From IMG/VR virus record IMGVR_UViG_3300032321_001507, positions 1-58,621 of that record: DNA of 58,621 nucleotides; one strand, written 5' to 3'. How positions within the stretch are numbered: position 1 is the first letter of the stretch; each line of letters begins with the position of its first letter. The notes beneath the pieces are model-generated. The model did no database searches. It was not told where the DNA came from and saw only the letters and a program-made list of their open reading frames with translations. Of the stretch, positions 1 to 58,621 are shown piece by piece. The position numbers and the translations under genes are program-made. This DNA comes from a virus. Taxonomy: Duplodnaviria; Caudoviricetes.

Positions 1-23
1 ACGTATAATAATTAGATAAAGAT

Positions 24-236
24 ATGAAGACAAAAATCGAAGAATTAAAAGAATCAATTGGTAAAGTAATGTCACACAACTACAGCCCTACACTTAGAGC
101 GAAATTAGTTAAGGTGAATAGAGTAACGTGTGTACTTGAAGTGTCACCTGGTGAACATGTTAAAGATAAAGATTACTGTGTAGGTTTAACATTTACTGAT
201 GATGTAAATAGAGTATGGAACTCTTTATATTACTAG
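24..236 (+). CDS. hypothetical early protein
   Basis: 70-aa ORF with the shared AGATATGA start context. Confidence 0.7.
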   Translation: MKTKIEELKESIGKVMSHNYSPTLRAKLVKVNRVTCVLEVSPGEHVKDKDYCVGLTFTDDVNRVWNSLYY

Positions 237-262
237 TCAGAATTCAGATTGTATATTAACGT
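236..262 (+). promoter_or_regulatory. early-cassette promoter motif (GTCA-N10-yGTATATT)
   Basis: GTCA 236-239, 10-nt spacer, TGTATATTAACGT; recurs with identical spacing upstream of other early ORFs. Confidence 0.7.
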
Positions 263-277
263 ATAAGATAAAAAGAT

Positions 278-598
278 ATGAAAAAGACAGAAAAATCAGC
301 AAACGGAACATCATTCCACGACGTAACAATTACAACTTCAATTAACGATTTAACTAGATTATTAGGTGAACCAACATATACTGGTGATTTTAGTGAAGAT
401 AAAGTAACAGTTGGGTGGGTATGTGAAACTGAAGAAGGTGAAGTAGTGACAATCTATGATTGGAAAGAATATAGATGGATAGATAAAGATGAAAAAATTG
501 AATTTCATTTGGGTGGTCGCAGAAAAATCCATACATTGGATGCGAAAGATGAATTAGTTGATATTATGAAGACATATTTCAGTATCAAAATTGCTTAA
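278..598 (+). CDS. conserved phage hypothetical protein
   Basis: 106 aa; LLGEP..DKV..W..TIYDWK..FHLGG pattern; AGATATGA start. Confidence 0.8.
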   Translation: MKKTEKSANGTSFHDVTITTSINDLTRLLGEPTYTGDFSEDKVTVGWVCETEEGEVVTIYDWKEYRWIDKDEKIEFHLGGRRKIHTLDAKDELVDIMKTYFSIKIA

Positions 599-608
599 AT
601 AAAAAGAT

Positions 609-677
609 ATGACAAAGAGAGATTTAATACTTGTAGTAGCAGCATTAGTAATAATGGTAGCAATAGTAATAGCATAA
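609..677 (+). CDS. 22-aa single-TM micropeptide (not in ORF track)
   Basis: MTKRDLILVVAALVIMVAIVIA*, preceded by the shared AAAGATATGA start. Confidence 0.6.
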   Translation: MTKRDLILVVAALVIMVAIVIA

Positions 678-690
678 TAAAGATCGTCGC

Positions 691-739
691 GAGTAGATCT
701 GACGGCCGCGTAAAGGTGCCGCTACTCAAAAAGTCAGAT
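691..739 (+). ncRNA. predicted RNA pseudoknot
   Basis: GAGTAG(691-696)/CTACTC(722-727) crossed with ATCTGAC(697-703)/GTCAGAT(733-739); inner GGC/GCC stem; GC-rich in an AT-rich genome. Confidence 0.55.
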
Positions 740-781
740 GGCTGCTGGAAATAGACAGCGGACAGCTGGAGAGACAGCGTT

Positions 782-834
782 AGTCAGGTGGGGGTCAAGG
801 GGCTTCACTGCGGGTTCGAGTCCCGTCCTGACTA
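782..834 (+). ncRNA. truncated tRNA-like RNA (acceptor stem + T-arm, no anticodon arm)
   Basis: AGTCAGG/CCTGACT 7-bp acceptor stem, GCGGG-TTCGAGT-CCCGT T-arm, discriminator A834; only 21 nt where the D and anticodon arms should be. Confidence 0.7.
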
Positions 835-835
835 C

Positions 836-918
836 TACAGGACTTCATATCTCCTGTAAATTTCATATCTTAATTATTTAACGCACTGATAGAAGCCGAC
901 GCCCGTCGGCTCTCAGTG
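836..918 (+). ncRNA. candidate antisense sRNA against early-gene start regions
   Basis: TCATATCT twice (845-852, mostly in a hairpin loop; 863-870) plus TAATTATTTAA; closes with a GC-rich hairpin at 884-918. Confidence 0.5.
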
Positions 919-922
919 TCTC

Positions 923-976
923 GTCACAGTCCGCCTCGTATATTAACGTGTTAGATAATTAAAACAAACAGATATG
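923..976 (+). promoter_or_regulatory. early-cassette promoter + leader
   Basis: GTCA-N10-CGTATATTAACGTGTTAGATAATTAAAAC..AGATATG. Confidence 0.75.
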
Positions 977-1255
977 ACAAAGACAGAAAGAAACAAAACG
1001 ATCAACAAGCAAATTTACAAGTTAGCTGAATCATTAGGTTATGAATTAGACATGAACGAAACAGATGTAATATTCATTTCACCTGATGGAAACATGGATA
1101 ATGATATTCAATACAGAAGATCATGTCATACAGTGGCTGCCTTAAATTGGGCATCTACCAAAACATTAGGTCATGAAAAGTTAATGGATGATTACATTGA
1201 GGAATTAAAAGCAATGACTGATGAAGAATTATTGATTGAGCACCAAGGTGCTTAA
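974..1255 (+). CDS. hypothetical early protein
   Basis: 93-aa ORF after cassette promoter. Confidence 0.75.
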   Translation: MTKTERNKTINKQIYKLAESLGYELDMNETDVIFISPDGNMDNDIQYRRSCHTVAALNWASTKTLGHEKLMDDYIEELKAMTDEELLIEHQGA

Positions 1256-1304
1256 TCACAATTCCACTCGTATATTAACGCATTAGATAATTAAAACAGA
1301 TATG
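1255..1304 (+). promoter_or_regulatory. early-cassette promoter + leader
   Basis: ATCA-N10-CGTATATTAACGCATTAGATAATTAAAACAGATATG. Confidence 0.75.
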
Positions 1305-1478
1305 AAAAAATTTACAATTAAAGAAACAAGACCAGCCACTTACATCTGGTATTATGAAGTAGAAGCTGAAAACGAAAACGAAGCATTAGAAAAAGTATTT
1401 GAAGGCTTAGAAGACCCAATCAATGCAGATGTAGAATTAGATTACAGTGTAGATGGAGAATTCGAAATAGTAGATTAA
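1302..1478 (+). CDS. 58-aa acidic protein, DpnD/PcfM-like (not in ORF track)
   Basis: MKKFTIKETRPATYIWYYEVEAENENEALEKV...; VEAExxxEA motif; follows cassette promoter. Confidence 0.7.
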   Translation: MKKFTIKETRPATYIWYYEVEAENENEALEKVFEGLEDPINADVELDYSVDGEFEIVD

Positions 1479-1480
1479 TA

Positions 1481-1720
1481 ATGAAGAAAGACATGACAGT
1501 AGAAAGATTAACCGAAATGGATACGATCCAACTTATCCACTACCTCGCAGCCCAATCGTTGGATGAATTAAAATCATTAGCAAAACGTGTAGCAATTGAA
1601 CGATACAACAAATATGATATCAGATACTCATCCGTGTATCAACATATTTCCAATATTATAGTTCAACGTAATACCGATTCAGCAACCAAATATAGATTAG
1701 AAAATTATAAAACCCGATAA
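1481..1720 (+). CDS. hypothetical protein
   Basis: 79-aa ORF tightly packed in operon. Confidence 0.65.
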   Translation: MKKDMTVERLTEMDTIQLIHYLAAQSLDELKSLAKRVAIERYNKYDIRYSSVYQHISNIIVQRNTDSATKYRLENYKTR

Positions 1721-1721
1721 C

Positions 1722-1919
1722 ATGAATCAGCCAACAGATGCCGACTACAGAGTCGTATTAGCAACATTGCTAGCCAAATTATCAGTAACAATTCAAACGT
1801 CCTCACACGGGCAGATGATGAATGAAGACCTAGTTCAACTCATACGTCAATCATTCCAAGACAACAACGTAGAGATGCCACCATCCATCGCTAAAGCATT
1901 CGGTAGACCTAACGTGTAA
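1722..1919 (+). CDS. hypothetical protein
   Basis: 65-aa ORF tightly packed in operon. Confidence 0.6.
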   Translation: MNQPTDADYRVVLATLLAKLSVTIQTSSHGQMMNEDLVQLIRQSFQDNNVEMPPSIAKAFGRPNV

Positions 1920-1942
1920 CAACGTTAAGTCAACCGTTGCCT

Positions 1943-1998
1943 GTCGGAATCGTACTCGTATATTGAATCGTTAGATAATTAAAATAAACAAAGATATG
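1943..1998 (+). promoter_or_regulatory. early-cassette promoter + leader
   Basis: GTCG-N10-CGTATATTGAATCGTTAGATAATTAAAA..AGATATG. Confidence 0.7.
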
Positions 1999-2229
1999 AC
2001 AATTAAAGATTTAAAAAACGGAACACCATTTCATTACAAGACATCATTAATTACTTATAAACTTGAAAAATCAGGTTATGACAACACTTATTTCATTGCA
2101 ACAATTGGATCACATATTGCAAATGTTAAGTCAATAGGTTCTAAAGTAATTAAAGGATATACTTATGTAATGAATAAACGAGTTAATATTAGTATTGATA
2201 TTAGAGATTGTAAGGAAGCGACTGAGTAA
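1996..2229 (+). CDS. hypothetical early protein
   Basis: 77-aa ORF after cassette promoter. Confidence 0.75.
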   Translation: MTIKDLKNGTPFHYKTSLITYKLEKSGYDNTYFIATIGSHIANVKSIGSKVIKGYTYVMNKRVNISIDIRDCKEATE

Positions 2230-2232
2230 TCA

Positions 2233-2287
2233 GTCACTATTCCCCTCGTACATTAACGTATTAAATAATTAAAACAGATAAGATATG
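2233..2287 (+). promoter_or_regulatory. early-cassette promoter + leader
   Basis: GTCA-N10-CGTACATTAACGTATTAAATAATTAAAACAGATAAGATATG. Confidence 0.75.
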
Positions 2288-2509
2288 ATTACAAACAGTT
2301 ACATCCAAGATGATTACATATTCAGATATGAGCCATACTTTGATTCAATGGTTAGAACAGCCATAATCGATCACGTAAATAAAGAAGTTAGACCATGCCA
2401 TGGTTATTTCATCCCAAACCCATATGGTAAACTAAATGAGGACCTGGCTAACACATTAGGTTATAGATTCAATAATGGTTTAAGCGCTAACAATATAAAA
2501 CATAGATAA
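2285..2509 (+). CDS. hypothetical early protein
   Basis: 74-aa ORF after cassette promoter. Confidence 0.7.
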   Translation: MITNSYIQDDYIFRYEPYFDSMVRTAIIDHVNKEVRPCHGYFIPNPYGKLNEDLANTLGYRFNNGLSANNIKHR

Positions 2510-2512
2510 GAT

Positions 2513-2737
2513 ATGACACAGACAAAAGATCAAGCAGTAGAGACCATCATCAACATGTTAAAAAACATAGATGTAGATGGTGAAACAATGGAATATATCA
2601 TTGGGGAAGTAGGTATGCTAGACCAAATGACAAAACAACTAATAATGACCACTAGACATGATGATTTAGAATATTATCTATCTGAACGTTATGAATTAGA
2701 ACAATTACTAGTACAAATCGATTTAAATACAAAATAA
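2513..2737 (+). CDS. hypothetical early protein
   Basis: 74-aa acidic ORF, AGATATGA start. Confidence 0.7.
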   Translation: MTQTKDQAVETIINMLKNIDVDGETMEYIIGEVGMLDQMTKQLIMTTRHDDLEYYLSERYELEQLLVQIDLNTK

Positions 2738-2738
2738 T

Positions 2739-2834
2739 ATGGAACGTAACATAGTAATAGCAGGACTAATCATGATGGTGCTCCTAGCAATAAAAATCAC
2801 CATATTCATACACATGACCAAAAACAAGCGCTAA
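2739..2834 (+). CDS. 31-aa single-TM micropeptide (not in ORF track)
   Basis: MERNIVIAGLIMMVLLAIKITIFIHMTKNKR*; TAAtATG coupling to the flanking ORFs. Confidence 0.55.
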   Translation: MERNIVIAGLIMMVLLAIKITIFIHMTKNKR

Positions 2835-2835
2835 T

Positions 2836-2955
2836 ATGGATGAGCAATGGACACTCACCGATCTAAACATACGATTGGACAAACTCGAGCAAGAAATACA
2901 ATGGACACGAGAGATGATAGATATTATTCAGGAGGACATAGATGCACAAAATTAA
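2836..2955 (+). CDS. 39-aa acidic coiled-coil peptide (not in ORF track)
   Basis: MDEQWTLTDLNIRLDKLEQEIQWTREMIDIIQEDIDAQN*; TAAtATG coupling. Confidence 0.5.
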   Translation: MDEQWTLTDLNIRLDKLEQEIQWTREMIDIIQEDIDAQN

Positions 2956-2957
2956 TG

Positions 2958-3227
2958 CGTTTGTAAAAAAGAGACACGTTTGTAAAAAAATCATCGTTGA
3001 TAGCGTCCCGGTAGCGGTATGTGCGCGGAGTGCTCCCACGGTAATTGCGGTCCATCGATGGGGTGCGTGTGGTGCACAACAATCTATGGTATTCATAGCA
3101 CGAACACAATCTTTACACATCGACAGTATATACGCATATACTACCCACGTCACGTCGCCACGTCACGGTACCACGTTACGTCGTCCAACCATTCACCATC
3201 GTTCCCATCCATCCACCCATCGTTCCC
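2958..3227. repeat. non-coding repeat cluster (candidate origin / genome end / pac region)
   Basis: CGTTTGTAAAAAA x2 (2958, 2977); CCACGT(C/T)ACG x3 at 13-nt period (3145, 3158, 3171); CCATCGTTCCC x2 (3196, 3217); inverted repeat 3125-3142. Confidence 0.65.
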
Positions 3228-3345
3228 CACATCGTGATATTAAATTTCAAAATAACCCTTTTTGTCCTACTTTGCATAAATCCAAAATCTACTCTTATAC
3301 GATCTTTTTACTATAAAAAAAGTATATACTTAGATATGTGGCTTG

Positions 3346-3368
3346 GTCAGAATTTCTCTCGTATATTT
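3346..3368 (+). promoter_or_regulatory. early-cassette promoter motif
   Basis: GTCA-N10-CGTATATTT upstream of ORF 3414. Confidence 0.7.
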
Positions 3369-3413
3369 TATTAAACATAAACAATTCAAACATTTAAAAC
3401 CACATTAACAATT

Positions 3414-3923
3414 ATGGCAACAACAATTAAATTAAAACAAGATTATTACGGTACTAAAGATTACGGAAAACGAGCATTTTACATATTAGATGCAGATGGC
3501 AATTATTCATTCGATTTTGTATTCATAGAAGACCTTGAAGAATGGATCGATTGGAAACGAAGCGAAGGAAAATCACTTGAAATTGAATATGCAGATGGTA
3601 ATTTGCGAATATATGATGCAAAATCAAATAAGGTTATGAAATTATTTAAAGGAATGACAAAAAAGGGTGAATATTTCACCGAATTAATTAAAATTGAAGA
3701 TTTTACAACTATTGAAGATTGTTTAAAAATTATTAATGATTATTTTTTAGAAGATGACGATGATTGTTTATATGAGACAGATGATATAGAAGAAAAAGAT
3801 TATAAATATGCTTATATATCACAAGATGGCTCAGTTACTTTTGTTGAAAGTTTAGACGAATTTTCAGAGTCTAGAAAAACAGAAGAAGCTTGGGATGTAG
3901 ATTTTTGGACATCTTTAAATTAA
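3414..3923 (+). CDS. acidic hypothetical protein
   Basis: 169-aa D/E-rich ORF. Confidence 0.8.
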   Translation: MATTIKLKQDYYGTKDYGKRAFYILDADGNYSFDFVFIEDLEEWIDWKRSEGKSLEIEYADGNLRIYDAKSNKVMKLFKGMTKKGEYFTELIKIEDFTTIEDCLKIINDYFLEDDDDCLYETDDIEEKDYKYAYISQDGSVTFVESLDEFSESRKTEEAWDVDFWTSLN

Positions 3924-3927
3924 GGTT

Positions 3928-4401
3928 ATGAAAACAAAACGTATTACACACGAGCAAGCTAAGGAATCTTTTTTTCCTAAACCATCCTCTTGGATGTTAA
4001 ATAAAGACACTTTTTTTACTTTAACCCCCAACGAGAAAGACCCCACAACCGATAACGTACACTATTGGATCGAGCGCCAACGTTTTGATGCTCACCTTTC
4101 ATTTAACGAGGGTTTTATCTATATTCTTGAATCCTCTGGTACTCCAGGCATCCTAAAAATCGGTTATACTGATCGTTCCGTACAAGAGCGTGTATCTGAA
4201 ATTAATTCAGCTACTGGAGTTATTATTCCTTATTATCCTATTTCTTCTTTCCATTGTAAATCTCCTAAGCATATCGAGACTCTCGTCCATCAAGCTCTTC
4301 ATACTCATCGCGTTAACAAAGAGGGTTTTAATGTTTCATTAAAGCATGCTAAAGAGATTATTGAGAAAATTATCGCGGAAAACAACGCTCATATCGAGTA
4401 A
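3928..4401 (+). CDS. GIY-YIG nuclease family protein (T5orf172/MUG113-like)
   Basis: GFIYIL..LKIGYT.R....R...IN.ATG...IE..VH..L...RV..E.F motif set. Confidence 0.85.
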   Translation: MKTKRITHEQAKESFFPKPSSWMLNKDTFFTLTPNEKDPTTDNVHYWIERQRFDAHLSFNEGFIYILESSGTPGILKIGYTDRSVQERVSEINSATGVIIPYYPISSFHCKSPKHIETLVHQALHTHRVNKEGFNVSLKHAKEIIEKIIAENNAHIE

Positions 4402-4543
4402 TGCGTTACGCATACAATAGCGCTAGTTTCATTTATTGAAACGTTGTATGTATGTATATACGTATAGATATATTAGGGATATGACAAACTACTAGTAAGA
4501 TGTAAACTATATATATTTATTACCGTAAATTAAACTTATTAAA

Positions 4544-4804
4544 ATGAACCTACCAAAGACTTATACTATTAAAATGGAAGATAAAGCTGCTTTTATTAAT
4601 AAAGCGGAAAAAATGGGTTTTCAAATTGATTCGTTTGATATTAAAGATAATAAAATAACAAATACGTTTTCGATTACTGTTTCTACTCCACAAGATGTTG
4701 AAGTAGTTAAAGCCGTTTTGAAATCATCACCCGATATTAATGATATTAAAGAGGTTATTAAAAGAGTAATTCAAGAAGAAATTCAAAAACACTTGGAGAA
4801 CTAA
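4544..4804 (+). CDS. hypothetical late protein
   Basis: ATATTTAT at 4513; C-terminal IKEVIKRVIQEEI helix motif. Confidence 0.75.
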   Translation: MNLPKTYTIKMEDKAAFINKAEKMGFQIDSFDIKDNKITNTFSITVSTPQDVEVVKAVLKSSPDINDIKEVIKRVIQEEIQKHLEN

Positions 4805-4851
4805 GAAATTTTTTGTAACTTCTCCCTAATAGTTTCACTTAAACAAATTTT

Positions 4852-5055
4852 ATGAGATATAAAAATAATGTTATGCAAAAATTAGAGCAAGCAGAAGCGC
4901 TCTTAAGCAGAATTCAATTACAAGTAAACAGAGGAATGTCACAAGATTCTATTCTTGAATCTGTTGAAGCATTAAAAGGACAATTGGAAATTGTTAAAGA
5001 TACAATTTCTGTTGAACCTGATGATTTTGAACAACAATTTGCTCCACAACGATAA
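4852..5055 (+). CDS. hypothetical protein
   Basis: 67 aa, helical; TTGG-N19-TAACTT upstream (4793-4821). Confidence 0.7.
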   Translation: MRYKNNVMQKLEQAEALLSRIQLQVNRGMSQDSILESVEALKGQLEIVKDTISVEPDDFEQQFAPQR

Positions 5056-5065
5056 TTAAATAATT

Positions 5066-5335
5066 ATGGAAACTGCTTTATGGATTGCCGGTATTCACTT
5101 GGTTGAATTACTGGCTATTGGTATTTTTTTAATTGTTCGTAAAAATATGAGATTAGAACAAATTCTTATTCAACAACAAGAACAAATCACTGCATTAGAT
5201 TTTTTATTTTCTAAATTAACTACTTCATTATCTGCTATAGATGAAAAAGTATGGGTTGAAGGAGATGAAGAATTAGGTGAAGTATTTAACGACATTAAGG
5301 AAATTAAGGACGCATTAAATTCTTTGTACAATTAA
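5066..5335 (+). CDS. membrane-anchored coiled-coil protein
   Basis: N-terminal hydrophobic helix followed by coiled coil. Confidence 0.7.
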   Translation: METALWIAGIHLVELLAIGIFLIVRKNMRLEQILIQQQEQITALDFLFSKLTTSLSAIDEKVWVEGDEELGEVFNDIKEIKDALNSLYN

Positions 5336-5340
5336 TCTAT

Positions 5341-5372
5341 TTGGATAATTGAATAATCTTATTTACCTTTCG
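5341..5372 (+). promoter_or_regulatory. Bacteroidota-like promoter for the sigma gene
   Basis: TTGG-N19-TACCTTTCG; same geometry at 4793 and 23407. Confidence 0.5.
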
Positions 5373-5389
5373 GTAAATTAAAAATAACC

Positions 5390-6178
5390 ATGAGTATATA
5401 CTACGAAGAACAGTTCGACCTTGATAAATTTTTAGATGAAGAATTTGGTAAAGTTCCTTTAACCAAAAAAGGAGAAATACGTAAACGTAAACCAAAAGAA
5501 CCTAGAATATATTTTACTCAAGATACTGAGAATGCCATTATTGAATATCTAGCATCTGATGATGAGACCAAACGTAACAGAATATATAATGAACGTATCC
5601 GTTATGCTTTTTATAAACTATCAGAAAATATAATCCATACCTTTAAATTTTATTATACTGATTCAGATACTATTGAAGAATTAAAACATGAAGTAGTTAC
5701 ATTCTTATTAGAAAAATTACATTTATATTCTCAGGGTAAAGGTAAAGCATATTCTTATTTTGGTACTATTGCAAAACGATATTTAATTATCTATAATCAG
5801 AAAAATTATGAGAAATTAAAGGAAAAAGCCGATATAGAGGAAATTGAAGAAGATCCAATCATATTAAATGATATTATAAAGGAAGCAGCTGATGAAACCA
5901 ATCCTACAGATTTTATGGGTTTATACGTACAATATGTAGATAAACATCTAGCAACATTATTTCCTAAAAAACAAGATATCAAAACAGCAGACGCGATTAT
6001 GGAATTATTCCGTAAACGTGAATCAATAGAAATATTTAATAAAAAAGCTCTATACATATACATTCGTGAAATAACGGATGCATCTACTCCCCAAATTACT
6101 AAAGTCACTAAAAAATTAAAGACGGTATATATTAAATTATATAACGAGTATTATAAATACGGACATATTAAAATCTAA
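5390..6178 (+). CDS. gp55: late transcription sigma factor, T4 gp55-like
   Basis: YF...E.AI.EY..., FYKLSENIIHTFKF, KGKAYSYFGTIAKRYLI resembling gp55 sigma region 2. Confidence 0.7.
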   Translation: MSIYYEEQFDLDKFLDEEFGKVPLTKKGEIRKRKPKEPRIYFTQDTENAIIEYLASDDETKRNRIYNERIRYAFYKLSENIIHTFKFYYTDSDTIEELKHEVVTFLLEKLHLYSQGKGKAYSYFGTIAKRYLIIYNQKNYEKLKEKADIEEIEEDPIILNDIIKEAADETNPTDFMGLYVQYVDKHLATLFPKKQDIKTADAIMELFRKRESIEIFNKKALYIYIREITDASTPQITKVTKKLKTVYIKLYNEYYKYGHIKI

Positions 6179-6216
6179 ATATTCCGCATATTTATTATCA
6201 TATAAATATATAATAT

Positions 6217-6609
6217 ATGGCTACAAATTTTGATGACATAAATCTCTTTGGGGATAAATCCTTATCTGATTTATTTAAACAAATTCATAAAAATAACAAG
6301 GATACCGATAAACAAATTGCTGAACTTATTGAAGCAATAAAACCAATGATTAGTAATCCTGGTTCTGCTGTTATGCTTATGCCTACTGTTAAAGATTTAA
6401 TTGATGTTAATGTTAAAAATAATGATCAATTAATTAAAATGGCAGGTATTGCTCAACGTGCTGCTTCTAGTAATAATGCTACTGGTAATGATTCATTCTT
6501 TGACTCAGATGAAATTCAAGCGTTGCTTGAAGAACAAAATCATATCAAAGAAGAAGGTCAAAAATTACTAGAGACAACCAGTGAAGTTCAAAAACAAATA
6601 GAACAATAA
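6217..6609 (+). CDS. conserved helical protein (possible small terminase)
   Basis: 130 aa, alpha-helical, late motif at 6188; function is a guess. Confidence 0.6.
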   Translation: MATNFDDINLFGDKSLSDLFKQIHKNNKDTDKQIAELIEAIKPMISNPGSAVMLMPTVKDLIDVNVKNNDQLIKMAGIAQRAASSNNATGNDSFFDSDEIQALLEEQNHIKEEGQKLLETTSEVQKQIEQ

Positions 6610-7778
6610 TGAGAGTAAGAGAAAATCTATCAGGTATAGTTTCTTCTATAGGTAAAAATAGGAATAATCCTTCAATTAATTCTCAAATAGGTAAAGTATT
6701 TGGTGTTATAACTACTGAAAATACTCCTACAAAAGAATTATTTGATGCAAATGGAGGGTATAATGGAATAGGTACTATTTTTTATCTTGATTATAATACT
6801 TCAAAAAATTCTGATATTTCTACTGTTAACTTAAATAGTTGCAAATCAGCAAAACCTTTTCATTCTAGCAATCAAAATTATCCTTTAGTAGGAGAATTAG
6901 TAGAATTAATTGATGCTCCATCTCCTGCTTCCCAAGCAGGTAGTAATCTAACTCAAAAATACTATACAGGTGTTGTAAATATTTGGAATAATAACCAACA
7001 AAACTCACCTTCAAATGATTCCTTAGGTAAAACATTTAAAGAAAATAGTGATATAAGAAATTTAATTTCATTTGAAGGAGATAGAATATATCAAGGAAGA
7101 AAAGGTAATGGATTAAGATTTGGTAGTACTGTAAAATCAAAATTAAATTTAAATGAATGGAGTAAAGTAGGTAATGATGGAGATCCTATTACAATTTTAG
7201 TAAATGGATATGTTACTACTGATTTAAAAAATATTGCTCCAAATGTAGAAGAAATTAATAAAGAATTATCCTCAATATACTTAACATCAACCCAACAACT
7301 TCCATTACTTCCAGATAGAAATGATATTTTAAACCCAATTACCAAACCTCTTCAAGTAAATTTATATTTTGGTAAACCTCAATTATTATTTAATAGTGAT
7401 AGATTAATACTAAATTCTCGTACTGATGAAGTAATGATATTTGCTAAAACAAATATTGAATTAAATACTAATAACGTAATTAATTTAAATGCTGGTGAAA
7501 GAACTCATTTAAATTCTCCAAAAAACTTTATAGGCACTAGTTCTGATGGAACCTTACCTACCGAACCATTATTACTAGGTAATAAAACAATAGAATTACT
7601 TTCAGATTTAATGTTAGCTCTTGGGAAATTTGGAAGTGAAACTTCATCTGCAGTAACACCACCATCAGGATCACCATTAGTTGATATAAATAAAGCTGGG
7701 GTTAAACTTGCATCTAGTGTTAAAAATTTAATGGGTAAGTTAGAAAAAATTAAATCACAACAAAATTATACTTCATAA
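6609..7778 (+). CDS. baseplate hub/spike protein (gp5/gpV-like)
   Basis: OB-fold-like YPLVGELV, GD.I.QGR.GNG.RFGS, C-terminal beta-helix-like strands; upstream of gp25. Confidence 0.65.
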   Translation: MRVRENLSGIVSSIGKNRNNPSINSQIGKVFGVITTENTPTKELFDANGGYNGIGTIFYLDYNTSKNSDISTVNLNSCKSAKPFHSSNQNYPLVGELVELIDAPSPASQAGSNLTQKYYTGVVNIWNNNQQNSPSNDSLGKTFKENSDIRNLISFEGDRIYQGRKGNGLRFGSTVKSKLNLNEWSKVGNDGDPITILVNGYVTTDLKNIAPNVEEINKELSSIYLTSTQQLPLLPDRNDILNPITKPLQVNLYFGKPQLLFNSDRLILNSRTDEVMIFAKTNIELNTNNVINLNAGERTHLNSPKNFIGTSSDGTLPTEPLLLGNKTIELLSDLMLALGKFGSETSSAVTPPSGSPLVDINKAGVKLASSVKNLMGKLEKIKSQQNYTS

Positions 7779-9091
7779 TGGCTGGAAATACTAATGTTTC
7801 TTCTTTAATTCCCTCAAGTATAAATAATACTTTATCACAAATATCTCCCCCTAAAGCTTTTGGAGATCAAGTTATTAATAATAGTGTTACTAAATTAAAA
7901 ACGTCATCACTAGGTAAAATTGAAGTTCTTAAAAATGATATTCAAATAATAGTAAAAAAAATATTAGATCTAGAAGTTAAACATACTAAGACTTTAGAAG
8001 AATTAAATTTAAAATACAATCCACCCCCACCAACCAAACCATTATTAACCCAAGAAGAATATACTCAATCAGTTAATAATGAAAATACAAGTTATACAGA
8101 AGAAAAAACTTTATTAGAACAAGAAAAATTATCACTACAACAAAAACTACAGGATATATTAAATGATCCATATAAAAAAATAAAAGATAATAGTTTAAGA
8201 TTAAAGAAAAAAATAAATTCTCAAAAACAACGATTAGATAATGAAAAAAATAAAGAAAAAAAACGTTTATCTTTAAAAGTTTTAAAAAATGCTGGTAAAT
8301 CACTTACACCAATAATAGCACTTCAAGGCACTAAATTATTATTTGAAATAGTAACTAATAATCAAAAATTACAAGATTTAGTTGATAATACTAATGCTGT
8401 AATTGATGCTGCTGTTACTCAACAAGATATAAATAATGCTAGAGTTTTAAGAAATTCTACATTATCTATATTAAATGATAATGAAAGAAAATTAACATCT
8501 TTTGCAAAAATCATTTCTAATCTTAATAAAATAATATTTATACTTAGTATAATATTAAGATTATCTAAAAAAATATTACCTATACCTACTCCTCCAGGAT
8601 TTACACCTGATTTTGTTACTCCTCCTAAAGAAAGATTTAGATTTAAATATGAAACTGCTGTAAAATTAATAGATGGATTAAATGTACTAATTGCTATATT
8701 TCAAGGTATATTAGATGCTCAACTTGATGATTTAAGAGACTTAAAAAATCAATTAAAAAATATTAATGATATATTAGATAATATTATTATAAATAATTTA
8801 TCTGATAGTGAATTACAAACCTTTATTAGTAATTTACAAAATCAATCTTCTCCAATAAATTCCACTACATACCCAGAATATAAAGGATTTAAATTTGCTA
8901 TTAAAGAAGAAGAAACTTTAGGTGCTCAACAAGCAATAGTAGTTAGAGGTAATATTAAACGTAGATATGCTGTTGCTATTGATAAAGATGGAGTAGAAGT
9001 ATTAAAAAGCGAATTATCATTCACTTTAGATCCTACAGATTTAGTAGAACAATTAAAAATAATAATAGATCAACAAAATTTACAAGCTTAA
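7778..9091 (+). CDS. coiled-coil virion-associated hypothetical protein
   Basis: 437 aa, long coiled coils, in baseplate operon. Confidence 0.7.
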   Translation: MAGNTNVSSLIPSSINNTLSQISPPKAFGDQVINNSVTKLKTSSLGKIEVLKNDIQIIVKKILDLEVKHTKTLEELNLKYNPPPPTKPLLTQEEYTQSVNNENTSYTEEKTLLEQEKLSLQQKLQDILNDPYKKIKDNSLRLKKKINSQKQRLDNEKNKEKKRLSLKVLKNAGKSLTPIIALQGTKLLFEIVTNNQKLQDLVDNTNAVIDAAVTQQDINNARVLRNSTLSILNDNERKLTSFAKIISNLNKIIFILSIILRLSKKILPIPTPPGFTPDFVTPPKERFRFKYETAVKLIDGLNVLIAIFQGILDAQLDDLRDLKNQLKNINDILDNIIINNLSDSELQTFISNLQNQSSPINSTTYPEYKGFKFAIKEEETLGAQQAIVVRGNIKRRYAVAIDKDGVEVLKSELSFTLDPTDLVEQLKIIIDQQNLQA

Positions 9092-9104
9092 AATATTTAT
9101 ACAT

Positions 9105-9446
9105 ATGAAAGTAGACTTATTCAAAAAATTAATTAAAGAAGCTGTTGCCGAAGCGGTAAGAGAAGAATTAAATACTATTTTTAGTGAGGCACCAAAACAA
9201 AAACCTATTCAAGAATCACAAACATTAAACTTTACAAGTAATGATGTTATGACTGTTCGTACTAATATTCGTGAAAAGATGGGTAGTATGTTTGGATTTG
9301 ATCAAAATTCAAATATGGGTGGAAATTCATCAAATAGTAATTTACAAGTAGATACAAGTGCTGAAAATCCATATTTAGCATTTATAGCAGATTCTGCTGC
9401 TACTATGACCCCACAAGAAAGAGCTGGGCTTAAAAACTTAGGATAA
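9105..9446 (+). CDS. hypothetical late protein
   Basis: N-terminal FKKLIKEAVAEAVREE motif; late motif at 9093. Confidence 0.75.
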   Translation: MKVDLFKKLIKEAVAEAVREELNTIFSEAPKQKPIQESQTLNFTSNDVMTVRTNIREKMGSMFGFDQNSNMGGNSSNSNLQVDTSAENPYLAFIADSAATMTPQERAGLKNLG

Positions 9447-9447
9447 T

Positions 9448-9867
9448 ATGCCAATCCCAACGGTAATAAGAATTAATCCATTAGATTTGCAAAAAAATAT
9501 TGCGATTGGATTATCTTTACCTTTTGGATTATGTGGTAACGATAAATTATTTAATCAAACCTATAGTACTAAAGATCAAATTAAATCAAATTTAATTAAT
9601 CTTCTATTAACTAATAAAGGAGAACGAATATTAAACCCTGAATTTGGATCAGATTTAAAAAAAATATTATTTGAACAAATCACACCCTCAACAGAAGATA
9701 ATATAAGAAATACAATTAATACAGCAATTAATATTTATGTACCAGAGGTAACTGTTGATGATATTATTATAAATAATGATCCTGATAGTAATACTATTAA
9801 TATAACTGTTAATTATATATTAAATCTACCAGGTACTTCAGATCAAATCACCATTGAATTTCAATAA
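9448..9867 (+). CDS. gp25: baseplate wedge subunit gp25-like
   Basis: IKSNLINLLLTNKGERILNPEFGS.L...LFE signature. Confidence 0.92.
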   Translation: MPIPTVIRINPLDLQKNIAIGLSLPFGLCGNDKLFNQTYSTKDQIKSNLINLLLTNKGERILNPEFGSDLKKILFEQITPSTEDNIRNTINTAINIYVPEVTVDDIIINNDPDSNTINITVNYILNLPGTSDQITIEFQ

Positions 9868-9875
9868 TATATAAA

Positions 9876-11705
9876 ATGTCAGATAAAAATATATCATATT
9901 TAAATAAAACATTTACAGATTTTAAATCTAATTTGGTTAATTATGCTAAAACATATTTTCCAACAACCTATAATGACTTTTCAGAAGCATCACCAGGTAA
10001 TATGTTTATTGAAATGGCATCTTATGTAGGTGATGTAATGTCATTTTATGTAGATACTCAAATACAAGAGAATTTTTTATTATATGCAAAAGAAAAAGAA
10101 AATTTATATGCTTTATCTTATGCCTTTGGATATAGACCTAAATCATCTTATGCTTCTTCTACTATAGTAGATATATATCAATTAGTACCATCTCAAACTA
10201 TCAATAGTATAAATAGCCCTAATTTTAATACTTATGGCTTAATAATTCCAGAAAATACTTCTTTAACATCTACTAGTACAGGTACTAAATTTATTACTAC
10301 TGAAAAAATTGATTTTACTGATACTGGTTCTACAGAAATTACTTTTGTAGATTCAAATTATTATTTATTTAAAAAATCTGTAAAAGCTATATCTGCTGAA
10401 ATAAAAACTACTACCTTTACTTATGGTAGTCCACAAAAATTTCAAATATCAACAATCACAGATACTAATATATTACAAATATTAGATGTAACGGGTAGTG
10501 ATAGTAATAAATGGTATGAAGTACCTTATTTAGCTCAATCTAGTATATTTGAAGCAGTTGCAAATCCAACATATAGTACTGATCAAGTACCCTATTTATT
10601 AACATTAAAAAGAACCCCAAGACGATTTGTATCTAGAATATTATCTGATAATACTTTACAATTAGAATTTGGAGCTGGTATATCAAACTCATCAGATAGT
10701 CAAATAATTCCAACTCCTGATAATATTCAATTAGGATTAGTACCGGGAATATCTGATTTAAGTGATAATTATAATAAAGCTTCTGTTTTTTTTACTAAAG
10801 AATATGGTTTAGCTCCATCAAATATTACACTACAAGTTAGATATTTAGTAGGAGGTGGTATTACATCTAATGTACCATCTAACGATTTAACAATAATAGA
10901 CACTTCAGGAGTTTATTTTAAAAATGGAAATCCTGGAGGAGCTATATCAACTACAATATTAGGAAGTGTTGTTTCAACTAATCCAACTCCATCTATTGGT
11001 GGTAGAAATGGTGATGAAATAGAAGAAATTAGAAACAACGCTTTATTTTCATTTACATCACAAAATAGAGCCGTTACTAAAGATGATTATATTATAAGAA
11101 CTTTATCTTTACCTTCAACCTATGGTAATATAGCTAAAGTATATATAACCCAAGATTTTGAACGTTCTAATACTTTAGAAACATCTACATCTACTAAAAA
11201 TCCATTAGCATTAGATTTATATGTTTTAGCATATAATTCAAATAAACAATTAATACCATCATCAACAACCTTAAAAAATAATTTAGTAACTTATTTAAAC
11301 CAATATAGAATGATTACTGATGCTATTAACATTAAAGATGCATTTTATATTAATATAGGTGTTAATTTTGATATTACTGTCCAATCAGGATATAATAATC
11401 AAGATGTTATTACTAATTGTATTTTAATGTTACAAGACCATTTTAATATAGAAAAATGGCAAATTAACCAACCTATTATTCTCTCAGAAATTAATTCAAA
11501 ATTATTACAAGTTCAAGGAGTACAATCAGTAGTTAAAGTAGAAATTATAAATAAACAAGATAATACAGGTACAACATATTCTCAATATGGATATGATTTA
11601 TCAGGAGCTACTAAAAATGGTAACATTTATCCATCATTAGATCCTTCAATATTTGAATTAAGATATCCAAATACTGATATTCAAGGCAGAGTTGTAGCAT
11701 CTTAA
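9876..11705 (+). CDS. gp6: baseplate wedge subunit gp6-like
   Basis: DFKSNL..Y....Y.DFSEAS.G...IE..SY.GD..SFY; FGAG; QNRAVTKDDY. Confidence 0.9.
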   Translation: MSDKNISYLNKTFTDFKSNLVNYAKTYFPTTYNDFSEASPGNMFIEMASYVGDVMSFYVDTQIQENFLLYAKEKENLYALSYAFGYRPKSSYASSTIVDIYQLVPSQTINSINSPNFNTYGLIIPENTSLTSTSTGTKFITTEKIDFTDTGSTEITFVDSNYYLFKKSVKAISAEIKTTTFTYGSPQKFQISTITDTNILQILDVTGSDSNKWYEVPYLAQSSIFEAVANPTYSTDQVPYLLTLKRTPRRFVSRILSDNTLQLEFGAGISNSSDSQIIPTPDNIQLGLVPGISDLSDNYNKASVFFTKEYGLAPSNITLQVRYLVGGGITSNVPSNDLTIIDTSGVYFKNGNPGGAISTTILGSVVSTNPTPSIGGRNGDEIEEIRNNALFSFTSQNRAVTKDDYIIRTLSLPSTYGNIAKVYITQDFERSNTLETSTSTKNPLALDLYVLAYNSNKQLIPSSTTLKNNLVTYLNQYRMITDAINIKDAFYINIGVNFDITVQSGYNNQDVITNCILMLQDHFNIEKWQINQPIILSEINSKLLQVQGVQSVVKVEIINKQDNTGTTYSQYGYDLSGATKNGNIYPSLDPSIFELRYPNTDIQGRVVAS

Positions 11706-11724
11706 ATAATTAATTATAATATTT

Positions 11725-11760
11725 GAAGGCTTCAATTATAAAAAATTGGGGCTTTCTATA
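11725..11760 (+). terminator. stem-loop, probable intrinsic terminator
   Basis: GAAGGCTTCAATT-ATAAAA-AATTGGGGCTTTC after gp6. Confidence 0.5.
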
Positions 11761-11786
11761 TTTATACCATATATAAAACACAATAA

Positions 11787-12884
11787 ATGGCTGTATATAA
11801 AATATTTCCCGAAAAAAGCGCTACTCTATATTCATTTTACCCTTTAACAAATACAGGATTAGATGAAATAATTGAAGTTAGCACTTTTGAATCTATTAAT
11901 AGTACTAATGAAGTATCTAGAGGTATTATAAAATTCCCAACTGATCAAATTACTGATGTTATTGTTAATAAAGTAGGAAATAAGACATTTGATACTTATC
12001 TAAAATTATATTTAGCAAATGCATCATCAATACCTGTAGATTATATATTATATGTTTATCCAATTTCAGGAAGTTGGGAAAAAGGAACGGGAAGATTAGC
12101 AAATGTTCCTGCCACCAGTGATGGTGCTATGTGGTCATATAGAGATCAAGATAGTGGTAGTGTTTGGTATACAGGAACAACATTCCCTGCATTAACTACA
12201 GGTTCATTCCGTTCAGGATCTAATTCAGGAGGAGGTTTATGGTATACTGGTTCTTATGAATCAACACAATCTTTTACTCCAATAACTTCAAAAGATATTG
12301 AAATAAAAACCACATTTACCGTAAGTAAATGGTATTCTGGTTCAATAACAAATAATGGATTTATTATAAAACATTCACCCACAACAGAATTTACTACACA
12401 ATCTAAATTTGAATTAAAATATTTTTCTGAAAATACTCATACAATATACCCTCCTTGTTTAGAAATTAGATGGAATGATTTTTCTTATTCTACAGGATCA
12501 TTATCTACAATAACTTCTGATTTAGTTGTTGCTAGTATTGTTAATAATAAAAATGAATATCAACAAGATTCGGTTCAACGTTTTAAAATTAATGTAAGAG
12601 ATAAATATCCTGCTAGGAGTTTTCAAACATCTTCTGTATATTTAAATAATAAATTATTACCTACTGCTTCATATTGGTCAATAAAAGACTTAGATACTGA
12701 TGAGATAGTTATAGATTACGATACAACATATACAAAAATAAGTGCTGATTCAACAGGTAATTATTTTGATGTATATATGAATGGTTTAGAACCAGAACGT
12801 TATTATAAATTATTATTCCAAACTACAATAAGTGGTAGTACAATAGTATTAGATAATAATTATTATTTTAAAGTTATAAGATAA
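11787..12884 (+). CDS. virion structural protein (DNRLRE/CBM96-like beta domain)
   Basis: NTG.DE.IE..SR.IIKF..YLKLY..YP.SGSW..GTG pattern; late motif at 11758. Confidence 0.65.
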   Translation: MAVYKIFPEKSATLYSFYPLTNTGLDEIIEVSTFESINSTNEVSRGIIKFPTDQITDVIVNKVGNKTFDTYLKLYLANASSIPVDYILYVYPISGSWEKGTGRLANVPATSDGAMWSYRDQDSGSVWYTGTTFPALTTGSFRSGSNSGGGLWYTGSYESTQSFTPITSKDIEIKTTFTVSKWYSGSITNNGFIIKHSPTTEFTTQSKFELKYFSENTHTIYPPCLEIRWNDFSYSTGSLSTITSDLVVASIVNNKNEYQQDSVQRFKINVRDKYPARSFQTSSVYLNNKLLPTASYWSIKDLDTDEIVIDYDTTYTKISADSTGNYFDVYMNGLEPERYYKLLFQTTISGSTIVLDNNYYFKVIR

Positions 12885-13225
12885 TGTCACAAATACCTAT
12901 TCAAAGAACAGTATTTGATAAAGATCAATTTACTAAAGTAGTTGATACTAATTTTAGTCAATTAATTAATAATCAAACATTAGAAGAACAACCTTCTTTT
13001 ACTTTAGATGATTTTTTTCAATTATATGATGATTTATTTAACCAAATTCCAAGAGAAGGTGATATAAATTCTCATCAATATATTTTACAACGAGAAGCAG
13101 ATTATTTAGGAGTACAAATTAATAAAGATGATTTACAAGCATTATTAGATGAAATTACTTCTTTAAGACAAGAAGTATTAGATTCTCAAACTACAATAAA
13201 CGATTTAACAAATAATAATGGCTAA
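12884..13225 (+). CDS. hypothetical baseplate-region protein
   Basis: 113 aa, translationally coupled. Confidence 0.75.
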   Translation: MSQIPIQRTVFDKDQFTKVVDTNFSQLINNQTLEEQPSFTLDDFFQLYDDLFNQIPREGDINSHQYILQREADYLGVQINKDDLQALLDEITSLRQEVLDSQTTINDLTNNNG

Positions 13226-16200
13226 TATTCAAATAGTAGGTAGTATATTAAATAGTTCAACTATTTCACGTTATTCTGACCAAGATACTAATCTTATAGC
13301 ATCTCAAGAAATACAAGATGATTTTGGAGCTAGTAATGATTATATTGAATATTATATATATGATGCTGGAGGTAATTTATTAAATATAAATTATAATTAT
13401 AAAGATTTTAAATTACCATCTAATTCAAGTTTAACACCAACACCTAATAATTCTACTTCAAATACAACAAATTCAATTCCTTCAACTAATGTAGGTATTG
13501 TTTCTAATACCAATACCCAATCAGGATCATTATATCCTATTATTGAAATAGATCCAGTTCAAGATTTACAAAATAATGAATATACTTCAGGAGAATTTGT
13601 TGTTCAATATAATTTTTTTAGAAGTAAAATTGGCAATCCATCATCTTCTCTTTTTATTAAAGAAATATCTTCTGATAGAACAGAAATAGGAGTAATATCT
13701 ACCACATTAACGAATGAAGAAATAGAACAAGGTTTTAATACATTAGTTAGTGAAATAAGTGGATCTATATATTTTGTAGATTATTTATTAAATTTTGGTA
13801 ATAATCAACAAGTATTAACAGTTAACGTAGCTTTAAATAAACTTGATTCTGGGTATGAAATATATTTTAAATTATATGATCCACTTCCTGAAAATATAGT
13901 TGAAAAAACATCGTTATGGGTTGTTGATGAAAAAGTAGATCCTTATACTTTTAATATTAATTTAGATACTTTAGTTTTACCATCACCAAGTTTACAGTTA
14001 AGAGGTCCTAATTTTAATATTCCTATTGAACAACAAGGAACTATATCTACATCATATCAAAATTATGATAATTTATTAAATAATTTACAATCAATACAAA
14101 GTTCTTCGTATAGTAAAATATTAAATTTACTTACAACTCAAAGTATTGATATAAATGTAGATTATACTAATTTTTCTGAATTTTCATTTTTTGGATCTTC
14201 TAAACAACGTTTAGAAAATTTTTATACTAAGGTAAAAGAAATTGAAGATTACAATAATCTTATAAACATCTATTCCTCTAATGTTGCTACAACAAGTAGT
14301 ATTCAATTAGAAATTTCTTCATCTAGAAATAGTATAAATGATATAATTTCTAAATTTGATGGTTTTGAATATTATCTATATTTTGAATCTAGTTCATATG
14401 CTTGGCCTAAAACTAATTCAACATTACCATATACATTAGCATCTGTAGCATCAGCTCAAACATGGTTTAATAATTATATTAATGTTGCTGAATTGTACGA
14501 TGAAGATAATGTTAATATATTAAAAAATACCATACCAACATTTGTATTAGATGATTGTAATAATGATCAATATATAGTTTTTGTTAATATGATAGGCCAA
14601 TATTTTGATAATATTTGGATATTCTTAAAAGCAATTACTGATGTTAATTTAGCTAATAATAATTTAGAACAAGGTGTATCTAAAGATTTAGTATATCATG
14701 TTTTAAAATCATATGGTATTAAATTATATAATTCCCAAGGTGGTGAAGACTTAGATCAATTTTTAATTGGTGCTAATTCAGGTAGTGCTGTCTTTGATAA
14801 TAATTTTAGTCCTACTGGAAGTTATTTAAATAATATTCCTCGTAAAGATTTATTATCTGAAATATATAAACGTATTTACCATAATTTGCCTTATTTAGTA
14901 AAAAATAAAGGTACTGTTGCTGGTATTGAAGGATTAATTACTACATTTGGTATTACAGGTAGTATATTAAATACTAAAGAATTTGGTGGCGGAACTAAAT
15001 CTTCGTTACTTAAAGGATATAATAATGAAAAAGTAAGAATAGTAGACAATACTATTACTGGTAGTGTATTATCAACATTTATTCCTTTACAACAATCACC
15101 TACAGCATCTAATAAGTTTAGAGATAATGATTTAAATTATTTAGATGTATCATTTTCTCCACAAACACAAATTGATACTTATATTTCAGGAGCTATAGCT
15201 TCTAATAATCCTACATTTAGTTTAGATGATTATATAGGAGATCCTAGACAACAATACAATAATGTATATCCTGATTTAGAAACTCAACAAAAATTATATT
15301 TTGAAACTGGAGTAGCAGGATATCCAGCATTTACCGGTTCAAATATGGATTATAATGGATTTATCCGTTTAATTCAATTCTTTGATAATGCCTTATTTAA
15401 AATGATAGCTGATTTTGTTCCTGCAAGAACAAGTTTATCAACAGGTATTACAATAAACTCCCCAGTACTAGAACGTAATAAAATCTCATATGCTCAACCA
15501 TTAATTAATAATCAAGTTATTTATGATGCTGATTATAATGGTCCTGGAATTAGTCCTCAATATGGTCAATTATATAATAATCTTACTGGTTCTAAAGCTG
15601 CATTTTTTACCGGAGAATTAAGTGGTAGTGGAATAGATATATATAATAACTATTTTTTACCTGCTAATAGTAATTATTATTTACATCCTACATCAAGCTT
15701 AACAACTAATGATTTAAATATATTTAATCATTCTAACTTTAATGTAATGTTAAATAATGTTACTAGTAGCAGATTATCATTAACAAGACAAGGTATTGAA
15801 TATATTATAGGAAATACTGGAAGTTTATCAAATAGAATTATTTTAACTCCAGTTCAATTACAAGATTCATATCAAACACTAACTTCATATAATACTTCAC
15901 GTTATAATGGAAGTAAAGTATCTAGTTTAGATTATAATTATTATACTGAACCTATTATATCAAATACTGGTTTTACATTATATGAAGGTGATAAATCCTT
16001 TGGAAAAACAGCAGCAATTGATAAGTACGTTCGTAAAATAGGATTATTTACCTCAATACAATCAGATAAATTTTTACCTTTAAGAAATGATGTATCTTTA
16101 AAATATTTAGTAGATGAAAAAGGAGGATTAACAGAATTAAATCAAAGAAATAGTCATTGGGAAGAAATACAAAATACTTTTATTGCTGGAGATGATTTAA

Positions 16201-17777
16201 ATATAGCTTTATTTGACAATCAAAAATTTTCAAATCAAAGATCTACAGATGGAACTAAACCTATTTTTAGTAGTGGGTATATATATGAACCTGTATTTTA
16301 TTTTTTAAGTGCTTCAAATGCTAGCAGTGCTGATATTGCTAGACAAGATAAAACAGCAAGTTTTGATTATGCTGGTACAACAATAAACCAAGTATTTAAT
16401 AAACTTCCTTCATCAGGTTTAATAGCTACTTCCTCTGGAGATTATAATTTAAAACAAATTCTAAATACAAATGATCTTACACCACCAGCTTTATCTTCTG
16501 ATGTTAATGCTTATATAGCATATGATTTATTTAATTTAAACTCTCCATATAATAATGGGGAATATAATGATAACGTATATTTTAATGGAAGTCTTTCACC
16601 ACTAAAATCCTCAAACTATGTTGTACCAGCTACAGATAAATATAGTTTTACTGCTGATTTTAAAATTAAAGTAAAATACCCATCAGCTATAAATGGAAGA
16701 TCATTTTCAGGAACCTTTAGAATAAGAAATGCTTCTAATCCAACTGTTTTTATAGGAGAAGATGTAAACCTAGGATTTACTACAAATTTTTATTATGCAA
16801 TTTTTCAATATAGAAATTTTTCTAATACTAAAGTAATATTTGCTAATGATACCATCTCAGGAAGATCAAATGAAACTAAAATTTATCCAATTCGTGTTAT
16901 TGATGGAAATACTCAAACAATAAATGCTAGTGATACCGCTCCCGTGGTTTTTGAACCATTTATTGCAGAATATATTGGTACTGCTCCATCACTTGGTGGA
17001 AACCCACGTACAGAATTAGTTTGGAAATTAAGAGGTACAACTCAATATTATGTTGGTGAAGGAAGTGATGGTTTATTTCCACCTTTAGAGGGAGTAAATG
17101 AATCTACTTTAAATTTTAAAACATCTGTTAATAATTTAACTTTATCACAAGGTAATACAATATATTTTGAATTTTTAGTTCAAAATTCAAGTTTTACTCT
17201 TGAAGACCCAATAATAGAGATCCTTCCAGGAGGTAGTTTAAGAGTTGATTTAAATGGTGGTATTCCTGTTGCTTTTAGTAAGTTTACATCATTTAATACT
17301 ACAAATAATACATTAACTTTATCAACTAGATTATCAAATATATATGGTCCTAACTTTATATTTTTACCAACAGGATCATCGTTTTCTACAAGTTCATTAT
17401 ATAGTCAATATGGTGATGTAAATTATCCATTTTTACTATCTACAGGAGATACTATATTACTAACTCAAGCTTCGGGAAGCGTAGTTAATGAATATAGTAT
17501 AATTTCAATTAATCAAGCTCCAAATGAAGTTATATTTAATGTTGTACCACCATTCCCATCAAATATTGCTTCATCTTTATTTTCAGCAATATTTTTAAAA
17601 AGAGTAAAAGACGAAACTAGTATAATATCACGTTTTAGAAAAGCTCCTGGTGGTACATCTTATGGTTTTATTATACCATATAACCTACACCCAGATGTTT
17701 TAGTAAATATAGATACAATAACAAAAGAAGTAAAACAAAAATTATTAGCTGATCAACAAGGATCAGTAACAGGTTAA
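13218..17777 (+). CDS. large baseplate wedge protein (gp7/P2 gpI-like)
   Basis: 1519 aa; EIYKRIYHNLPYLVKNKGT..GI..LI..FGI resembles the tail_P2_I/gp7 motif. Confidence 0.65.
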   Translation: MANIQIVGSILNSSTISRYSDQDTNLIASQEIQDDFGASNDYIEYYIYDAGGNLLNINYNYKDFKLPSNSSLTPTPNNSTSNTTNSIPSTNVGIVSNTNTQSGSLYPIIEIDPVQDLQNNEYTSGEFVVQYNFFRSKIGNPSSSLFIKEISSDRTEIGVISTTLTNEEIEQGFNTLVSEISGSIYFVDYLLNFGNNQQVLTVNVALNKLDSGYEIYFKLYDPLPENIVEKTSLWVVDEKVDPYTFNINLDTLVLPSPSLQLRGPNFNIPIEQQGTISTSYQNYDNLLNNLQSIQSSSYSKILNLLTTQSIDINVDYTNFSEFSFFGSSKQRLENFYTKVKEIEDYNNLINIYSSNVATTSSIQLEISSSRNSINDIISKFDGFEYYLYFESSSYAWPKTNSTLPYTLASVASAQTWFNNYINVAELYDEDNVNILKNTIPTFVLDDCNNDQYIVFVNMIGQYFDNIWIFLKAITDVNLANNNLEQGVSKDLVYHVLKSYGIKLYNSQGGEDLDQFLIGANSGSAVFDNNFSPTGSYLNNIPRKDLLSEIYKRIYHNLPYLVKNKGTVAGIEGLITTFGITGSILNTKEFGGGTKSSLLKGYNNEKVRIVDNTITGSVLSTFIPLQQSPTASNKFRDNDLNYLDVSFSPQTQIDTYISGAIASNNPTFSLDDYIGDPRQQYNNVYPDLETQQKLYFETGVAGYPAFTGSNMDYNGFIRLIQFFDNALFKMIADFVPARTSLSTGITINSPVLERNKISYAQPLINNQVIYDADYNGPGISPQYGQLYNNLTGSKAAFFTGELSGSGIDIYNNYFLPANSNYYLHPTSSLTTNDLNIFNHSNFNVMLNNVTSSRLSLTRQGIEYIIGNTGSLSNRIILTPVQLQDSYQTLTSYNTSRYNGSKVSSLDYNYYTEPIISNTGFTLYEGDKSFGKTAAIDKYVRKIGLFTSIQSDKFLPLRNDVSLKYLVDEKGGLTELNQRNSHWEEIQNTFIAGDDLNIALFDNQKFSNQRSTDGTKPIFSSGYIYEPVFYFLSASNASSADIARQDKTASFDYAGTTINQVFNKLPSSGLIATSSGDYNLKQILNTNDLTPPALSSDVNAYIAYDLFNLNSPYNNGEYNDNVYFNGSLSPLKSSNYVVPATDKYSFTADFKIKVKYPSAINGRSFSGTFRIRNASNPTVFIGEDVNLGFTTNFYYAIFQYRNFSNTKVIFANDTISGRSNETKIYPIRVIDGNTQTINASDTAPVVFEPFIAEYIGTAPSLGGNPRTELVWKLRGTTQYYVGEGSDGLFPPLEGVNESTLNFKTSVNNLTLSQGNTIYFEFLVQNSSFTLEDPIIEILPGGSLRVDLNGGIPVAFSKFTSFNTTNNTLTLSTRLSNIYGPNFIFLPTGSSFSTSSLYSQYGDVNYPFLLSTGDTILLTQASGSVVNEYSIISINQAPNEVIFNVVPPFPSNIASSLFSAIFLKRVKDETSIISRFRKAPGGTSYGFIIPYNLHPDVLVNIDTITKEVKQKLLADQQGSVTG

Positions 17778-17830
17778 TAATAACTCATAAATTTTTTAAT
17801 TTTAATATATTTATAATATATACATAAAAT

Positions 17831-18496
17831 ATGGCAATATTAAATCCGACTACAATAACAGTAGATGCAATCTTAACCACAAAAGGACGTGAATTATTAT
17901 CACGTAATGATGGTTCATTTCAAATTACTCAATTTTCTCTAGCAGATGATGAAATTGATTATACTTTGTATAACCCATTACACCCTTCAGGTTCAGCATT
18001 TTATGGTGAAGCAATAGAGGCAATGCCTGTAATTGAAGCCTTCCCTAACGAATCTCAAATAATGAGATATAAATTAGTAACTTTACCTAGAGGTACAAGT
18101 AGACTACCAGTAATTAATTTAGGATATAGCAGCATTATATTAAAACAAGGTGCTTCATTAACAATTACTCCTCAAACACTAAACTACTTAGGTGCTACTT
18201 CAACATTTGAAGCTAATGGATATATTGCTACTATAGCAGATAGTAGATTAGTATCAACCTTCCAAGGAACTGGTGTAACAACAACAACTACTGGTATTAC
18301 AGATTTAAATACCACTACTGGCACAGTATTATCGTTAAGTCAAATAGGTACTTCGTTTACCATAACCGGTACTACAATTAATACTTTATTTGGATCAACG
18401 TTGACTTCATTATCAACTACAATAACAGTTATTGGTAGAGATAGCGGAGCTAGAGTAACTATTCCATTAAACATACAAAAAGTATCAACAACCTAA
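17831..18496 (+). CDS. baseplate/tail structural protein
   Basis: AILTTKGRELL....ITQFSLADDEIDY (tail-collar/baseplate-like N-terminus); late motif at 17807. Confidence 0.65.
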   Translation: MAILNPTTITVDAILTTKGRELLSRNDGSFQITQFSLADDEIDYTLYNPLHPSGSAFYGEAIEAMPVIEAFPNESQIMRYKLVTLPRGTSRLPVINLGYSSIILKQGASLTITPQTLNYLGATSTFEANGYIATIADSRLVSTFQGTGVTTTTTGITDLNTTTGTVLSLSQIGTSFTITGTTINTLFGSTLTSLSTTITVIGRDSGARVTIPLNIQKVSTT

Positions 18497-18509
18497 TTTA
18501 AAATAAAAT

Positions 18510-19481
18510 ATGTCATTTGTAAGATATAATACAGAAGATTCAGTAATAAGTGCAGAAACCGTTGTTAAAGGTTTATTTAGTGGAGATAATAATAATTTAT
18601 CTACATTTTTTACTGCAAGTGGATTTACCGAATATTATTTAGATGTATATAATACAGGATCTACCTCTTCAGGATCATCAATCCAATTTGATATTCAATA
18701 TGGAAACGTTTATGGATCTGGATCTACCGCTATAAATGCTTCTGTTCCTGGTAATACACCAAGCAGAATAGTTTATGGTCAATATAGAAATTTAGTTTAT
18801 GGAACAGAAAATACTAATTTTAGTTTTGATGGTGGTAATACAACATCAAATGAAATTTTTATAATTAATATTTCTAGAGCAAGATACAAAGAATCTTTAT
18901 TACCTGGATCATTTAATTTAAAATTAACTAGTGGAAGTAGAACATTTAATTTAACTGATGATAGTGGTACTACTAATTTAACTCGTTTTGTTGGAGAAAA
19001 TAGATATTTTAATATTATAAGTGGTAGTAATGGTAGTGGAAGTATGTCTGATACTGTTTATTATGGTTTATTTTTTCCTGATTTAGATATTATAATATTA
19101 AATCCAAGTTCATCAATATCATCTTCTATAGGACCTGCTACTGGAACTAATAATCATTTAAGATTATTTACATCTATATCATCAGGAAGTTATGGTGTAA
19201 ATTCAGGTAGTTTTCAATTAAAATCTCAAGAAACTGTTTCATCTCGTTTCTTCTTTACTCGTGTAAAAAATAGTGATTTTAATTATACTACTAATCCATC
19301 TATTATAGATGATAATGGAAATTTATTATATACAACATTAATTAATAACCCACAAACATATATTACTACAGTAGGTATGTATAATGATAATAATGAATTA
19401 TTAGCTGTAGCTAAATTATCAAGACCTTTAATTAAAGACTTTACAAAAGAAGCTCTAATTCGAGTTAAGTTAGATTATTAA
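18510..19481 (+). CDS. baseplate/tail-fibre attachment protein
   Basis: C-terminal YITTVGMYNDNNELLAVAKLSRP; SGS/TGS-rich. Confidence 0.65.
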   Translation: MSFVRYNTEDSVISAETVVKGLFSGDNNNLSTFFTASGFTEYYLDVYNTGSTSSGSSIQFDIQYGNVYGSGSTAINASVPGNTPSRIVYGQYRNLVYGTENTNFSFDGGNTTSNEIFIINISRARYKESLLPGSFNLKLTSGSRTFNLTDDSGTTNLTRFVGENRYFNIISGSNGSGSMSDTVYYGLFFPDLDIIILNPSSSISSSIGPATGTNNHLRLFTSISSGSYGVNSGSFQLKSQETVSSRFFFTRVKNSDFNYTTNPSIIDDNGNLLYTTLINNPQTYITTVGMYNDNNELLAVAKLSRPLIKDFTKEALIRVKLDY

Positions 19482-19486
19482 TATGT

Positions 19487-21547
19487 ATGTCATCATTCAA
19501 AAAACTCAACTCTTCAGATGTTACGATAGTACCATATGCTGCTAATAAACAATGGAACTTAGATTTTTGTGCTTATCCAACTGATGACTCTTACATAACA
19601 ATTTATAAAGGTACTAAACTAACTAGTAGCTTTAATCCTGATACTGATCCTAGGACTGATGAACAATATGAAAGATTAATATATAATTCTATTAATCATT
19701 TATTTTACCAATCATATAGTGGGAGTTTATTAGATACATCCTCTTTAGCTAATTCATTATTTTATGAATCAGCATCACAACAAAAACGTACTCAATCTTA
19801 TTTTAATTATAACGAAAATCCTGCATTAATTAAAAATTTCCCATCAGGAAATTTAGAAGGTATTCGTGTATTAGCTATTAATCAAGGAATATTTGGTTCA
19901 CAAGTATTACCTTACAATTTTATATTATCTTCCTCAGCTTATTTTGTTGTTGATGATGGTAAAGGAAATTTATTTGATATTGCTAATGCTATTGGTAGTG
20001 ATTATGTTAGTGCTAGCTATGTTTCTGGAGGATATTTTACAGAATTTATAACTGGGTCTGATCATATTGGAAATATATTTTATGCTCATGGTATAGGAGT
20101 TATTACCGATCAAAATTATCAGTCAATGTTCCCATTACCACCATTAGCTAATAACGACAATTACACTTATAAATTAAGTGCTCCACAAAAACCAGTAAAT
20201 CCATTAGATAATGATATAGCTAGAAGTGGTACAATTTTACCTGCTACTATTATTTTATCTGGTAGCCAATCATCTTCCTTTAATATTCAAGCTAATGGTA
20301 CAGGTAGTATAACTGCTAGTGTTGTTGGTGTATATGAAACTTTTTATACTGTTGAAGCTAGTTTAGGTAATGGGTGTCCTAATTTAATAAGTAATCAAGC
20401 CAAAATTAGAGTAAATATTACTGATCCTGATTGTGATTTTACATTTACCGCAGTAAAAGTACCAAATCCATCACCTTCACCATCAATTTCAATTACACCT
20501 AGTATTACCTCAACCCCATCAATTACCCCTACTAGAACACCAAGTGTAACACCATCTATTTCAATCACCCCTAGTATATCACCTACTCCATCAATTACAG
20601 TAACACCTTCAATTTCAATAACTCCAAGTATATCAATTACTCCAAGTATTACTCCATCAATTACTATAACACCAAGTATAACACCAAGTATATCAATTAC
20701 TCCAAGTGTTACTCCATCAATAACACCTACAATTTCTGTTAGTCCTTCTCAAGGTACTGTACCTTCAATAACCCCTTCAGTAACTCCAAGTATTACAATA
20801 ACACCTTCAATTACTCCTAGTATATCAATAACTCCAAGTATATCAATTACACCTAGTATTTCAATTACACCTAGTATTACTCGTACTCCAAGTGTTACAC
20901 CATCAATTAGTATTACCCCAAGTATTAGTATAACACCTTCAATTTCTATTACACCTAGTATTACTCAAACACCAAGTATTACTACTACACCTAGTGTTAC
21001 TCCAAGTATATCAATTACACCATCAATATCAATAACTCCATCAATCAGTATTACTCCAAGTATTACTAGAACCCCAAGTATAACCCCTAGTATTAGTATA
21101 ACACCATCAATCAGTATTACACCTTCAATTTCCATTACACCAAGCATTAGTATTACACCAAGTATTACTAGAACTCCTAGTATTACTACAACTCCAAGTA
21201 TAACAATAACACCTAGTATTACCCGCACCCCAAGTATAACACCTTCACCATCAACACCAGTTACTCAAATACAATGGCAATTTGTACAAATTAGTACTGG
21301 TATTATGACTGTAAATTATAATAGTATAACATCCTCCGGTAATATTAATTTACAATCAGCTTCTTTATCACCAACATCTCAAACTATAGTAGCTAACGTA
21401 GATTCTTTATTTGATTTAGGAGCTTATATTGATTATTATTTAAATGGTTCATTTGTAACTACTTATACAGATGCTACTACAGCTACAACAGGAAACATAT
21501 CAACATCAGCAGGAAATATTTATAAATTTATTGGAAGTACAGGTTAA
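19487..21547 (+). CDS. virion protein with long mucin-like (TPSISI)n tract
   Basis: 686 aa; N-terminal part paralogous to 18510 ORF; about 265 aa of T/P/S/I repeats. Confidence 0.8.
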   Translation: MSSFKKLNSSDVTIVPYAANKQWNLDFCAYPTDDSYITIYKGTKLTSSFNPDTDPRTDEQYERLIYNSINHLFYQSYSGSLLDTSSLANSLFYESASQQKRTQSYFNYNENPALIKNFPSGNLEGIRVLAINQGIFGSQVLPYNFILSSSAYFVVDDGKGNLFDIANAIGSDYVSASYVSGGYFTEFITGSDHIGNIFYAHGIGVITDQNYQSMFPLPPLANNDNYTYKLSAPQKPVNPLDNDIARSGTILPATIILSGSQSSSFNIQANGTGSITASVVGVYETFYTVEASLGNGCPNLISNQAKIRVNITDPDCDFTFTAVKVPNPSPSPSISITPSITSTPSITPTRTPSVTPSISITPSISPTPSITVTPSISITPSISITPSITPSITITPSITPSISITPSVTPSITPTISVSPSQGTVPSITPSVTPSITITPSITPSISITPSISITPSISITPSITRTPSVTPSISITPSISITPSISITPSITQTPSITTTPSVTPSISITPSISITPSISITPSITRTPSITPSISITPSISITPSISITPSISITPSITRTPSITTTPSITITPSITRTPSITPSPSTPVTQIQWQFVQISTGIMTVNYNSITSSGNINLQSASLSPTSQTIVANVDSLFDLGAYIDYYLNGSFVTTYTDATTATTGNISTSAGNIYKFIGSTG
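20462..21259 (+). repeat. coding tandem repeat (TPSISI/TPSITR hexapeptides)
   Basis: mostly 18-nt period with synonymous variation. Confidence 0.9.
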
Positions 21548-21565
21548 AAATAAAATAAAATAAAA

Positions 21566-21817
21566 ATGGAAATATTAACAACAACAACAGTAGAAGAAAA
21601 AACATTAACAGTAGGAGATTCTTGGAATATAGGTAACAGTACTATTGTCTACTTGAAAGAACTTTTTGATATTGATGGGGAAATATATATGGCAACAACC
21701 ATTAACAATCAACCTATTGATATTAAAATCAATAGAACACAAGAAACATATCAATCAAACAGATATGTAATATCTGCTAAAAAATGGGTAAGTGAAAATA
21801 TTCACTTATTTAATTAA
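21566..21817 (+). CDS. hypothetical protein
   Basis: 83-aa ORF. Confidence 0.7.
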   Translation: MEILTTTTVEEKTLTVGDSWNIGNSTIVYLKELFDIDGEIYMATTINNQPIDIKINRTQETYQSNRYVISAKKWVSENIHLFN

Positions 21818-21831
21818 TATTTATACAATAT

Positions 21832-22635
21832 ATGAGTAAGAGTTTTTTAATAACACTATCAGGAACAACACCAGGTCCCTTTGACATTTACCTAGATTCG
21901 GTAAGTGCGGGCAATCTTCTGTTAAGTAATGTTGATAGTGGAAGTTTATTAGGTGGTTACACTATTACAACTCCTGATAGTTCTTCATTTGTTGTATTAA
22001 AAAACAAAGCGAATGGTTGTGGAAATACATCCATAGTTAGTATTGTTGATCCATCACCATCTCCAACACAAACAGCAACTCCAACAGTTACTCCAAGCAT
22101 TACTCCAAGCATTACTCCAAGTATTACCAGCACACCTTCACTTACTCCAAGTATTACTATAACACCAACGCGTACTACTAGTGTTAGTGTTACACCATCT
22201 ATTACACCAAGTATTACTATTTCACCAAGTAAAACACCTACGCCAACCGTAACTAGAACACCTACTCCATCACCACAGAAAATTCCTACTTGTTTAGCAT
22301 ATAGTAGTTCATTTGGTACTAGTAATGTAAGTTGTTTCATTGGAGGTCAAGAATTTATTCAAACAGAACAACAAAATACAGATTTCTTTGTATTAAAAGA
22401 TCAATATGGTGTTGCAATTAACGCTCCTTCAACAATTACAATAATAGCTACTTATACACTTACTTATGCTGGTGGTGGTAGTACTACAATAAACCATACA
22501 TTTACTATTACTGCAGGAACTAATACATCTGATAGTTATTTCTACCTTGCAAACCAAATTTACCCAGATTGTAATGAACAAACTCAAGGATTCTCTTATA
22601 TAAATTCATCTTCACCTTATTTCCCACAATGTTAA
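21832..22635 (+). CDS. virion protein with TPS-rich linker
   Basis: GPFDIY N-domain, TPSI repeats 22051-22275, Cys-containing C-domain; late motif at 21817. Confidence 0.75.
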   Translation: MSKSFLITLSGTTPGPFDIYLDSVSAGNLLLSNVDSGSLLGGYTITTPDSSSFVVLKNKANGCGNTSIVSIVDPSPSPTQTATPTVTPSITPSITPSITSTPSLTPSITITPTRTTSVSVTPSITPSITISPSKTPTPTVTRTPTPSPQKIPTCLAYSSSFGTSNVSCFIGGQEFIQTEQQNTDFFVLKDQYGVAINAPSTITIIATYTLTYAGGGSTTINHTFTITAGTNTSDSYFYLANQIYPDCNEQTQGFSYINSSSPYFPQC

Positions 22636-22647
22636 TAAAATTATAAT

Positions 22648-22950
22648 ATGGCAATAACTTACACAGGATCCTTTAATTTATCATTCAAAAATGAGCATAT
22701 CATTTATGAAAATGAGATACGCTGTGTTGTTAAGGAAAGTGAATTTAACCTAAGTTATAACCCATCTCTAACATCAGACGAAAGTGGATCTCTATATGGA
22801 TTTGCTACATCATCATCATTTAATCCTTACGTTACAACATTAGGACTATATAATGATAATAACGAATTATTAGCAGTAGCTAAGTTCGGAAAACCACTTC
22901 TAATATCTCCAGATACAGATATGACGTTTGTAGTTAAATACGATTTATAA
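22648..22950 (+). CDS. paralog of the 18510 C-terminal domain
   Basis: YVTTLGLYNDNNELLAVAKFGKP. Confidence 0.8.
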   Translation: MAITYTGSFNLSFKNEHIIYENEIRCVVKESEFNLSYNPSLTSDESGSLYGFATSSSFNPYVTTLGLYNDNNELLAVAKFGKPLLISPDTDMTFVVKYDL

Positions 22951-22965
22951 AATAAAAATAAAGTT

Positions 22966-23418
22966 ATGTTACAAGTCACTACAGTTGATGAATTAATCAA
23001 CAATGAAAATTTTGATATTAATGAATATGAAGGTTATATCTATATAACCACAATTCTAGATACTGGTAGAAAATATATTGGTAAAAAGAATTTCTTTCAT
23101 AATACTAACGTTAAATTAGGTAAAAAAGAATTAGCGAATTTACCTACTGCTCGTGGTAAAAAACCATCTAAAAAGAAAGTTACTAAAGAATCTGATTGGA
23201 AAACATATTATGGTTCTGCTCAAGAAATCAAAGATAGCGTTAAACAATACCCAAAAGAATGCATTACACGTACTTTAATTCGTTTGTGTAAATCCAAGAA
23301 AGAATTAACATATTACGAATGTAAATACTTATTTGATTATAATGTATTAGAACCTAATAGCGGATTTATTAATGATAATATACTAGGCAAATTTTATAGT
23401 AAAGACTTGGTTGTCTGA
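22966..23418 (+). CDS. GIY-YIG endonuclease
   Basis: GYIYITT...GRKYIGKK...ESDWKTYYGS...E...N.NI. Confidence 0.85.
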   Translation: MLQVTTVDELINNENFDINEYEGYIYITTILDTGRKYIGKKNFFHNTNVKLGKKELANLPTARGKKPSKKKVTKESDWKTYYGSAQEIKDSVKQYPKECITRTLIRLCKSKKELTYYECKYLFDYNVLEPNSGFINDNILGKFYSKDLVV

Positions 23419-23442
23419 GCTAATGTCAGTATATTTCGCCTA

Positions 23443-24396
23443 ATGGAAAATGCTGCTTTAATAGTATTATTGGAATCTATACTGGGAAAAGGCCAATCAA
23501 CAAGCAAAGGTAACTATGCTTTTAATTGTCCTCTTTGTACTCATCACAAACCAAAATTAGAAATTAATTTAAAAACAAATGCTAAGAAGGAAAATCCATG
23601 GCATTGTTGGATATGTGATTCTAAAGGTAAAACTATTAGATCATTGTTCAAAGCAATTAAAGCACCATCAAATAAATTATCCGAATTAAAATTAATTATA
23701 CAACCAGGAGCTAGAGAAGAATATACTACTCATGAAGCTATTGAATTACCTAAAGAATTTATTCCATTAAGTAATTTAACAGCACAAGTAATTAAAGATA
23801 AAGTTACACAAATTGAATCAAAACATGCGTTTAGATTCTTAAAACAAAGAGGTATTATGCCTGAAGATATTATTAAATATAATATTGGATTTTGTAATGA
23901 TGGTCCATATGGAGGCAGAGTAATTATTCCCTCATATGATGATAATGGTAGATTAAATTATTTTATAGCCAGAGACTATAAAGGATTATCACCAAGAAAA
24001 TATAAAAATCCACCAATGTCTGTAAAAGACATTATTGGTTTTGAATTATATATAAATTGGAATGCTCCAATTATACTATGTGAAGGTATGTTTGATGCCC
24101 TTACAATTAAAAGAAATGTTATACCTTTATTCGGTAAGGTATTACATCAAAAGTTAATGACAAAATTAGTTAAATCCGAAGTAGATAAAATTTATATAGC
24201 CTTAGATAAAGATGCTATTAAAGATGCTTTAAAACACTGTGAGAAATTAATGTCTTATGGTAAACAAGTATATTTGGTAGAGATGGAGGGAAAAGATGCA
24301 AACGAAATAGGCTTTGAAAGTTTCTTAAACACAATAGAAAATACATATCCGTTAACTTTCCATGGATTGTTAGCAAAAAAACTAGAATCAATATGA
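23443..24396 (+). CDS. dnaG: DNA primase (Zn finger + TOPRIM)
   Basis: CPLC...WHCWIC zinc finger; ILCEGMFDA and IALDKDA TOPRIM acidic motifs. Confidence 0.92.
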   Translation: MENAALIVLLESILGKGQSTSKGNYAFNCPLCTHHKPKLEINLKTNAKKENPWHCWICDSKGKTIRSLFKAIKAPSNKLSELKLIIQPGAREEYTTHEAIELPKEFIPLSNLTAQVIKDKVTQIESKHAFRFLKQRGIMPEDIIKYNIGFCNDGPYGGRVIIPSYDDNGRLNYFIARDYKGLSPRKYKNPPMSVKDIIGFELYINWNAPIILCEGMFDALTIKRNVIPLFGKVLHQKLMTKLVKSEVDKIYIALDKDAIKDALKHCEKLMSYGKQVYLVEMEGKDANEIGFESFLNTIENTYPLTFHGLLAKKLESI

Positions 24397-25187
24397 TCGA
24401 AAAAACCAACAACATTCTAAAAGACAAAAAAATTAAACGTATTTTAGAATACAATGATGATTCCAAACAGATTACTATAGGTGATCAACGTTTTTACCAA
24501 AGAAAACCAAAAACATTTTATCCATCTGTAACGTATGTTTTATCATATTTTCCAAAAGGTAAGTTTTTTGAAAATTGGATGAAAGATGTAGGACACAATT
24601 CAGATATTATTGCTAGAAAAGCAGCTGATGAAGGTACTGAAACTCACGAAGCAATTGAAAAATTCTTAAATGGTGAAGAATTAGTTTGGATTGATGAATA
24701 TGGTAAAGCAAAATATAATTTGATAGTATGGCAAATGATTCTACGTTTTGCTGATTTTTGGAATACAGTTAAACCTAGATTAATTGCAACTGAACAACAT
24801 ATATTCTCAGATGAATACAAATATGCTGGTACAATCGATTTAGTAGTAGAGATTGATGGTAAAATTTGTTTGTTAGATATTAAAACATCTAATTCACTTC
24901 ATACATCATATGATTTACAATTAGCAGCTTATGCTCAAGCATGGAATGAAAATTTTGATACCCCAATTGAACAAGTTGGTATTATTTGGTTAAAATCAAG
25001 TTCCCGAGGAGCTGATAAATCAGGTAAAAAACTTCAAGGTGATGGATGGGCATTAAAAACCCCACATAATACTTATCAAGAAAATTTACAATCATTCTTA
25101 AAAGTTTATGATATATTCAAACTAGAAAATCCAGACATGAAACCATATAGTGAAAAATTACCAATATCAATTAAATTAGAATCTTAA
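24393..25187 (+). CDS. PD-(D/E)XK exonuclease
   Basis: YPSVT; GT..HEAIE; YAGTIDL...LLDIKTS; LQLAAY. Confidence 0.9.
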   Translation: MIEKTNNILKDKKIKRILEYNDDSKQITIGDQRFYQRKPKTFYPSVTYVLSYFPKGKFFENWMKDVGHNSDIIARKAADEGTETHEAIEKFLNGEELVWIDEYGKAKYNLIVWQMILRFADFWNTVKPRLIATEQHIFSDEYKYAGTIDLVVEIDGKICLLDIKTSNSLHTSYDLQLAAYAQAWNENFDTPIEQVGIIWLKSSSRGADKSGKKLQGDGWALKTPHNTYQENLQSFLKVYDIFKLENPDMKPYSEKLPISIKLES

Positions 25188-25267
25188 AATAAATGTGAGT
25201 TGTCACAACTCCTCTATTATATTTAATCATATTAATTAATTAAAAACAAAAACAAAAAAAACACGTT

Positions 25268-25456
25268 ATGAAAAAATCAATTTTATTTTTAGCTGTAGCA
25301 ACATTAGGTTTTGCTGCTTGTACTTCAACAAATTCATCTTCAACCACTACCCCAACAACTGATTCAACTGTTGTTGATACTGCTGCTGTTGTTGATTCAA
25401 CTGCTGTAACTGCAACCAACCCAACTACTGCTGAAATCGCTACTGAAGCTAAATAA
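25268..25456 (+). CDS. small lipoprotein with S/T-rich tail
   Basis: signal peptide II MKKSILFLAVATLGFAA|C; DST, DTA, DST motifs. Confidence 0.8.
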   Translation: MKKSILFLAVATLGFAACTSTNSSSTTTPTTDSTVVDTAAVVDSTAVTATNPTTAEIATEAK

Positions 25457-25486
25457 TAATTTAGTTTAAAGATTGAATATTTATAG

Positions 25487-25512
25487 GGGTGATTTGATTA
25501 GTCAAGTCACCC
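25487..25512 (+). terminator. stem-loop after lipoprotein gene
   Basis: GGGTGATTTGA-TTAG-TCAAGTCACCC. Confidence 0.55.
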
Positions 25513-25530
25513 TTATTATATTTATATAGC

Positions 25531-26292
25531 ATGATCAAATTAGTAGACATATTAAGAGAAATAGCAGAAAAACCAAAAGCAATATTCCTAGCGGGTCCCG
25601 CAGGTTCTGGCAAAAGTTTCACACTTAAAACGTTAATTCAACCCGATCAATTCAAGGTCATAAATGTAGATGACACATATGAGGAATTGTTAAAAACGGC
25701 TGGTTTAGGTATGTCTCAAAAAGATTTTGGTCCTGAAGATCTATCAAAAGCTGCTCAATTAATGGGTCAAGCTCAAAAAACTACTAAGGAAAAATATGCT
25801 CAATTGTCTCAAGAAAGACAAAATATTATAATTGATGGTACTGGTGCAGCAATTAAACCAGTATTAAAGAAAAAACAAGAATTAGAGGATTTAGGATACG
25901 AAACATTCATGATTATGATTTGGGTTTCTCCTATGACTTCATTAGAACGCAATGCATCTCGCGAACGTGCTTTATTACCACAAATTGTAACACGCACTTG
26001 GAGAGATGTAAATAAAAATATAGAAGGTTATAGAGACACATTTGGAAACAATTTTACAATAATTAACAATGATCCTGAAAACGCACAAACTGGATATAAC
26101 GCTGAACAAGTTAAAAAATTATTTTTTGATACCGCTACATTTAAAGGAAAACCAAAAACACCCGAAGAAGCGGCTAAAGCTAAAGCAGACAGAGAACAAT
26201 TAACTAACGATATAGAACAGCTAGTCCAAACAACTCCTGAGTTTGATACAATAGATCAAGCAAAATCAAAAATTAACAGCTTTACACAATGA
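25531..26292 (+). CDS. P-loop kinase (zeta-toxin/AAA_33-like) with MIKL..E leader
   Basis: GPAGSGKS Walker A, INVDD, IIIDGTG; leader MIKLVDILRE. Confidence 0.85.
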   Translation: MIKLVDILREIAEKPKAIFLAGPAGSGKSFTLKTLIQPDQFKVINVDDTYEELLKTAGLGMSQKDFGPEDLSKAAQLMGQAQKTTKEKYAQLSQERQNIIIDGTGAAIKPVLKKKQELEDLGYETFMIMIWVSPMTSLERNASRERALLPQIVTRTWRDVNKNIEGYRDTFGNNFTIINNDPENAQTGYNAEQVKKLFFDTATFKGKPKTPEEAAKAKADREQLTNDIEQLVQTTPEFDTIDQAKSKINSFTQ

Positions 26293-28121
26293 ATTTAGGC
26301 GAATATTTAGTAAATCTTTTATTAGAACAAGACCAAAAAACAATAGCATTGTTTCCTGGTGCTTTTAAACCACCACATAAAGGACATTTTTCTGTAGTTA
26401 AGGATTTAGCTGATCAAGCTGATGAAGTGGTTGTATTGATTTCACCTAAACAACGAGAAGGTATTTCTGCTGAAGAAAGTTTTGCAGCATGGGAATTATA
26501 CGATACTTTATTACCTGATAATGTTTCTTTTAGAATTGCTGTAGAAAGCCCAGTTTCTGAAACCTATGATGTTGTTAAAAACAATCCAGATACTAAATTT
26601 ATAGTTGCTTTTGGTAAAGGTGAAATAGATAGATTTAAACAAATTCAAACAACAGATAAATACCCTAATGCTACTGTGTATGATGCAGGTGAGGCTGAAC
26701 AAGGCATTAATGCTACTGGATTACGTAATGCCTTAGGTAGTAATCAAAATATAGAAGAATTTCTTCCTGATGGTATTAGTGCTATTGATTTTAAAAGTGC
26801 ATTAGGTTTAAAACAACCACTAAAAGAATCACCTCCACTTGAATTTGAACAAGATGATTATCAAGATTATATATTAGCTAATAGATCAGCTGTTGAAAAA
26901 GCAGCTGCTAATTTTAATTTACCAATTGATGATATGGAGTATGCTTTTAATGCTGGTACTCCTGTTGTGTTAGGTGATGATGTTTGGTCTAAATTACAAA
27001 ATACTAATTCATTTAATATTGAAAATTTAGAGCATGCTATAAGATATGCTCACGATAGAAAAATTAAAGTAAAACCATATATTTTAGCAATTAAAAAAGG
27101 TGAAGAATTACCATTACCATTAATGTTAAATTACGGTCAAGGTAAATATTGGTTAGTTGCTGGTGAAGTTATTTTAGCATTATATAGAGCTTTAAAAGTT
27201 ACTCCTACTGTACTACAAGCAAATTTAAATTTAATGGAAAGTTTAAATGAGAATAAACAAAAAAAAACATCTCATTTAACCGACGAAAAAAAACAACTCA
27301 TTAAAGAATTTGTTAAATATGTTGCTAAAGAATTAGAATTAAAAACATTACCACAAATTAAATTATCCACAAATAATGCCGAAGTAAAAGAACGTCGTTC
27401 ATTTGGATATTTTAGACCCGGAGATAACAATATTTGGGTTTATACTAAAAACCGTAATATGGCTGATATGTTAAGAACATTAGCTCATGAAATGGTTCAT
27501 CATAAACAAGCCGAAGACGGTAGAATTGACATGAATTCAGGTGAAACTGGATCTGAAATTGAAAACGAAGCAAACGCTAAAGCAGGAGTAATATTACGTA
27601 AGTTTGGTAAAACTCATGAAATGATTTATGAAGGTTTAAAAACCGAAGTAAAAGAAAAATACGAACTATATTGCGATATGGATGGAGTATTAGTTGATTT
27701 TGAACGTGGATATGAAGAATTAACTGGTAAAAATATTAGAGGAAATCACGTTAAAGGTGATGGAGATTTTTGGCAACCAATTACTGATGCCGGCGTTGAA
27801 TTCTGGACTAAATTAAAATGGATGTCTGATGGAAAACAATTATGGGACTATATAAAAAAACACAAACCAAATCTACTATCAGCACCTTCAAGAGAAGAAT
27901 CATCGAGAATAGGAAAACATATTTGGGTAGAAAACAATATACCAGGAGTGAATCTAATATTGAGAGCAGCAGATAAAAAACAAGAATTTGCTTCTCCAAA
28001 CGCTATATTAATTGATGATAGAGCTGATAACGTACAAAGATGGAAAGATGCTGGTGGTGTAGGAATTTTACATACATCAGCAGAAAATACAATAAACGAA
28101 CTAGAAAAATTAGGGTTATAA
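26289..28121 (+). CDS. multidomain protein: HxGH nucleotidyltransferase + ParB-like + zincin + HAD 5'-nucleotidase
   Basis: PGAFKPPHKGH; HEMVH..Q...E.EAN; YCDMDGVLVDF...ILIDD; the ParB-like call is weak. Confidence 0.8.
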   Translation: MNLGEYLVNLLLEQDQKTIALFPGAFKPPHKGHFSVVKDLADQADEVVVLISPKQREGISAEESFAAWELYDTLLPDNVSFRIAVESPVSETYDVVKNNPDTKFIVAFGKGEIDRFKQIQTTDKYPNATVYDAGEAEQGINATGLRNALGSNQNIEEFLPDGISAIDFKSALGLKQPLKESPPLEFEQDDYQDYILANRSAVEKAAANFNLPIDDMEYAFNAGTPVVLGDDVWSKLQNTNSFNIENLEHAIRYAHDRKIKVKPYILAIKKGEELPLPLMLNYGQGKYWLVAGEVILALYRALKVTPTVLQANLNLMESLNENKQKKTSHLTDEKKQLIKEFVKYVAKELELKTLPQIKLSTNNAEVKERRSFGYFRPGDNNIWVYTKNRNMADMLRTLAHEMVHHKQAEDGRIDMNSGETGSEIENEANAKAGVILRKFGKTHEMIYEGLKTEVKEKYELYCDMDGVLVDFERGYEELTGKNIRGNHVKGDGDFWQPITDAGVEFWTKLKWMSDGKQLWDYIKKHKPNLLSAPSREESSRIGKHIWVENNIPGVNLILRAADKKQEFASPNAILIDDRADNVQRWKDAGGVGILHTSAENTINELEKLGL

Positions 28122-28124
28122 TTT

Positions 28125-28709
28125 ATGGCTGAATCAAAGTTACAACGTGAATTTCGCGAACGCGACGTTCAACGCATGCGTAATCTAATTACAAAAGATT
28201 ATGGAGCTAAAACCGGAGTCCAAATAGGATATACCAAAGAAAATATTGAACGTAAAGAAGGTGATGTTTGGGAAGAAAACCAAAAAAAATGGACCATTAA
28301 AAATGGTATTAAAATGACTATATCTAAATTAGATAGTGTTAAAAAAATCATGCAATTACCATTAACATGTCCTAAATGTAATAAAGCAATGAAAGATTTT
28401 GAAGTGAATAGAAAAATGTATTCAGTTCATAAAATGTGTCTTGGTTGTGTTGTTGAATTCGAAAGTGAATTAAAACGTTTAGGTAAATATGAAGAATATG
28501 AACGTAATATTATTAAAAAAGGTATTATTGTTTATATTCAAGAATTAGAATCTCTTATGTTAGAAATAGCTATGAATGATAATAATGAATCATTTGTTAC
28601 TGAGGCCGGTGATATTGAAAAATGGTCTGGTGGTAACTTTGATAAACAGAGTATTATAGAAGAAATAGCTGAATATATAAAAACTATCAAGGAAGCCCAT
28701 CAATTGTAA
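28125..28709 (+). CDS. hypothetical protein with CxxC..CxxC zinc finger
   Basis: CPKC ... CLGC. Confidence 0.8.
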   Translation: MAESKLQREFRERDVQRMRNLITKDYGAKTGVQIGYTKENIERKEGDVWEENQKKWTIKNGIKMTISKLDSVKKIMQLPLTCPKCNKAMKDFEVNRKMYSVHKMCLGCVVEFESELKRLGKYEEYERNIIKKGIIVYIQELESLMLEIAMNDNNESFVTEAGDIEKWSGGNFDKQSIIEEIAEYIKTIKEAHQL

Positions 28710-28744
28710 TATTTATAGTTATATTTACTATTTTATTATAACCA

Positions 28745-29026
28745 ATGGATCAAAATAACATCTGGTCAGTACTAATTACAGCAATAACCGTTTTAGGCGG
28801 TACATCAGCATTTAGATACTACGAAAAACGCGCAATGCGTAAAGAAAGAGACGATGAATTTATTCGTCACGATTGTAAAGATAGAATTGCTAAATTAGAA
28901 GCTTTACTAGAATCATCATCAAGAGAAAAAGACGAATTAAGAGGTTTAGTACTTAAATTAACTGCTGAAGTAGCTGAATTACGTGTTAAAGTTGAATTCT
29001 TTGAAACTAATAGACCAAACCGATAA
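28745..29026 (+). CDS. membrane-anchored coiled-coil protein (possible holin)
   Basis: N-terminal TM then coiled coil; late motif at 28709. Confidence 0.6.
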   Translation: MDQNNIWSVLITAITVLGGTSAFRYYEKRAMRKERDDEFIRHDCKDRIAKLEALLESSSREKDELRGLVLKLTAEVAELRVKVEFFETNRPNR

Positions 29027-29538
29027 TGATTAAATTATTGGATATATTAAACGAAGCAGATCCTAAAATAGGTACAGGTAAAAAACCTAAAGGATCTGGC
29101 CGCCGTTTATATACCGATGAAAATCCTAAAGACACAGTTCGTGTCAAATTTAAAACCGCTCAAGACATAAAAGATACATTATCTAAAGAATCATTTAAGT
29201 CTAAAACACATGCTCGTAAATCACAAATTATTAATTTAATTCATCAACGTGTTAGAGCAGCATATGGTAAAGCAAAAAATCCTGAAGTAAAAGCAAGATT
29301 AAAACGTGCTTTAGATTATATTGAAAAACGTAAAGAAGCATCTAAAAAGAAAACCCAACAACTACAAAAAGAATCTTCATCATTTGCACAACAAGCGGCT
29401 ATTGCTATTGCTAAAAAGAAAAGTGGCAAATATGATAAAGAAGGAAAACGCATAAAAGAAACATCTAACCCACAATCAGGCAAAGCAGCACCATATGGTT
29501 CTGGATATGCCCCCGTAAAAATAAAAAATAATGATTAA
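29026..29538 (+). CDS. basic protein with MIKL..E leader
   Basis: MIKLLDILNE; KPKGSGRRLYTDENPKDT domain. Confidence 0.8.
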   Translation: MIKLLDILNEADPKIGTGKKPKGSGRRLYTDENPKDTVRVKFKTAQDIKDTLSKESFKSKTHARKSQIINLIHQRVRAAYGKAKNPEVKARLKRALDYIEKRKEASKKKTQQLQKESSSFAQQAAIAIAKKKSGKYDKEGKRIKETSNPQSGKAAPYGSGYAPVKIKNND

Positions 29539-29857
29539 GCTATTAAATTTAATTAACGAAGAGTTAATAACAGATAACAAATTCGAGGAATTTGCTGGTA
29601 CTAGATTAAAAGGTGCTGAAAAAATTGCTGACACTACTCAAGAGGCCGGTGGTTTATCTTTATTAACTTATAAACATTACAAAGTTAAGTTACCATACTA
29701 TAAAAAAGCAGCAGCTGGTAAACTAGATAAAGAAGCAGCTAAAAAGGAATTTGAAGAAACTTTAAAAAGTATATCATTAGATATGACTCAATCACAATTT
29801 CAAACAGAAGTTGGACGTTTAGAAGTATTAGGTGAACTATTAATACAAAATAAATAA
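29531..29857 (+). CDS. hypothetical protein with MIKL..E leader
   Basis: MIKLLNLINE. Confidence 0.8.
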   Translation: MIKLLNLINEELITDNKFEEFAGTRLKGAEKIADTTQEAGGLSLLTYKHYKVKLPYYKKAAAGKLDKEAAKKEFEETLKSISLDMTQSQFQTEVGRLEVLGELLIQNK

Positions 29858-29858
29858 T

Positions 29859-30482
29859 ATGCTAAACGAGAACATTTGTTACTTTAAATGTCTCATAAAA
29901 GAATCTTACTTTACTAAAAATCCTAAAGATTCTAATAAGTACCATAATGCTTACGCTTTTGGTATTCAATCAATAATGGGTAAAATTCTTACCTTTCATA
30001 TCATGACTGATTATGGAATGTTAAGATCTAGAGTACCTTTATCTGAAATTTATTTACAAGAACCTAAAAAAGATCTTCCTTTTTATTATAAACAGTTATG
30101 GGACTGCTTTGATAATAACGTAACTATTATAACTTATGAGTACTTAAAAGAAAAAAAATGCAAAGTTATATTAAGAGATAAGACTTACGTTTGGGCTACA
30201 TATTTATTTACAGTAGACTGGCAAAATAATCCATATTCAGACGAACCAACAGACTATAAATGCGGTCATATTTTAGTAGCTGATGATGGATATTTATTGT
30301 GTATGCCTAATAATAGAATATTTTGGAAGGATTCTAATTGGATAACTAAAGATTTCCCTATAGACCCTAAAAGTATTAAAGTAGATACAGAATTATTAGC
30401 TGTAGAATCAGTAGCAGATAGATGGGTATCAGAAGATACAGATTCATTCTACTATGATATTAAAGAAATAAAACATGATTAA
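29859..30482 (+). CDS. conserved phage hypothetical protein
   Basis: QLWDCF..YLFTVDW..KCGH..PNNRI motifs. Confidence 0.8.
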   Translation: MLNENICYFKCLIKESYFTKNPKDSNKYHNAYAFGIQSIMGKILTFHIMTDYGMLRSRVPLSEIYLQEPKKDLPFYYKQLWDCFDNNVTIITYEYLKEKKCKVILRDKTYVWATYLFTVDWQNNPYSDEPTDYKCGHILVADDGYLLCMPNNRIFWKDSNWITKDFPIDPKSIKVDTELLAVESVADRWVSEDTDSFYYDIKEIKHD

Positions 30483-31386
30483 ATTATTAAACATATTAAA
30501 CGAATTATTATTCGAAAAGAAACTTTGCCCTAAAGGCAAAGCTTACTATAATCGCCGTAAAGCTGCTGGTGAAAAACCATCCGCTTATCTTTCTGGTCGT
30601 GCTGTTAAAGTATGTAAAGGTTTAATGGAAGAGGATGATTTAGATATGCACGAATCATTACGTGATTGGTTTGAAAAAGAAGATTGGGTTCGTATAGATA
30701 CAGCAGGCAATATTACAGGCCCTTGTGGTACAATGAAAAAAGGTAATGCAACAACCCGTTGTCTACCTCGTGCTAAAGCAAATAGTTTAACTAAAGCAGA
30801 ACGCGCTGCTACTGCTCGCAAAAAAGTAGCTGGTTCTAAAAAAGGAGACCAATTTGTACCTAATACTAAAAAAGCAAAAGTTAGTCTTAATGAAGTAGAA
30901 GATCCAATTATCCAATGTGAAAAATGTGGTCATAGCTGGAAAGTAAGTCAATCAGATCCTTCTGATTTATATATATGTCATAACTGTAACTTTGATAATA
31001 GTTACAAATACAATAGTGAAATAGATGAATACGATGTTGAAAATGAACAAGATATAAAAGAATTCATTGAATTCATGCGTGAATATCAACAACAACTATC
31101 CGAAGCAGATTGTGATTGTTTACTTGAAGCCGAATATCGTGGCCGTAAAGTACAATTAGGCAAAATCATGCAAGGTGATATTAAGAAATTTAAAGTTTTT
31201 GTTAAAAATAATAAGGGTAAAGTTGTAAAAGTAAACTTTGGATGGGGTGGTAAATCAGCTAAAGGCAAAAGAATGGTTATTAAAGCCAAAAATCCAAAAA
31301 GACGAGCAGCTTATAGAGCAAGACACAATTGTGATAATCCAGGACCACGTTGGAAAGCAAATTACTGGTCTTGTAAAAAATGGTAA
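30475..31386 (+). CDS. modular basic/Cys-rich protein with MIKL..E leader
   Basis: MIKLLNILNE; modules PSAY.SG, LRDWF.EDW..PCG..CLP, CxxC..CxxC, RARHNC..YWSCKKW. Confidence 0.8.
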   Translation: MIKLLNILNELLFEKKLCPKGKAYYNRRKAAGEKPSAYLSGRAVKVCKGLMEEDDLDMHESLRDWFEKEDWVRIDTAGNITGPCGTMKKGNATTRCLPRAKANSLTKAERAATARKKVAGSKKGDQFVPNTKKAKVSLNEVEDPIIQCEKCGHSWKVSQSDPSDLYICHNCNFDNSYKYNSEIDEYDVENEQDIKEFIEFMREYQQQLSEADCDCLLEAEYRGRKVQLGKIMQGDIKKFKVFVKNNKGKVVKVNFGWGGKSAKGKRMVIKAKNPKRRAAYRARHNCDNPGPRWKANYWSCKKW

Positions 31387-31387
31387 T

Positions 31388-31684
31388 ATGATTAAGTTAA
31401 TAGATATACTAAACGAAGACGTTAATAGTGCTGAATTTAATCGCTTACATTGGCGTGATCATTTTAAAGAAATTATTAAATGTGCTGAAATAGCTTTATC
31501 AAGTACTGATGCTGAAATAATTAATACTGAAGTAGATAGTATAATCAATCATGCTCAAGCAGCAGCTGATAAACAAGAAGCTACTTACGCTAAAGCCAAT
31601 ACTCCTGAAACTATAAATTCAAATATAGCTAATTCATATACAGGAACAGATGACGATATAACTGGTCCTGGAATGGATAGCTAA
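31388..31684 (+). CDS. hypothetical protein with MIKL..E leader
   Basis: true start is ATG 31388 (MIKLIDILNE), right after the upstream stop. Confidence 0.8.
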   Translation: MIKLIDILNEDVNSAEFNRLHWRDHFKEIIKCAEIALSSTDAEIINTEVDSIINHAQAAADKQEATYAKANTPETINSNIANSYTGTDDDITGPGMDS

Positions 31685-31735
31685 GTTACTTTTTCTATAT
31701 TTATACCTATATAATATATAAATTAATTTTCAATT

Positions 31736-32698
31736 ATGCCATTAGTAAAACGTTTAATTAAAGGGTCTACTTTGACTTACCAAGAAATGGATGATAACTT
31801 ATCTTATCTTGATAATAAAGTAAGTGGATCTAGTGGATATATAACAAGATTTAGTGGTTCTACCGCTTTAACTAGCAGTTTATTAAACCAAATTGCTTCT
31901 ACTGTTTTTGTATATGGTTCGTTTAACGTATCTCAATCACTAACTGTTAATAATAGTAGTGTTGTAACTTTAGCATCACCTTCATATTACATAGCAACAG
32001 GATCCGTTACTGCTTCTGTTAGTGTAAATAATTATGATGTATTTAATATTAAAAGTGGTAGTGTATATTATTCATTAATTAATGATAATACTAATAATAC
32101 TTCTTTTGGTAGAAGTACTATCCCATTAACATCTACAGGTAATTTTAATACTTCAATAGGAGGATATGTATTAGGATCATTAACATCTGGTACAAAAAAC
32201 ACTGGTGTTGGATATTCCTCATTACTTAGTATAACTCAAGGTAATAATAACGTTGCTGTTGGAAATAACACCTTAATTTATATTGTTACAGAATCATTTA
32301 ATACAGCAATAGGTGCTAATGCTGGAGAAAATCTTTCTGGTCAACGAAATACATTAGTAGGTAACCAAACACTAACCAATAGTAATACTGGTAGCAATAA
32401 TACAGTTATAGGTAATACTGCTGGTTTTAATAACTACGGAAATAATAACGTATTTTTAGGACATCAGGCTGGATATAATGAAGCTGGTTCTAATAAATTA
32501 TATATTGCTAATAATAGCGGTTCATCTCCATTAATCAAAGGTGACTTTAGTAGCGGGTCAGTAACTATTAATAATGTATTAACTATGGTTACTCAAAGTG
32601 CTTTACCTGCTGCAGCAAATTATCCTTATTCATTCGCAGTATCATCAAGTGGTGTACCATTCTTTTCAAATGGTACTACCTGGACAGCATTATTCTAA
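31736..32698 (+). CDS. fibre/adhesin-like virion protein (beta-roll repeats)
   Basis: KGSTLTYQEMDDNL N-terminus; repeated NT.IG...L....G..N; late motif at 31697. Confidence 0.75.
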   Translation: MPLVKRLIKGSTLTYQEMDDNLSYLDNKVSGSSGYITRFSGSTALTSSLLNQIASTVFVYGSFNVSQSLTVNNSSVVTLASPSYYIATGSVTASVSVNNYDVFNIKSGSVYYSLINDNTNNTSFGRSTIPLTSTGNFNTSIGGYVLGSLTSGTKNTGVGYSSLLSITQGNNNVAVGNNTLIYIVTESFNTAIGANAGENLSGQRNTLVGNQTLTNSNTGSNNTVIGNTAGFNNYGNNNVFLGHQAGYNEAGSNKLYIANNSGSSPLIKGDFSSGSVTINNVLTMVTQSALPAAANYPYSFAVSSSGVPFFSNGTTWTALF

Positions 32699-32725
32699 AT
32701 ATTTATATAAAATACACATAACAAA

Positions 32726-32866
32726 ATGGCAAAACCTAAAACCCAAGTTGTAAAAGCTTTCCAAAAGCGTCACAAAGTACGTAGAAAAGGCGTACACGCT
32801 AAAACAAAAGTTTCAAATTCAAAAAATGCAACTAATTACGTTAAATTAAGTAGAGGACAAGGATGA
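32726..32866 (+). CDS. 46-aa highly basic peptide ending RGQG (not in ORF track)
   Basis: MAKPKTQVVKAFQKRHKVRRKGVHAKTKVSNSKNATNYVKLSRGQG*; late motif at 32699; ATGA overlap with the next gene. Confidence 0.75.
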   Translation: MAKPKTQVVKAFQKRHKVRRKGVHAKTKVSNSKNATNYVKLSRGQG

Positions 32867-33387
32867 TAAAATTACAAGATATATTAAACGAAAATTTAGA
32901 TATTGATAAATTATTCAATAATCTACTTACCAAAGTAAAACAATCAGGACAATCAACTGCTGGTTTAGAAAATGAATTTAATAAAGCAGATAATCCAGTT
33001 GCTAAACTTAAGGTACTTAACAAATATAAAAATATTGTTAAAGAATCTGTTAATGAATCAGTTTATTTTGATCCTAAAAGCAATAAAGAACTTGATCTAC
33101 AATGGAATGGTAGACAATGGGAAATTGATATTAGAAAAAAAGGTGACATGAGCTTTAGTAAGCCTGTTACTATTAAACGCGATACACTAGAACAAATAAA
33201 AGACTGGTGTAGACAATATAATTTACCTACAGACTGGATTACAGAAAAAGAAATAAATGAAGTAGAATCAGCATTTAAAATTGATCCAGCTTTAGCAGGT
33301 AAAATATACGATATATTAGTGAGAGAAGGTGTTAAATTAGATATGACTAAAGCATACTTTTTTTCGTTTTTGAATAATAAATTATAA
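32863..33387 (+). CDS. hypothetical protein with MIKL..E leader
   Basis: MIKLQDILNE; internal VKE/VNE/ITE/INE sites. Confidence 0.8.
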   Translation: MIKLQDILNENLDIDKLFNNLLTKVKQSGQSTAGLENEFNKADNPVAKLKVLNKYKNIVKESVNESVYFDPKSNKELDLQWNGRQWEIDIRKKGDMSFSKPVTIKRDTLEQIKDWCRQYNLPTDWITEKEINEVESAFKIDPALAGKIYDILVREGVKLDMTKAYFFSFLNNKL

Positions 33388-33397
33388 TATATGGACG

Positions 33398-33622
33398 GTG
33401 ATAGTCGAAAACAGAATGCAAACCTGGAGAAAAACACTAAAAGAAAACTTGGCTACCATCTGCCTAATGTTGGGAATGTTTTTCAATCCGTTTGGGTTCG
33501 ATGCCGTTCAATATTCTCTGATACTATGGACAGGGAGTTTGTGGAAAGCGAATTTCGTTTTGTACTGTATTGCGGGGCTATTCTTTGGGTTATATATCTC
33601 ATTGCGAAATAAAGAAAATTAA
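33398..33622 (+). CDS. small membrane protein
   Basis: two hydrophobic helices around FFNPFGFD; start may be ATG 33416. Confidence 0.65.
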   Translation: MIVENRMQTWRKTLKENLATICLMLGMFFNPFGFDAVQYSLILWTGSLWKANFVLYCIAGLFFGLYISLRNKEN

Positions 33623-33654
33623 ATATTTATATATAAACACATTAATTAACAATC

Positions 33655-34116
33655 ATGAAAGTAAACGAAATCAAAAATATCATCAATCAAGTAATTGCTG
33701 AAGCTAAAGAAAAAAAAGAAGCTTTACCAAAAAGTGGTGGTAAATTAGTACATTTAAAGAAAGAATTAGCTAGCTTAAAAAGCATGCAAGAATCTGTAAG
33801 TCAACTTACTATGAACGAAGCTAACGCTCAACCATTAGTAGCTGAGTACGCTCACATGCAAAAATATGTGAACGAATTAGAAAAAATTAAAATGGCTTCT
33901 GCTAAATTATCTGAAATGTTAGGTAATCAAATTGGTGAAGTTGAGAATAAAATTTCAACTGAAACTCAGAAAATCAAAGAAATGATGGGTTTAGTAGAAC
34001 CAGTTGAAGAAAAGAAAGCTAAAAAAGTTGAAAAAACTGAAAAAGCTGAACCTAAAAAAGCTGAACCTAAAAAAGCTGAAAAAAAAGAAGAACCTAAAGC
34101 TAAAGAAGAAAAATAA
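33655..34116 (+). CDS. coiled-coil protein with KAEPK C-terminal repeats
   Basis: IKNIINQVIAE N-motif; late motif at 33623. Confidence 0.8.
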   Translation: MKVNEIKNIINQVIAEAKEKKEALPKSGGKLVHLKKELASLKSMQESVSQLTMNEANAQPLVAEYAHMQKYVNELEKIKMASAKLSEMLGNQIGEVENKISTETQKIKEMMGLVEPVEEKKAKKVEKTEKAEPKKAEPKKAEKKEEPKAKEEK

Positions 34117-34118
34117 TT

Positions 34119-34688
34119 ATGAAACAGTCGATTAACGAAATCAAAAGAATGCAATTATTAGCTGGTATCCTTAATGAATCACAGTTGAATGAAGAACAAG
34201 AAAATAAAGAATTATCTCCTGAACAAGCTGTTCAAAAAGCTATGCCTTTAGTATCTAAATTAGAAAATAATTCTGAATTAGATAGTATTGCTTCTGATAT
34301 TGCTAAAGACCCAAAAGCTACTAAACAGTTAATGGATTTGTTAAATAAATACGGTGTTAATCCTGCTAATGTTAGTGAAAATATAGATAATAGTGCATTT
34401 GAAAAAATAGCTCTAGCCATGGCTAAAAAAGCTGACTCATCTGATAATTTATCTGAAGAAGCAGGCTTTGATTATAGTGGAGCTTTTTGGCTAGGATTTG
34501 TAGGCGGAGGTGCATTAGGTCGTTATATCGCTAGTATTGGAGATGTGATAACTCCGCATATGCAATTACATGGATACTCTCCATCCCATTTTGGAGCCAT
34601 GGTAGGTGGCTCATTATTAGGAGTAGCACTTTTAACTATTGGTAAAATGGTTTATGACAAATATAAAAAACCATTTGGTGAAAATTAA
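34119..34688 (+). CDS. protein with RMQLLAGI motif and C-terminal glycine-rich TM helices
   Basis: INEIKRMQLLAGILNE; two hydrophobic Gly-rich segments. Confidence 0.8.
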   Translation: MKQSINEIKRMQLLAGILNESQLNEEQENKELSPEQAVQKAMPLVSKLENNSELDSIASDIAKDPKATKQLMDLLNKYGVNPANVSENIDNSAFEKIALAMAKKADSSDNLSEEAGFDYSGAFWLGFVGGGALGRYIASIGDVITPHMQLHGYSPSHFGAMVGGSLLGVALLTIGKMVYDKYKKPFGEN

Positions 34689-34696
34689 AATTAATT

Positions 34697-35068
34697 ATGA
34701 ATCCATTAGCAGGACAATTCGTATCAACATTGTTTGCCTCTAGAACACAGGCACATGTTTTTCATTTACAAACCCCATCATTTGCTGCACACTCTGCATT
34801 AAATACATACTACGATGAAATTGTAGGTTTAACCGATAGTTTTGTTGAGGGATATCAAGGTAAATATGGTATTATTATGGGATATGCAAATGTTGCTTTA
34901 CAAGAATATGAAAGCTGTGAGGCAATTATTAATTATTTCACTATATTAGATATCTATATTACTAAAACCCGTGAAATGGTTTGCCCAGATTCATATTTAC
35001 AAAATATTATTGATGAAATTGTAGCGTTGATTAATTCAACTATCTACAAATTAAAATACCTTAAATAA
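34697..35068 (+). CDS. ferritin/Dps-like protein (DUF5856-like)
   Basis: H..HLQT.SFAAH.AL..YYD.I..L.D..VE.YQG.YG ... LQNI.DEI...Y.L. Confidence 0.8.
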   Translation: MNPLAGQFVSTLFASRTQAHVFHLQTPSFAAHSALNTYYDEIVGLTDSFVEGYQGKYGIIMGYANVALQEYESCEAIINYFTILDIYITKTREMVCPDSYLQNIIDEIVALINSTIYKLKYLK

Positions 35069-35727
35069 TGATTAAATTAATCGACCTTATCTCTGAACGC
35101 AATTTATCTGCTAAAGAAGAAAAAATTGTTAAAGCATTAAAGAAAACAGGAAAATTCAAAAAGAATGATCCTGATATGTATGCTATTGCTGCATCTAAAG
35201 CAGAAGCATTAGATCCAGTAGGTAAGGAAGATAAGGATATTGATAATAATGGTAAAGTAGATAATACAGATAAATATTTACTTAAACGTCGTAAAGCAAT
35301 AGCTGCTAACATTAAAGAAGATAACGGAATGGAATTTCCAAAAGAAATATCTTCACTCTATGGTAATCAATTTGTATTCATCCATGATGATAGTAAACCT
35401 GGTTTTTATAATATTAAAGATCTTGAAACAGGTAAAATGATAGGAAGAGTAGGATTTCCTACCCCAGAAAAAGCTAAATCTTTTGCTATGGATTTAGTAA
35501 AACCAAAAGGTGGAACAATATCAACTCAACTTGAAAGTCAAGATCACGAAGTAGCAATGGCTATTTCTAGTTTAGAAGCTATCGCTGAAGCAATTATAGA
35601 GTTAAGACAAAAATTAGGTAATACAGAACGCAACATACCTGGATGGATTCAGGACCACATTACAAACGCTGAAAATTATATTGAGCAAGCAGCTCAAGGT
35701 TTTCATGAACTAAAAAACGATGAGTAA
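35068..35727 (+). CDS. modular protein with MIKL..E leader
   Basis: MIKLIDLISE; EF-hand-like DKDIDNNGKVDNTD; DHEVAMA..IPGWIQ module. Confidence 0.8.
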   Translation: MIKLIDLISERNLSAKEEKIVKALKKTGKFKKNDPDMYAIAASKAEALDPVGKEDKDIDNNGKVDNTDKYLLKRRKAIAANIKEDNGMEFPKEISSLYGNQFVFIHDDSKPGFYNIKDLETGKMIGRVGFPTPEKAKSFAMDLVKPKGGTISTQLESQDHEVAMAISSLEAIAEAIIELRQKLGNTERNIPGWIQDHITNAENYIEQAAQGFHELKNDE

Positions 35728-36223
35728 CTTATTACTAGAAAAATATATTTCCGTTGCGGTACAGAAAGCTTTAAGAGAGCAAGAAGTGGCACAACAAAAA
35801 TCAGAAAAATCGATGTACCTAGTATATCGATTTCCTGGTTTAAAGAAACAATTAGAGGAGCTTATGTCTCCTGCTTTTGGACGTTATATTGCTAATATTG
35901 ATATTGTAGCACCTAAACCAACAACATTTAAAATTGATTTAATAAATTCCCAAATATTCTATATATATTACCTTGGTAAAGGAGAATATATGTTTAAAAT
36001 ATCTGGTAAAAAATATTATGCTGAAAGTTTAGGTGATTTAGAAAGAGCATCAGATGCTGTAACAGCATTATTAGAATTAAATTATGCTCCAACCGAAGTT
36101 AAGGAAGAAGCAGTCCCCACTGATAAAGGTACTGAATTAGGTGATGAATTAGCTGCTGCTGATAGTGCAACACCGGAAGCATCAGCTGAAGAAGAGGTAC
36201 CTGAAGAAGAAGTAAACGTATAA
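35720..36223 (+). CDS. hypothetical protein
   Basis: 167 aa, acidic tail. Confidence 0.75.
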   Translation: MSNLLLEKYISVAVQKALREQEVAQQKSEKSMYLVYRFPGLKKQLEELMSPAFGRYIANIDIVAPKPTTFKIDLINSQIFYIYYLGKGEYMFKISGKKYYAESLGDLERASDAVTALLELNYAPTEVKEEAVPTDKGTELGDELAAADSATPEASAEEEVPEEEVNV

Positions 36224-37752
36224 TGGTTAATATAGATAGCATATTATTAGAATGGTCTTACCGTTGTAACGATGGCGTTGTTGATTTAAACGACCCTGAA
36301 AAAAAAGCTATATTAGAACAAGTTTTAAAAGAAATAGGTATTGATTTATCTGAAGCTGAAAATGAAGATTTAATTTCATTAATTAGTAATTCTGATTTAT
36401 TTTCTGATTTTGGAACTTTAGAAGCATCTGGAAATAATACAATAAAACTAATATTTTCAAACATCCCTAATAGAGGTTCCCAATCAGATTCATTACGTAA
36501 CGATGCTTATGATGCATTAAAACAATTAGTAGATCAAAATAAAGATTTATCTGATTTTAGAAAATTATCTCCAGGTACGGGTTCTAGTTTAGGAAGTGCT
36601 GTTGTTAATTATAAAGGTAAAGATTACAAATTAATTGTTAAAGGTGTTTCCGATGAATCTTCTAGTGATACAGATGTTAAAGAGGCATTAGTTTCATTAT
36701 TTTATGTTTCTGATATTACTACCCCTTTTAATAGTGAAAATTACGAATCAAGAATAAATCAATTAATTAATGCTGCACAAGAAGGTATTCCTGGAGAAAG
36801 TAGTAATGCATCACAAAAAGTAGTTAGTTTCCTTACAGCAATATCAACTGATAATAAATCATCAAATATAACTTTCATAAACCAACCTTTATCATCAGCA
36901 TTAGCCATAAAATTAGCATATCCTGATCAAAAACTAATAAGAACAGGTTTATTTGATGTTATAAGAAATAAAGCAACATTATTAACTGGACTACCAGCAG
37001 ATAAATGGTGTCCTGGTGATGTATATGTTCAATTAGGACCTGTAGATGGTATTAGTAAAATTGATAATATTGAACTTCTTAATGATTTATTCAATAATGA
37101 ATGGGGTGAAACCTTAAAACCATTAGTTGCTGTATCATTAAAACAAGCAGAAGCACAAGGTGGAAAAGCTAAAGCATTACTTAACAAATATACTAAAGCT
37201 AAAGAAGATTATAATTTAACTGCTGATGAAATTGATTTTGATGAAGAACAATTTAAAAATGGTATTAAAGACTTAAGAAATAAAATCCAATCTAAAATTA
37301 GTGGTAATCAAAATATTGAATATGTTACGGATTCTGATAATTTAAAAAGTGATATTAGATTTTTAAGAGGCAAATATGCTGCTTTAAAATCAGTAGAATT
37401 TTTATTTAGACAATTTAATGATAGTGAAGTTGATGATGCTATAGTAGCATTAGCAGGATTTGCATTATCATTATCCGGTGTAAATCCAACGTTCTTTAAA
37501 GTAACAGGACAAAAAAGTGGTGAACCTGGTAAAGTAGATACCTTCCCAAGAGGCCAAAATATTATATTATATAATATAGATGGTGATTATGAACCTATTA
37601 AAGTAGAAGATAGTTCTACTTTTGGTGGTTTAAAAATTAATTTTAAAATTGAAAAGGGAGGAAATCCATATTTAGTATCTATTAATGCTAGAAATAATGG
37701 TAATACTCAAGGAACTTTAGAAATACAAAAAATTCAACCACTGTCAAAATAA
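36223..37752 (+). CDS. putative PD-(D/E)XK-type nuclease with leader MVNIDSILLE
   Basis: E...DKWCPGDVY...VSLKQ resembles the DKWNPADIW..SLK nuclease-like family. Confidence 0.55.
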   Translation: MVNIDSILLEWSYRCNDGVVDLNDPEKKAILEQVLKEIGIDLSEAENEDLISLISNSDLFSDFGTLEASGNNTIKLIFSNIPNRGSQSDSLRNDAYDALKQLVDQNKDLSDFRKLSPGTGSSLGSAVVNYKGKDYKLIVKGVSDESSSDTDVKEALVSLFYVSDITTPFNSENYESRINQLINAAQEGIPGESSNASQKVVSFLTAISTDNKSSNITFINQPLSSALAIKLAYPDQKLIRTGLFDVIRNKATLLTGLPADKWCPGDVYVQLGPVDGISKIDNIELLNDLFNNEWGETLKPLVAVSLKQAEAQGGKAKALLNKYTKAKEDYNLTADEIDFDEEQFKNGIKDLRNKIQSKISGNQNIEYVTDSDNLKSDIRFLRGKYAALKSVEFLFRQFNDSEVDDAIVALAGFALSLSGVNPTFFKVTGQKSGEPGKVDTFPRGQNIILYNIDGDYEPIKVEDSSTFGGLKINFKIEKGGNPYLVSINARNNGNTQGTLEIQKIQPLSK

Positions 37753-37771
37753 TTTTATTATATTTATATAC

Positions 37772-38020
37772 ATGGAAAATACATTCAACCCAACAGATAA
37801 ATTAACATTAGACGTACCCTTGTTTATTCGCTTATTAGAATATGCTCGTGAAGACTCTACAGCTGATATGGATTTACATAAAATAACTGAAAATGCTCTT
37901 GCATTAAGTGAAACTGGAGCAACATTAACAATGGCAAATTACAATACTATTGTAAAAGCTACTGTTGAAGAACTTCAAGAAATAAAAAGAATACAATACA
38001 TAGCTGGTATAACAAAATAA
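37772..38020 (+). CDS. hypothetical protein with C-terminal RIQYIAGI motif
   Basis: DVPLFIRLLEYARED; ends EIKRIQYIAGITK. Confidence 0.8.
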   Translation: MENTFNPTDKLTLDVPLFIRLLEYAREDSTADMDLHKITENALALSETGATLTMANYNTIVKATVEELQEIKRIQYIAGITK

Positions 38021-38075
38021 CAGGAATTAATCCTTTTATATATTTATTAACATACAAATATAAAAACATTTTAAA

Positions 38076-38423
38076 ATGAAAAAATCAGAATTAGAAAAAA
38101 TAATCAAAGAGGAATTAGCTAAAATGAAAATGGCTAAACCTATGAAAGAACAAGAAGAAACTTTAGATCCGGAAGTTCAAGCTTTAGTTGACAAAATTGC
38201 TCCTCAAATTGATGAGTCTAAAAAAACTGAATTAAAAGAAGCATTTGCTGAATACAGTGAATTAATCATGCAGATTTTAGCTGGTGCTTATGGTACTGCT
38301 GCTGCAATTTATTTTGGTAGCTTAATTGCTTTAGCATTTAAAAAAGGTGGTAAAGAAGAATTACAAAAAGCTATGAAAGAACTAGAAAAAGCACATCGCG
38401 GTGGTTCTTTAGGCGGTAACTAA
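38076..38423 (+). CDS. hypothetical protein with TM segment
   Basis: MKKSELEKIIKEEL N-motif; hydrophobic helix; late motif at 38040. Confidence 0.8.
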   Translation: MKKSELEKIIKEELAKMKMAKPMKEQEETLDPEVQALVDKIAPQIDESKKTELKEAFAEYSELIMQILAGAYGTAAAIYFGSLIALAFKKGGKEELQKAMKELEKAHRGGSLGGN

Positions 38424-38485
38424 AAACAACACATATAGAGCATATTCATTACATGCTCAAATAATAAAATATAAAATGGAGTAGT

Positions 38486-38516
38486 GGCCCAATTCGCAAG
38501 AGTTGGGCCTTCTTCT
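38486..38516 (+). terminator. intrinsic terminator
   Basis: GGCCCAATTC-GCAA-GAGTTGGGCC then TTCTTCT. Confidence 0.7.
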
Positions 38517-38557
38517 GTCAGAATTAAATTATTACATTTAAGCAAATAAAAATATAT

Positions 38558-39847
38558 ATGGAGAAAAAAATAGTAATAGTAGGTGCAGGTGTTGCAGGTA
38601 TTAATGCTGCAACCAAATTAGTGGATAATGGCTATCCGGGAGAACTAATCACAATTATTGACATGGGAAATGACCCACACAACCGCTTACCTGAGGAAGT
38701 GATGACAGGTATGTTAGGTGCAGGTGGCTGGTCAGATGGTAAATTAACTTACCATACTGAAATCGGTGGTCAATTAGCCAAATATTGTGGTGAAGATAAA
38801 GCAATGGAATTGATGGATCAAGTTATTAATAATTTTAGACGTTTCCATCCAAAACCAGAAGAAATATTTATGTCTGATCCTCAAGAGGAACCAGAATTTA
38901 TTAAACCATACTTTGGATTACGTATGTTTCCAGTATGGCATATTGGATCTAATTTCTTGCACGAAATTGCTAAAACATGGTATTCATATTTAGTTGATGC
39001 TGGTGTGGAATTTGTATGGAATACTAAAGTAACAGATATTGATTTTGAAAACCAAATGATAATTTGTAAAGAATTTGGAGACAAATATGATGAATTAATA
39101 TTTGCAGTAGGTAAATCAGGTATTGATTTTGGTAAGGAATTAGCTGAACAATATACATTACCTACTGAAGCAAAATCAGTACAAATTGGAGTACGTTTTG
39201 AAGCACCACAAAAATACTTCCAAAAACTAATTGATGTATCATATGATTTTAAATTATATCAAAAGTTTGATAACGTATCATTACGTTCATTTTGTACTAA
39301 TAATAATGCTGCCTTTGTTGCTGTTGAAGAAACTTACGGAGACGTTACTTACAATGGTCACGCTAAAAAAGGTGAAGAATTTAGAAATAATATGACTAAC
39401 TTTGGTATTTTAATGGAAATTAAAGGTATTGAAGATCCATTTAAATGGTCAAGAGATGCAGTACAAAAACTTCAAATTAATGGTACTGGTACTTATTACT
39501 CACCAAATAAAACTCGCAAACCAGGTCTTACATCAGAAAATAGTACAGTATCAGCTATACAAGTAGATACTATGGATGTTTTATTTGATGCATTAGGTGA
39601 AGAATATGCTCAATACATTGAGGATTTTATTACTAATATGCAAACCATATTTCCTGAAATGGGAGATGATTGGGGTATTTATATGCCTGAGGTAAAATAT
39701 CTATCTCCTGAACCACTAGTAAATTATACAGACTTATCATTAAATGAATTTCCAAATGTTCACTTTGTTGGTGATGCATTATCAGCTCGCGGTATTACAG
39801 TATCAGGAGCACACGGAATTTATGTAGCAGAATCATTAATTAAATAA
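38558..39847 (+). CDS. FAD-dependent oxidoreductase (COG2509-like)
   Basis: IVIVGAGVAG Rossmann motif; GAGGWSDGKL; HIGS; RSFC; FVGD. Confidence 0.88.
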   Translation: MEKKIVIVGAGVAGINAATKLVDNGYPGELITIIDMGNDPHNRLPEEVMTGMLGAGGWSDGKLTYHTEIGGQLAKYCGEDKAMELMDQVINNFRRFHPKPEEIFMSDPQEEPEFIKPYFGLRMFPVWHIGSNFLHEIAKTWYSYLVDAGVEFVWNTKVTDIDFENQMIICKEFGDKYDELIFAVGKSGIDFGKELAEQYTLPTEAKSVQIGVRFEAPQKYFQKLIDVSYDFKLYQKFDNVSLRSFCTNNNAAFVAVEETYGDVTYNGHAKKGEEFRNNMTNFGILMEIKGIEDPFKWSRDAVQKLQINGTGTYYSPNKTRKPGLTSENSTVSAIQVDTMDVLFDALGEEYAQYIEDFITNMQTIFPEMGDDWGIYMPEVKYLSPEPLVNYTDLSLNEFPNVHFVGDALSARGITVSGAHGIYVAESLIK

Positions 39848-39857
39848 ATAAAAAGTT

Positions 39858-40118
39858 ATGGCAAAAGAAAAAAGAACCCCAATAGAACCAACTAGAAGAT
39901 ATAAATCTCCAGATGGTACAATTCGTTATGTAAAATTTAATCAATTACATAATTTTGATGGACCCGCTCTAATACCAGAAGGTAATATGAGAAAAGCAGA
40001 ATATTTTGTATTTGGTATTCCTTATACTAAAGAGAAATTTGATGAAATTAAAAAACATAACAACGGATTACCTTGGTATAAGCAAGCCGCTAATAAAAGT
40101 GGTGGTGGCAGAGTTTAA
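39858..40118 (+). CDS. hypothetical protein (LHxxDGPA motif)
   Basis: LHNFDGPALI. Confidence 0.75.
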   Translation: MAKEKRTPIEPTRRYKSPDGTIRYVKFNQLHNFDGPALIPEGNMRKAEYFVFGIPYTKEKFDEIKKHNNGLPWYKQAANKSGGGRV

Positions 40119-40147
40119 TTAGTATATTTACGTATTAAATAAAGGTT

Positions 40148-40450
40148 ATGATAGAAAATAAAGAACGTAGAGGTAGACCAAAATTAGAAATTGTTGAATC
40201 TCCACGTAAATTCACTCGTGTGTATGAACATGAAGATTCAACCGTTATTTGGAAGTTTGATTTAGATAAATTTGATAAAGGTCCAATTGATGTAGAAATT
40301 AGACATAAAAATGGATCTGATACTCCTAAATATTGGGCTAAAAAACGTAAAGAAGCTAAGGATGAACGTCGTATAAATCGTGAAATGCGTAAAATAAACG
40401 AGAAAAATAATCCTAAAAAGAAAATTACTAAAAAAACTAAAACAAAATAA
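40148..40450 (+). CDS. basic protein with AT-hook-like RRGRPK
   Basis: RRGRPK; GGCA-N10-AGTATATTTACGT upstream (40107). Confidence 0.7.
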   Translation: MIENKERRGRPKLEIVESPRKFTRVYEHEDSTVIWKFDLDKFDKGPIDVEIRHKNGSDTPKYWAKKRKEAKDERRINREMRKINEKNNPKKKITKKTKTK

Positions 40451-40451
40451 T

Positions 40452-40973
40452 ATGCGTATTGGATTAGCAGGAACAATGAGTGTAGGTAAAACTACATTGG
40501 TTAAGGCACTAGCAGAATTGCCTGAATTTAAAGATTATTATATTACAACTGAACGTAGTAAATATTTAAGAGATTTAGGTATTCCATTAAATACTGATTC
40601 TTCAGTACGCGGTCAGTTTGTTTTTATGGCTGAACGAGCACAAGAGTTAATGCATGATGATCTATTAACTGATCGTACTATTTGGGATGTATGTGCATTT
40701 ACTATGAGTGCTAAATCAATTAAGTGGAAAGGAAAACAATTATTAATTGAAGCAGCTACAACATTAATGCCATATTATGATATTGTGTTTTATGTTTCAC
40801 CAGAGGGTGTTTCTATTGAAGATAATGGTGTACGAACAACTGATGAAAAATATCGTAATAAAATTGATTTTGCGATTAGAGAACTATTAAATGAATACAA
40901 ACCAAATAAATTAATTGAGATTAAAGGCAATACAGAAGAACGTATTGCAGAGATAATGAAACATATAAGTTAA
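40452..40973 (+). CDS. nucleoside/nucleotide kinase (AAA_28/NadR-like)
   Basis: GTMSVGKTTL; LLTDRT..D; YDIVFY; EDNGVR. Confidence 0.85.
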   Translation: MRIGLAGTMSVGKTTLVKALAELPEFKDYYITTERSKYLRDLGIPLNTDSSVRGQFVFMAERAQELMHDDLLTDRTIWDVCAFTMSAKSIKWKGKQLLIEAATTLMPYYDIVFYVSPEGVSIEDNGVRTTDEKYRNKIDFAIRELLNEYKPNKLIEIKGNTEERIAEIMKHIS

Positions 40974-41006
40974 TATATTTATACAATATCACCCCTATAA
41001 ACAAAA

Positions 41007-41921
41007 ATGAAAAAACTAGAAAAAATAATTAAAGAAGCTATAGCTGAGGTAATAAATGAAGATGCTGCTAAAATTAAAAATTTAAGACTTACAGCAACAA
41101 AATTCCGCCAACAAGCTATTGATGCAGAACAAGCAGCATCTGCAGAAGAAGAAAAAGATCTTCAACAAAATAAAACTGCTGTAGCTGAAATTAATGTTAA
41201 CGAAATGGCTCGTATTCCTGTACAATACAAAATTGCTGATTTATCTAAATTAGATGATTTAAGTGATAAAGTAAAAAATTCTAAAGGTGTACAAGGCATT
41301 ATTTCTTACTTACAAGATAAAGGACAAGCACCCGTTGCTGCAATCGCAAAAGATCAATTTAATCGCCCTCAACAAGCAATTAATCCAGTAGTATTAGCTT
41401 TAACTCAAGCAGGTGTATTAGATACAGTTGGTGGTTCAGGTGTTGCTGCTTCTCGTGTTGGTAAAGGTGGTGCAATTGCTCCTCCAACAACAAAACAAAT
41501 AATTGATCCAGAAGATTTCTTGATTGGTGGTGGTGAAAAATTTGATAAAGCACCTAATGAACCAAGTGAAGAAGAAATTGCAGCATCATTTGCAGCAGCA
41601 AGAGCTATTGGTGATGAAGATGAAGATATAATCAAAACTCTTCCAAAAGATGCTCCAAAATCAAAAATGACTATTTCTGATCAGGACTATGATAAATTAA
41701 TGAAATTCTTAAATGCTAAAGAACGCTTAAGAAACATTGATAGTGCTCTTAGACAAAATAAAAAAATCTCTAGAGGTGGTGATGATATGATCTCTAAAGA
41801 TTCAAACGAGGAAGAAAGACTAAAAGCTAAAAAAGCGGAATTAGAAAAACGCATTGATGACTTAGTTGCTTCTAGTGAATACTTACAACGCCGCAAAGCC
41901 CCAGAAGATAAAAATAAATAA
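41007..41921 (+). CDS. hypothetical late protein
   Basis: MKKLEKIIKEAIAEVINE N-motif; late motif at 40975. Confidence 0.8.
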   Translation: MKKLEKIIKEAIAEVINEDAAKIKNLRLTATKFRQQAIDAEQAASAEEEKDLQQNKTAVAEINVNEMARIPVQYKIADLSKLDDLSDKVKNSKGVQGIISYLQDKGQAPVAAIAKDQFNRPQQAINPVVLALTQAGVLDTVGGSGVAASRVGKGGAIAPPTTKQIIDPEDFLIGGGEKFDKAPNEPSEEEIAASFAAARAIGDEDEDIIKTLPKDAPKSKMTISDQDYDKLMKFLNAKERLRNIDSALRQNKKISRGGDDMISKDSNEEERLKAKKAELEKRIDDLVASSEYLQRRKAPEDKNK

Positions 41922-41924
41922 AAA

Positions 41925-42275
41925 ATGAAAAACATCCCCGTAAAACAAGTAATAATTGGTGCCTCAATTCTCTTGTTAGCATTAATCGGTTATTATTTCT
42001 TCTCTACATCTAGTCCTCGCTATGTTAAGAAGTATAAAGCAACCATTGACTCAGCACAACGCAATATCGACTCATTAGAAATCGAAATAGCTGCATCTGA
42101 TAAAATCATTGACTCATTGAGTTTTGATTTAACAATGGAAGATAGAGAAAACTCTAGATTAAAAGAACAAATTATTGACATTAAAAAGAAAAATCATGAA
42201 AAACTTACTGCTGTTGATAAGCTTAATAACGCTGAGCTTAAACGCTTCTTCACAGACCGCTACGACGTCCAATAA
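41925..42275 (+). CDS. TM + coiled-coil protein (i-spanin-like)
   Basis: N-terminal TM, coiled coil, overlaps next ORF by 80 nt. Confidence 0.6.
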   Translation: MKNIPVKQVIIGASILLLALIGYYFFSTSSPRYVKKYKATIDSAQRNIDSLEIEIAASDKIIDSLSFDLTMEDRENSRLKEQIIDIKKKNHEKLTAVDKLNNAELKRFFTDRYDVQ

Positions 42276-42615
42276 GGATAGCGTAGTTGTATTGCCTGCT
42301 AAAGTGGCAAAGCTTATAGCTAAAGACTTAGTAGCTTATGACGGTTTAAAAGTTGAACATAAAGCAACATTAGACTTATTAGCAAATACAGAATCTAAAG
42401 TTAATACTCAAGCTTCTATTATTAAACAATACGAAATTAAAGATGGTCAATGGAAACAAACTATCACTAATTATGATGCTCAGGTTTTAGCTTATAAAAA
42501 TATGACTGCTGATTTGCAGAAAGATTTAAGAAAAGCTAAAGTACGTGGATTTTATAATAAATTCGGATTGACATTAGGATTAGGTATTGTAACATACCTT
42601 TATATTACTAAATAG
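42196..42615 (+). CDS. secreted coiled-coil protein with C-terminal TM (spanin partner-like)
   Basis: start ATG 42196, signal peptide MKNLLLLISLITLSLNASS|Q, coiled coil, C-terminal hydrophobic helix. Confidence 0.6.
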   Translation: MKNLLLLISLITLSLNASSQTATTSNKDSVVVLPAKVAKLIAKDLVAYDGLKVEHKATLDLLANTESKVNTQASIIKQYEIKDGQWKQTITNYDAQVLAYKNMTADLQKDLRKAKVRGFYNKFGLTLGLGIVTYLYITK

Positions 42616-42645
42616 CATTCTCTTCTCCCGAGGATACAGTGCCCG

Positions 42646-42678
42646 AAAGCCCGCAATTTTTTGCGGGTTTTCTTTTTT
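42646..42678 (+). terminator. intrinsic terminator
   Basis: AAAGCCCGCAA-TTTT-TTGCGGGTTTT then T-tract. Confidence 0.8.
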
Positions 42679-42683
42679 ATTAT

Positions 42684-42692
42684 ATATTTATA
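42684..42692 (+). promoter_or_regulatory. late promoter motif ATATTTATA (terminase)
   Basis: one of 23 intergenic copies. Confidence 0.7.
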
Positions 42693-42713
42693 TACAACAC
42701 CAAAACGACATAT

Positions 42714-44300
42714 ATGTCAGAACAACCGAATATTAAGAGTATAATTACTCAAGAATATATCAAGTGTGCTCAAGATCCGATACACTTTTTTAGAAAATAT
42801 TGTTATATTCAACATCCAATTAAAGGAAGAATCCTGTTTCATTTATATCCATTCCAAGAGAATGTATTAGATGATTTTCAAAACAATCGTTTTAACGTTA
42901 TTAATAAATCACGTCAGTTAGGTATATCTACCTTAGCTGCTGGTTATGCATTACATACTATGATGTTTAATAAAGATAAAACAGTATTATGTATAGCAAC
43001 TAAACAAGAAACAGCCAAAGGTATGGTTGATAAAGTACAATTTATGTACAATAATTTACCTCAATGGTTAAAAGGAAATAAAAAACCAATATCAGATAAT
43101 AAATTGTCATTAAAGTTATCTAACAACTCACAAATTATAGCTACTTCAGCAGCATCGGATGCAGGTAGATCTTACGCAGTATCTTTACTACTAATAGATG
43201 AGGCTGCCTTCATTGAAGGTATTGATAGAATATATACGAGTATTAAACCTACAATTGCTACTGGTGGACGCATTATAGCATTATCATCTCCAAATGGTAT
43301 TGGAAACTGGTTTCATAGAACATATACTGAAGCTAGTTTAGGAAAAAATGACTTTAATCCTGTAGAATTAAAATGGAATTTACACCCTGATCGTGATCAA
43401 TCATGGTATGAAACTGAAAAGGCAAATATGTCTCCAAGAGAATTTGCTCAAGAATATGACTGTGACTTTTTAGGATCAGGTAATTCAGTAGTTGAACCTG
43501 ATACACTTAAACATTACGAAGAAAATTATGTAATGGAACCTATTGAACGTAGATTTATGGGTGGTGATTTTTGGATATGGCAATATCCTGATTATAATAA
43601 ACAATACGCTGTAACAGCCGACGTTGCAAGAGGTGATGGAAGTGACTTTTCAGCATTTCATGTTATTGATATTGAATCATGTGAACAAGTAGCCGAATTT
43701 AAATCACAAATTGGTACTAGAGAATTTGGTCATATGCTAGTATCTGTTGCTAACGAATATAATAATGCAATGTTAGTAGTAGAGAATGCAAACGTGGGAT
43801 GGGATGTTGTAAATACAATAATTGAAAAAGGTTATCAAAACCTATATTACTCACCTCGTTCATATGGAGACATGAGTATGGACAAATATCTTGATAAATT
43901 AGACAATGATCAAGTAGTTCCTGGATTTACTACATCAGCAAAGACGAGACCGCTTGTCATCTCCAAAATGGAGTCGTATATTCGGGAAGGCGCTTTTATA
44001 TTCCACTCAAAACGTTTACTTGAGGAATTAAGAGTGTTTATTTGGCACAATGGGAAAGCACAAGCTCAAAGTGGCTATAATGATGATTTGGTAATGTCCG
44101 CTGGTATTGGATTATTTTTAAGAGATACAGCATTAAAATATCAAGCATCAGGAATGGACATAACTAGAGCAACATTAACAGGAATGTCAAAAACAGGTGG
44201 TTATGATAGTATTTATCCTACATCTCCTGGTTTTAGAAATCCATACCAAATAGATAATGGTGTTGGTGGTACAGAAGACATTAGCTGGATGCTATATTAA
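42714..44300 (+). CDS. gp17: terminase large subunit (gp17-like)
   Basis: KSRQLGIST, LLIDEAAF, SSPNG, QEYDCDF, ADVARGDG.DFSAF, NDDLVM; start corrected to ATG 42714. Confidence 0.95.
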   Translation: MSEQPNIKSIITQEYIKCAQDPIHFFRKYCYIQHPIKGRILFHLYPFQENVLDDFQNNRFNVINKSRQLGISTLAAGYALHTMMFNKDKTVLCIATKQETAKGMVDKVQFMYNNLPQWLKGNKKPISDNKLSLKLSNNSQIIATSAASDAGRSYAVSLLLIDEAAFIEGIDRIYTSIKPTIATGGRIIALSSPNGIGNWFHRTYTEASLGKNDFNPVELKWNLHPDRDQSWYETEKANMSPREFAQEYDCDFLGSGNSVVEPDTLKHYEENYVMEPIERRFMGGDFWIWQYPDYNKQYAVTADVARGDGSDFSAFHVIDIESCEQVAEFKSQIGTREFGHMLVSVANEYNNAMLVVENANVGWDVVNTIIEKGYQNLYYSPRSYGDMSMDKYLDKLDNDQVVPGFTTSAKTRPLVISKMESYIREGAFIFHSKRLLEELRVFIWHNGKAQAQSGYNDDLVMSAGIGLFLRDTALKYQASGMDITRATLTGMSKTGGYDSIYPTSPGFRNPYQIDNGVGGTEDISWMLY

Positions 44301-44301
44301 T

Positions 44302-44310
44302 ATATTTATA
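44302..44310 (+). promoter_or_regulatory. late promoter motif ATATTTATA (portal)
   Basis: intergenic, just upstream of ATG 44334. Confidence 0.7.
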
Positions 44311-44333
44311 CGTATACTAAAATTAAAAAATAA

Positions 44334-46208
44334 ATGGCCGAAAGTAACAATTTAGGACTATTTGGAAATCTAAGACGTTTATTTAGCACAGATGTTATCA
44401 TCAGAAATGTTGGTGGTAAACAGCTAAAAACTATTGATACTGATAGAATTCAAGCATATGGTAATGTTAAAACCAATGCTTTAATAGATAGATTTACTAA
44501 ACTTCATAGATACGGAGCTAATATGCCGTATAATCCAACTATGAACTACCAAACACTTCGTATTCAGTTATACACTGATTATGAAGCAATGGATACAGAA
44601 TCAATTATTGCTTCTGCTCTTGATATTATTTCTGATGAAGCAACATTAAAAAATGAAGCAGGTGAAGTATTACAAATCAGATCCTCAGACGAACGTATTC
44701 AAAGAATATTATACAACTTATTTTACGATGTATTAAATATTGAATTTAACCTTTGGTTATGGATTCGTAATATGAGTAAATATGGTGACTTTTATTTACA
44801 CTTAGAAGTTGCTGAAAACTTTGGTATCTATAACGTAACACCATTATCAGTTTATGATATGGTACGTGAAGAAGGTATGGATCCACAAAATCCATCTTAC
44901 GTGTGTTTTAGAATTGATCCAATGGTTATTGCTGCTGGTGGTATGAATTCACGTGTTAAAGATAGAGATGGTAAAATTAAGTTTGAAAACTATGAAATTG
45001 CCCATTTCCGTTTATTAACAGATGCTAACTACCTACCATACGGAAGATCATACATTGAACCCGCACGTAAAACGTATAAACAATATATTCTAATGAAGGA
45101 TGCAATGCTATTGCACCGCATCACTAGAGCGCCGGAAAAACGGGTATTCTACGTTGACATTGGTAACTTACCAAATGCTGAGGTTGATGGATACATGGAG
45201 AAGTTAAAACAAAAAATGAAAAAAACTCCATATATTGATAACCAAACAGGAGAATACAACTTAAAATATAATGAACAAAATATACTTGAGGATTTTTATA
45301 TTCCTCAACGAGGTGGAAATTCAAATACTAGAATTGATACTATTAAAGGTTTAGAATATAATGCAATTGATGACGTTATGTTCTTAAGAGACGAAATGTT
45401 AGCTGCTCTTAAGGTACCTAAAGCATTCTTTGGATTTGAAAAAGACTTAACTGGTAAAGCTACATTAGCTGCTGAAGATATTCGTTTTGCTCGCACAGTT
45501 GAACGTATTCAACGTATTGTATTATCTGAGTTATATAAAATGGCATTAGTACATTTATATGCTCAAGGATTTGATGGTGAAGCTTTAGCAAATTTTGAAT
45601 TATCATTAACTACTCCTTCAATTGTTTACGAACAAGAAAAAGTAGCGCTATGGAAAGAAAAAATACAATTAGCTAAAGATATTCAAGATAGTAACTTAAT
45701 GCCATCTGATTGGATCTATGATAAAGTATTCCAATTCTCAGAAGATCAGTACGATGAGTATCGTGATTTAATTGCTGAGGATATGAAACGTAAATTCCGT
45801 TTTTCTCAAATTGAAAATGAGGGTAACGATCCAGCACAATCAGGTAAATCTTATGGTACACCACACGATTTAGCTACTTTATATGGTAAAGGAAGAAATG
45901 GCGTAGGTGATACAGGAGCTGTTCCTCCAGGATATGATGAAACTAGACCAGTTGGACGTCCTAAAGAAAAAGCATCTATTATTGGTACACAAAAAGATCC
46001 ATTAGGTAAAGATAGATTAGGAAGTAAAGAAAATTCAACATTATATACAGCTAATATACCTAATGATGAAGGTGGAACACCAAAAGGTGGTTCTCCATTA
46101 TCACTAGTTGAATATAAGAGAAATAAAGATTTACTAAAATCCATAGTATTTGGAAATAAATCTGATGAAAATAGTATGTTAGATGAAGAAAATATTAAGG
46201 ATATATAA
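44334..46208 (+). CDS. gp20: portal protein (gp20-like)
   Basis: LMKDAMLLHRITRAPEKRVFYVDIGNLP; EDFYIP.RGG; ALKVPK; EDIRFAR. Confidence 0.95.
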   Translation: MAESNNLGLFGNLRRLFSTDVIIRNVGGKQLKTIDTDRIQAYGNVKTNALIDRFTKLHRYGANMPYNPTMNYQTLRIQLYTDYEAMDTESIIASALDIISDEATLKNEAGEVLQIRSSDERIQRILYNLFYDVLNIEFNLWLWIRNMSKYGDFYLHLEVAENFGIYNVTPLSVYDMVREEGMDPQNPSYVCFRIDPMVIAAGGMNSRVKDRDGKIKFENYEIAHFRLLTDANYLPYGRSYIEPARKTYKQYILMKDAMLLHRITRAPEKRVFYVDIGNLPNAEVDGYMEKLKQKMKKTPYIDNQTGEYNLKYNEQNILEDFYIPQRGGNSNTRIDTIKGLEYNAIDDVMFLRDEMLAALKVPKAFFGFEKDLTGKATLAAEDIRFARTVERIQRIVLSELYKMALVHLYAQGFDGEALANFELSLTTPSIVYEQEKVALWKEKIQLAKDIQDSNLMPSDWIYDKVFQFSEDQYDEYRDLIAEDMKRKFRFSQIENEGNDPAQSGKSYGTPHDLATLYGKGRNGVGDTGAVPPGYDETRPVGRPKEKASIIGTQKDPLGKDRLGSKENSTLYTANIPNDEGGTPKGGSPLSLVEYKRNKDLLKSIVFGNKSDENSMLDEENIKDI

Positions 46209-46255
46209 AAGGTATATATTTATAAATAGTACATTTCTGAACATATAATATAAAA

Positions 46256-47110
46256 ATGCGTATAAAGCATAGCAAATTTAAGAACACAGGAATCCTGTTT
46301 GAATTACTTGTTAGACAAGTAGCATCAGATACAGTATCTGGTAAAGATTCAGCGGCTGTTGGCTTGATTAAAAAATATTTTTCTAAAACTGAATTAAATA
46401 AAGAATATAAATTATATCAAACTTTAGTTAACTCTACAGTAGTAACTGAAGGTAAAGCTGAATCATTAATTAATGCAACTATAGAATTATCTTCTAGATT
46501 AAATAGATCTACATTACGTAAGGAAAAATATAATTTAATTAAAGAAATTCGTGAAAAATATGATATTGATGAGTTTTTTAAAGCAAAAATCAATAACTAT
46601 TCACAATATGCTGCTGCATATAATTTAATTGAATCTCATAATTCAACCGAATTTATTGAACCTTCAGATGTAATTGAAAATAAAGTAACTTTATTAGAAC
46701 ATATTTCTCGTAAAGTAGTAAATAAATCAGAAGTTAAAGATAGAGTACTACAAGAATATGCTGATATGGATAAAGGTACTCGTATCTTAGCATATCGTAT
46801 GTTACTTGAAAGATTCAATGAAAAATACGTTGAATTATCTCCAGCACAGAAAACAATATTAAAAGAATACATCAACAATATCTCTAATACAACTAAATTA
46901 AGAGAATTTGTTAATGAAAGTATGGAACAACTGGTAAAAGAATTAACTAAATTAATTCCTACCGTTGCTGATAAAACTATTCAGATTAAATTATCTGAAG
47001 TGGTTACGTTTTTAAAACCAATTGAGAAAAAACAAACGGTAAAAGATGATAATATCATTACCTTGTTACAATACCATCAATTAGTAAACGAAATAAAATC
47101 AGTAAAATAA
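46256..47110 (+). CDS. conserved head-module hypothetical protein
   Basis: IKHSKFKNTGILFELL; between portal and protease; late motif at 46216. Confidence 0.8.
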   Translation: MRIKHSKFKNTGILFELLVRQVASDTVSGKDSAAVGLIKKYFSKTELNKEYKLYQTLVNSTVVTEGKAESLINATIELSSRLNRSTLRKEKYNLIKEIREKYDIDEFFKAKINNYSQYAAAYNLIESHNSTEFIEPSDVIENKVTLLEHISRKVVNKSEVKDRVLQEYADMDKGTRILAYRMLLERFNEKYVELSPAQKTILKEYINNISNTTKLREFVNESMEQLVKELTKLIPTVADKTIQIKLSEVVTFLKPIEKKQTVKDDNIITLLQYHQLVNEIKSVK

Positions 47111-47652
47111 TGAACGAACAAACTCTAAAGGAATATATTAAATCACTAGTACGTGAAATTTTAGAGGAAGAATCTACATCAGGTGATGCAGGTGCTTATT
47201 CAACTCCATATGCTTTTTCTCGTAAGGGACAAAAGTCAAATGCTGCAACACAAGCTGCTGAAGATGAAGGATTTACTAAAGTAAAACCTGGTATGCCATC
47301 TGATTCAAAAATTTTAGATTATAAACAACTTATGGGTAAATCTAAAAAATATAAAATTTACGAATCAATAGATAAAATCGTGAAAGCAGAATTAATTAAC
47401 GAAGTAACTTATAATAAATTTAAATCTGAAGTTAAGTTACGTACTAAAAACGAACAACTACATAAAGCCATTAAAGAAGTAAAACGCAAATTAATGGAAA
47501 TTGATCGTATAGTAGAATATACTTCTATGATGAAGCAAGAATTAAGTGAAGATGGAGAAGGATTAAGATATTGGAAAACAACAGAAAATAACATTTCTAC
47601 AATAGCAGAAATGGTAGATAATTTAAACAATAAAATTAAAAATTTACAATAA
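47110..47652 (+). CDS. prohead core-like protein
   Basis: LKEYIKSLVREILEE motif; several I/L-x-E sites. Confidence 0.7.
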   Translation: MNEQTLKEYIKSLVREILEEESTSGDAGAYSTPYAFSRKGQKSNAATQAAEDEGFTKVKPGMPSDSKILDYKQLMGKSKKYKIYESIDKIVKAELINEVTYNKFKSEVKLRTKNEQLHKAIKEVKRKLMEIDRIVEYTSMMKQELSEDGEGLRYWKTTENNISTIAEMVDNLNNKIKNLQ

Positions 47653-47654
47653 TT

Positions 47655-47918
47655 ATGGCAAATATCCCCGTAAATAGTAGTGGAGCAATTTTAAGTTCTG
47701 GAGCATCAATCACCGGTTCATTTGCCGGATTTGTTGTTCTATCTAACGCAACTCCAACAGTAGCTAATAATATAGCTCATATTATAGCATTAAAAGATGG
47801 TAATGGTAATTTAACGTCTGGTAGTGCTTTCTATGTATATGCTGGAACTAAAGTTGAAATGTTTATCACTAGTGCATCATTACATTCAACAAGTAATCCA
47901 ATATTACTTTACTATTAA
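47655..47918 (+). CDS. small beta-rich protein (possible capsid decoration)
   Basis: 87 aa, TGS/SGS/SAS motifs, in head module. Confidence 0.6.
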   Translation: MANIPVNSSGAILSSGASITGSFAGFVVLSNATPTVANNIAHIIALKDGNGNLTSGSAFYVYAGTKVEMFITSASLHSTSNPILLYY

Positions 47919-47929
47919 TATTTATACAC

Positions 47930-49228
47930 ATGAAACCTATAAAAAACCAATACATAGATCTTAAAGAAGGCAAAATGACAGAATCGCAATTTATGCGTAA
48001 TGTTAGAATGTCTTTACCTCAATATATTAGTAATATAACTTTATTTAAACAAGCTGAAAGAATCTTGATTAATAAAGGTATTATAACTGAAGCTGAAAAA
48101 AATATTGATCCTGCTGAATTAAAATTAGGTATTAAAATAGAAATGGATCATGGCAGTAGTAATGAAGAAGCAAAACAAATTGCTATAAATAATTTAAATA
48201 AAGATCCTAAACATTATTCAAATTTAGAATCACCTAAAGAAGAATATCAATTTGATGATCTTGAAAAACCAAAAGATATTATTTCAAAACAAGATGCAGA
48301 TTCAAATCTTAATAAAGCTAATCCTAGAGATGGATTTACATTAGGATATTTTGAAGAAAGTATAGACCCAGCTGATGAAGTTGAATTAGAAAATATTGTA
48401 TCTAAATATGTTAAAGATGCTAATGATATTTCTAAAGAAATGGATGCTTATTCTGAAAAGGGATTTAGAGGATTTTCTGATGTAGTACAAGCTAATTTAA
48501 ATAGAGATGAAGATTTTAAATCATGGGTACAACGTACACACGATAAAGAACAATTTAGAAAAGAAACATCAGAAGCATTAAACGAAGCTGAAATTAAAGA
48601 TAGCTTTAAAGGATATTACAACCAAGATGGTAAAGAACAATATGCTCATTTTGATGAATTAGATAACATGAATGCTCAAGAAATAATGGCAGGATATGTT
48701 ATGGAAAAAATTGATAATCCTAATATAGATCAAAAAGAAGCTATTAAATTAATTATTAAAAATCTTAAAAAAGATCAATTCTACTATACTAATTATAAAT
48801 TAACAGGTATTCGTGGTGTTGAACCAACTGAATTCACTTCTACAAAACGTAAAGCTGGATTTGATAAAGAAGAAGAAGTATCTAAAAAAGCAGATAATGT
48901 TGTAGATACTAAAAACGCAACTAAAGTAATTAAAGAAGGATTAGACAATAGAGATATTGCAAGTCAAATCTGGGATGAATTACAAAACATGGGTTCATAT
49001 AATGATACCGATATTGATTTAAAAATCAAAAAACGCGGACTAGATGGTCCTGATGCTGAAGCAGTAAGAATGATTATTTTCGATAAAGATAGAGAAGATA
49101 TGAATGAAGAATATAAACTTTTACCTGATCCATCAAAAGTAAAATTGAAAGAGTTAGTGCGTAAAATGATGAAAGAAATGTTCGACGGTCGCGATAACGT
49201 AACTGACGTAACAGGTGAAAATAACTAA
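47930..49228 (+). CDS. head-associated protein with DUF5661-like repeats
   Basis: ELKLGIKIEMDH..A..IA..NL..DPKHY and a second degenerate copy; many LxE sites. Confidence 0.7.
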   Translation: MKPIKNQYIDLKEGKMTESQFMRNVRMSLPQYISNITLFKQAERILINKGIITEAEKNIDPAELKLGIKIEMDHGSSNEEAKQIAINNLNKDPKHYSNLESPKEEYQFDDLEKPKDIISKQDADSNLNKANPRDGFTLGYFEESIDPADEVELENIVSKYVKDANDISKEMDAYSEKGFRGFSDVVQANLNRDEDFKSWVQRTHDKEQFRKETSEALNEAEIKDSFKGYYNQDGKEQYAHFDELDNMNAQEIMAGYVMEKIDNPNIDQKEAIKLIIKNLKKDQFYYTNYKLTGIRGVEPTEFTSTKRKAGFDKEEEVSKKADNVVDTKNATKVIKEGLDNRDIASQIWDELQNMGSYNDTDIDLKIKKRGLDGPDAEAVRMIIFDKDREDMNEEYKLLPDPSKVKLKELVRKMMKEMFDGRDNVTDVTGENN

Positions 49229-49232
49229 AAAT

Positions 49233-49844
49233 ATGAATAAGCAATTATTAGTTGATCACACCCCCTTTCATATAGCTAAACTAACACTATCTGAAGCTAA
49301 AATAGCAGGTGATGGTCGTATGCGTATTAGAGGTAAATTGCAAGAAGCCGAAGTAAAAAACGGTAATGGTCGTGTTTATCCAAAAAATATTTTAGAACAA
49401 CAAATTGAAAAATATATTCAAGGTCCTGTAAAAAGTAATACAGCAATGGGTGAATTAGATCATCCTGAATCTTCAATTGTAAATTTAAATAACGTTTCTC
49501 ATAACATTACTAAAGTATGGTGGGACGGAAATAATGTAATGGGTGAATTAATATTACTAAACACCCCAGCAGGTAAAATTGCTCAAGAATTAATTTCAGC
49601 AGGTATTCCATTAGGTATTTCATCTCGTGGTATGGGTTCAGTACGCCAAATCGGTGAAACTGTTGAAGTACAAGACGATTTTGAATTATTATGTTGGGAT
49701 TTAGTTTCAGTACCATCAACACCTAATGCATATATGACATTATCTGAATCAAAACAATTTCAATCAATACAAGATTATAGTAAAGTTAATTCTTTACTAA
49801 CCGAAATTATATGTAACAATACAGGCGTTTGCCCGCTTTGCTAA
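49233..49844 (+). CDS. gp21: prohead core protease (gp21-like)
   Basis: NGNGRVYP, GELDHP, VSHNI, GISSRGMGS, DLVSVPSTPNA; start ATG 49233. Confidence 0.95.
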   Translation: MNKQLLVDHTPFHIAKLTLSEAKIAGDGRMRIRGKLQEAEVKNGNGRVYPKNILEQQIEKYIQGPVKSNTAMGELDHPESSIVNLNNVSHNITKVWWDGNNVMGELILLNTPAGKIAQELISAGIPLGISSRGMGSVRQIGETVEVQDDFELLCWDLVSVPSTPNAYMTLSESKQFQSIQDYSKVNSLLTEIICNNTGVCPLC

Positions 49845-49882
49845 TATAATAAGAACCCCTCCTTGGATAGTATCCCTGGACC

Positions 49883-49914
49883 AAGCGCTTCCTTAAAAAG
49901 AAGCGCTTTTTTTT
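49883..49914 (+). terminator. intrinsic terminator
   Basis: AAGCGCTTC-N8-GAAGCGCTT then T-tract. Confidence 0.8.
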
Positions 49915-50053
49915 ATGTTTCTTTATATTTGTATATATTTATGCTCAAGACCACAATGCATCACTAGATCTGTGTGATGCGGTAATTTATTAACTTACCT
50001 ATTAAGATTCATAATAATCTTATTTTCCGTAAAAAATTTAAGGAACAAAACAA

Positions 50054-51085
50054 ATGACAAACAAAGATTTATTCAAGGAAGCCATTGCTGACGCTAAACA
50101 AGTACGTGAAGCGGCTCTAGCTAATGCAAAAGTTGCTTTAGAAGAAGCACTTACTCCAAGACTTCAATCTATGCTATCTACTAAACTTCAAGAAATGGAT
50201 GATGAAGGTGAAATCGAATCTGATATCGCATCTGCAATGGAAGAAGAAAATGTAGGTGGATACACAGATGAAGAAGAAATGGAAGAAGGATTTAAAACTG
50301 CTCAAGGTCAATGGAACGCCGAAGACGATTCAGATACCTTAGAAGAAGATTTTGATTTATCTGAAATTTTAGCTGAGCTAGAAGCTGAAGATAAAGAAGA
50401 AATGAAAGAAGCTGAAGACGGTGAAGAAAAAACCGACGAAGAAGAAGAAGCAGGTGAAGAAGAAGAAGCTGGTGAAGAAGCTGAAGAAGAAGTAGAAGTT
50501 AAAGATTTAACTGTTGATGAATTAAAAGATATTATTAAAGATATCGTTAATCAAGAATTAGAATCTGAAGAATACGAATCTGAAGAAGAAGAAGCCGGTG
50601 AAGAAGAAATGATTGATTTAGGTGGTGAAGAAGAAATGATGGAAGAAATTAATTTAGAAGAATTATTAGCTGAATTAGATGCTTTAGAAGAAACTGAACA
50701 AGTTGAAGAAGCAAAAAATGCTAAAGAAGATGATGAATTAAAAGAAGCTATTGACACTATCAATACTTTACGTGTTGAATTACAAGAAGTTAATTTATTA
50801 AATGCTAAATTACTTTATGTAAATAAAATCTTCAAAGCTAAAAACTTAACTGAATCACAAAAAGTAAAAGTTATTGCTTCGTTCGACAAAGCAACAACTG
50901 CAAAAGAAGCTAAAATTATATTTGAATCTTTAGAGTCTACATTAACTGCAACATCAGGTAATAAAACTCAAATTAAAGAATCATTAGGATTCGCTTCAAA
51001 AGCTGCTGGTGTAGCACCTAAGAAACAAATCGTTGAAGTAAACGATAACATTTCTAGAATGCAAATGCTAGCAGGTATTAAATAA
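50054..51085 (+). CDS. prohead scaffolding protein (gp22 analogue)
   Basis: very acidic coiled coil between protease and MCP; many LxE sites; C-terminal RMQMLAGIK. Confidence 0.85.
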   Translation: MTNKDLFKEAIADAKQVREAALANAKVALEEALTPRLQSMLSTKLQEMDDEGEIESDIASAMEEENVGGYTDEEEMEEGFKTAQGQWNAEDDSDTLEEDFDLSEILAELEAEDKEEMKEAEDGEEKTDEEEEAGEEEEAGEEAEEEVEVKDLTVDELKDIIKDIVNQELESEEYESEEEEAGEEEMIDLGGEEEMMEEINLEELLAELDALEETEQVEEAKNAKEDDELKEAIDTINTLRVELQEVNLLNAKLLYVNKIFKAKNLTESQKVKVIASFDKATTAKEAKIIFESLESTLTATSGNKTQIKESLGFASKAAGVAPKKQIVEVNDNISRMQMLAGIK

Positions 51086-51122
51086 TTAAATTAAAAATAT
51101 AAACAAACAATCTTAAATTACG

Positions 51123-52754
51123 ATGAACGTAGAACAATTATTAGAATCATCTAACCAATTTAAGCAGGTATCTGACGATGCAAAACGTCTATCTGATAAA
51201 TGGGTTAAGTCAGGATTATTAGAAGGTATTTCTGGTAAAACTGAAGCCAACACAATGGCAATGTTGCTTGAAAATCAAGCAAAACAATTAATTACTGAAG
51301 GTAACGTAACCGGTGGTACTACTAGCATGTCTGGTGGTTCTTACAACTCAGAAAACTGGGCAGGTGTAGCTTTACCATTAGTTCGCCGTGTATTCGGTCA
51401 AATCGCTGCTAAAGAATTCGTTTCTGTTCAGCCGATGAACTTACCTTCAGGTCTAGTATTTTATCTAGATTTTAAATATGGTACCAATAAAAATCCTTAT
51501 GTTGCTGGTGATTCACTTTACGGTGCTGACGCTACAACTAACGCAACTGACATTACTAAAGGTTTATACGAAGCTGGTAAATTTGGTTACTCATTGAACT
51601 CTGCAACTGCTTCTGTAAATATTCAAACAGGTTCAGTAGCTTTTTCTGATGTTAACTTTGATGGTGCTTATGTAGCAACTGGTTCATACAAAAAGATATT
51701 TATTACTGGTTCAGCTTATGATTTAGTTACTTCATCATTTGATACCAACGCTGTTCGTTCATTCGGTCTTAGCGCTTCATATGCTGGAACTGGTTTTACT
51801 ACAGAAATTCTTAGTCAATTTACCAAAACTTCAGGTAACAGTTTAGTACTTATTGTAACTGGATCATTACTTAGTACATTCCCAAGTGGAGGTTCAGGTT
51901 CAGCTTTATTAACTTATAATAAAGTAACTACTCCTGCTGCTCGTGGTGATTTTGAAGATGCTTTTGGTTCAGCTACAGGTGCTCAATTATCTCAAGCTCA
52001 ACCTATCTCTATCCCAGAAATTAACGTTCAGTTAAAATCTGAAGCAATCGTTGCTAAAACTCGTAAATTGAAAGCTCAATGGACTCCAGAATTTGCTCAA
52101 GACTTAAACGCTTATCATAGTGTTGATGCTGAAGCAGAATTAACTGGTATCTTATCTCAATACATCTCTATGGAGATTGATATGGAGATCTTAGATTTAT
52201 TAATTCAAAACGCTTTCACCGTTGATTATTGGTCAGCAAGAAATAATGAGGTTTGGAATGGTAGTGCATTTGTACAGGGTACAGCTGCATTCTATAATAC
52301 TCAAGGTGGTTGGTTCCAAACATTAGGAACTAAATTACAGAAAACTTCTAACAAAATTCACCAATTAAGCTTACGTGGTGGTGCTAACTTCTTAGTAGTA
52401 TCTCCTACTGTAGCTACAGTATTAGAATCTATCCCTGGATTCGCTGCTGATGGTGATGGTGAAAAATTAGAATATAACTTTGGTATTCAGAAAATTGGTT
52501 CATTAAACAGCCGTTACAAAGTTTACAAAAATCCATACATGACTGAAAACGTTATTTTATTGGGTTACAAAGGTGCTCAATTCTTAGAAGCAGGTGCGGT
52601 ATTCGCTCCATATGTTCCTTTGATCATGACTCCTTTATTGTACGATCCAGATACATTTACTCCACGTAAAGGTCTTATGACCCGTTACGCGAAGAAAATG
52701 ATCCGTCCGGATTACTTCGGTAAAGTATATGTTGGTGGTTTAGAAACTATCTAA
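51123..52754 (+). CDS. gp23: major capsid protein (gp23-like)
   Basis: LLENQ, LPLVRR, VQPMNLPSGLVFYL, AKTRKLKAQWT.E.AQDL.A.H, APYVPL, FTPRKGLMTRY. Confidence 0.97.
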   Translation: MNVEQLLESSNQFKQVSDDAKRLSDKWVKSGLLEGISGKTEANTMAMLLENQAKQLITEGNVTGGTTSMSGGSYNSENWAGVALPLVRRVFGQIAAKEFVSVQPMNLPSGLVFYLDFKYGTNKNPYVAGDSLYGADATTNATDITKGLYEAGKFGYSLNSATASVNIQTGSVAFSDVNFDGAYVATGSYKKIFITGSAYDLVTSSFDTNAVRSFGLSASYAGTGFTTEILSQFTKTSGNSLVLIVTGSLLSTFPSGGSGSALLTYNKVTTPAARGDFEDAFGSATGAQLSQAQPISIPEINVQLKSEAIVAKTRKLKAQWTPEFAQDLNAYHSVDAEAELTGILSQYISMEIDMEILDLLIQNAFTVDYWSARNNEVWNGSAFVQGTAAFYNTQGGWFQTLGTKLQKTSNKIHQLSLRGGANFLVVSPTVATVLESIPGFAADGDGEKLEYNFGIQKIGSLNSRYKVYKNPYMTENVILLGYKGAQFLEAGAVFAPYVPLIMTPLLYDPDTFTPRKGLMTRYAKKMIRPDYFGKVYVGGLETI

Positions 52755-52777
52755 TCAAACCTAACATAAATTAAAAG

Positions 52778-52812
52778 GAAGGCTGAATCTAACGATTCAG
52801 CTTTCTTTTTTT
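52778..52812 (+). terminator. intrinsic terminator after MCP
   Basis: GAAGGCTGAATC-TAAC-GATTCAGCTTTC then T-tract. Confidence 0.85.
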
Positions 52813-52857
52813 AATATTTATATGGGATAATAAAATTATGTTTATATTAAATGTTTT

Positions 52858-53550
52858 ATGAGTTCTAAACCACACAATGACGTTGTATACGTCCCAAAGC
52901 GCAAGCCAAAAAATCCTATTAATTTTCAAATTTCATTAAATGAAGAACAAAAAGCTGCTAAAGCTAAAATCTTAACCAACACTATAACAGTATTAACAGG
53001 AGGAGCAGGATCAGGTAAAACATTACTAGCTTGTCAAATCGCTCTAGATCAGTTGTTTAATAGAGAAATTGAAAAAATTGTAATAGCACGTCCTGTAATT
53101 ACTTCAGGTGAAGAATTAGGTTTCTTACCTGGTGATATTAAAGAAAAAATGGATCCTTTTGTAGCACCTATATATGAAAATATGTATCGATTATATACAA
53201 AAGACAAAATTGATAAATGTATTCAAGACGGATTAATTGAAATTATACCATTTGCATTTATGCGTGGTAGAAATATATCTAATGCCTTAGTTATTATAGA
53301 TGAAGCACAGAATGTTACTGATAAACAAATGGAGTTAGTAATTACACGTTTATGTACTGGTTCTAAAATGATTATAGTAGGTGACGTACAACAAACCGAC
53401 TTAAAAGATAGAAAAATGTCAGGTTTATATTTTCTAAACAAAGCTATTGCCGGTCATGTACCTGGTACCGGTTCAGTTCATTTAAAAACTAATCATAGAC
53501 ACGAGATAGTTGAACCAATATTAGCTATATACAAAGAAATAAACTCTTAA
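52858..53550 (+). CDS. phoH: PhoH-like ATPase
   Basis: GGAGSGKT, LGFLPGD, FMRGR, IIDEAQN, TRL..GSK....GD..Q.D. Confidence 0.95.
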   Translation: MSSKPHNDVVYVPKRKPKNPINFQISLNEEQKAAKAKILTNTITVLTGGAGSGKTLLACQIALDQLFNREIEKIVIARPVITSGEELGFLPGDIKEKMDPFVAPIYENMYRLYTKDKIDKCIQDGLIEIIPFAFMRGRNISNALVIIDEAQNVTDKQMELVITRLCTGSKMIIVGDVQQTDLKDRKMSGLYFLNKAIAGHVPGTGSVHLKTNHRHEIVEPILAIYKEINS

Positions 53551-53587
53551 TATATTTATATTAGATAAATACTAGTTAAATAAAAAT

Positions 53588-54748
53588 ATGTCAAATATAG
53601 CTATTTGGAATGGAACATCTACTTATACCACAGGTTCAACACCTTTTGGGTTTTATGATAGCGATGCTACATTCCGATCTGAAGCTGATCAAGTAGCCAA
53701 ATGGTGTGCTCAAAGATTAGGATATCCTTTAATTAATGTTGAACTACAATCTGGTTCATTTTATACTGCTTTTGAAGAAGCCATTACAACTTATGGCAAT
53801 GAAGTTTACCAATATAAAGTAAGAGAAAATTACCTCTCAATGGAAGGTAATTCTACAGGTTCTTCATTTAATAATAAGGTAGTTACTCCTAATCTTGGTC
53901 GTGTAATTGCTTTATCTCAAACATATGGCACTGAAGCAGGCGCTGGAGGTAACGTAACATATTATACTGGTTCATTAACATTAACTGAAGGTGTTCAAGA
54001 TTATGATATGGACATATGGGCTTCAGGTAGCGGAATTACAAGTTCAATTGAAATTAAACGTGTATTCTTTGAAAATCCTCCTGCAATCGTAAGATATTTT
54101 GATCCATATGCTGGTACTGGTACTGGTATTCAATCATTACTTGAAACATTTGGTTTTGGTCAAATGTCTCCTGGTATTAACTTCTTATTAATGCCTATAT
54201 TCTTTGATGTACAAAAAATTCAAGCAATTGAACTTAATGATCAAATAAGAAAATCAGCATTCTCTTTTGAATTAGTAAATAATAAATTAAGATTATTTCC
54301 GATACCAACTAACCTTATGGCTGGTTTTAATGATCAATTAAAATTTCATTATATTAAAGTTAATGAAAGGGATAGTGTATTAGATCCTAATGATAAAGGA
54401 AATTCAATAACTAATTTATCTAATGTACCTTATTTCAACCCAGTATATTCTCAAATGAATTCAATTGGTAAAGTATGGATTCGTCAATATACTTTAGCAT
54501 TATCTAAAGAAATGCTAGCATACATTAGAGGAAAATATGGTACTGTACCTGTTCCTGGTGCTGAAGTAACCTTAAATCAAGCAGATTTATTAGCAGATGC
54601 TAGATCAGAGAAAGAAGCTTTATTAACTCAATTAAGAGCAACATTAGATGAAGTTTCACGTAAAGCTCAATTAGAAAAACAATCAATGGAAGCAGAATAT
54701 GCACAGAAAATGTTAGTTAATGCTCCCCTGACTATTTATATAATGTAA
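53588..54748 (+). CDS. gp13: neck protein (gp13-like head-tail adaptor)
   Basis: RLGYPLINVEL; WIRQYTLAL.KE.L...RGKY..VP.PG..VTLN...L. Confidence 0.85.
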   Translation: MSNIAIWNGTSTYTTGSTPFGFYDSDATFRSEADQVAKWCAQRLGYPLINVELQSGSFYTAFEEAITTYGNEVYQYKVRENYLSMEGNSTGSSFNNKVVTPNLGRVIALSQTYGTEAGAGGNVTYYTGSLTLTEGVQDYDMDIWASGSGITSSIEIKRVFFENPPAIVRYFDPYAGTGTGIQSLLETFGFGQMSPGINFLLMPIFFDVQKIQAIELNDQIRKSAFSFELVNNKLRLFPIPTNLMAGFNDQLKFHYIKVNERDSVLDPNDKGNSITNLSNVPYFNPVYSQMNSIGKVWIRQYTLALSKEMLAYIRGKYGTVPVPGAEVTLNQADLLADARSEKEALLTQLRATLDEVSRKAQLEKQSMEAEYAQKMLVNAPLTIYIM

Positions 54749-55080
54749 TGATAAAATTATCTAACATATTATTAGAAGGAATTAATGTTTATTCAATTGA
54801 AGCATTGATAAAAACAACTGCTGGTGAAAATAAAGTAGAAATTTATAATCAAGTAAGAGCACTTTCTGGTATTATTGTTGTTACTGTAGAACACAGTGAT
54901 TTTTTAGATGATAAAGCTACAAATAATTATGAATATTCATTATTAAAAATGAAATACATAGTAAAATCAACTCCCGAAGAAGATATAAACAAAATCAAAA
55001 TAAATGCTCAAAAAATAGTACCAGGATTAGTTCAATTCATTCCTAGAATGAAAACACTAGAAAAGAAAGGAGCATACTAA
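54748..55080 (+). CDS. hypothetical protein with MIKL..E leader
   Basis: MIKLSNILLE; inserted between neck genes. Confidence 0.8.
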   Translation: MIKLSNILLEGINVYSIEALIKTTAGENKVEIYNQVRALSGIIVVTVEHSDFLDDKATNNYEYSLLKMKYIVKSTPEEDINKIKINAQKIVPGLVQFIPRMKTLEKKGAY

Positions 55081-55619
55081 TGAGTTTATTCGGAGAAGCA
55101 CGCGATATATCTTTATTTAGACACATAAATAGAGAATTAATCAACAATATTATTGAACAACAAGTAGGATATTATAAAATTATATTAGACAAAACTACTT
55201 CAAACATGTATGGTGAAGCAAGTGGAACAAAATTTTATTATGATCCAGTATTAATTAATTGTTTAATTGAAAGAACACCTCCAACTTGGGAAAGTGGAGA
55301 TTTCGGTCCTGATGTACAACAAGATTTAACTGTTAGATTTTTAAGAGATGATCTAGCAGGAATTGATTTATCAGTTGAATTTTCAGATGGAACTAAAGGA
55401 TCATTTTATGGAGTTGTACCTGAAGTTGGAGATATTATGACATGGGATAATGATTATTACGAAGTAGATGGTGTTGTTGAAAACCAATATATTATGGGCA
55501 AAAACCCAACATACTCTTTCTCATCAGATAATGATAATTTTGGCAATTCATTATCAATTATAGTATCATCTCATAACGTAAGACCAGAAAGATTAGGATT
55601 TACTCAAGAAAGAATATAA
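55080..55619 (+). CDS. gp14: neck/head-closure protein (gp14-like)
   Basis: N.YGE...K; FG.D; PEVGDI......YYEV; position after gp13. Confidence 0.75.
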   Translation: MSLFGEARDISLFRHINRELINNIIEQQVGYYKIILDKTTSNMYGEASGTKFYYDPVLINCLIERTPPTWESGDFGPDVQQDLTVRFLRDDLAGIDLSVEFSDGTKGSFYGVVPEVGDIMTWDNDYYEVDGVVENQYIMGKNPTYSFSSDNDNFGNSLSIIVSSHNVRPERLGFTQERI

Positions 55620-55622
55620 TAG

Positions 55623-56885
55623 ATGTCTAGAGATTTAAAACCAATACCACGTAATCAATCAGAAGTAACTCAAACTGAGTTGCCACTACCTTATTTAAAT
55701 CAAGGTAGGGCTATTAGTGAAACTACTTTTTCTAAAAATCGTGGTACTGATTATTCTATGAAGGATGATACAGTAAAAGATGTTAGTATTGGTTTAGAAG
55801 ATTTAGATAATGCTGTATTATATTATTTTGAAAACGTTATAAAACCAACCGTTATTCAAAACGGTCAGCGCCTTGCGGTACCTGTTATATACGGCTCACC
55901 TGAGCGTTGGAAAGCGGTTCAAGCCGATGGATTTTACCGTGATAGAAGTGGTAAGTTGATGGTACCTATCATAATGTTTAAACGTGAAGGATTTGATAAA
56001 AATAGAACATTAGGAAATAAATTAGATGGAAATAAAGTACATAATTATCAAGTAGTTGGTACTAAATTTAATCAAAGAAATATATACGATAAATTTTCTG
56101 TTTTAACTAATAGAATTCCTTCCGAACAATTTTATATAAGCCCTGTACCTGATTATCTAACAGTAAATTATAGTTGTATTGTATTTACTGATTTTGTAGA
56201 ACAAAATAATAAAATTGTAGAAGCTATTGAATTTGCTTCTGATTCATATTGGGGAGATCCAAATAGATTTAAATTTAAAGCAAATATAGATAGTTTTTCA
56301 ACTACAACATTATTAGAACAAGGTCAAGATAGAGCTGCTAAAAGTACATTTAATATTAAATTATTTGGTTATATTATTCCTGACACAATAAATAAGGATT
56401 TAGCTACAGCTCGTAGTAAGTTCTATACTAAAGCACAAGTAATATTTGATTTAGAAACTGTAGAAGGAGATATTGATCAATTAAATGTAGCAGCTACTAA
56501 AACACCTAAAAACGTTGTTGGCTCAACATCATTTATTGGTGGTGGAAATAATATTACAAATACTACTATTTCAATTAGTACAGCAGCTGCAGGAGATTTA
56601 ACTTACTTAAATACTAATATAACTAAAATAGCAACTACAGTAACGGCTCCTAATACATCAGTATTTGCAGGAGCTGCAGTATTACAACCAACGGCACTTT
56701 CTACATTACCACCAACAACAGTAAATAATTTTGTATTTTATATTAATGGTCAAAATGTCCCTGCATCTTATGTAACATTAAGTGAAGGTGGAGGCAATGT
56801 TACATTTACATTTAATACTACATCTTTAGGATATGTATTAGAATCAAATGACGAAATAGTAGCAATAGGTAAATTTTCTTCATAA
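55623..56885 (+). CDS. gp15: tail terminator/completion protein (gp15-like) with C-terminal extension
   Basis: VPVIYGSPERW; P..LTVNY.....T...EQ.N.IVE; position after neck genes. Confidence 0.7.
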   Translation: MSRDLKPIPRNQSEVTQTELPLPYLNQGRAISETTFSKNRGTDYSMKDDTVKDVSIGLEDLDNAVLYYFENVIKPTVIQNGQRLAVPVIYGSPERWKAVQADGFYRDRSGKLMVPIIMFKREGFDKNRTLGNKLDGNKVHNYQVVGTKFNQRNIYDKFSVLTNRIPSEQFYISPVPDYLTVNYSCIVFTDFVEQNNKIVEAIEFASDSYWGDPNRFKFKANIDSFSTTTLLEQGQDRAAKSTFNIKLFGYIIPDTINKDLATARSKFYTKAQVIFDLETVEGDIDQLNVAATKTPKNVVGSTSFIGGGNNITNTTISISTAAAGDLTYLNTNITKIATTVTAPNTSVFAGAAVLQPTALSTLPPTTVNNFVFYINGQNVPASYVTLSEGGGNVTFTFNTTSLGYVLESNDEIVAIGKFSS

Positions 56886-57100
56886 TGGCACTTTTAAAAT
56901 TAAAACAATTTCGTAGCAATTTAAGTTATAATACATCAACAAATGTATTAACTGTATCTGGTTCCTTAGTTTCAATCCAATCTAATCCTAATTTTCCTGC
57001 TATTGTAGTATCAGGTTCATTTAATCTAAATGATGCCCCAAATGTAGCATCAGGTTCTATTACCGGAAGTGATGGAACAATTGACGGAGGAGAATTTTAG
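56885..57100 (+). CDS. small virion protein
   Basis: SGS-rich, ends IDGGEF. Confidence 0.7.
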   Translation: MALLKLKQFRSNLSYNTSTNVLTVSGSLVSIQSNPNFPAIVVSGSFNLNDAPNVASGSITGSDGTIDGGEF

Positions 57101-57165
57101 TCATATATTTATACATAGCTTACATAAGCTTTAGTTAAGTATATACTGTATATTATTCCATACAT

Positions 57166-58621
57166 ATGGCTATTAAGATTGAATTAAAACGCAGTGCCGT
57201 TCCGGGCAAAGTACCATCTACCTCTTCCTTAGATTTAGGAGAAGTAGCAATAAATACCTTTGATGGTAAAGCCTATTTTAAAAAGAACGACGGTACTCAA
57301 AAAATAGTTCAATTAGCCGATGTTAGTGGTTCAATTGCTAGTGCTTCTTTTGCTGTAACAGCTTCTTATGCCTTAAATTCCCAAAACATTGATACAGGTT
57401 CAATAGTATCAACATCATCATTCAATGCTTATACTTCAAGTATAAATTCATATACAAGTAGTTTAAATAACGCCACAAGCTCATTCGTACTTAACTCACA
57501 AACATCATCAATGTCTGTGTTAAGTGCATCTTATGCTGCAACTTCATCATTTGCTTCTAATTTTACAGTAGCAAACACATTAACTGCACAAACACTTGTA
57601 GTACAAACTATAAGTTCATCAGTAATTTATTCAAGTGGATCTAATAGATTTGGTAATAACTTAACTAATACTCAAGTATTTACTGGTTCTGTAACTGTAA
57701 CTGGAAGCTTAGCAGTAAATAACAGCGATGTAATTTTAACAAACCAGACATCATCAATGTCTGTAGCAAGTGCATCATATGCATTAACAGCATCATATGT
57801 TTTAAATAGTCAAGCTATTGATACAGGTTCATTAGCTACTACTGGTTCAAATCAATTTAATGGAAACCAAAGCATATCAGGTTCATTAACAGTTTCACAA
57901 TCAATAAACTCTTATAATATGAATGTAGGAACACCTACATCAAATGCTTGGCAAACAAGTTTAAGTGGTTCTTATTTTAATAATTTTACATCTCAAACAG
58001 ATACATCTGAAATATTAAGATTTATTGCTGGTTTATTATCATCCTCAGCACCCGATGCTTCACCAAATACAAGAACTTATAGTACATACACAGCAAATGC
58101 TGTAAATACAACAACAGGTACAGTTACAGCTGGTAGTATACCTTCAGGAAGTACTAACACAACAATTACATATTTACAATCAAAAGGATTTGCTAATTCA
58201 GGTAGTACTATTTTTGCTAGTATATCACCTATATATACTTTAACTACTTATGGTTACACATATACAAGTGTTGCTGGTGGTTCTACAACAGTATCATCAT
58301 CCGCTGATGCTCAATTATTTGGATTAGGATTATTAAGTAGCGGAACTCCAACATCATTTAAGGTATCTGGTTCATTTACATTTAGATTTAAAGATAATAG
58401 TGCAAAAATAGATACCGCAACATCATCTTCACAAGCGTTAATCACACAAACTGGTGCTGGTACAACAAGTGGAGTTAGTTTAGCAAAAATCAACACAACC
58501 AACCCTGCAGTTATACCTTCAGCATACCAAGATGGAAAATATGCTGCTATATTTTCGCCATCATTATTTAATAATGGTGCAAGTGCATTAAGCTCTAGTG
58601 GATATTATCATATATCATCAT
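57166..58621 (+). CDS. tail fibre protein, partial (runs off window; not in ORF track)
   Basis: MAIKIELKRSAVPGKVP...LDLGEVAINTFDGK (Mtd_N-like start); SASYA.TAS repeats; no stop seen before the window end; late motif at 57105. Confidence 0.85.
   Translation, partial: MAIKIELKRSAVPGKVPSTSSLDLGEVAINTFDGKAYFKKNDGTQKIVQLADVSGSIASASFAVTASYALNSQNIDTGSIVSTSSFNAYTSSINSYTSSLNNATSSFVLNSQTSSMSVLSASYAATSSFASNFTVANTLTAQTLVVQTISSSVIYSSGSNRFGNNLTNTQVFTGSVTVTGSLAVNNSDVILTNQTSSMSVASASYALTASYVLNSQAIDTGSLATTGSNQFNGNQSISGSLTVSQSINSYNMNVGTPTSNAWQTSLSGSYFNNFTSQTDTSEILRFIAGLLSSSAPDASPNTRTYSTYTANAVNTTTGTVTAGSIPSGSTNTTITYLQSKGFANSGSTIFASISPIYTLTTYGYTYTSVAGGSTTVSSSADAQLFGLGLLSSGTPTSFKVSGSFTFRFKDNSAKIDTATSSSQALITQTGAGTTSGVSLAKINTTNPAVIPSAYQDGKYAAIFSPSLFNNGASALSSSGYYHISS

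Follow-up and report, generated by a model that had tools for sequence, protein, structure and literature searches.

The C4 antisense RNA of phages P1 and P7 is phage-encoded, is cut from a longer transcript by a tRNA-processing enzyme, and carries loop-displayed seeds that pair with ribosome-binding regions and block translation. RNase P was reportedly implicated in this processing by Hartmann et al. in 1995. A related theme is exemplified by the leuZ 3′ external transcribed spacer of E. coli and by MALAT1/mascRNA, in which processing by RNase P, RNase Z or RNase E beside a tRNA or tRNA-like fold yields a small RNA or an RNA end as a side product; the leuZ spacer serves as a sponge for other sRNAs. 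The YUNR U-turn antisense RNAs of plasmid copy-number and toxin–antitoxin systems use a Y-U-N-R loop to present the next bases for fast pairing, and are cis-encoded and fully complementary to a single target. In T4, the shut-down of early mRNAs is global and post-transcriptional, and exploits a common feature of their initiation regions: in the cited part of the source, RegB cuts GGAG in early Shine-Dalgarno regions and RegA attaches to about 30 mRNAs, at the AUG or immediately 5′ of it (PMC3014915). Finally, the PeSL cassettes of T4-type phages, in the portion of their description cited here, consist of a stem-loop and a repeated early promoter that flank small ORFs of variable regions, with neighbours shuffled among close relatives (PMC2839356).

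The locus described here, at 835–920 of a 58,621-nucleotide viral stretch (the window, meaning the whole stretch analysed), shares features with each of these systems. The phage is uncultured, T4-like and lytic. Judged by capsid protein, a Flavobacterium phage with 57.6% identity is its nearest named relative, and its host is probably an uncultured Bacteroidota bacterium that does not use Shine-Dalgarno sequences; no Shine-Dalgarno motif is found in the upstream regions of the window's 79 ORFs. Bacteroidetes mRNAs are described, in the cited part of the source, as naturally devoid of such sequences, with initiation tuned by mRNA structure and near-start nucleotides (PMC6847099). In this setting, it appears rather probable that the region encodes an antisense RNA of about 85 nt on the plus strand, within the 3′ tail of an early operon, which is probably freed by tRNA-processing enzymes and would block the start codons of early mRNAs. 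Like C4, such an RNA would be cut from a longer transcript and display its seed in a loop. It differs from C4 in that its seed spans the start codon and not a Shine-Dalgarno region, that an entire group of duplicated cassettes makes up its candidate targets, and that a distinct tRNA-like element lies ahead of it in a lytic phage; in addition, Rfam gives no C4 match (at gathering thresholds no family, C4 included, matches anywhere in the window, and all hits within 600–1000 have E > 1). The predicted release beside a tRNA-like fold recalls the leuZ spacer and mascRNA, although the leuZ spacer sponges other sRNAs and does not act on start codons. The likeness to RegB and RegA, within the cited account of those proteins, is that of a proposed global control of early mRNAs, here with an RNA as the proposed effector, GATATGA or GTTATGA as the start context, and no Shine-Dalgarno sequences. 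A limited, broad literature search found no description of the element, and the supplementary tables of a catalogue of viral structured RNAs, a source used here in part, might list the motif (PMC10690425).

Table 1. Coordinates of the features in and around the candidate antisense RNA (positions are those of the window)
Feature	Position	Strand	Basis or remark
Candidate target sites, AGATATGA at 20, 274, 605, 970, 1298, 1992, 2281 and 2509	20–2516	+	Motif count
Early-promoter-like motif TTGTATATTAACG	249–261	+	Recurrence before early ORFs
Early ORF 278–598 (106 aa) and ORF 609–677 (22-aa hydrophobic peptide), both starting in AGATATGA	278–677	+	Upstream of the element
Conserved GC-rich non-coding block	679–780	+	No differences over 102 nt from L218 and L310; flanking ORFs differ
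Truncated tRNA-like element: acceptor stem 782–788/827–833, T-arm 810–826, discriminator A834, then C835; D and anticodon arms absent	781–835	+	
Anti-start hairpin, 7-bp stem TACAGGA/TCCTGTA, 9-nt loop CTTCATATC	836–858	+	Fold
Parts of this hairpin: TACAGGA 836–842, CTTCATATC 843–851, TCCTGTA 852–858		+	Fold
Unpaired second anti-start copy TTTCATATC (861–869), joined to anti-leader TTAATTATTTAA (870–881)	859–883	+	Minimum-free-energy fold
Strong GC hairpin, probable RNA 3′ end or terminator, lacking a U-tract in the window	884–918	+	Fold
Next early cassette: promoter-like motif (936–948), leader TTAGATAATTAAAA, AGATATGA start of ORF 974	936–977	+	Candidate target, in trans or in cis

The start context that defines the candidate targets is itself exceptional. 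AGATATGA occurs 15 times on the two strands of the window, as against a mean of 4.66 (sd 2.07, maximum 12) in dinucleotide shuffles, none of 100 of which reached 15. Its plus-strand copies place an ATG at 24, 278, 609, 974, 1302, 1996, 2285 and 2513; a further plus-strand copy, at 2324, lies inside an ORF, and four more are far off. An identical start context at eight early ORFs, as the sequence-only reading had it, is therefore real, but its wording that all early genes are targeted is too strong, because only 8 of the 12 small plus-strand ORFs of the first 3000 nt carry the motif, which is missing from ORFs 1481, 1722, 2739 and 2836. The leader that the same reading placed ahead of four early starts is also there as TTAGATAATTAAAA, exact at 951, 1283 and 1971 and with one mismatch at 2261. 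Farther upstream, TTGTATATTAACG recurs ahead of early ORFs, with zero or one mismatch at 249, 936, 1268 and 2246 and with three at 1956. This motif is not a sigma-70 consensus, and a generic sigma-70 scan flagged none of the copies with zero or one mismatch, its sole match on a motif copy being the 3-mismatch one at 1956. Judging from this recurrence, the copy at 249–261 is a putative promoter, and the transcription unit with the RNA element at its end probably begins there. The PeSL-type layout is also found here: the early region holds small ORFs with shuffled neighbours, flanked by stem-loops and promoter-like motifs, and the 884–918 hairpin, a predicted terminator, is followed by the predicted promoter at 936–948 before the small ORFs of a variable region. 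PeSL cassettes are described as promoter plus terminator, and the cited portion of that description includes neither an antisense seed nor a tRNA-like element nor a standard start context. Among 10 early ORFs, PHROGs gave two weak matches, both to families of unknown function; the protein of 974–1255, which adjoins the element, has no relative in viral contigs, and blastn of 1–4000 and of the G003 locus found no match among GenBank phages. In L014, L218 and L279 a homologue of the 106-aa ORF lies ahead of the RNA locus, and in L007 the gene is present and the RNA locus is absent. The region 2985–3245 has no Rfam match and folds no better than its shuffles.

The two minus-strand copies of AGATATGA, the only ones in 58.6 kb, lie at 845–852 and 863–870, 18 nt apart and both within the element. 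The first is displayed in the loop of the anti-start hairpin, where the core TTCATATC is the complement of GATATGAA; CTTCATATCT is the complement of the 10 nt at 20–29. The second is single-stranded and matches 21 nt of leader plus start, the complement of TTTCATATCTTAATTATTTAA being found at 273–283 and 2261–2272. The core seed is only 8 nt long. Folding of 836–920 yields −28 kcal/mol (z = −5.8), as good as in none of 200 shuffles, and leaves 859–883 unpaired. The architecture that the sequence-only reading had drawn, with two copies of the complement, one of them on a hairpin and the other matching 273–283 and the leader near 2261, and a strong closing hairpin, is thus confirmed; the closing hairpin was left unflagged by a terminator scan. 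Judged by its sequence, the loop is of the U-turn type, opening with YUNR in the form U-U-C-A as in the plasmid and toxin–antitoxin RNAs; those RNAs are encoded opposite their targets, whereas this locus stands apart from its candidate targets and shares 8–21 nt with them. The window's hairpin stem, ACAGG/CCTGT, is the commonest T-arm stem of the tRNA-like family described below, which makes a T-arm a possible ancestor of the hairpin. The loop, as UUCAUAU or UUCAUAA, also resembles a CAU anticodon loop with its U33 and A37, and for this reason an alternative reading of it exists.

The element begins right behind a structure that the sequence-only reading had called a mini-tRNA. A tRNA identity does not hold up, since ARAGORN finds no tRNA gene in the window and the Rfam tRNA-type scores fall far below threshold; the tRNA-like acceptor stem and T-arm are genuine. 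They comprise an 8-bp closing stem at 781–788/827–834 (of which tRNA numbering would count 7 bp as acceptor stem) together with a perfect T-arm. Against the tRNA-Sec model the element scores 15.7 bits (threshold 47), in an alignment confined to the acceptor stem and T-arm. Of its Rfam matches, all weak, the best is to the mascRNA model at 16.2 bits, so far below the family threshold of 42.5 that the element is not a mascRNA member. Instead, it belongs to a phage family of tRNA-like elements (AGTCAGG ... GGTTCGARTCCYGTCCTGACTA) that share acceptor stem and T-arm around a variable interior. Among the matches listed, this family counts more than 120 viral stretches of 54–191 nt, the 54 nt of the window being among the shortest of these; further members exist beyond those listed. 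The last 23 nt of 781–834 are identical to tRNA-like elements in four other viral contigs. The interiors of 184 such elements are not enriched in anti-start words. No such element is present in the cultured phage nearest by capsid protein. In a set of 185,579 species genomes, 20 stretches carry the 3′ end, every one on a contig of a metagenome bin and none from an isolate; absence from isolate genomes led to the rejection of the idea that the element is an attachment-site copy of a host tRNA end. In the GC-rich block upstream, inspection suggests a degenerate tRNA 5′ half at about 742–770, composed of AGTCAGATGG and a D-arm-like stretch.

The design recurs in five contigs from three lineages. 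The coding strand of each bears between one and three hairpins whose 9-nt loop is either YTTCATATC or CTTCATAAC, and in five of five distinct elements the hairpin begins 1–3 nt past the tRNA-like discriminator. G003/L014 has three such hairpins (AACGCG/CGCGTT, AAGGT/ACCTT and ACCG/CGGT), all with the loop YTTCATATC, followed by TTTTAATTATCTAA and a terminator. L279 has two with the same loop (AAATGGA/TCCATTT and GCGCCG/CGGTTTG), then an anti-leader and a terminator, while L076 and L081 have AACTG/CAGTT with the loop CTTCATAAC, then a terminator. TTTTAATTATCTAA is the exact complement of the leader and, in G003 and L279, holds the same relative place as the anti-leader of 859–883. A U-tract terminator follows the element on the coding strand in three of the five relatives; the contigs in which hairpin and U-tract occur together are G003, L279, L076 and L081. 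Over eight hairpin units the loop is nearly invariant, and it is unpaired in the folds of the window, G003 and L279. The stems around it covary: 85.7% of cells are paired, as against 53.8% in shuffles and 33–43% in slid controls, and the covariation score is 0.86 versus 0.25 in shuffles (none of 500 as good in either measure), with 6 of 7 pairs changed on both sides. The pattern relative to L218 and L310 is a purifying one: 836–883, like 679–780, shows no difference at all, compared with 3 and 8 differences in the tRNA-like interior and 7 and 5 in promoter plus leader; neighbouring genes differ, and those next to the element are exchanged in L218. The stem of 884–918 carries one compensatory double change in L218, at 899 and 906. 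Retention of the same design in relatives suggests that the stretch is probably a small RNA that controls the translation of early genes.

In G002, the tRNA-like element is followed directly by a promoter. Across 2.73 Mb of fetched DNA there are five distinct anti-start-type hairpins, four of which fall within this element family. A search for the double-motif pattern returned 32 stretches, none of them listed by a tRNA-like 3′-end filter run over all fetched loci; a further pattern search returned seven, of which only L014 is genuine. Three other candidates were rejected: a site in L081 with GAGATCATATCTC, which belongs to a repeated upstream promoter element; a hairpin in L168, which lies within a coding region; and one in L240, an ordinary terminator. 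A separate group of loci, group 3, carries TCATATCTCTCAATATGA after stop codons or tRNA-like ends in L204, L239 and L243 and in 10 viral loci, and its starts consist of GAGAG, 2–4 nt, and ATG. GAGAGATATGA, the exact complement for this group, is rare (one copy each in 2 of the 10 viral loci), and group 3 is therefore not counted as support.

Covariation of seed and start motif among relatives had been set beforehand as a refutation test, and it is found. Where the loop reads TTCATATC (window, G003 and L279), the ORF starts within 10 kb of the hairpin comprise 32 GATATG and 4 GTTATG, whereas around the TTCATAAC loops of G006 and G005 they comprise 3 and 20. Fisher's test of loop type against start context gives p = 5e-9, a value that overstates the covariation because the ORFs are non-independent and come from no more than roughly three separate lineages with two types of loop. 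In G006, GTTATGAA has 15 copies on the coding strand and one on the opposite strand, and that single copy is the loop; in G003, three of the seven opposite-strand GATATGAA copies are loops, situated inside a cluster of GATATGAA starts at 88–94.5 kb. Counting against the covariation, both start contexts are present in most of these genomes, and G003 has no TTCATAAC loop despite its 19 coding-strand copies of GTTATGAA. The predicted duplexes of 836–883 with the eight targets range from −13.9 to −19.2 kcal/mol, while the 79 ORF starts together average −8.4 (sd 4.0), and the best six of the 79 are all early AGATATGA genes. Averaged over the eight targets, the energy is −16.5 kcal/mol, a value that 300 shuffled queries (mean −7.8, sd 1.5) never reach.

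These features suggest a course of events. The non-coding tail 679–920 would be cotranscribed with ORFs 278 and 609 from the plus strand, and host tRNA-processing enzymes may recognise the tRNA-like fold at 781–834, a cut at whose 3′ end would free the RNA of about 85 nt. The freed RNA would display the 8-nt seed UUCAUAUC in its 9-nt, YUNR-opening loop and a second time in the single-stranded stretch fused to the anti-leader, and would close with the GC hairpin. Acting in trans, the seeds would base-pair with the start codon and adjacent nucleotides (GAUAUGAA) in mRNAs from the duplicated early cassettes and keep the 30S subunit from binding, so that early proteins would be turned down as the RNA accumulates. 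In one RNA library, X1, contigs cover parts of the early region, including 676–820 and 907–1146; such contigs carry no information on strand, ends or level and may reflect DNA carry-over, and the one on 676–820 comes from a close relative of the window phage. The library contains only 0.06 of the sampled words, and the count of zero contigs on 821–906 proves nothing either way.

The same complementarity could conceivably serve in cis. Stretch 859–883 would then fold onto the leader and start of the next gene (948–976) in read-through RNA, leaving that gene translated only from transcripts of its own promoter, with no free sRNA. Folding of 836–1000 indeed pairs 862–883 with 948–976 (−43.2 kcal/mol, z = −5.2), read-through is plausible given that the window's 884–918 hairpin has no U-tract, and the next gene in G003 and L279 also opens with a matching leader and GATATGA. 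Yet U-tract terminators separate the element from the next gene in G003, L279, L076 and L081, and in L076 and L081 the next start is in addition non-complementary, so pairing with the downstream gene cannot explain that lineage. A single cis helix would also make one to three loop copies superfluous, and the first hairpin takes no part in the cis fold. On balance, the cis arrangement is unlikely. A different view takes the loops as decoys or binding sites for a tRNA-directed enzyme, a nuclease or a phage RNA-binding protein, in which case complementarity to starts would follow simply because CAU is the complement of AUG. If a mismatch closes a 7-nt anticodon loop, U33, CAU at 34–36 and A37 fall into place, the hairpins adjoin tRNA-like elements, and the window's stem is the T-arm stem of the family. 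This view leaves unexplained the 12–14-nt anti-leader, the 21-nt single-stranded match to leader plus start, and the variable loop position that tracks the local start context. The stems that adjoin the loops have no sequence in common, such as the three G-C pairs of initiator tRNA. A mimic of this kind is thus distinctly unlikely.

Two further accounts dispense with a functional plus-strand RNA. The element could be a functionless, inverted partial leader/start cassette left by the shuffling of mobile promoter/stem-loop cassettes; the early region is made of repeated promoter/leader/start cassettes, resembling the recombining PeSL cassettes of the cited description (PMC2839356), and 859–883 read on the minus strand looks like a leader plus start. 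Such a scar is disfavoured, and its chances are small: at least five unrelated, compensated stems surround the loop copies in three lineages, orientation and place past the tRNA-like 3′ end are constant, 836–883 shows no differences amid variable neighbouring segments, the promoter part of the cassette is missing, and the seed tracks the start context. The sequence-only reading had itself named expression of a minus-strand small ORF (MKFTGDMK...) from an inverted cassette as a way in which it could fail; in a variant of this account, the cassette would express a start-site decoy. The two motifs do read as AGATATGA starts in that direction, with TTAAATAATTAA ahead of them. However, the peptides that would start in the loops are non-conserved and range from 6 to 38 aa in varying frames (17–28 aa in the window, L218 and L310; 38, 7 and 6 aa in G003; 35 and 6 aa in L279), the frames across the tRNA-like complement differ, no promoter motif is present there, and all 44 ORFs of at least 150 aa in the window lie on the plus strand, which the terminators also face. 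Minus-strand expression is largely refuted and very improbable, an outcome that favours the antisense RNA.

More broadly, the antisense RNA may belong to a class of regulators in Bacteroidota-type T4-like phages, a proposal that we put forward tentatively. Its members would be sRNAs freed from tRNA-like ‘punctuation’, with U-turn loops antisense to the start codons of mobile early cassettes, and would act as an RNA analogue of RegA and RegB suited to a host lacking Shine-Dalgarno sequences. As the cassettes spread, seed and start would co-evolve, GATATGAA with UUCAUAUC and GTTATGAA with UUCAUAAC. The natural variants, U or A in the loop and GAT or GTT before the ATG, constitute a ready-made pair of compensatory mutations. 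To our knowledge, little is known about the timing of gene expression in Bacteroidota phages. The ribosomes of their hosts disregard Shine-Dalgarno sequences, which leaves a regulator the start codon and the adjacent nucleotides to act on. If the proposal is true, an RNA that reads a standard start context would explain why dozens of unrelated early ORFs begin identically, would provide a simple switch-off of the entire early class, and would connect RNA processing with the tRNA-like elements that are abundant, and unexplained, in these phages.

The start motif AGATATGA occurs 15 times in the window against a shuffle mean of 4.66 and maximum of 12 (0 of 100 shuffles reached 15), and eight copies supply the ATGs at 24, 278, 609, 974, 1302, 1996, 2285 and 2513. 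On the minus strand it appears only at 845-852 and 863-870, both within the candidate RNA element at 836-920. The leader TTAGATAATTAAAA, repeated 5′ of early starts, is exact at 951, 1283 and 1971 and carries one mismatch at 2261, with a further repeated motif, TCGTATATTAACG, 12-15 nt 5′ of the leaders. The observation behind the sequence-only reading, which had proposed an sRNA at 836-918 antisense to early start codons, is confirmed: eight starts share one context, four share a leader, the complement of the start motif is present twice, and the fold of 836-920 (-28 kcal/mol, z = -5.8) contains both the display hairpin and the strong terminal hairpin. Its extension to all early genes went too far, because the motif is found at 8 of the 12 small ORFs in positions 1-3000.

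Features of the candidate element, of its counterparts in related viral contigs, and of the surrounding start contexts (ORF starts no more than 10 kb from the hairpin)
Sequence	Feature	Position	Strand	Detail
Window	Hairpin	836-858	+	loop CTTCATATC
Window	Unpaired stretch	859-883	+	
Window	Hairpin	884-918	+	without U-tract
Window	ATATTTATA, examples	11787, 17831, 25531, 37772, 42714, 44334, 47930		upstream of ORFs
L014	Hairpin 1			AACGCG-TTTCATATC-CGCGTT
L014	Hairpin 2			AAGGT-CTTCATATC-ACCTT
L014	Hairpin 3			ACCG-TTTCATATC-CGGT
L014	Anti-leader	3′ of the three hairpins		TTTTAATTATCTAA, exact leader complement
L014	Hairpin and U-tract	3′ of TTTTAATTATCTAA		
L279	Hairpins			AAATGGA-TTTCATATC-TCCATTT; GCGCCG-TTTCATATC-CGGTTTG; then anti-leader and terminator
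L076 (complete genome G005), L081 (G006)	Hairpin			AACTG-CTTCATAAC-CAGTT; then U-tract terminator
Window	Start contexts			GATATG 7, GTTATG 1; loop TTCATATC
G003	Start contexts			GATATG 20, GTTATG 3; loop TTCATATC
L279	Start contexts			GATATG 5, GTTATG 0; loop TTCATATC
G006	Start contexts			GATATG 2, GTTATG 15; loop TTCATAAC
G005 (L076)	Start contexts			GATATG 1, GTTATG 5; loop TTCATAAC
G003	Cassette family 1	88-94.5 kb		leader TAGATAATTAAAA, GATATGA start; matching anti-start loops
G003	Cassette family 2	~75-85 kb		leader GGTATAATAATTAAAATAAATAAA, GGTTATGA start; without matching anti-start loops

The same design recurs in relatives. A search for the promoter and leader pattern led to locus L014 of contig G003, where a homologue of the 106-aa ORF is followed by three long tRNA-like elements, and a hairpin array begins one base past the last of them. 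A metagenome scan returned at least 118 stretches; among the matches listed, a true T-arm precedes the match in 8, and these include L218 and L310, near-identical to the window, and L279, which resembles G003. L076 and L081 came from a scan for hairpins next to 201 distinct tRNA-like 3′ ends. Among 445 NTTCATATC sites in 2.73 Mb of fetched DNA, only five distinct ones lie inside a stem of at least 5 bp with at least two G/C, four of them in this element and the fifth in a coding region.

Eight hairpin units were aligned over a 7-bp stem and a 9-position loop, seven positions of which are invariant. Stem cells are paired in 85.7% of cases versus 53.8% in shuffles, and the covariation score is 0.86 versus 0.25 (0 of 500 shuffles for each); six of the seven stem pairs show change on both sides, and sliding the partner by 1-3 columns leaves pairing at 33-43%. 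The hairpin structure is probably under selection. Between the window and L218 and L310, 836-883 and the GC-rich 5′ block of the non-coding tail (679-780) have no differences, the interior of the tRNA-like element has 3 and 8, respectively, and 7 and 5 fall in promoter plus leader. One compensatory double change is seen in the 884-918 stem within this lineage, and the flanking genes differ.

The covariation of seed and start motif that the earlier proposal anticipated in relatives is present across about three lineages. With L218 omitted as a near copy of the window, pooled GATATG:GTTATG counts are 32:4 around TTCATATC loops and 3:20 around TTCATAAC loops (Fisher p = 5e-9, which is overstated because the ORFs are duplicated cassettes from about three lineages with two loop types). 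As judged by sequence comparison, the loop seed appears to follow the local start context. Strand counts agree with this table: in G006, GTTATGAA has 15 coding-strand copies and a single opposite-strand copy, which is the loop, and of the seven GATATGAA copies that G003 has on the opposite strand, three are loops, lying mid-cluster of such starts at 88-94.5 kb. G003 also has GTTATGAA on the coding strand 19 times but no loop to match, and its 75-95 kb region (L072-L074) unites two early-cassette families in one genome. In predicted duplexes of 836-883, the top six of 79 starts are early genes; the eight-target mean is -16.5 kcal/mol, lower than with any of 300 shuffled queries (mean -7.8, sd 1.5). 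The corresponding G003 averages are -17.4 kcal/mol for 18 GATATGA starts versus -12.9 for 87 others. Separately, a different phage group, whose early starts read GAGAG, 2-4 nt, ATG, carries the 18-nt self-complementary TCATATCTCTCAATATGA (L204, L239, L243, L314-L323) directly 3′ of stop codons or tRNA-like ends and 5′ of GC hairpins. It is possibly a related element, antisense to starts or to GAGAG; its exact complement is rare at starts.

The neighbouring 781-835 had been called a mini-tRNA. Its tRNA identity did not hold, ARAGORN finding no tRNA and Rfam no family at gathering scores in the window; its tRNA-like acceptor stem and T-arm did, being all that aligned in weak sub-threshold Rfam matches (mascRNA 16.2 bits, YrlA 16.1, tRNA-Sec 15.7). 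Four other viral contigs share its last 23 nt without a difference, and a slightly degenerate form of this end gives at least 162 matches in at least 120 viral stretches. Among the matches listed, the 5′ acceptor half is present for 146 elements spanning 54-191 nt, 33 of which ARAGORN calls tRNAs, with mixed anticodons. Across 185,579 species genomes the 3′ end was found in 20 stretches, all metagenome-bin contigs, many labelled Bacteroidota, and in no isolate genome, which rules out a host tRNA fragment. This distribution, together with the spread over viral contigs, points to a tRNA-like module particular to phages, whose acceptor stem and T-arm are conserved and whose interior is free to vary. 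A minihelix of acceptor stem plus T-arm is the substrate requirement of RNase P and RNase Z, so the module may plausibly serve as a processing signal.

The family is large (window 781-835; loci L008-L012, L014, L075-L194, L324-L343), with several copies per genome, a Leu-type D-arm in 141 of 184 distinct elements, and hypervariable interiors between the common acceptor stem and T-arm; the elements may act as processing punctuation or as scaffolds carrying variable RNA cargo. The interior differences from L218 and L310 fall at 789-809, with 150 nt on either side identical, a local hypervariability inside an otherwise frozen block. Two long G003 elements (L014 7664-7806 and 8056-8163) contain the start-like interior words AGAGATATGAG and GATCATATGAAAG, which could pair with neighbouring anti-start loops; the 184 elements taken together show no enrichment of words of this kind.

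Expression of a minus-strand ORF, named at the outset as an outcome that would contradict an sRNA, is largely set aside by the evidence, as the peptides are 6-38 aa long in differing frames and lengths and no promoter motif faces the minus strand. A recombination scar would hardly account for a conserved sequence, an orientation and position that do not vary, and at least five stems with compensatory changes. The loop is also readable as a CAU anticodon loop on a stem that, in the window, equals the T-arm stem of the tRNA-like family, so a tRNA-arm origin or decoy role is possible, although such mimicry leaves the 12-21 nt anti-leader extensions unexplained. A cis-acting helix, in which 862-883 is predicted to pair with 948-976 in a read-through RNA, is possible in the window because no U-tract follows its terminal hairpin. 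L076 and L081 differ in this respect: a U-tract terminator separates their element from the next gene, and the start of that gene lacks complementarity. For the antisense RNA, trans action is favoured over cis.

One RNA-library run contained a small share of the sampled words. Its contigs, from a relative 90-99% alike to the window, map to 272-397, 409-516, 676-820 (deepest, 10.4), 907-1146 and further stretches. An RNA library thus contains the early region of a relative, with the conserved 5′ block of the non-coding tail among the stretches represented; the contigs carry no strand or end information, and presence does not equal transcription. That block, with a degenerate look-alike of a tRNA 5′ half at ~742-770, may belong to the same RNA as 836-920 or represent a second RNA. 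Another GC-rich stretch, 2985-3245, has a strong G-to-C skew switch and the short repeats CACGTCAC and CCATC; it shows no credible ORF and no Rfam match, its predicted fold is not more stable than those of shuffled versions (z = +1.1), and library contigs of the relative lie on 3131-3308.

The record, 58.6 kb in its entirety with an estimated completeness of 36%, is a T4-like myovirus marked by terminase, portal, major head and baseplate-wedge proteins; all 44 ORFs of at least 150 aa are on the plus strand. Judged by the major capsid protein, Flavobacterium phage vB_FspM_immuto is its closest named phage (57.6% identity). The regions upstream of 79 ORFs are A/T-rich and show no Shine-Dalgarno motif; a Bacteroidetes host, which we infer, fits because such sequences are described in parts of PMC6847099 as naturally absent from Bacteroidetes mRNAs. 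From ~11787 onwards, many middle and late ORFs, including structural genes, have the motif ATATTTATA 5-25 nt 5′ of their ATG. The T4 late promoter is TATAAATA, and by likeness to it ATATTTATA may be the late promoter of this phage group.

The window's element is a member of no Rfam family. It resembles P1/P7 C4 RNA, the precursor of which is reportedly an RNase P substrate. Most similar in the proposed mode of action are phage and plasmid antisense RNAs, which, in passages of PMC4485353, present seeds in YUNR loops, while PeSL cassettes, as portrayed in parts of PMC2839356, offer a similar genomic setting. Limited literature searching found no description of the element. That it is a selected plus-strand RNA element, the weaker claim, we consider highly probable; that it is an antisense RNA blocking early start codons is a candidate reading that the balance of evidence moderately supports. 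In its proposed biological role the element parallels T4 RegB and RegA, which, according to passages of PMC3014915, target many early mRNAs at their initiation regions.

Follow-up and report, generated by a model that had tools for sequence, protein, structure and literature searches.

Head genes and leader-bearing open reading frames

The window, that is the whole 58.6-kb stretch of DNA analyzed, is a fragment of an uncultured T4-like myovirus from water, whose closest cultured relative is Flavobacterium phage immuto. An S77 (gp21-type) protease, a gp22-like scaffold and a gp23 capsid protein are all encoded in it, together with a portal protein:

44334–46208, + strand: gp20-type portal protein (PF07230, 1.1e-68)
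49233–49844, + strand: S77 (T4 gp21-type) prohead protease (phrog_207, 1.6e-59; PF03420, 1.9e-35; T4 gp21 structure 5jbl, 4.3e-19)
50054–51085, + strand: acidic gp22-like scaffold, assigned by position, composition and conserved sites only
51123–52754, + strand: gp23-type major capsid protein with a propeptide (PF07068, 1.2e-77, domain from residue 77)

The family and structure matches at 49233 bear out the gp21-like protease that an earlier note on this DNA had placed there. Two islands of the scaffold are invariant, FDLSxILAEL and EINLEELLAELDA, and its C-terminal part contains SRMQxLAGI. Sites of the form [I/L][I/L]xE occur in the scaffold (EILAE, ELLAE, KIIFE), in the capsid propeptide (LITE59, within the candidate cleavage site QLITE59/G) and in the C-terminus of the protease, where SLLTE is a possible self-cleavage site.

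Eight open reading frames (ORFs) in the window, every one on the + strand, open with the leader MIKLx[D/N][I/L][I/L]xE:

25531–26292, + strand: MIKLVDILRE and a P-loop kinase-like protein, 253 aa (Zeta_toxin, 9.3e-12; AAA_33, 1.4e-9)
29026–29538, + strand: MIKLLDILNE and a very basic 170-aa protein (mature pI 10.3, 25% K+R)
29531–29857, + strand: MIKLLNLINE and a small all-helical protein, 108 aa (AF2 model)
30475–31386, + strand: MIKLLNILNE and a basic 303-aa protein (pI 9.4)
31388–31684, + strand: MIKLIDILNE and an acidic 98-aa protein, its ATG straight after the stop of the preceding ORF
32863–33387, + strand: MIKLQDILNE and a 174-aa protein of no known family (homologue in locus L019: MIKLIDLINE)
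35068–35727, + strand: MIKLIDLISE and a 219-aa protein (leader present on homologues in loci L019, L041 and L071)
54748–55080, + strand: MIKLSNILLE and a 110-aa alpha/beta protein encoded where the structural module carries its head-tail joining genes

Each of the eight leaders starts either with the earliest ATG in its frame or immediately after the upstream stop codon. The degenerate DNA pattern of the leader has 8 forward and 0 reverse matches in the window, and a control pattern read backwards has 0. When the first 10 residues are removed, the eight cargo proteins fall into eight separate BLASTP clusters, so that the claim that they are otherwise unrelated holds at E<=1e-5; the list of eight frames stands as well. 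A ninth start, MVNIDSILLE, had been proposed as a variant of the leader:

36223–37752, + strand: conserved 509-aa protein starting MVNIDSILLE (homologue alignment)

Its homologues read FDKFFQQYSYKF or DKIVIEWAFRC at this position, without a fixed Glu; the start thus belongs to the conserved domain, and we rejected it as a leader.

The cargo is mixed in character. Mature pI is >=8.5 in four of the eight proteins and <=6.9 in the other four; only half are therefore basic, the rest being acidic or neutral, unlike the internal proteins of T4. The P-loop kinase, and likewise a kinase-NT5C fusion in a related locus (L118), look like cytoplasmic enzymes of nucleotide metabolism and would be odd passengers of a capsid. 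Both observations count against a reading of the leader as a capsid-targeting sequence (CTS).

A promoter-like motif, TATTTATA on the + strand, is the reverse complement of T4's TATAAATA:

25519–25526, + strand: TATTTATA promoter-like motif, with further copies heading gene strings at 28710, 32700, 33624 and 54733

Of its 23 + strand sites, 20 are intergenic and lie 3–52 nt ahead of an ATG, one of them 7 nt upstream of the leader gene at 54748; in the immuto locus (L021) all 10 of 10 sites precede annotated starts. The statement that most leader genes lie downstream of late-promoter motifs holds loosely, since the motif stands directly before only two of the eight (25531 and 54748), the other six being further along motif-headed strings. 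Because nearly all of the window from 9 kb on lies behind TATTTATA, late co-regulation does not discriminate.

Junctions between leader and cargo

We examined the junctions by anchoring on the mature domains, which makes the result independent of the leader regular expression. In the basic domain of the 29026 family, whose mature part starts ADPKxGTGKKPKG, P1 is E and P3 is I or L in 8/8 distinct junctions; in seven of these a different peptide, 38 to 220 residues long, lies upstream. In the kinase domain of the 25531 family, L or I at P3 and E at P1 precede a conserved G/S-V/L-x-D block in all 11 distinct homologue junctions, and the leaders themselves range widely: MIKLFDILNE, MKTFAELQE (Melnitz) and MIPFILKE (HTVC008M). 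The mature domains thus carry different leaders or fused domains in other phages, and the junction is still [I/L]-x-E, the type of site cut by T4 gp21. The same junction is kept by cargo with long unrelated upstream peptides, where MIKL does not stand immediately before it, and it recurs at internal positions of fusion proteins, well away from start codons.

One cargo family shows three leader types, namely MIKLVDILLE, MEKLEKIIKEILTE and a fused domain ending NIQE. Homologues of the 30475 protein begin with MTKLTDILNE or MEDKLKKLIKE-IITE or have a fused upstream domain ending VIEE, and the immuto homologue of the 29531 protein begins MRLLELLRE. Judged from these homologues, leaders are swapped on orthologous cargo.

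Distribution and variation of the leader

Scanning the exact DNA pattern over IMG/VR gave matches in at least 120 stretches. The matches listed, from the window and related loci, comprise 229 leaders, and the 227 leader ORFs of >=40 aa among them fall into 85 cargo clusters. The expectation that cargo would vary in related genomes while the leader stays is thus borne out, in stretches selected by the leader pattern. Statistics on the conservation of the leader are partly circular, because the loci were fetched with that pattern and the regular expression fixed positions 1–4, 7, 8 and 10. Position 8 is L or I in 226/229 leaders, and Glu10 is fixed by the search expression.

At the DNA level the leaders are A+T-rich in codon usage and diverse: 201 distinct 30-mers occur among the 229, and Leu4 is encoded by six codons, which upholds the synonymous variation first seen among the window genes. 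This diversity bears on the idea that the 30 conserved bases act as DNA, marking a boundary at which recombination or cassette exchange shuffles genes, with the peptide as a by-product. The cargo is indeed highly variable and clustered, and mobile regulatory cassettes are known in T4-type phages; however, the synonymous change is free and the sequence upstream of the leader ATG is not conserved. We regard such a boundary as already disfavored and highly improbable.

From 132 related loci, 50 longer contigs were chosen for an S77 protease search and 49 were searched. The protease was found in 30 of these 49 records, including 6/6 of those that are >=90% complete, and in 0/14 control genomes. 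In 596 Gb of cellular genomes the leader pattern has only 14 matching stretches. Of these, five lie inside ORFs, three lack a leader-type match whichever frame is read, and two are small contigs of phage-like character within MAGs. The leader is nearly missing from cellular genomes and confined to S77-carrying viruses. The number of leader genes per record is 8 in the window and 1 to 10 in 11 longer records searched, so that the description of a system much larger than that of T4 is moderately true.

Cultured immuto has a single MIKL gene (gp231), which sits among metabolic genes, outside the late module; this too speaks against a CTS. The position of gp231, the metabolic look of some cargo and the A+T-rich leader codons would fit a role unrelated to the capsid: a docking helix for another phage complex, a tag for degradation or regulation, or an A+T-rich translation-start context. 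A translation context, however, would not account for a fixed Glu at codon 10 or for the six Leu codons in use at position 4. The presence of the leader in S77-bearing viruses and the recurrence of the junction within fusion proteins, distant from start codons, also argue against a capsid-unrelated role, which we consider quite unlikely.

Structural models and resemblance to the scaffold

In two AlphaFold models the leader is predicted to be disordered and to lie outside the confident fold. For the 54748 protein (AF2 mean pLDDT 82.2) residues 1–9 score <50 and the first strand spans residues 13–24; for the 29531 protein (mean pLDDT 88.8) residues 1–5 and 7–14 score <50 and the remainder >95.

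The core motif L.[DEN][IL][IL].E has 14 matches in the window proteome, versus 0.59 in shuffles. These comprise the eight leaders, one match overlapping the 30475 leader, the two invariant scaffold islands and three other sites (the N-terminus of the 26289 ORF and positions inside the ORFs at 5390 and 34697). The leader core, L-x-(D/E)-(I/L)-L-x-E, resembles the two islands of the phage's own scaffold beyond the P3–P1 residues, which suggests that the cargo is probably admitted as a scaffold look-alike.

Proposed function of the leader

We consider it probable that the leader is a CTS-like propeptide and that the genes form a new and enlarged version of the internal-protein system of T4. According to this model, MIKLx(D/N)(I/L)(I/L)xE is a removable N-terminal propeptide of the T4 CTS type that would draw each cargo protein into the core of the assembling prohead. 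The S77 protease, active in the prohead, would cut after Glu10, with I or L at P3, and the mature cargo would remain in the head with the DNA and enter the host at infection. The leader thus most likely brings proteins into the phage head and is removed there. The portable tag with a gp21 site on varied cargo that the earlier note envisaged agrees with every sequence test run: S77 co-occurrence, [I/L]-x-E junctions, swapped leaders, disorder and an ADP-ribosyltransferase cargo. Cleavage, packaging, injection and the binding partner of the leader are what we infer from these. The ADP-ribosyltransferase (L048:4092-5090, leader MIKLLQILKE; ART-PolyVal, 1.3e-27) is one of 40 cargo proteins scanned against Pfam, most of which matched no family; its domain is of the effector type seen in polyvalent proteins that are packaged in heads.

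The strongest data concern the I/L-x-E junction, i.e., processing, and a leader that is only a protease-removed propeptide, for example one that keeps cargo inactive or tethered, would account for them, with targeting encoded elsewhere or packaging passive. Cargo that keeps the junction behind long unrelated peptides, without adjacent MIKL, fits this alternative, as do the flanking propeptides of T4 Alt, whose role is left open in the available text of PMC5694885. However, positions 2–7, upstream of the minimal site, are nearly invariant over the 85 clusters (in a set chosen with a pattern that restricts positions 1–4 and 6–8), and the likeness to the scaffold islands extends past the P3–P1 residues. 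In T4, moreover, the first 10 residues of IPIII are described as sufficient for targeting, which depends on residues 4 and 7, whereas processing depends on residues 8 and 10 (PMC9026906). A propeptide that carries no address therefore seems unlikely.

Comparison with known systems

The T4 CTS is MKTYQEFIAE (PMC8442874). The leader is of equal length and has the same residue classes at positions 4, 6, 7, 8 and 10, with identity only at M1 and E10, which counts against a CTS; the Melnitz kinase leader MKTFAELQE is closer to the T4 sequence. Leader positions 4, 7 and 8 are hydrophobic and position 10 is Glu, a fit to the key T4 positions that is a description rather than an independent test, because the search pattern and regular expression fixed those classes. 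As in T4, about 10 N-terminal residues with an I/L-x-E site are common to otherwise unrelated proteins, and the phage encodes gp20, gp21 (S77), scaffold and gp23. The ADP-ribosyltransferase cargo also has a T4 counterpart in Alt, a head-packaged ADP-ribosyltransferase described as cut at ITE-6 (PMC5694885). Unlike T4, the present system tags a larger number of genes (8 within 36% of a genome, as many as 10 in one record) and has several interchangeable leader classes and window cargo of which half is not basic; its host range is different (Bacteroidota-type relative), and it is known from sequence alone.

In the giant phages phiKZ and SPN3US a related prohead protease likewise cuts head-internal proteins after Glu, but the propeptides there are much longer, with A/S-x-E motifs, and no short shared leader is described in the available text of PMC5694885. 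The internal proteins of T-even phages are reported to be diverse and to share only the CTS, and the principle of a constant tag on variable cargo is already stated for them (PMC3012670, PMC9026906). Unlike those loci, the present set covers at least 120 uncultured contigs and 85 cargo clusters and includes polyprotein-like internal junctions.

Encapsulin cargo-loading peptides are also short, portable tags that load varied cargo into an HK97-fold shell. Most of them sit at the C-terminus; they contact the shell itself and are not cut away, and we claim no sequence relation between them and the leader.

Candidate further leader classes

Two other recurrent starts in the window may be additional leader classes:

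41007–41921, + strand: candidate second leader class, MKKLEKIIKEAIAE, with similar starts at 9105, 33655, 38076 and 47110
34119–34688, + strand: candidate third leader class, MKQSINEIKRMQLLAGILNE/S, the C-terminal motif of the scaffold followed by an I-L-x-E site

The second class takes the place of MIKL on the RDRCLRIA cargo family, and the third-class start is found on 19 ORFs in 16 loci. A tentative extension of the model, which we put at somewhat below even chances, is an address with several dialects, in which at least three interchangeable leader classes and internal fusion junctions would admit dozens of unrelated proteins to the prohead through mimicry of the scaffold. The three classes, all ending in I/L-x-E, would be MIKLxDILNE, MK..E..KIIKE.(I/V)xE and an N-terminal copy of the scaffold's C-terminal R-M-Q-x-L-A-G-I.

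Implications

Head-packaged proteins that enter the host along with the DNA act ahead of any phage gene expression; those of T4 include an inhibitor of restriction enzymes and an ADP-ribosyltransferase. Since the leader most likely loads proteins into the head, it may serve as a marker of those that accompany the DNA into the host. If such proteins can be recognized by a tag in uncultured phages, first-strike candidates could be listed directly; here they would amount to 85 cargo clusters among the matches listed, mostly of unknown function. The tag could also provide a new, portable means of bringing proteins into phage heads. The binding of the CTS in T4 is described in the available text of PMC9026906 only as an affinity for the prohead core, and the likeness between leader and scaffold islands offers a testable idea of what a CTS binds. 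If the address does have several dialects, the injected proteome of uncultured phages could be readable straight from sequence, and would be a pool of candidate anti-defense and host-takeover proteins.

Leader-bearing ORFs and their cargo

The window record (58,621 bases, G+C about 30%) is estimated to be 36% complete. A six-frame search of it with the regular expression MIKLx[D/N][I/L][I/L]xE located eight ORFs that open with the leader:

ORFs opening with the MIKL leader, by start coordinate and strand
25531, + strand
29026, + strand
29531, + strand
30475, + strand
31388, + strand
32863, + strand
35068, + strand
54748, + strand

A degenerate DNA pattern for the leader gave eight forward matches, no reverse matches and none in a backwards-read control. 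Each of the eight ATGs is the first in its frame or abuts the preceding stop, and the bases upstream of them are dissimilar. Stripped of residues 1–10, the eight proteins fall into eight separate BLASTP clusters, in agreement with their description in the earlier note as otherwise unrelated. Of the nine ORFs named there, these eight are confirmed: homologues of the 36223 protein have FDKFFQQYSYKF or DKIVIEWAFRC in place of the supposed variant MVNIDSILLE, which is not a leader because this stretch belongs to a conserved domain. Cultured phages gave no match to the 36223 protein (tblastn) or to window positions 25000–38000 (megablast).

The cargo behind the leader at 25531 is a Zeta_toxin/AAA_33-type P-loop kinase; one other cargo protein is very basic (pI 10.3), another has a pI of 9.4, and the remaining five match no known family. 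A Pfam scan of 40 proteins (the eight leader proteins, 30 from elsewhere and two leaderless window proteins) found no family for most of them. Cargo elsewhere, mostly without a family, includes an ART-PolyVal ADP-ribosyltransferase (1.3e-27) and a protein with a phosphoribosyltransferase domain. The former is a close functional parallel to T4 Alt, an ADP-ribosyltransferase that is packaged in the head and starts with a short propeptide (excerpts of PMC5694885).

Head genes and the prohead protease

Downstream in the window are the head genes of a T4-like phage, including the gp21-like protease named in the earlier note, which both a Pfam and a structural match bear out:

Head genes of the window
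Large terminase
T4-type portal (PF07230, 1.1e-68)
S77 (gp21-type) prohead protease (PF03420, 1.9e-35; T4 gp21 structure 5jbl, 4.3e-19)
Scaffold, acidic, 343 residues
gp23-type capsid protein (PF07068, 1.2e-77)

Among cultured phages the closest is Flavobacterium phage vB_FspM_immuto (160 kb), with a capsid protein 57.6% identical and a similar gene order. The capsid propeptide contains a site of the form [I/L][I/L]xE (QLITE59, the Pfam domain beginning at residue 77); others occur in the scaffold (EILAE, ELLAE and KIIFE) and near the C-terminus of the protease (SLLTE). A PhoH-like gene (52858–53550; PF02562, 2.4e-62) lies between the capsid and head–tail adaptor genes, as it does in immuto.

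Junctions before conserved mature domains

The most telling result is a junction test based on searches with the mature parts of the proteins followed by anchoring on conserved mature motifs, because the leader regular expression plays no part in it. The mature 29026 basic protein starts with ADPKxGTGKKPKG, and before this motif Glu stands at P1 (the last residue before the junction) and Ile or Leu at P3 (the third before it) in 8/8 distinct junctions. The upstream peptide is MIKLLDILNE in the window, and elsewhere it ends in PGGLEE, NDPDITE, EQNIVE or PGGISE after 38–220 residues. The 25531 kinase family likewise has Glu at P1 and Leu or Ile at P3 in all 11 of 11 junctions, behind leaders that include MIKLFDILNE, MNLLELLKKNRLTE, MKTFAELQE (Methylophilales phage Melnitz) and MIPFILKE (Pelagibacter phage HTVC008M). 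Melnitz and HTVC008M each gave zero matches to a MIKL-type leader, their kinase homologues bearing other short leaders that end in Glu. A third cargo family (..RDRCLRIADRKF) is preceded by MIKLVDILLE, MEKLEKIIKEILTE, MEDKLKKLIKEVLAE or, in fused form, an upstream domain that ends in NIQE. A constant I/L-x-E directly before conserved domains, whatever lies upstream, is how a gp21-type processing site would be expected to look; T4 sites include ITE-6 and LTE-619 in Alt and LIE-9 in gp21 (excerpts of PMC9026906 and PMC5694885).

Predicted structures place the leader outside the fold in both AlphaFold2 models. For the 54748 family (10 sequences) the mean pLDDT is 82.2, with residues 1–9 below 50 and the first strand at 13–24; for the 29531 family (16 sequences) it is 88.8, with residues 1–5 and 7–14 below 50 and the remainder above 95. 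A Foldseek search of the PDB with the 54748 model returned generic ferredoxin/ACT-like folds only (best E 2.2e-3, none at or below 0.001).

Spread of the leader and selection on the peptide

An exact leader-pattern scan of IMG/VR gave at least 120 stretches. From these loci, 12 loci found via the 36223 protein and the window itself, a looser regular expression collected at least 229 leaders, most no more than 14 codons from the upstream stop. At least 227 of them head ORFs of 40 residues or more, and the cargo forms at least 85 clusters, with 55 singletons among the matches listed. In this set, pre-selected by the leader pattern, the cargo varies behind the leader as the earlier note had predicted for related genomes. 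Its claim of synonymous codon variation also stands: among the matches listed, the 229 leaders comprise 201 distinct 30-mers and use six codons for Leu4, three for Ile2, two for Lys3 and two for Glu10. Invariance at positions 1–4, 7, 8 and 10 is partly by construction, since the collecting pattern and regular expression fixed residue classes there, but the codon freedom is not.

The 11 longest records hold 1 to 10 leaders each, with zero in backwards controls. Of 50 longer contigs chosen from 132 loci among the matches listed, 49 were searched for S77, which is present in 30/49, including all six records with a completeness of 90% or more; completeness estimates for the other 19 run from 2 to 45%. 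None of 14 control genomes has S77. Applied to 596 Gb of cellular genomes, the leader pattern gave 14 stretches, five inside long ORFs, three without a leader-type match in any frame, and two (L154 and L158) on small MAG contigs with cargo matching the window's phage group; no S77 was found in these 14 genomes. This distribution marks the tag as a feature of viruses that carry S77. Of the MAGs into which L158 and L154 were binned, one is of Rickettsiaceae and one of Proteobacteria. Both contigs bear two or three MIKL genes with cargo resembling that of the window and are probably mis-binned phage fragments.

Scaffold likeness and other candidate leader classes

In an alignment of 25 homologues, the scaffold has a variable acidic middle and the invariant islands FDLSxILAEL, LKDIIKDI..QE, EINLEELLAELDA and a C-terminal SRMQxLAGI. 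The 18,642 residues of the window contain 14 matches to the pattern L.[DEN][IL][IL].E, versus 0.59 after residue shuffling (maximum 4). Eight of the matches are the leaders and a ninth overlaps the one in 30475; two more are scaffold islands, one is at the 26289 N-terminus, and two lie elsewhere. From this likeness we infer that the leader imitates a scaffold element, which might be read by the protease, the scaffold or the shell. A complex prediction with the scaffold alignment and the 29531 family, with no control runs, scored 0.00, a value that weighs neither way on binding.

More broadly, the first 25 residues of the 80 + strand genes contain 26 [ILVMF][ILVM]xE motifs in all, where the rate in protein interiors predicts 8.5 (P ~1e-6). 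Two further candidate N-terminal classes, and copies of a scaffold motif, are seen in the window:

Further candidate leader classes and scaffold-motif copies
9105, 33655, 38076, 41007 and 47110, + strand: candidate class MK..E..K(I/L)IKE.(I/V)xE
34119, + strand: scaffold motif R-M-Q-x-L-A-G-I, then I-L-x-E
51053–51085: R-(M/I/W)-Q-x-(L/I)-A-G-I at the scaffold C-terminus
37980–38020: the same at the C-terminus of the small 37772 ORF
34140–34178: the same at the N-terminus of 34119

The 34119 class numbers 19 ORFs in 16 loci among the matches listed. The scaffold may bind the shell through its R-(M/I/W)-Q-x-(L/I)-A-G-I end, with this motif reused elsewhere as a tag.

The ORF at 26289–28121 encodes a 610-residue fusion protein whose N-terminus is cytidylyltransferase/NMNAT-like, whose middle is metallopeptidase-like and whose C-terminus is a 5'-3' deoxyribonucleotidase. 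The start of this protein, MNLGEYLVNLLLE, contains an L-L-x-E site. The nucleotidase is a separate gene in immuto and HTVC008M.

A probable late promoter

The motif TATTTATA, the reverse complement of TATAAATA of T4, occurs at 23 + strand sites in the window, 20 of them intergenic and 3–52 nt before an ATG.

Sites of TATTTATA 3–52 nt before the ATG of structural and neighbouring genes, + strand
9094, 11759, 17808, 21818, 25519, 28710, 31698, 32700, 33624, 37761, 40976, 42685, 44303, 46217, 47919, 52815, 53553, 54733, 57106

Often preceded by TAA/TTA, it heads baseplate, terminase, portal and prohead genes, and in a 41.6-kb structural stretch of immuto (L021) 10/10 + strand sites lie 4–68 nt before annotated starts. 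We take it to be the clade's probable late promoter. As a promoter in the T4 orientation, TATAAATA was rejected, with 35 sites on both strands versus 24.4 expected (4/100 shuffles reach 35). The large-terminase frame 42639–44300 opens at GTG 42639, but ATG 42714 is the likelier start because TATTTATA at 42685 stands 21 nt before it.

The earlier note had placed most leaders downstream of late-promoter motifs. Two of the eight leader genes directly follow TATTTATA, and the gene strings headed by it contain the remaining six, yet the motif does not single them out, because nearly everything from 9 kb on follows it. Its placement supports co-expression of the leader genes with the head genes. The sole MIKL gene of immuto (gp231, MIKLIDLLTE) stands among metabolic genes; immuto also has MISIYNILKE on gp093, MRLLELLRE on gp082 and, preceded by other residues, IIKEILSE on gp084.

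Comparison with T4

Residues 1–10 of IPIII are enough for packaging in T4, with 4 and 7 serving targeting and 8 and 10 processing (excerpts of PMC9026906, section 2.6); the varied T-even internal proteins have the capsid-targeting sequence (CTS) alone in common (excerpts of PMC3012670 and PMC9026906). The window leader equals the T4 CTS in length and resembles it in residue class at positions 4, 6, 7, 8 and 10 (excerpts of PMC8442874), but the two share no identical residue beyond M1 and E10, and we therefore class it as working like the CTS rather than as a member of its sequence family. The window's phage group differs from T4 in its leader family, in having several interchangeable leader classes, in junctions that lie inside fusion proteins and, across uncultured T4-like phages of aquatic origin, in a much larger and more diverse set of cargo.

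Literature text searches, with subscription papers and supplements lying outside them, returned no description of the leader and none of MIKLKDILNE, MIKLIDILNE, MIKLTDILNE and MIKLLDILNE. For capsid targeting in cyanophage they returned only the Black review; for prohead protease, propeptides or virion proteome of aquatic T4-like phages they returned nothing. Among the matches listed, papers naming vB_FspM_immuto concern other topics, judged by their titles and abstracts.

The interpretation of the leader as a T4-like CTS is well supported by sequence, including the I/L-x-E junctions (8/8 and 11/11). We consider it likely that the leader would act as a CTS-like head-targeting peptide removed by the protease. 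The principle is already known from T4; the new elements are its scale here, the leader "dialects" and the resemblance to the scaffold, and they can be tested directly in a cultured relative.
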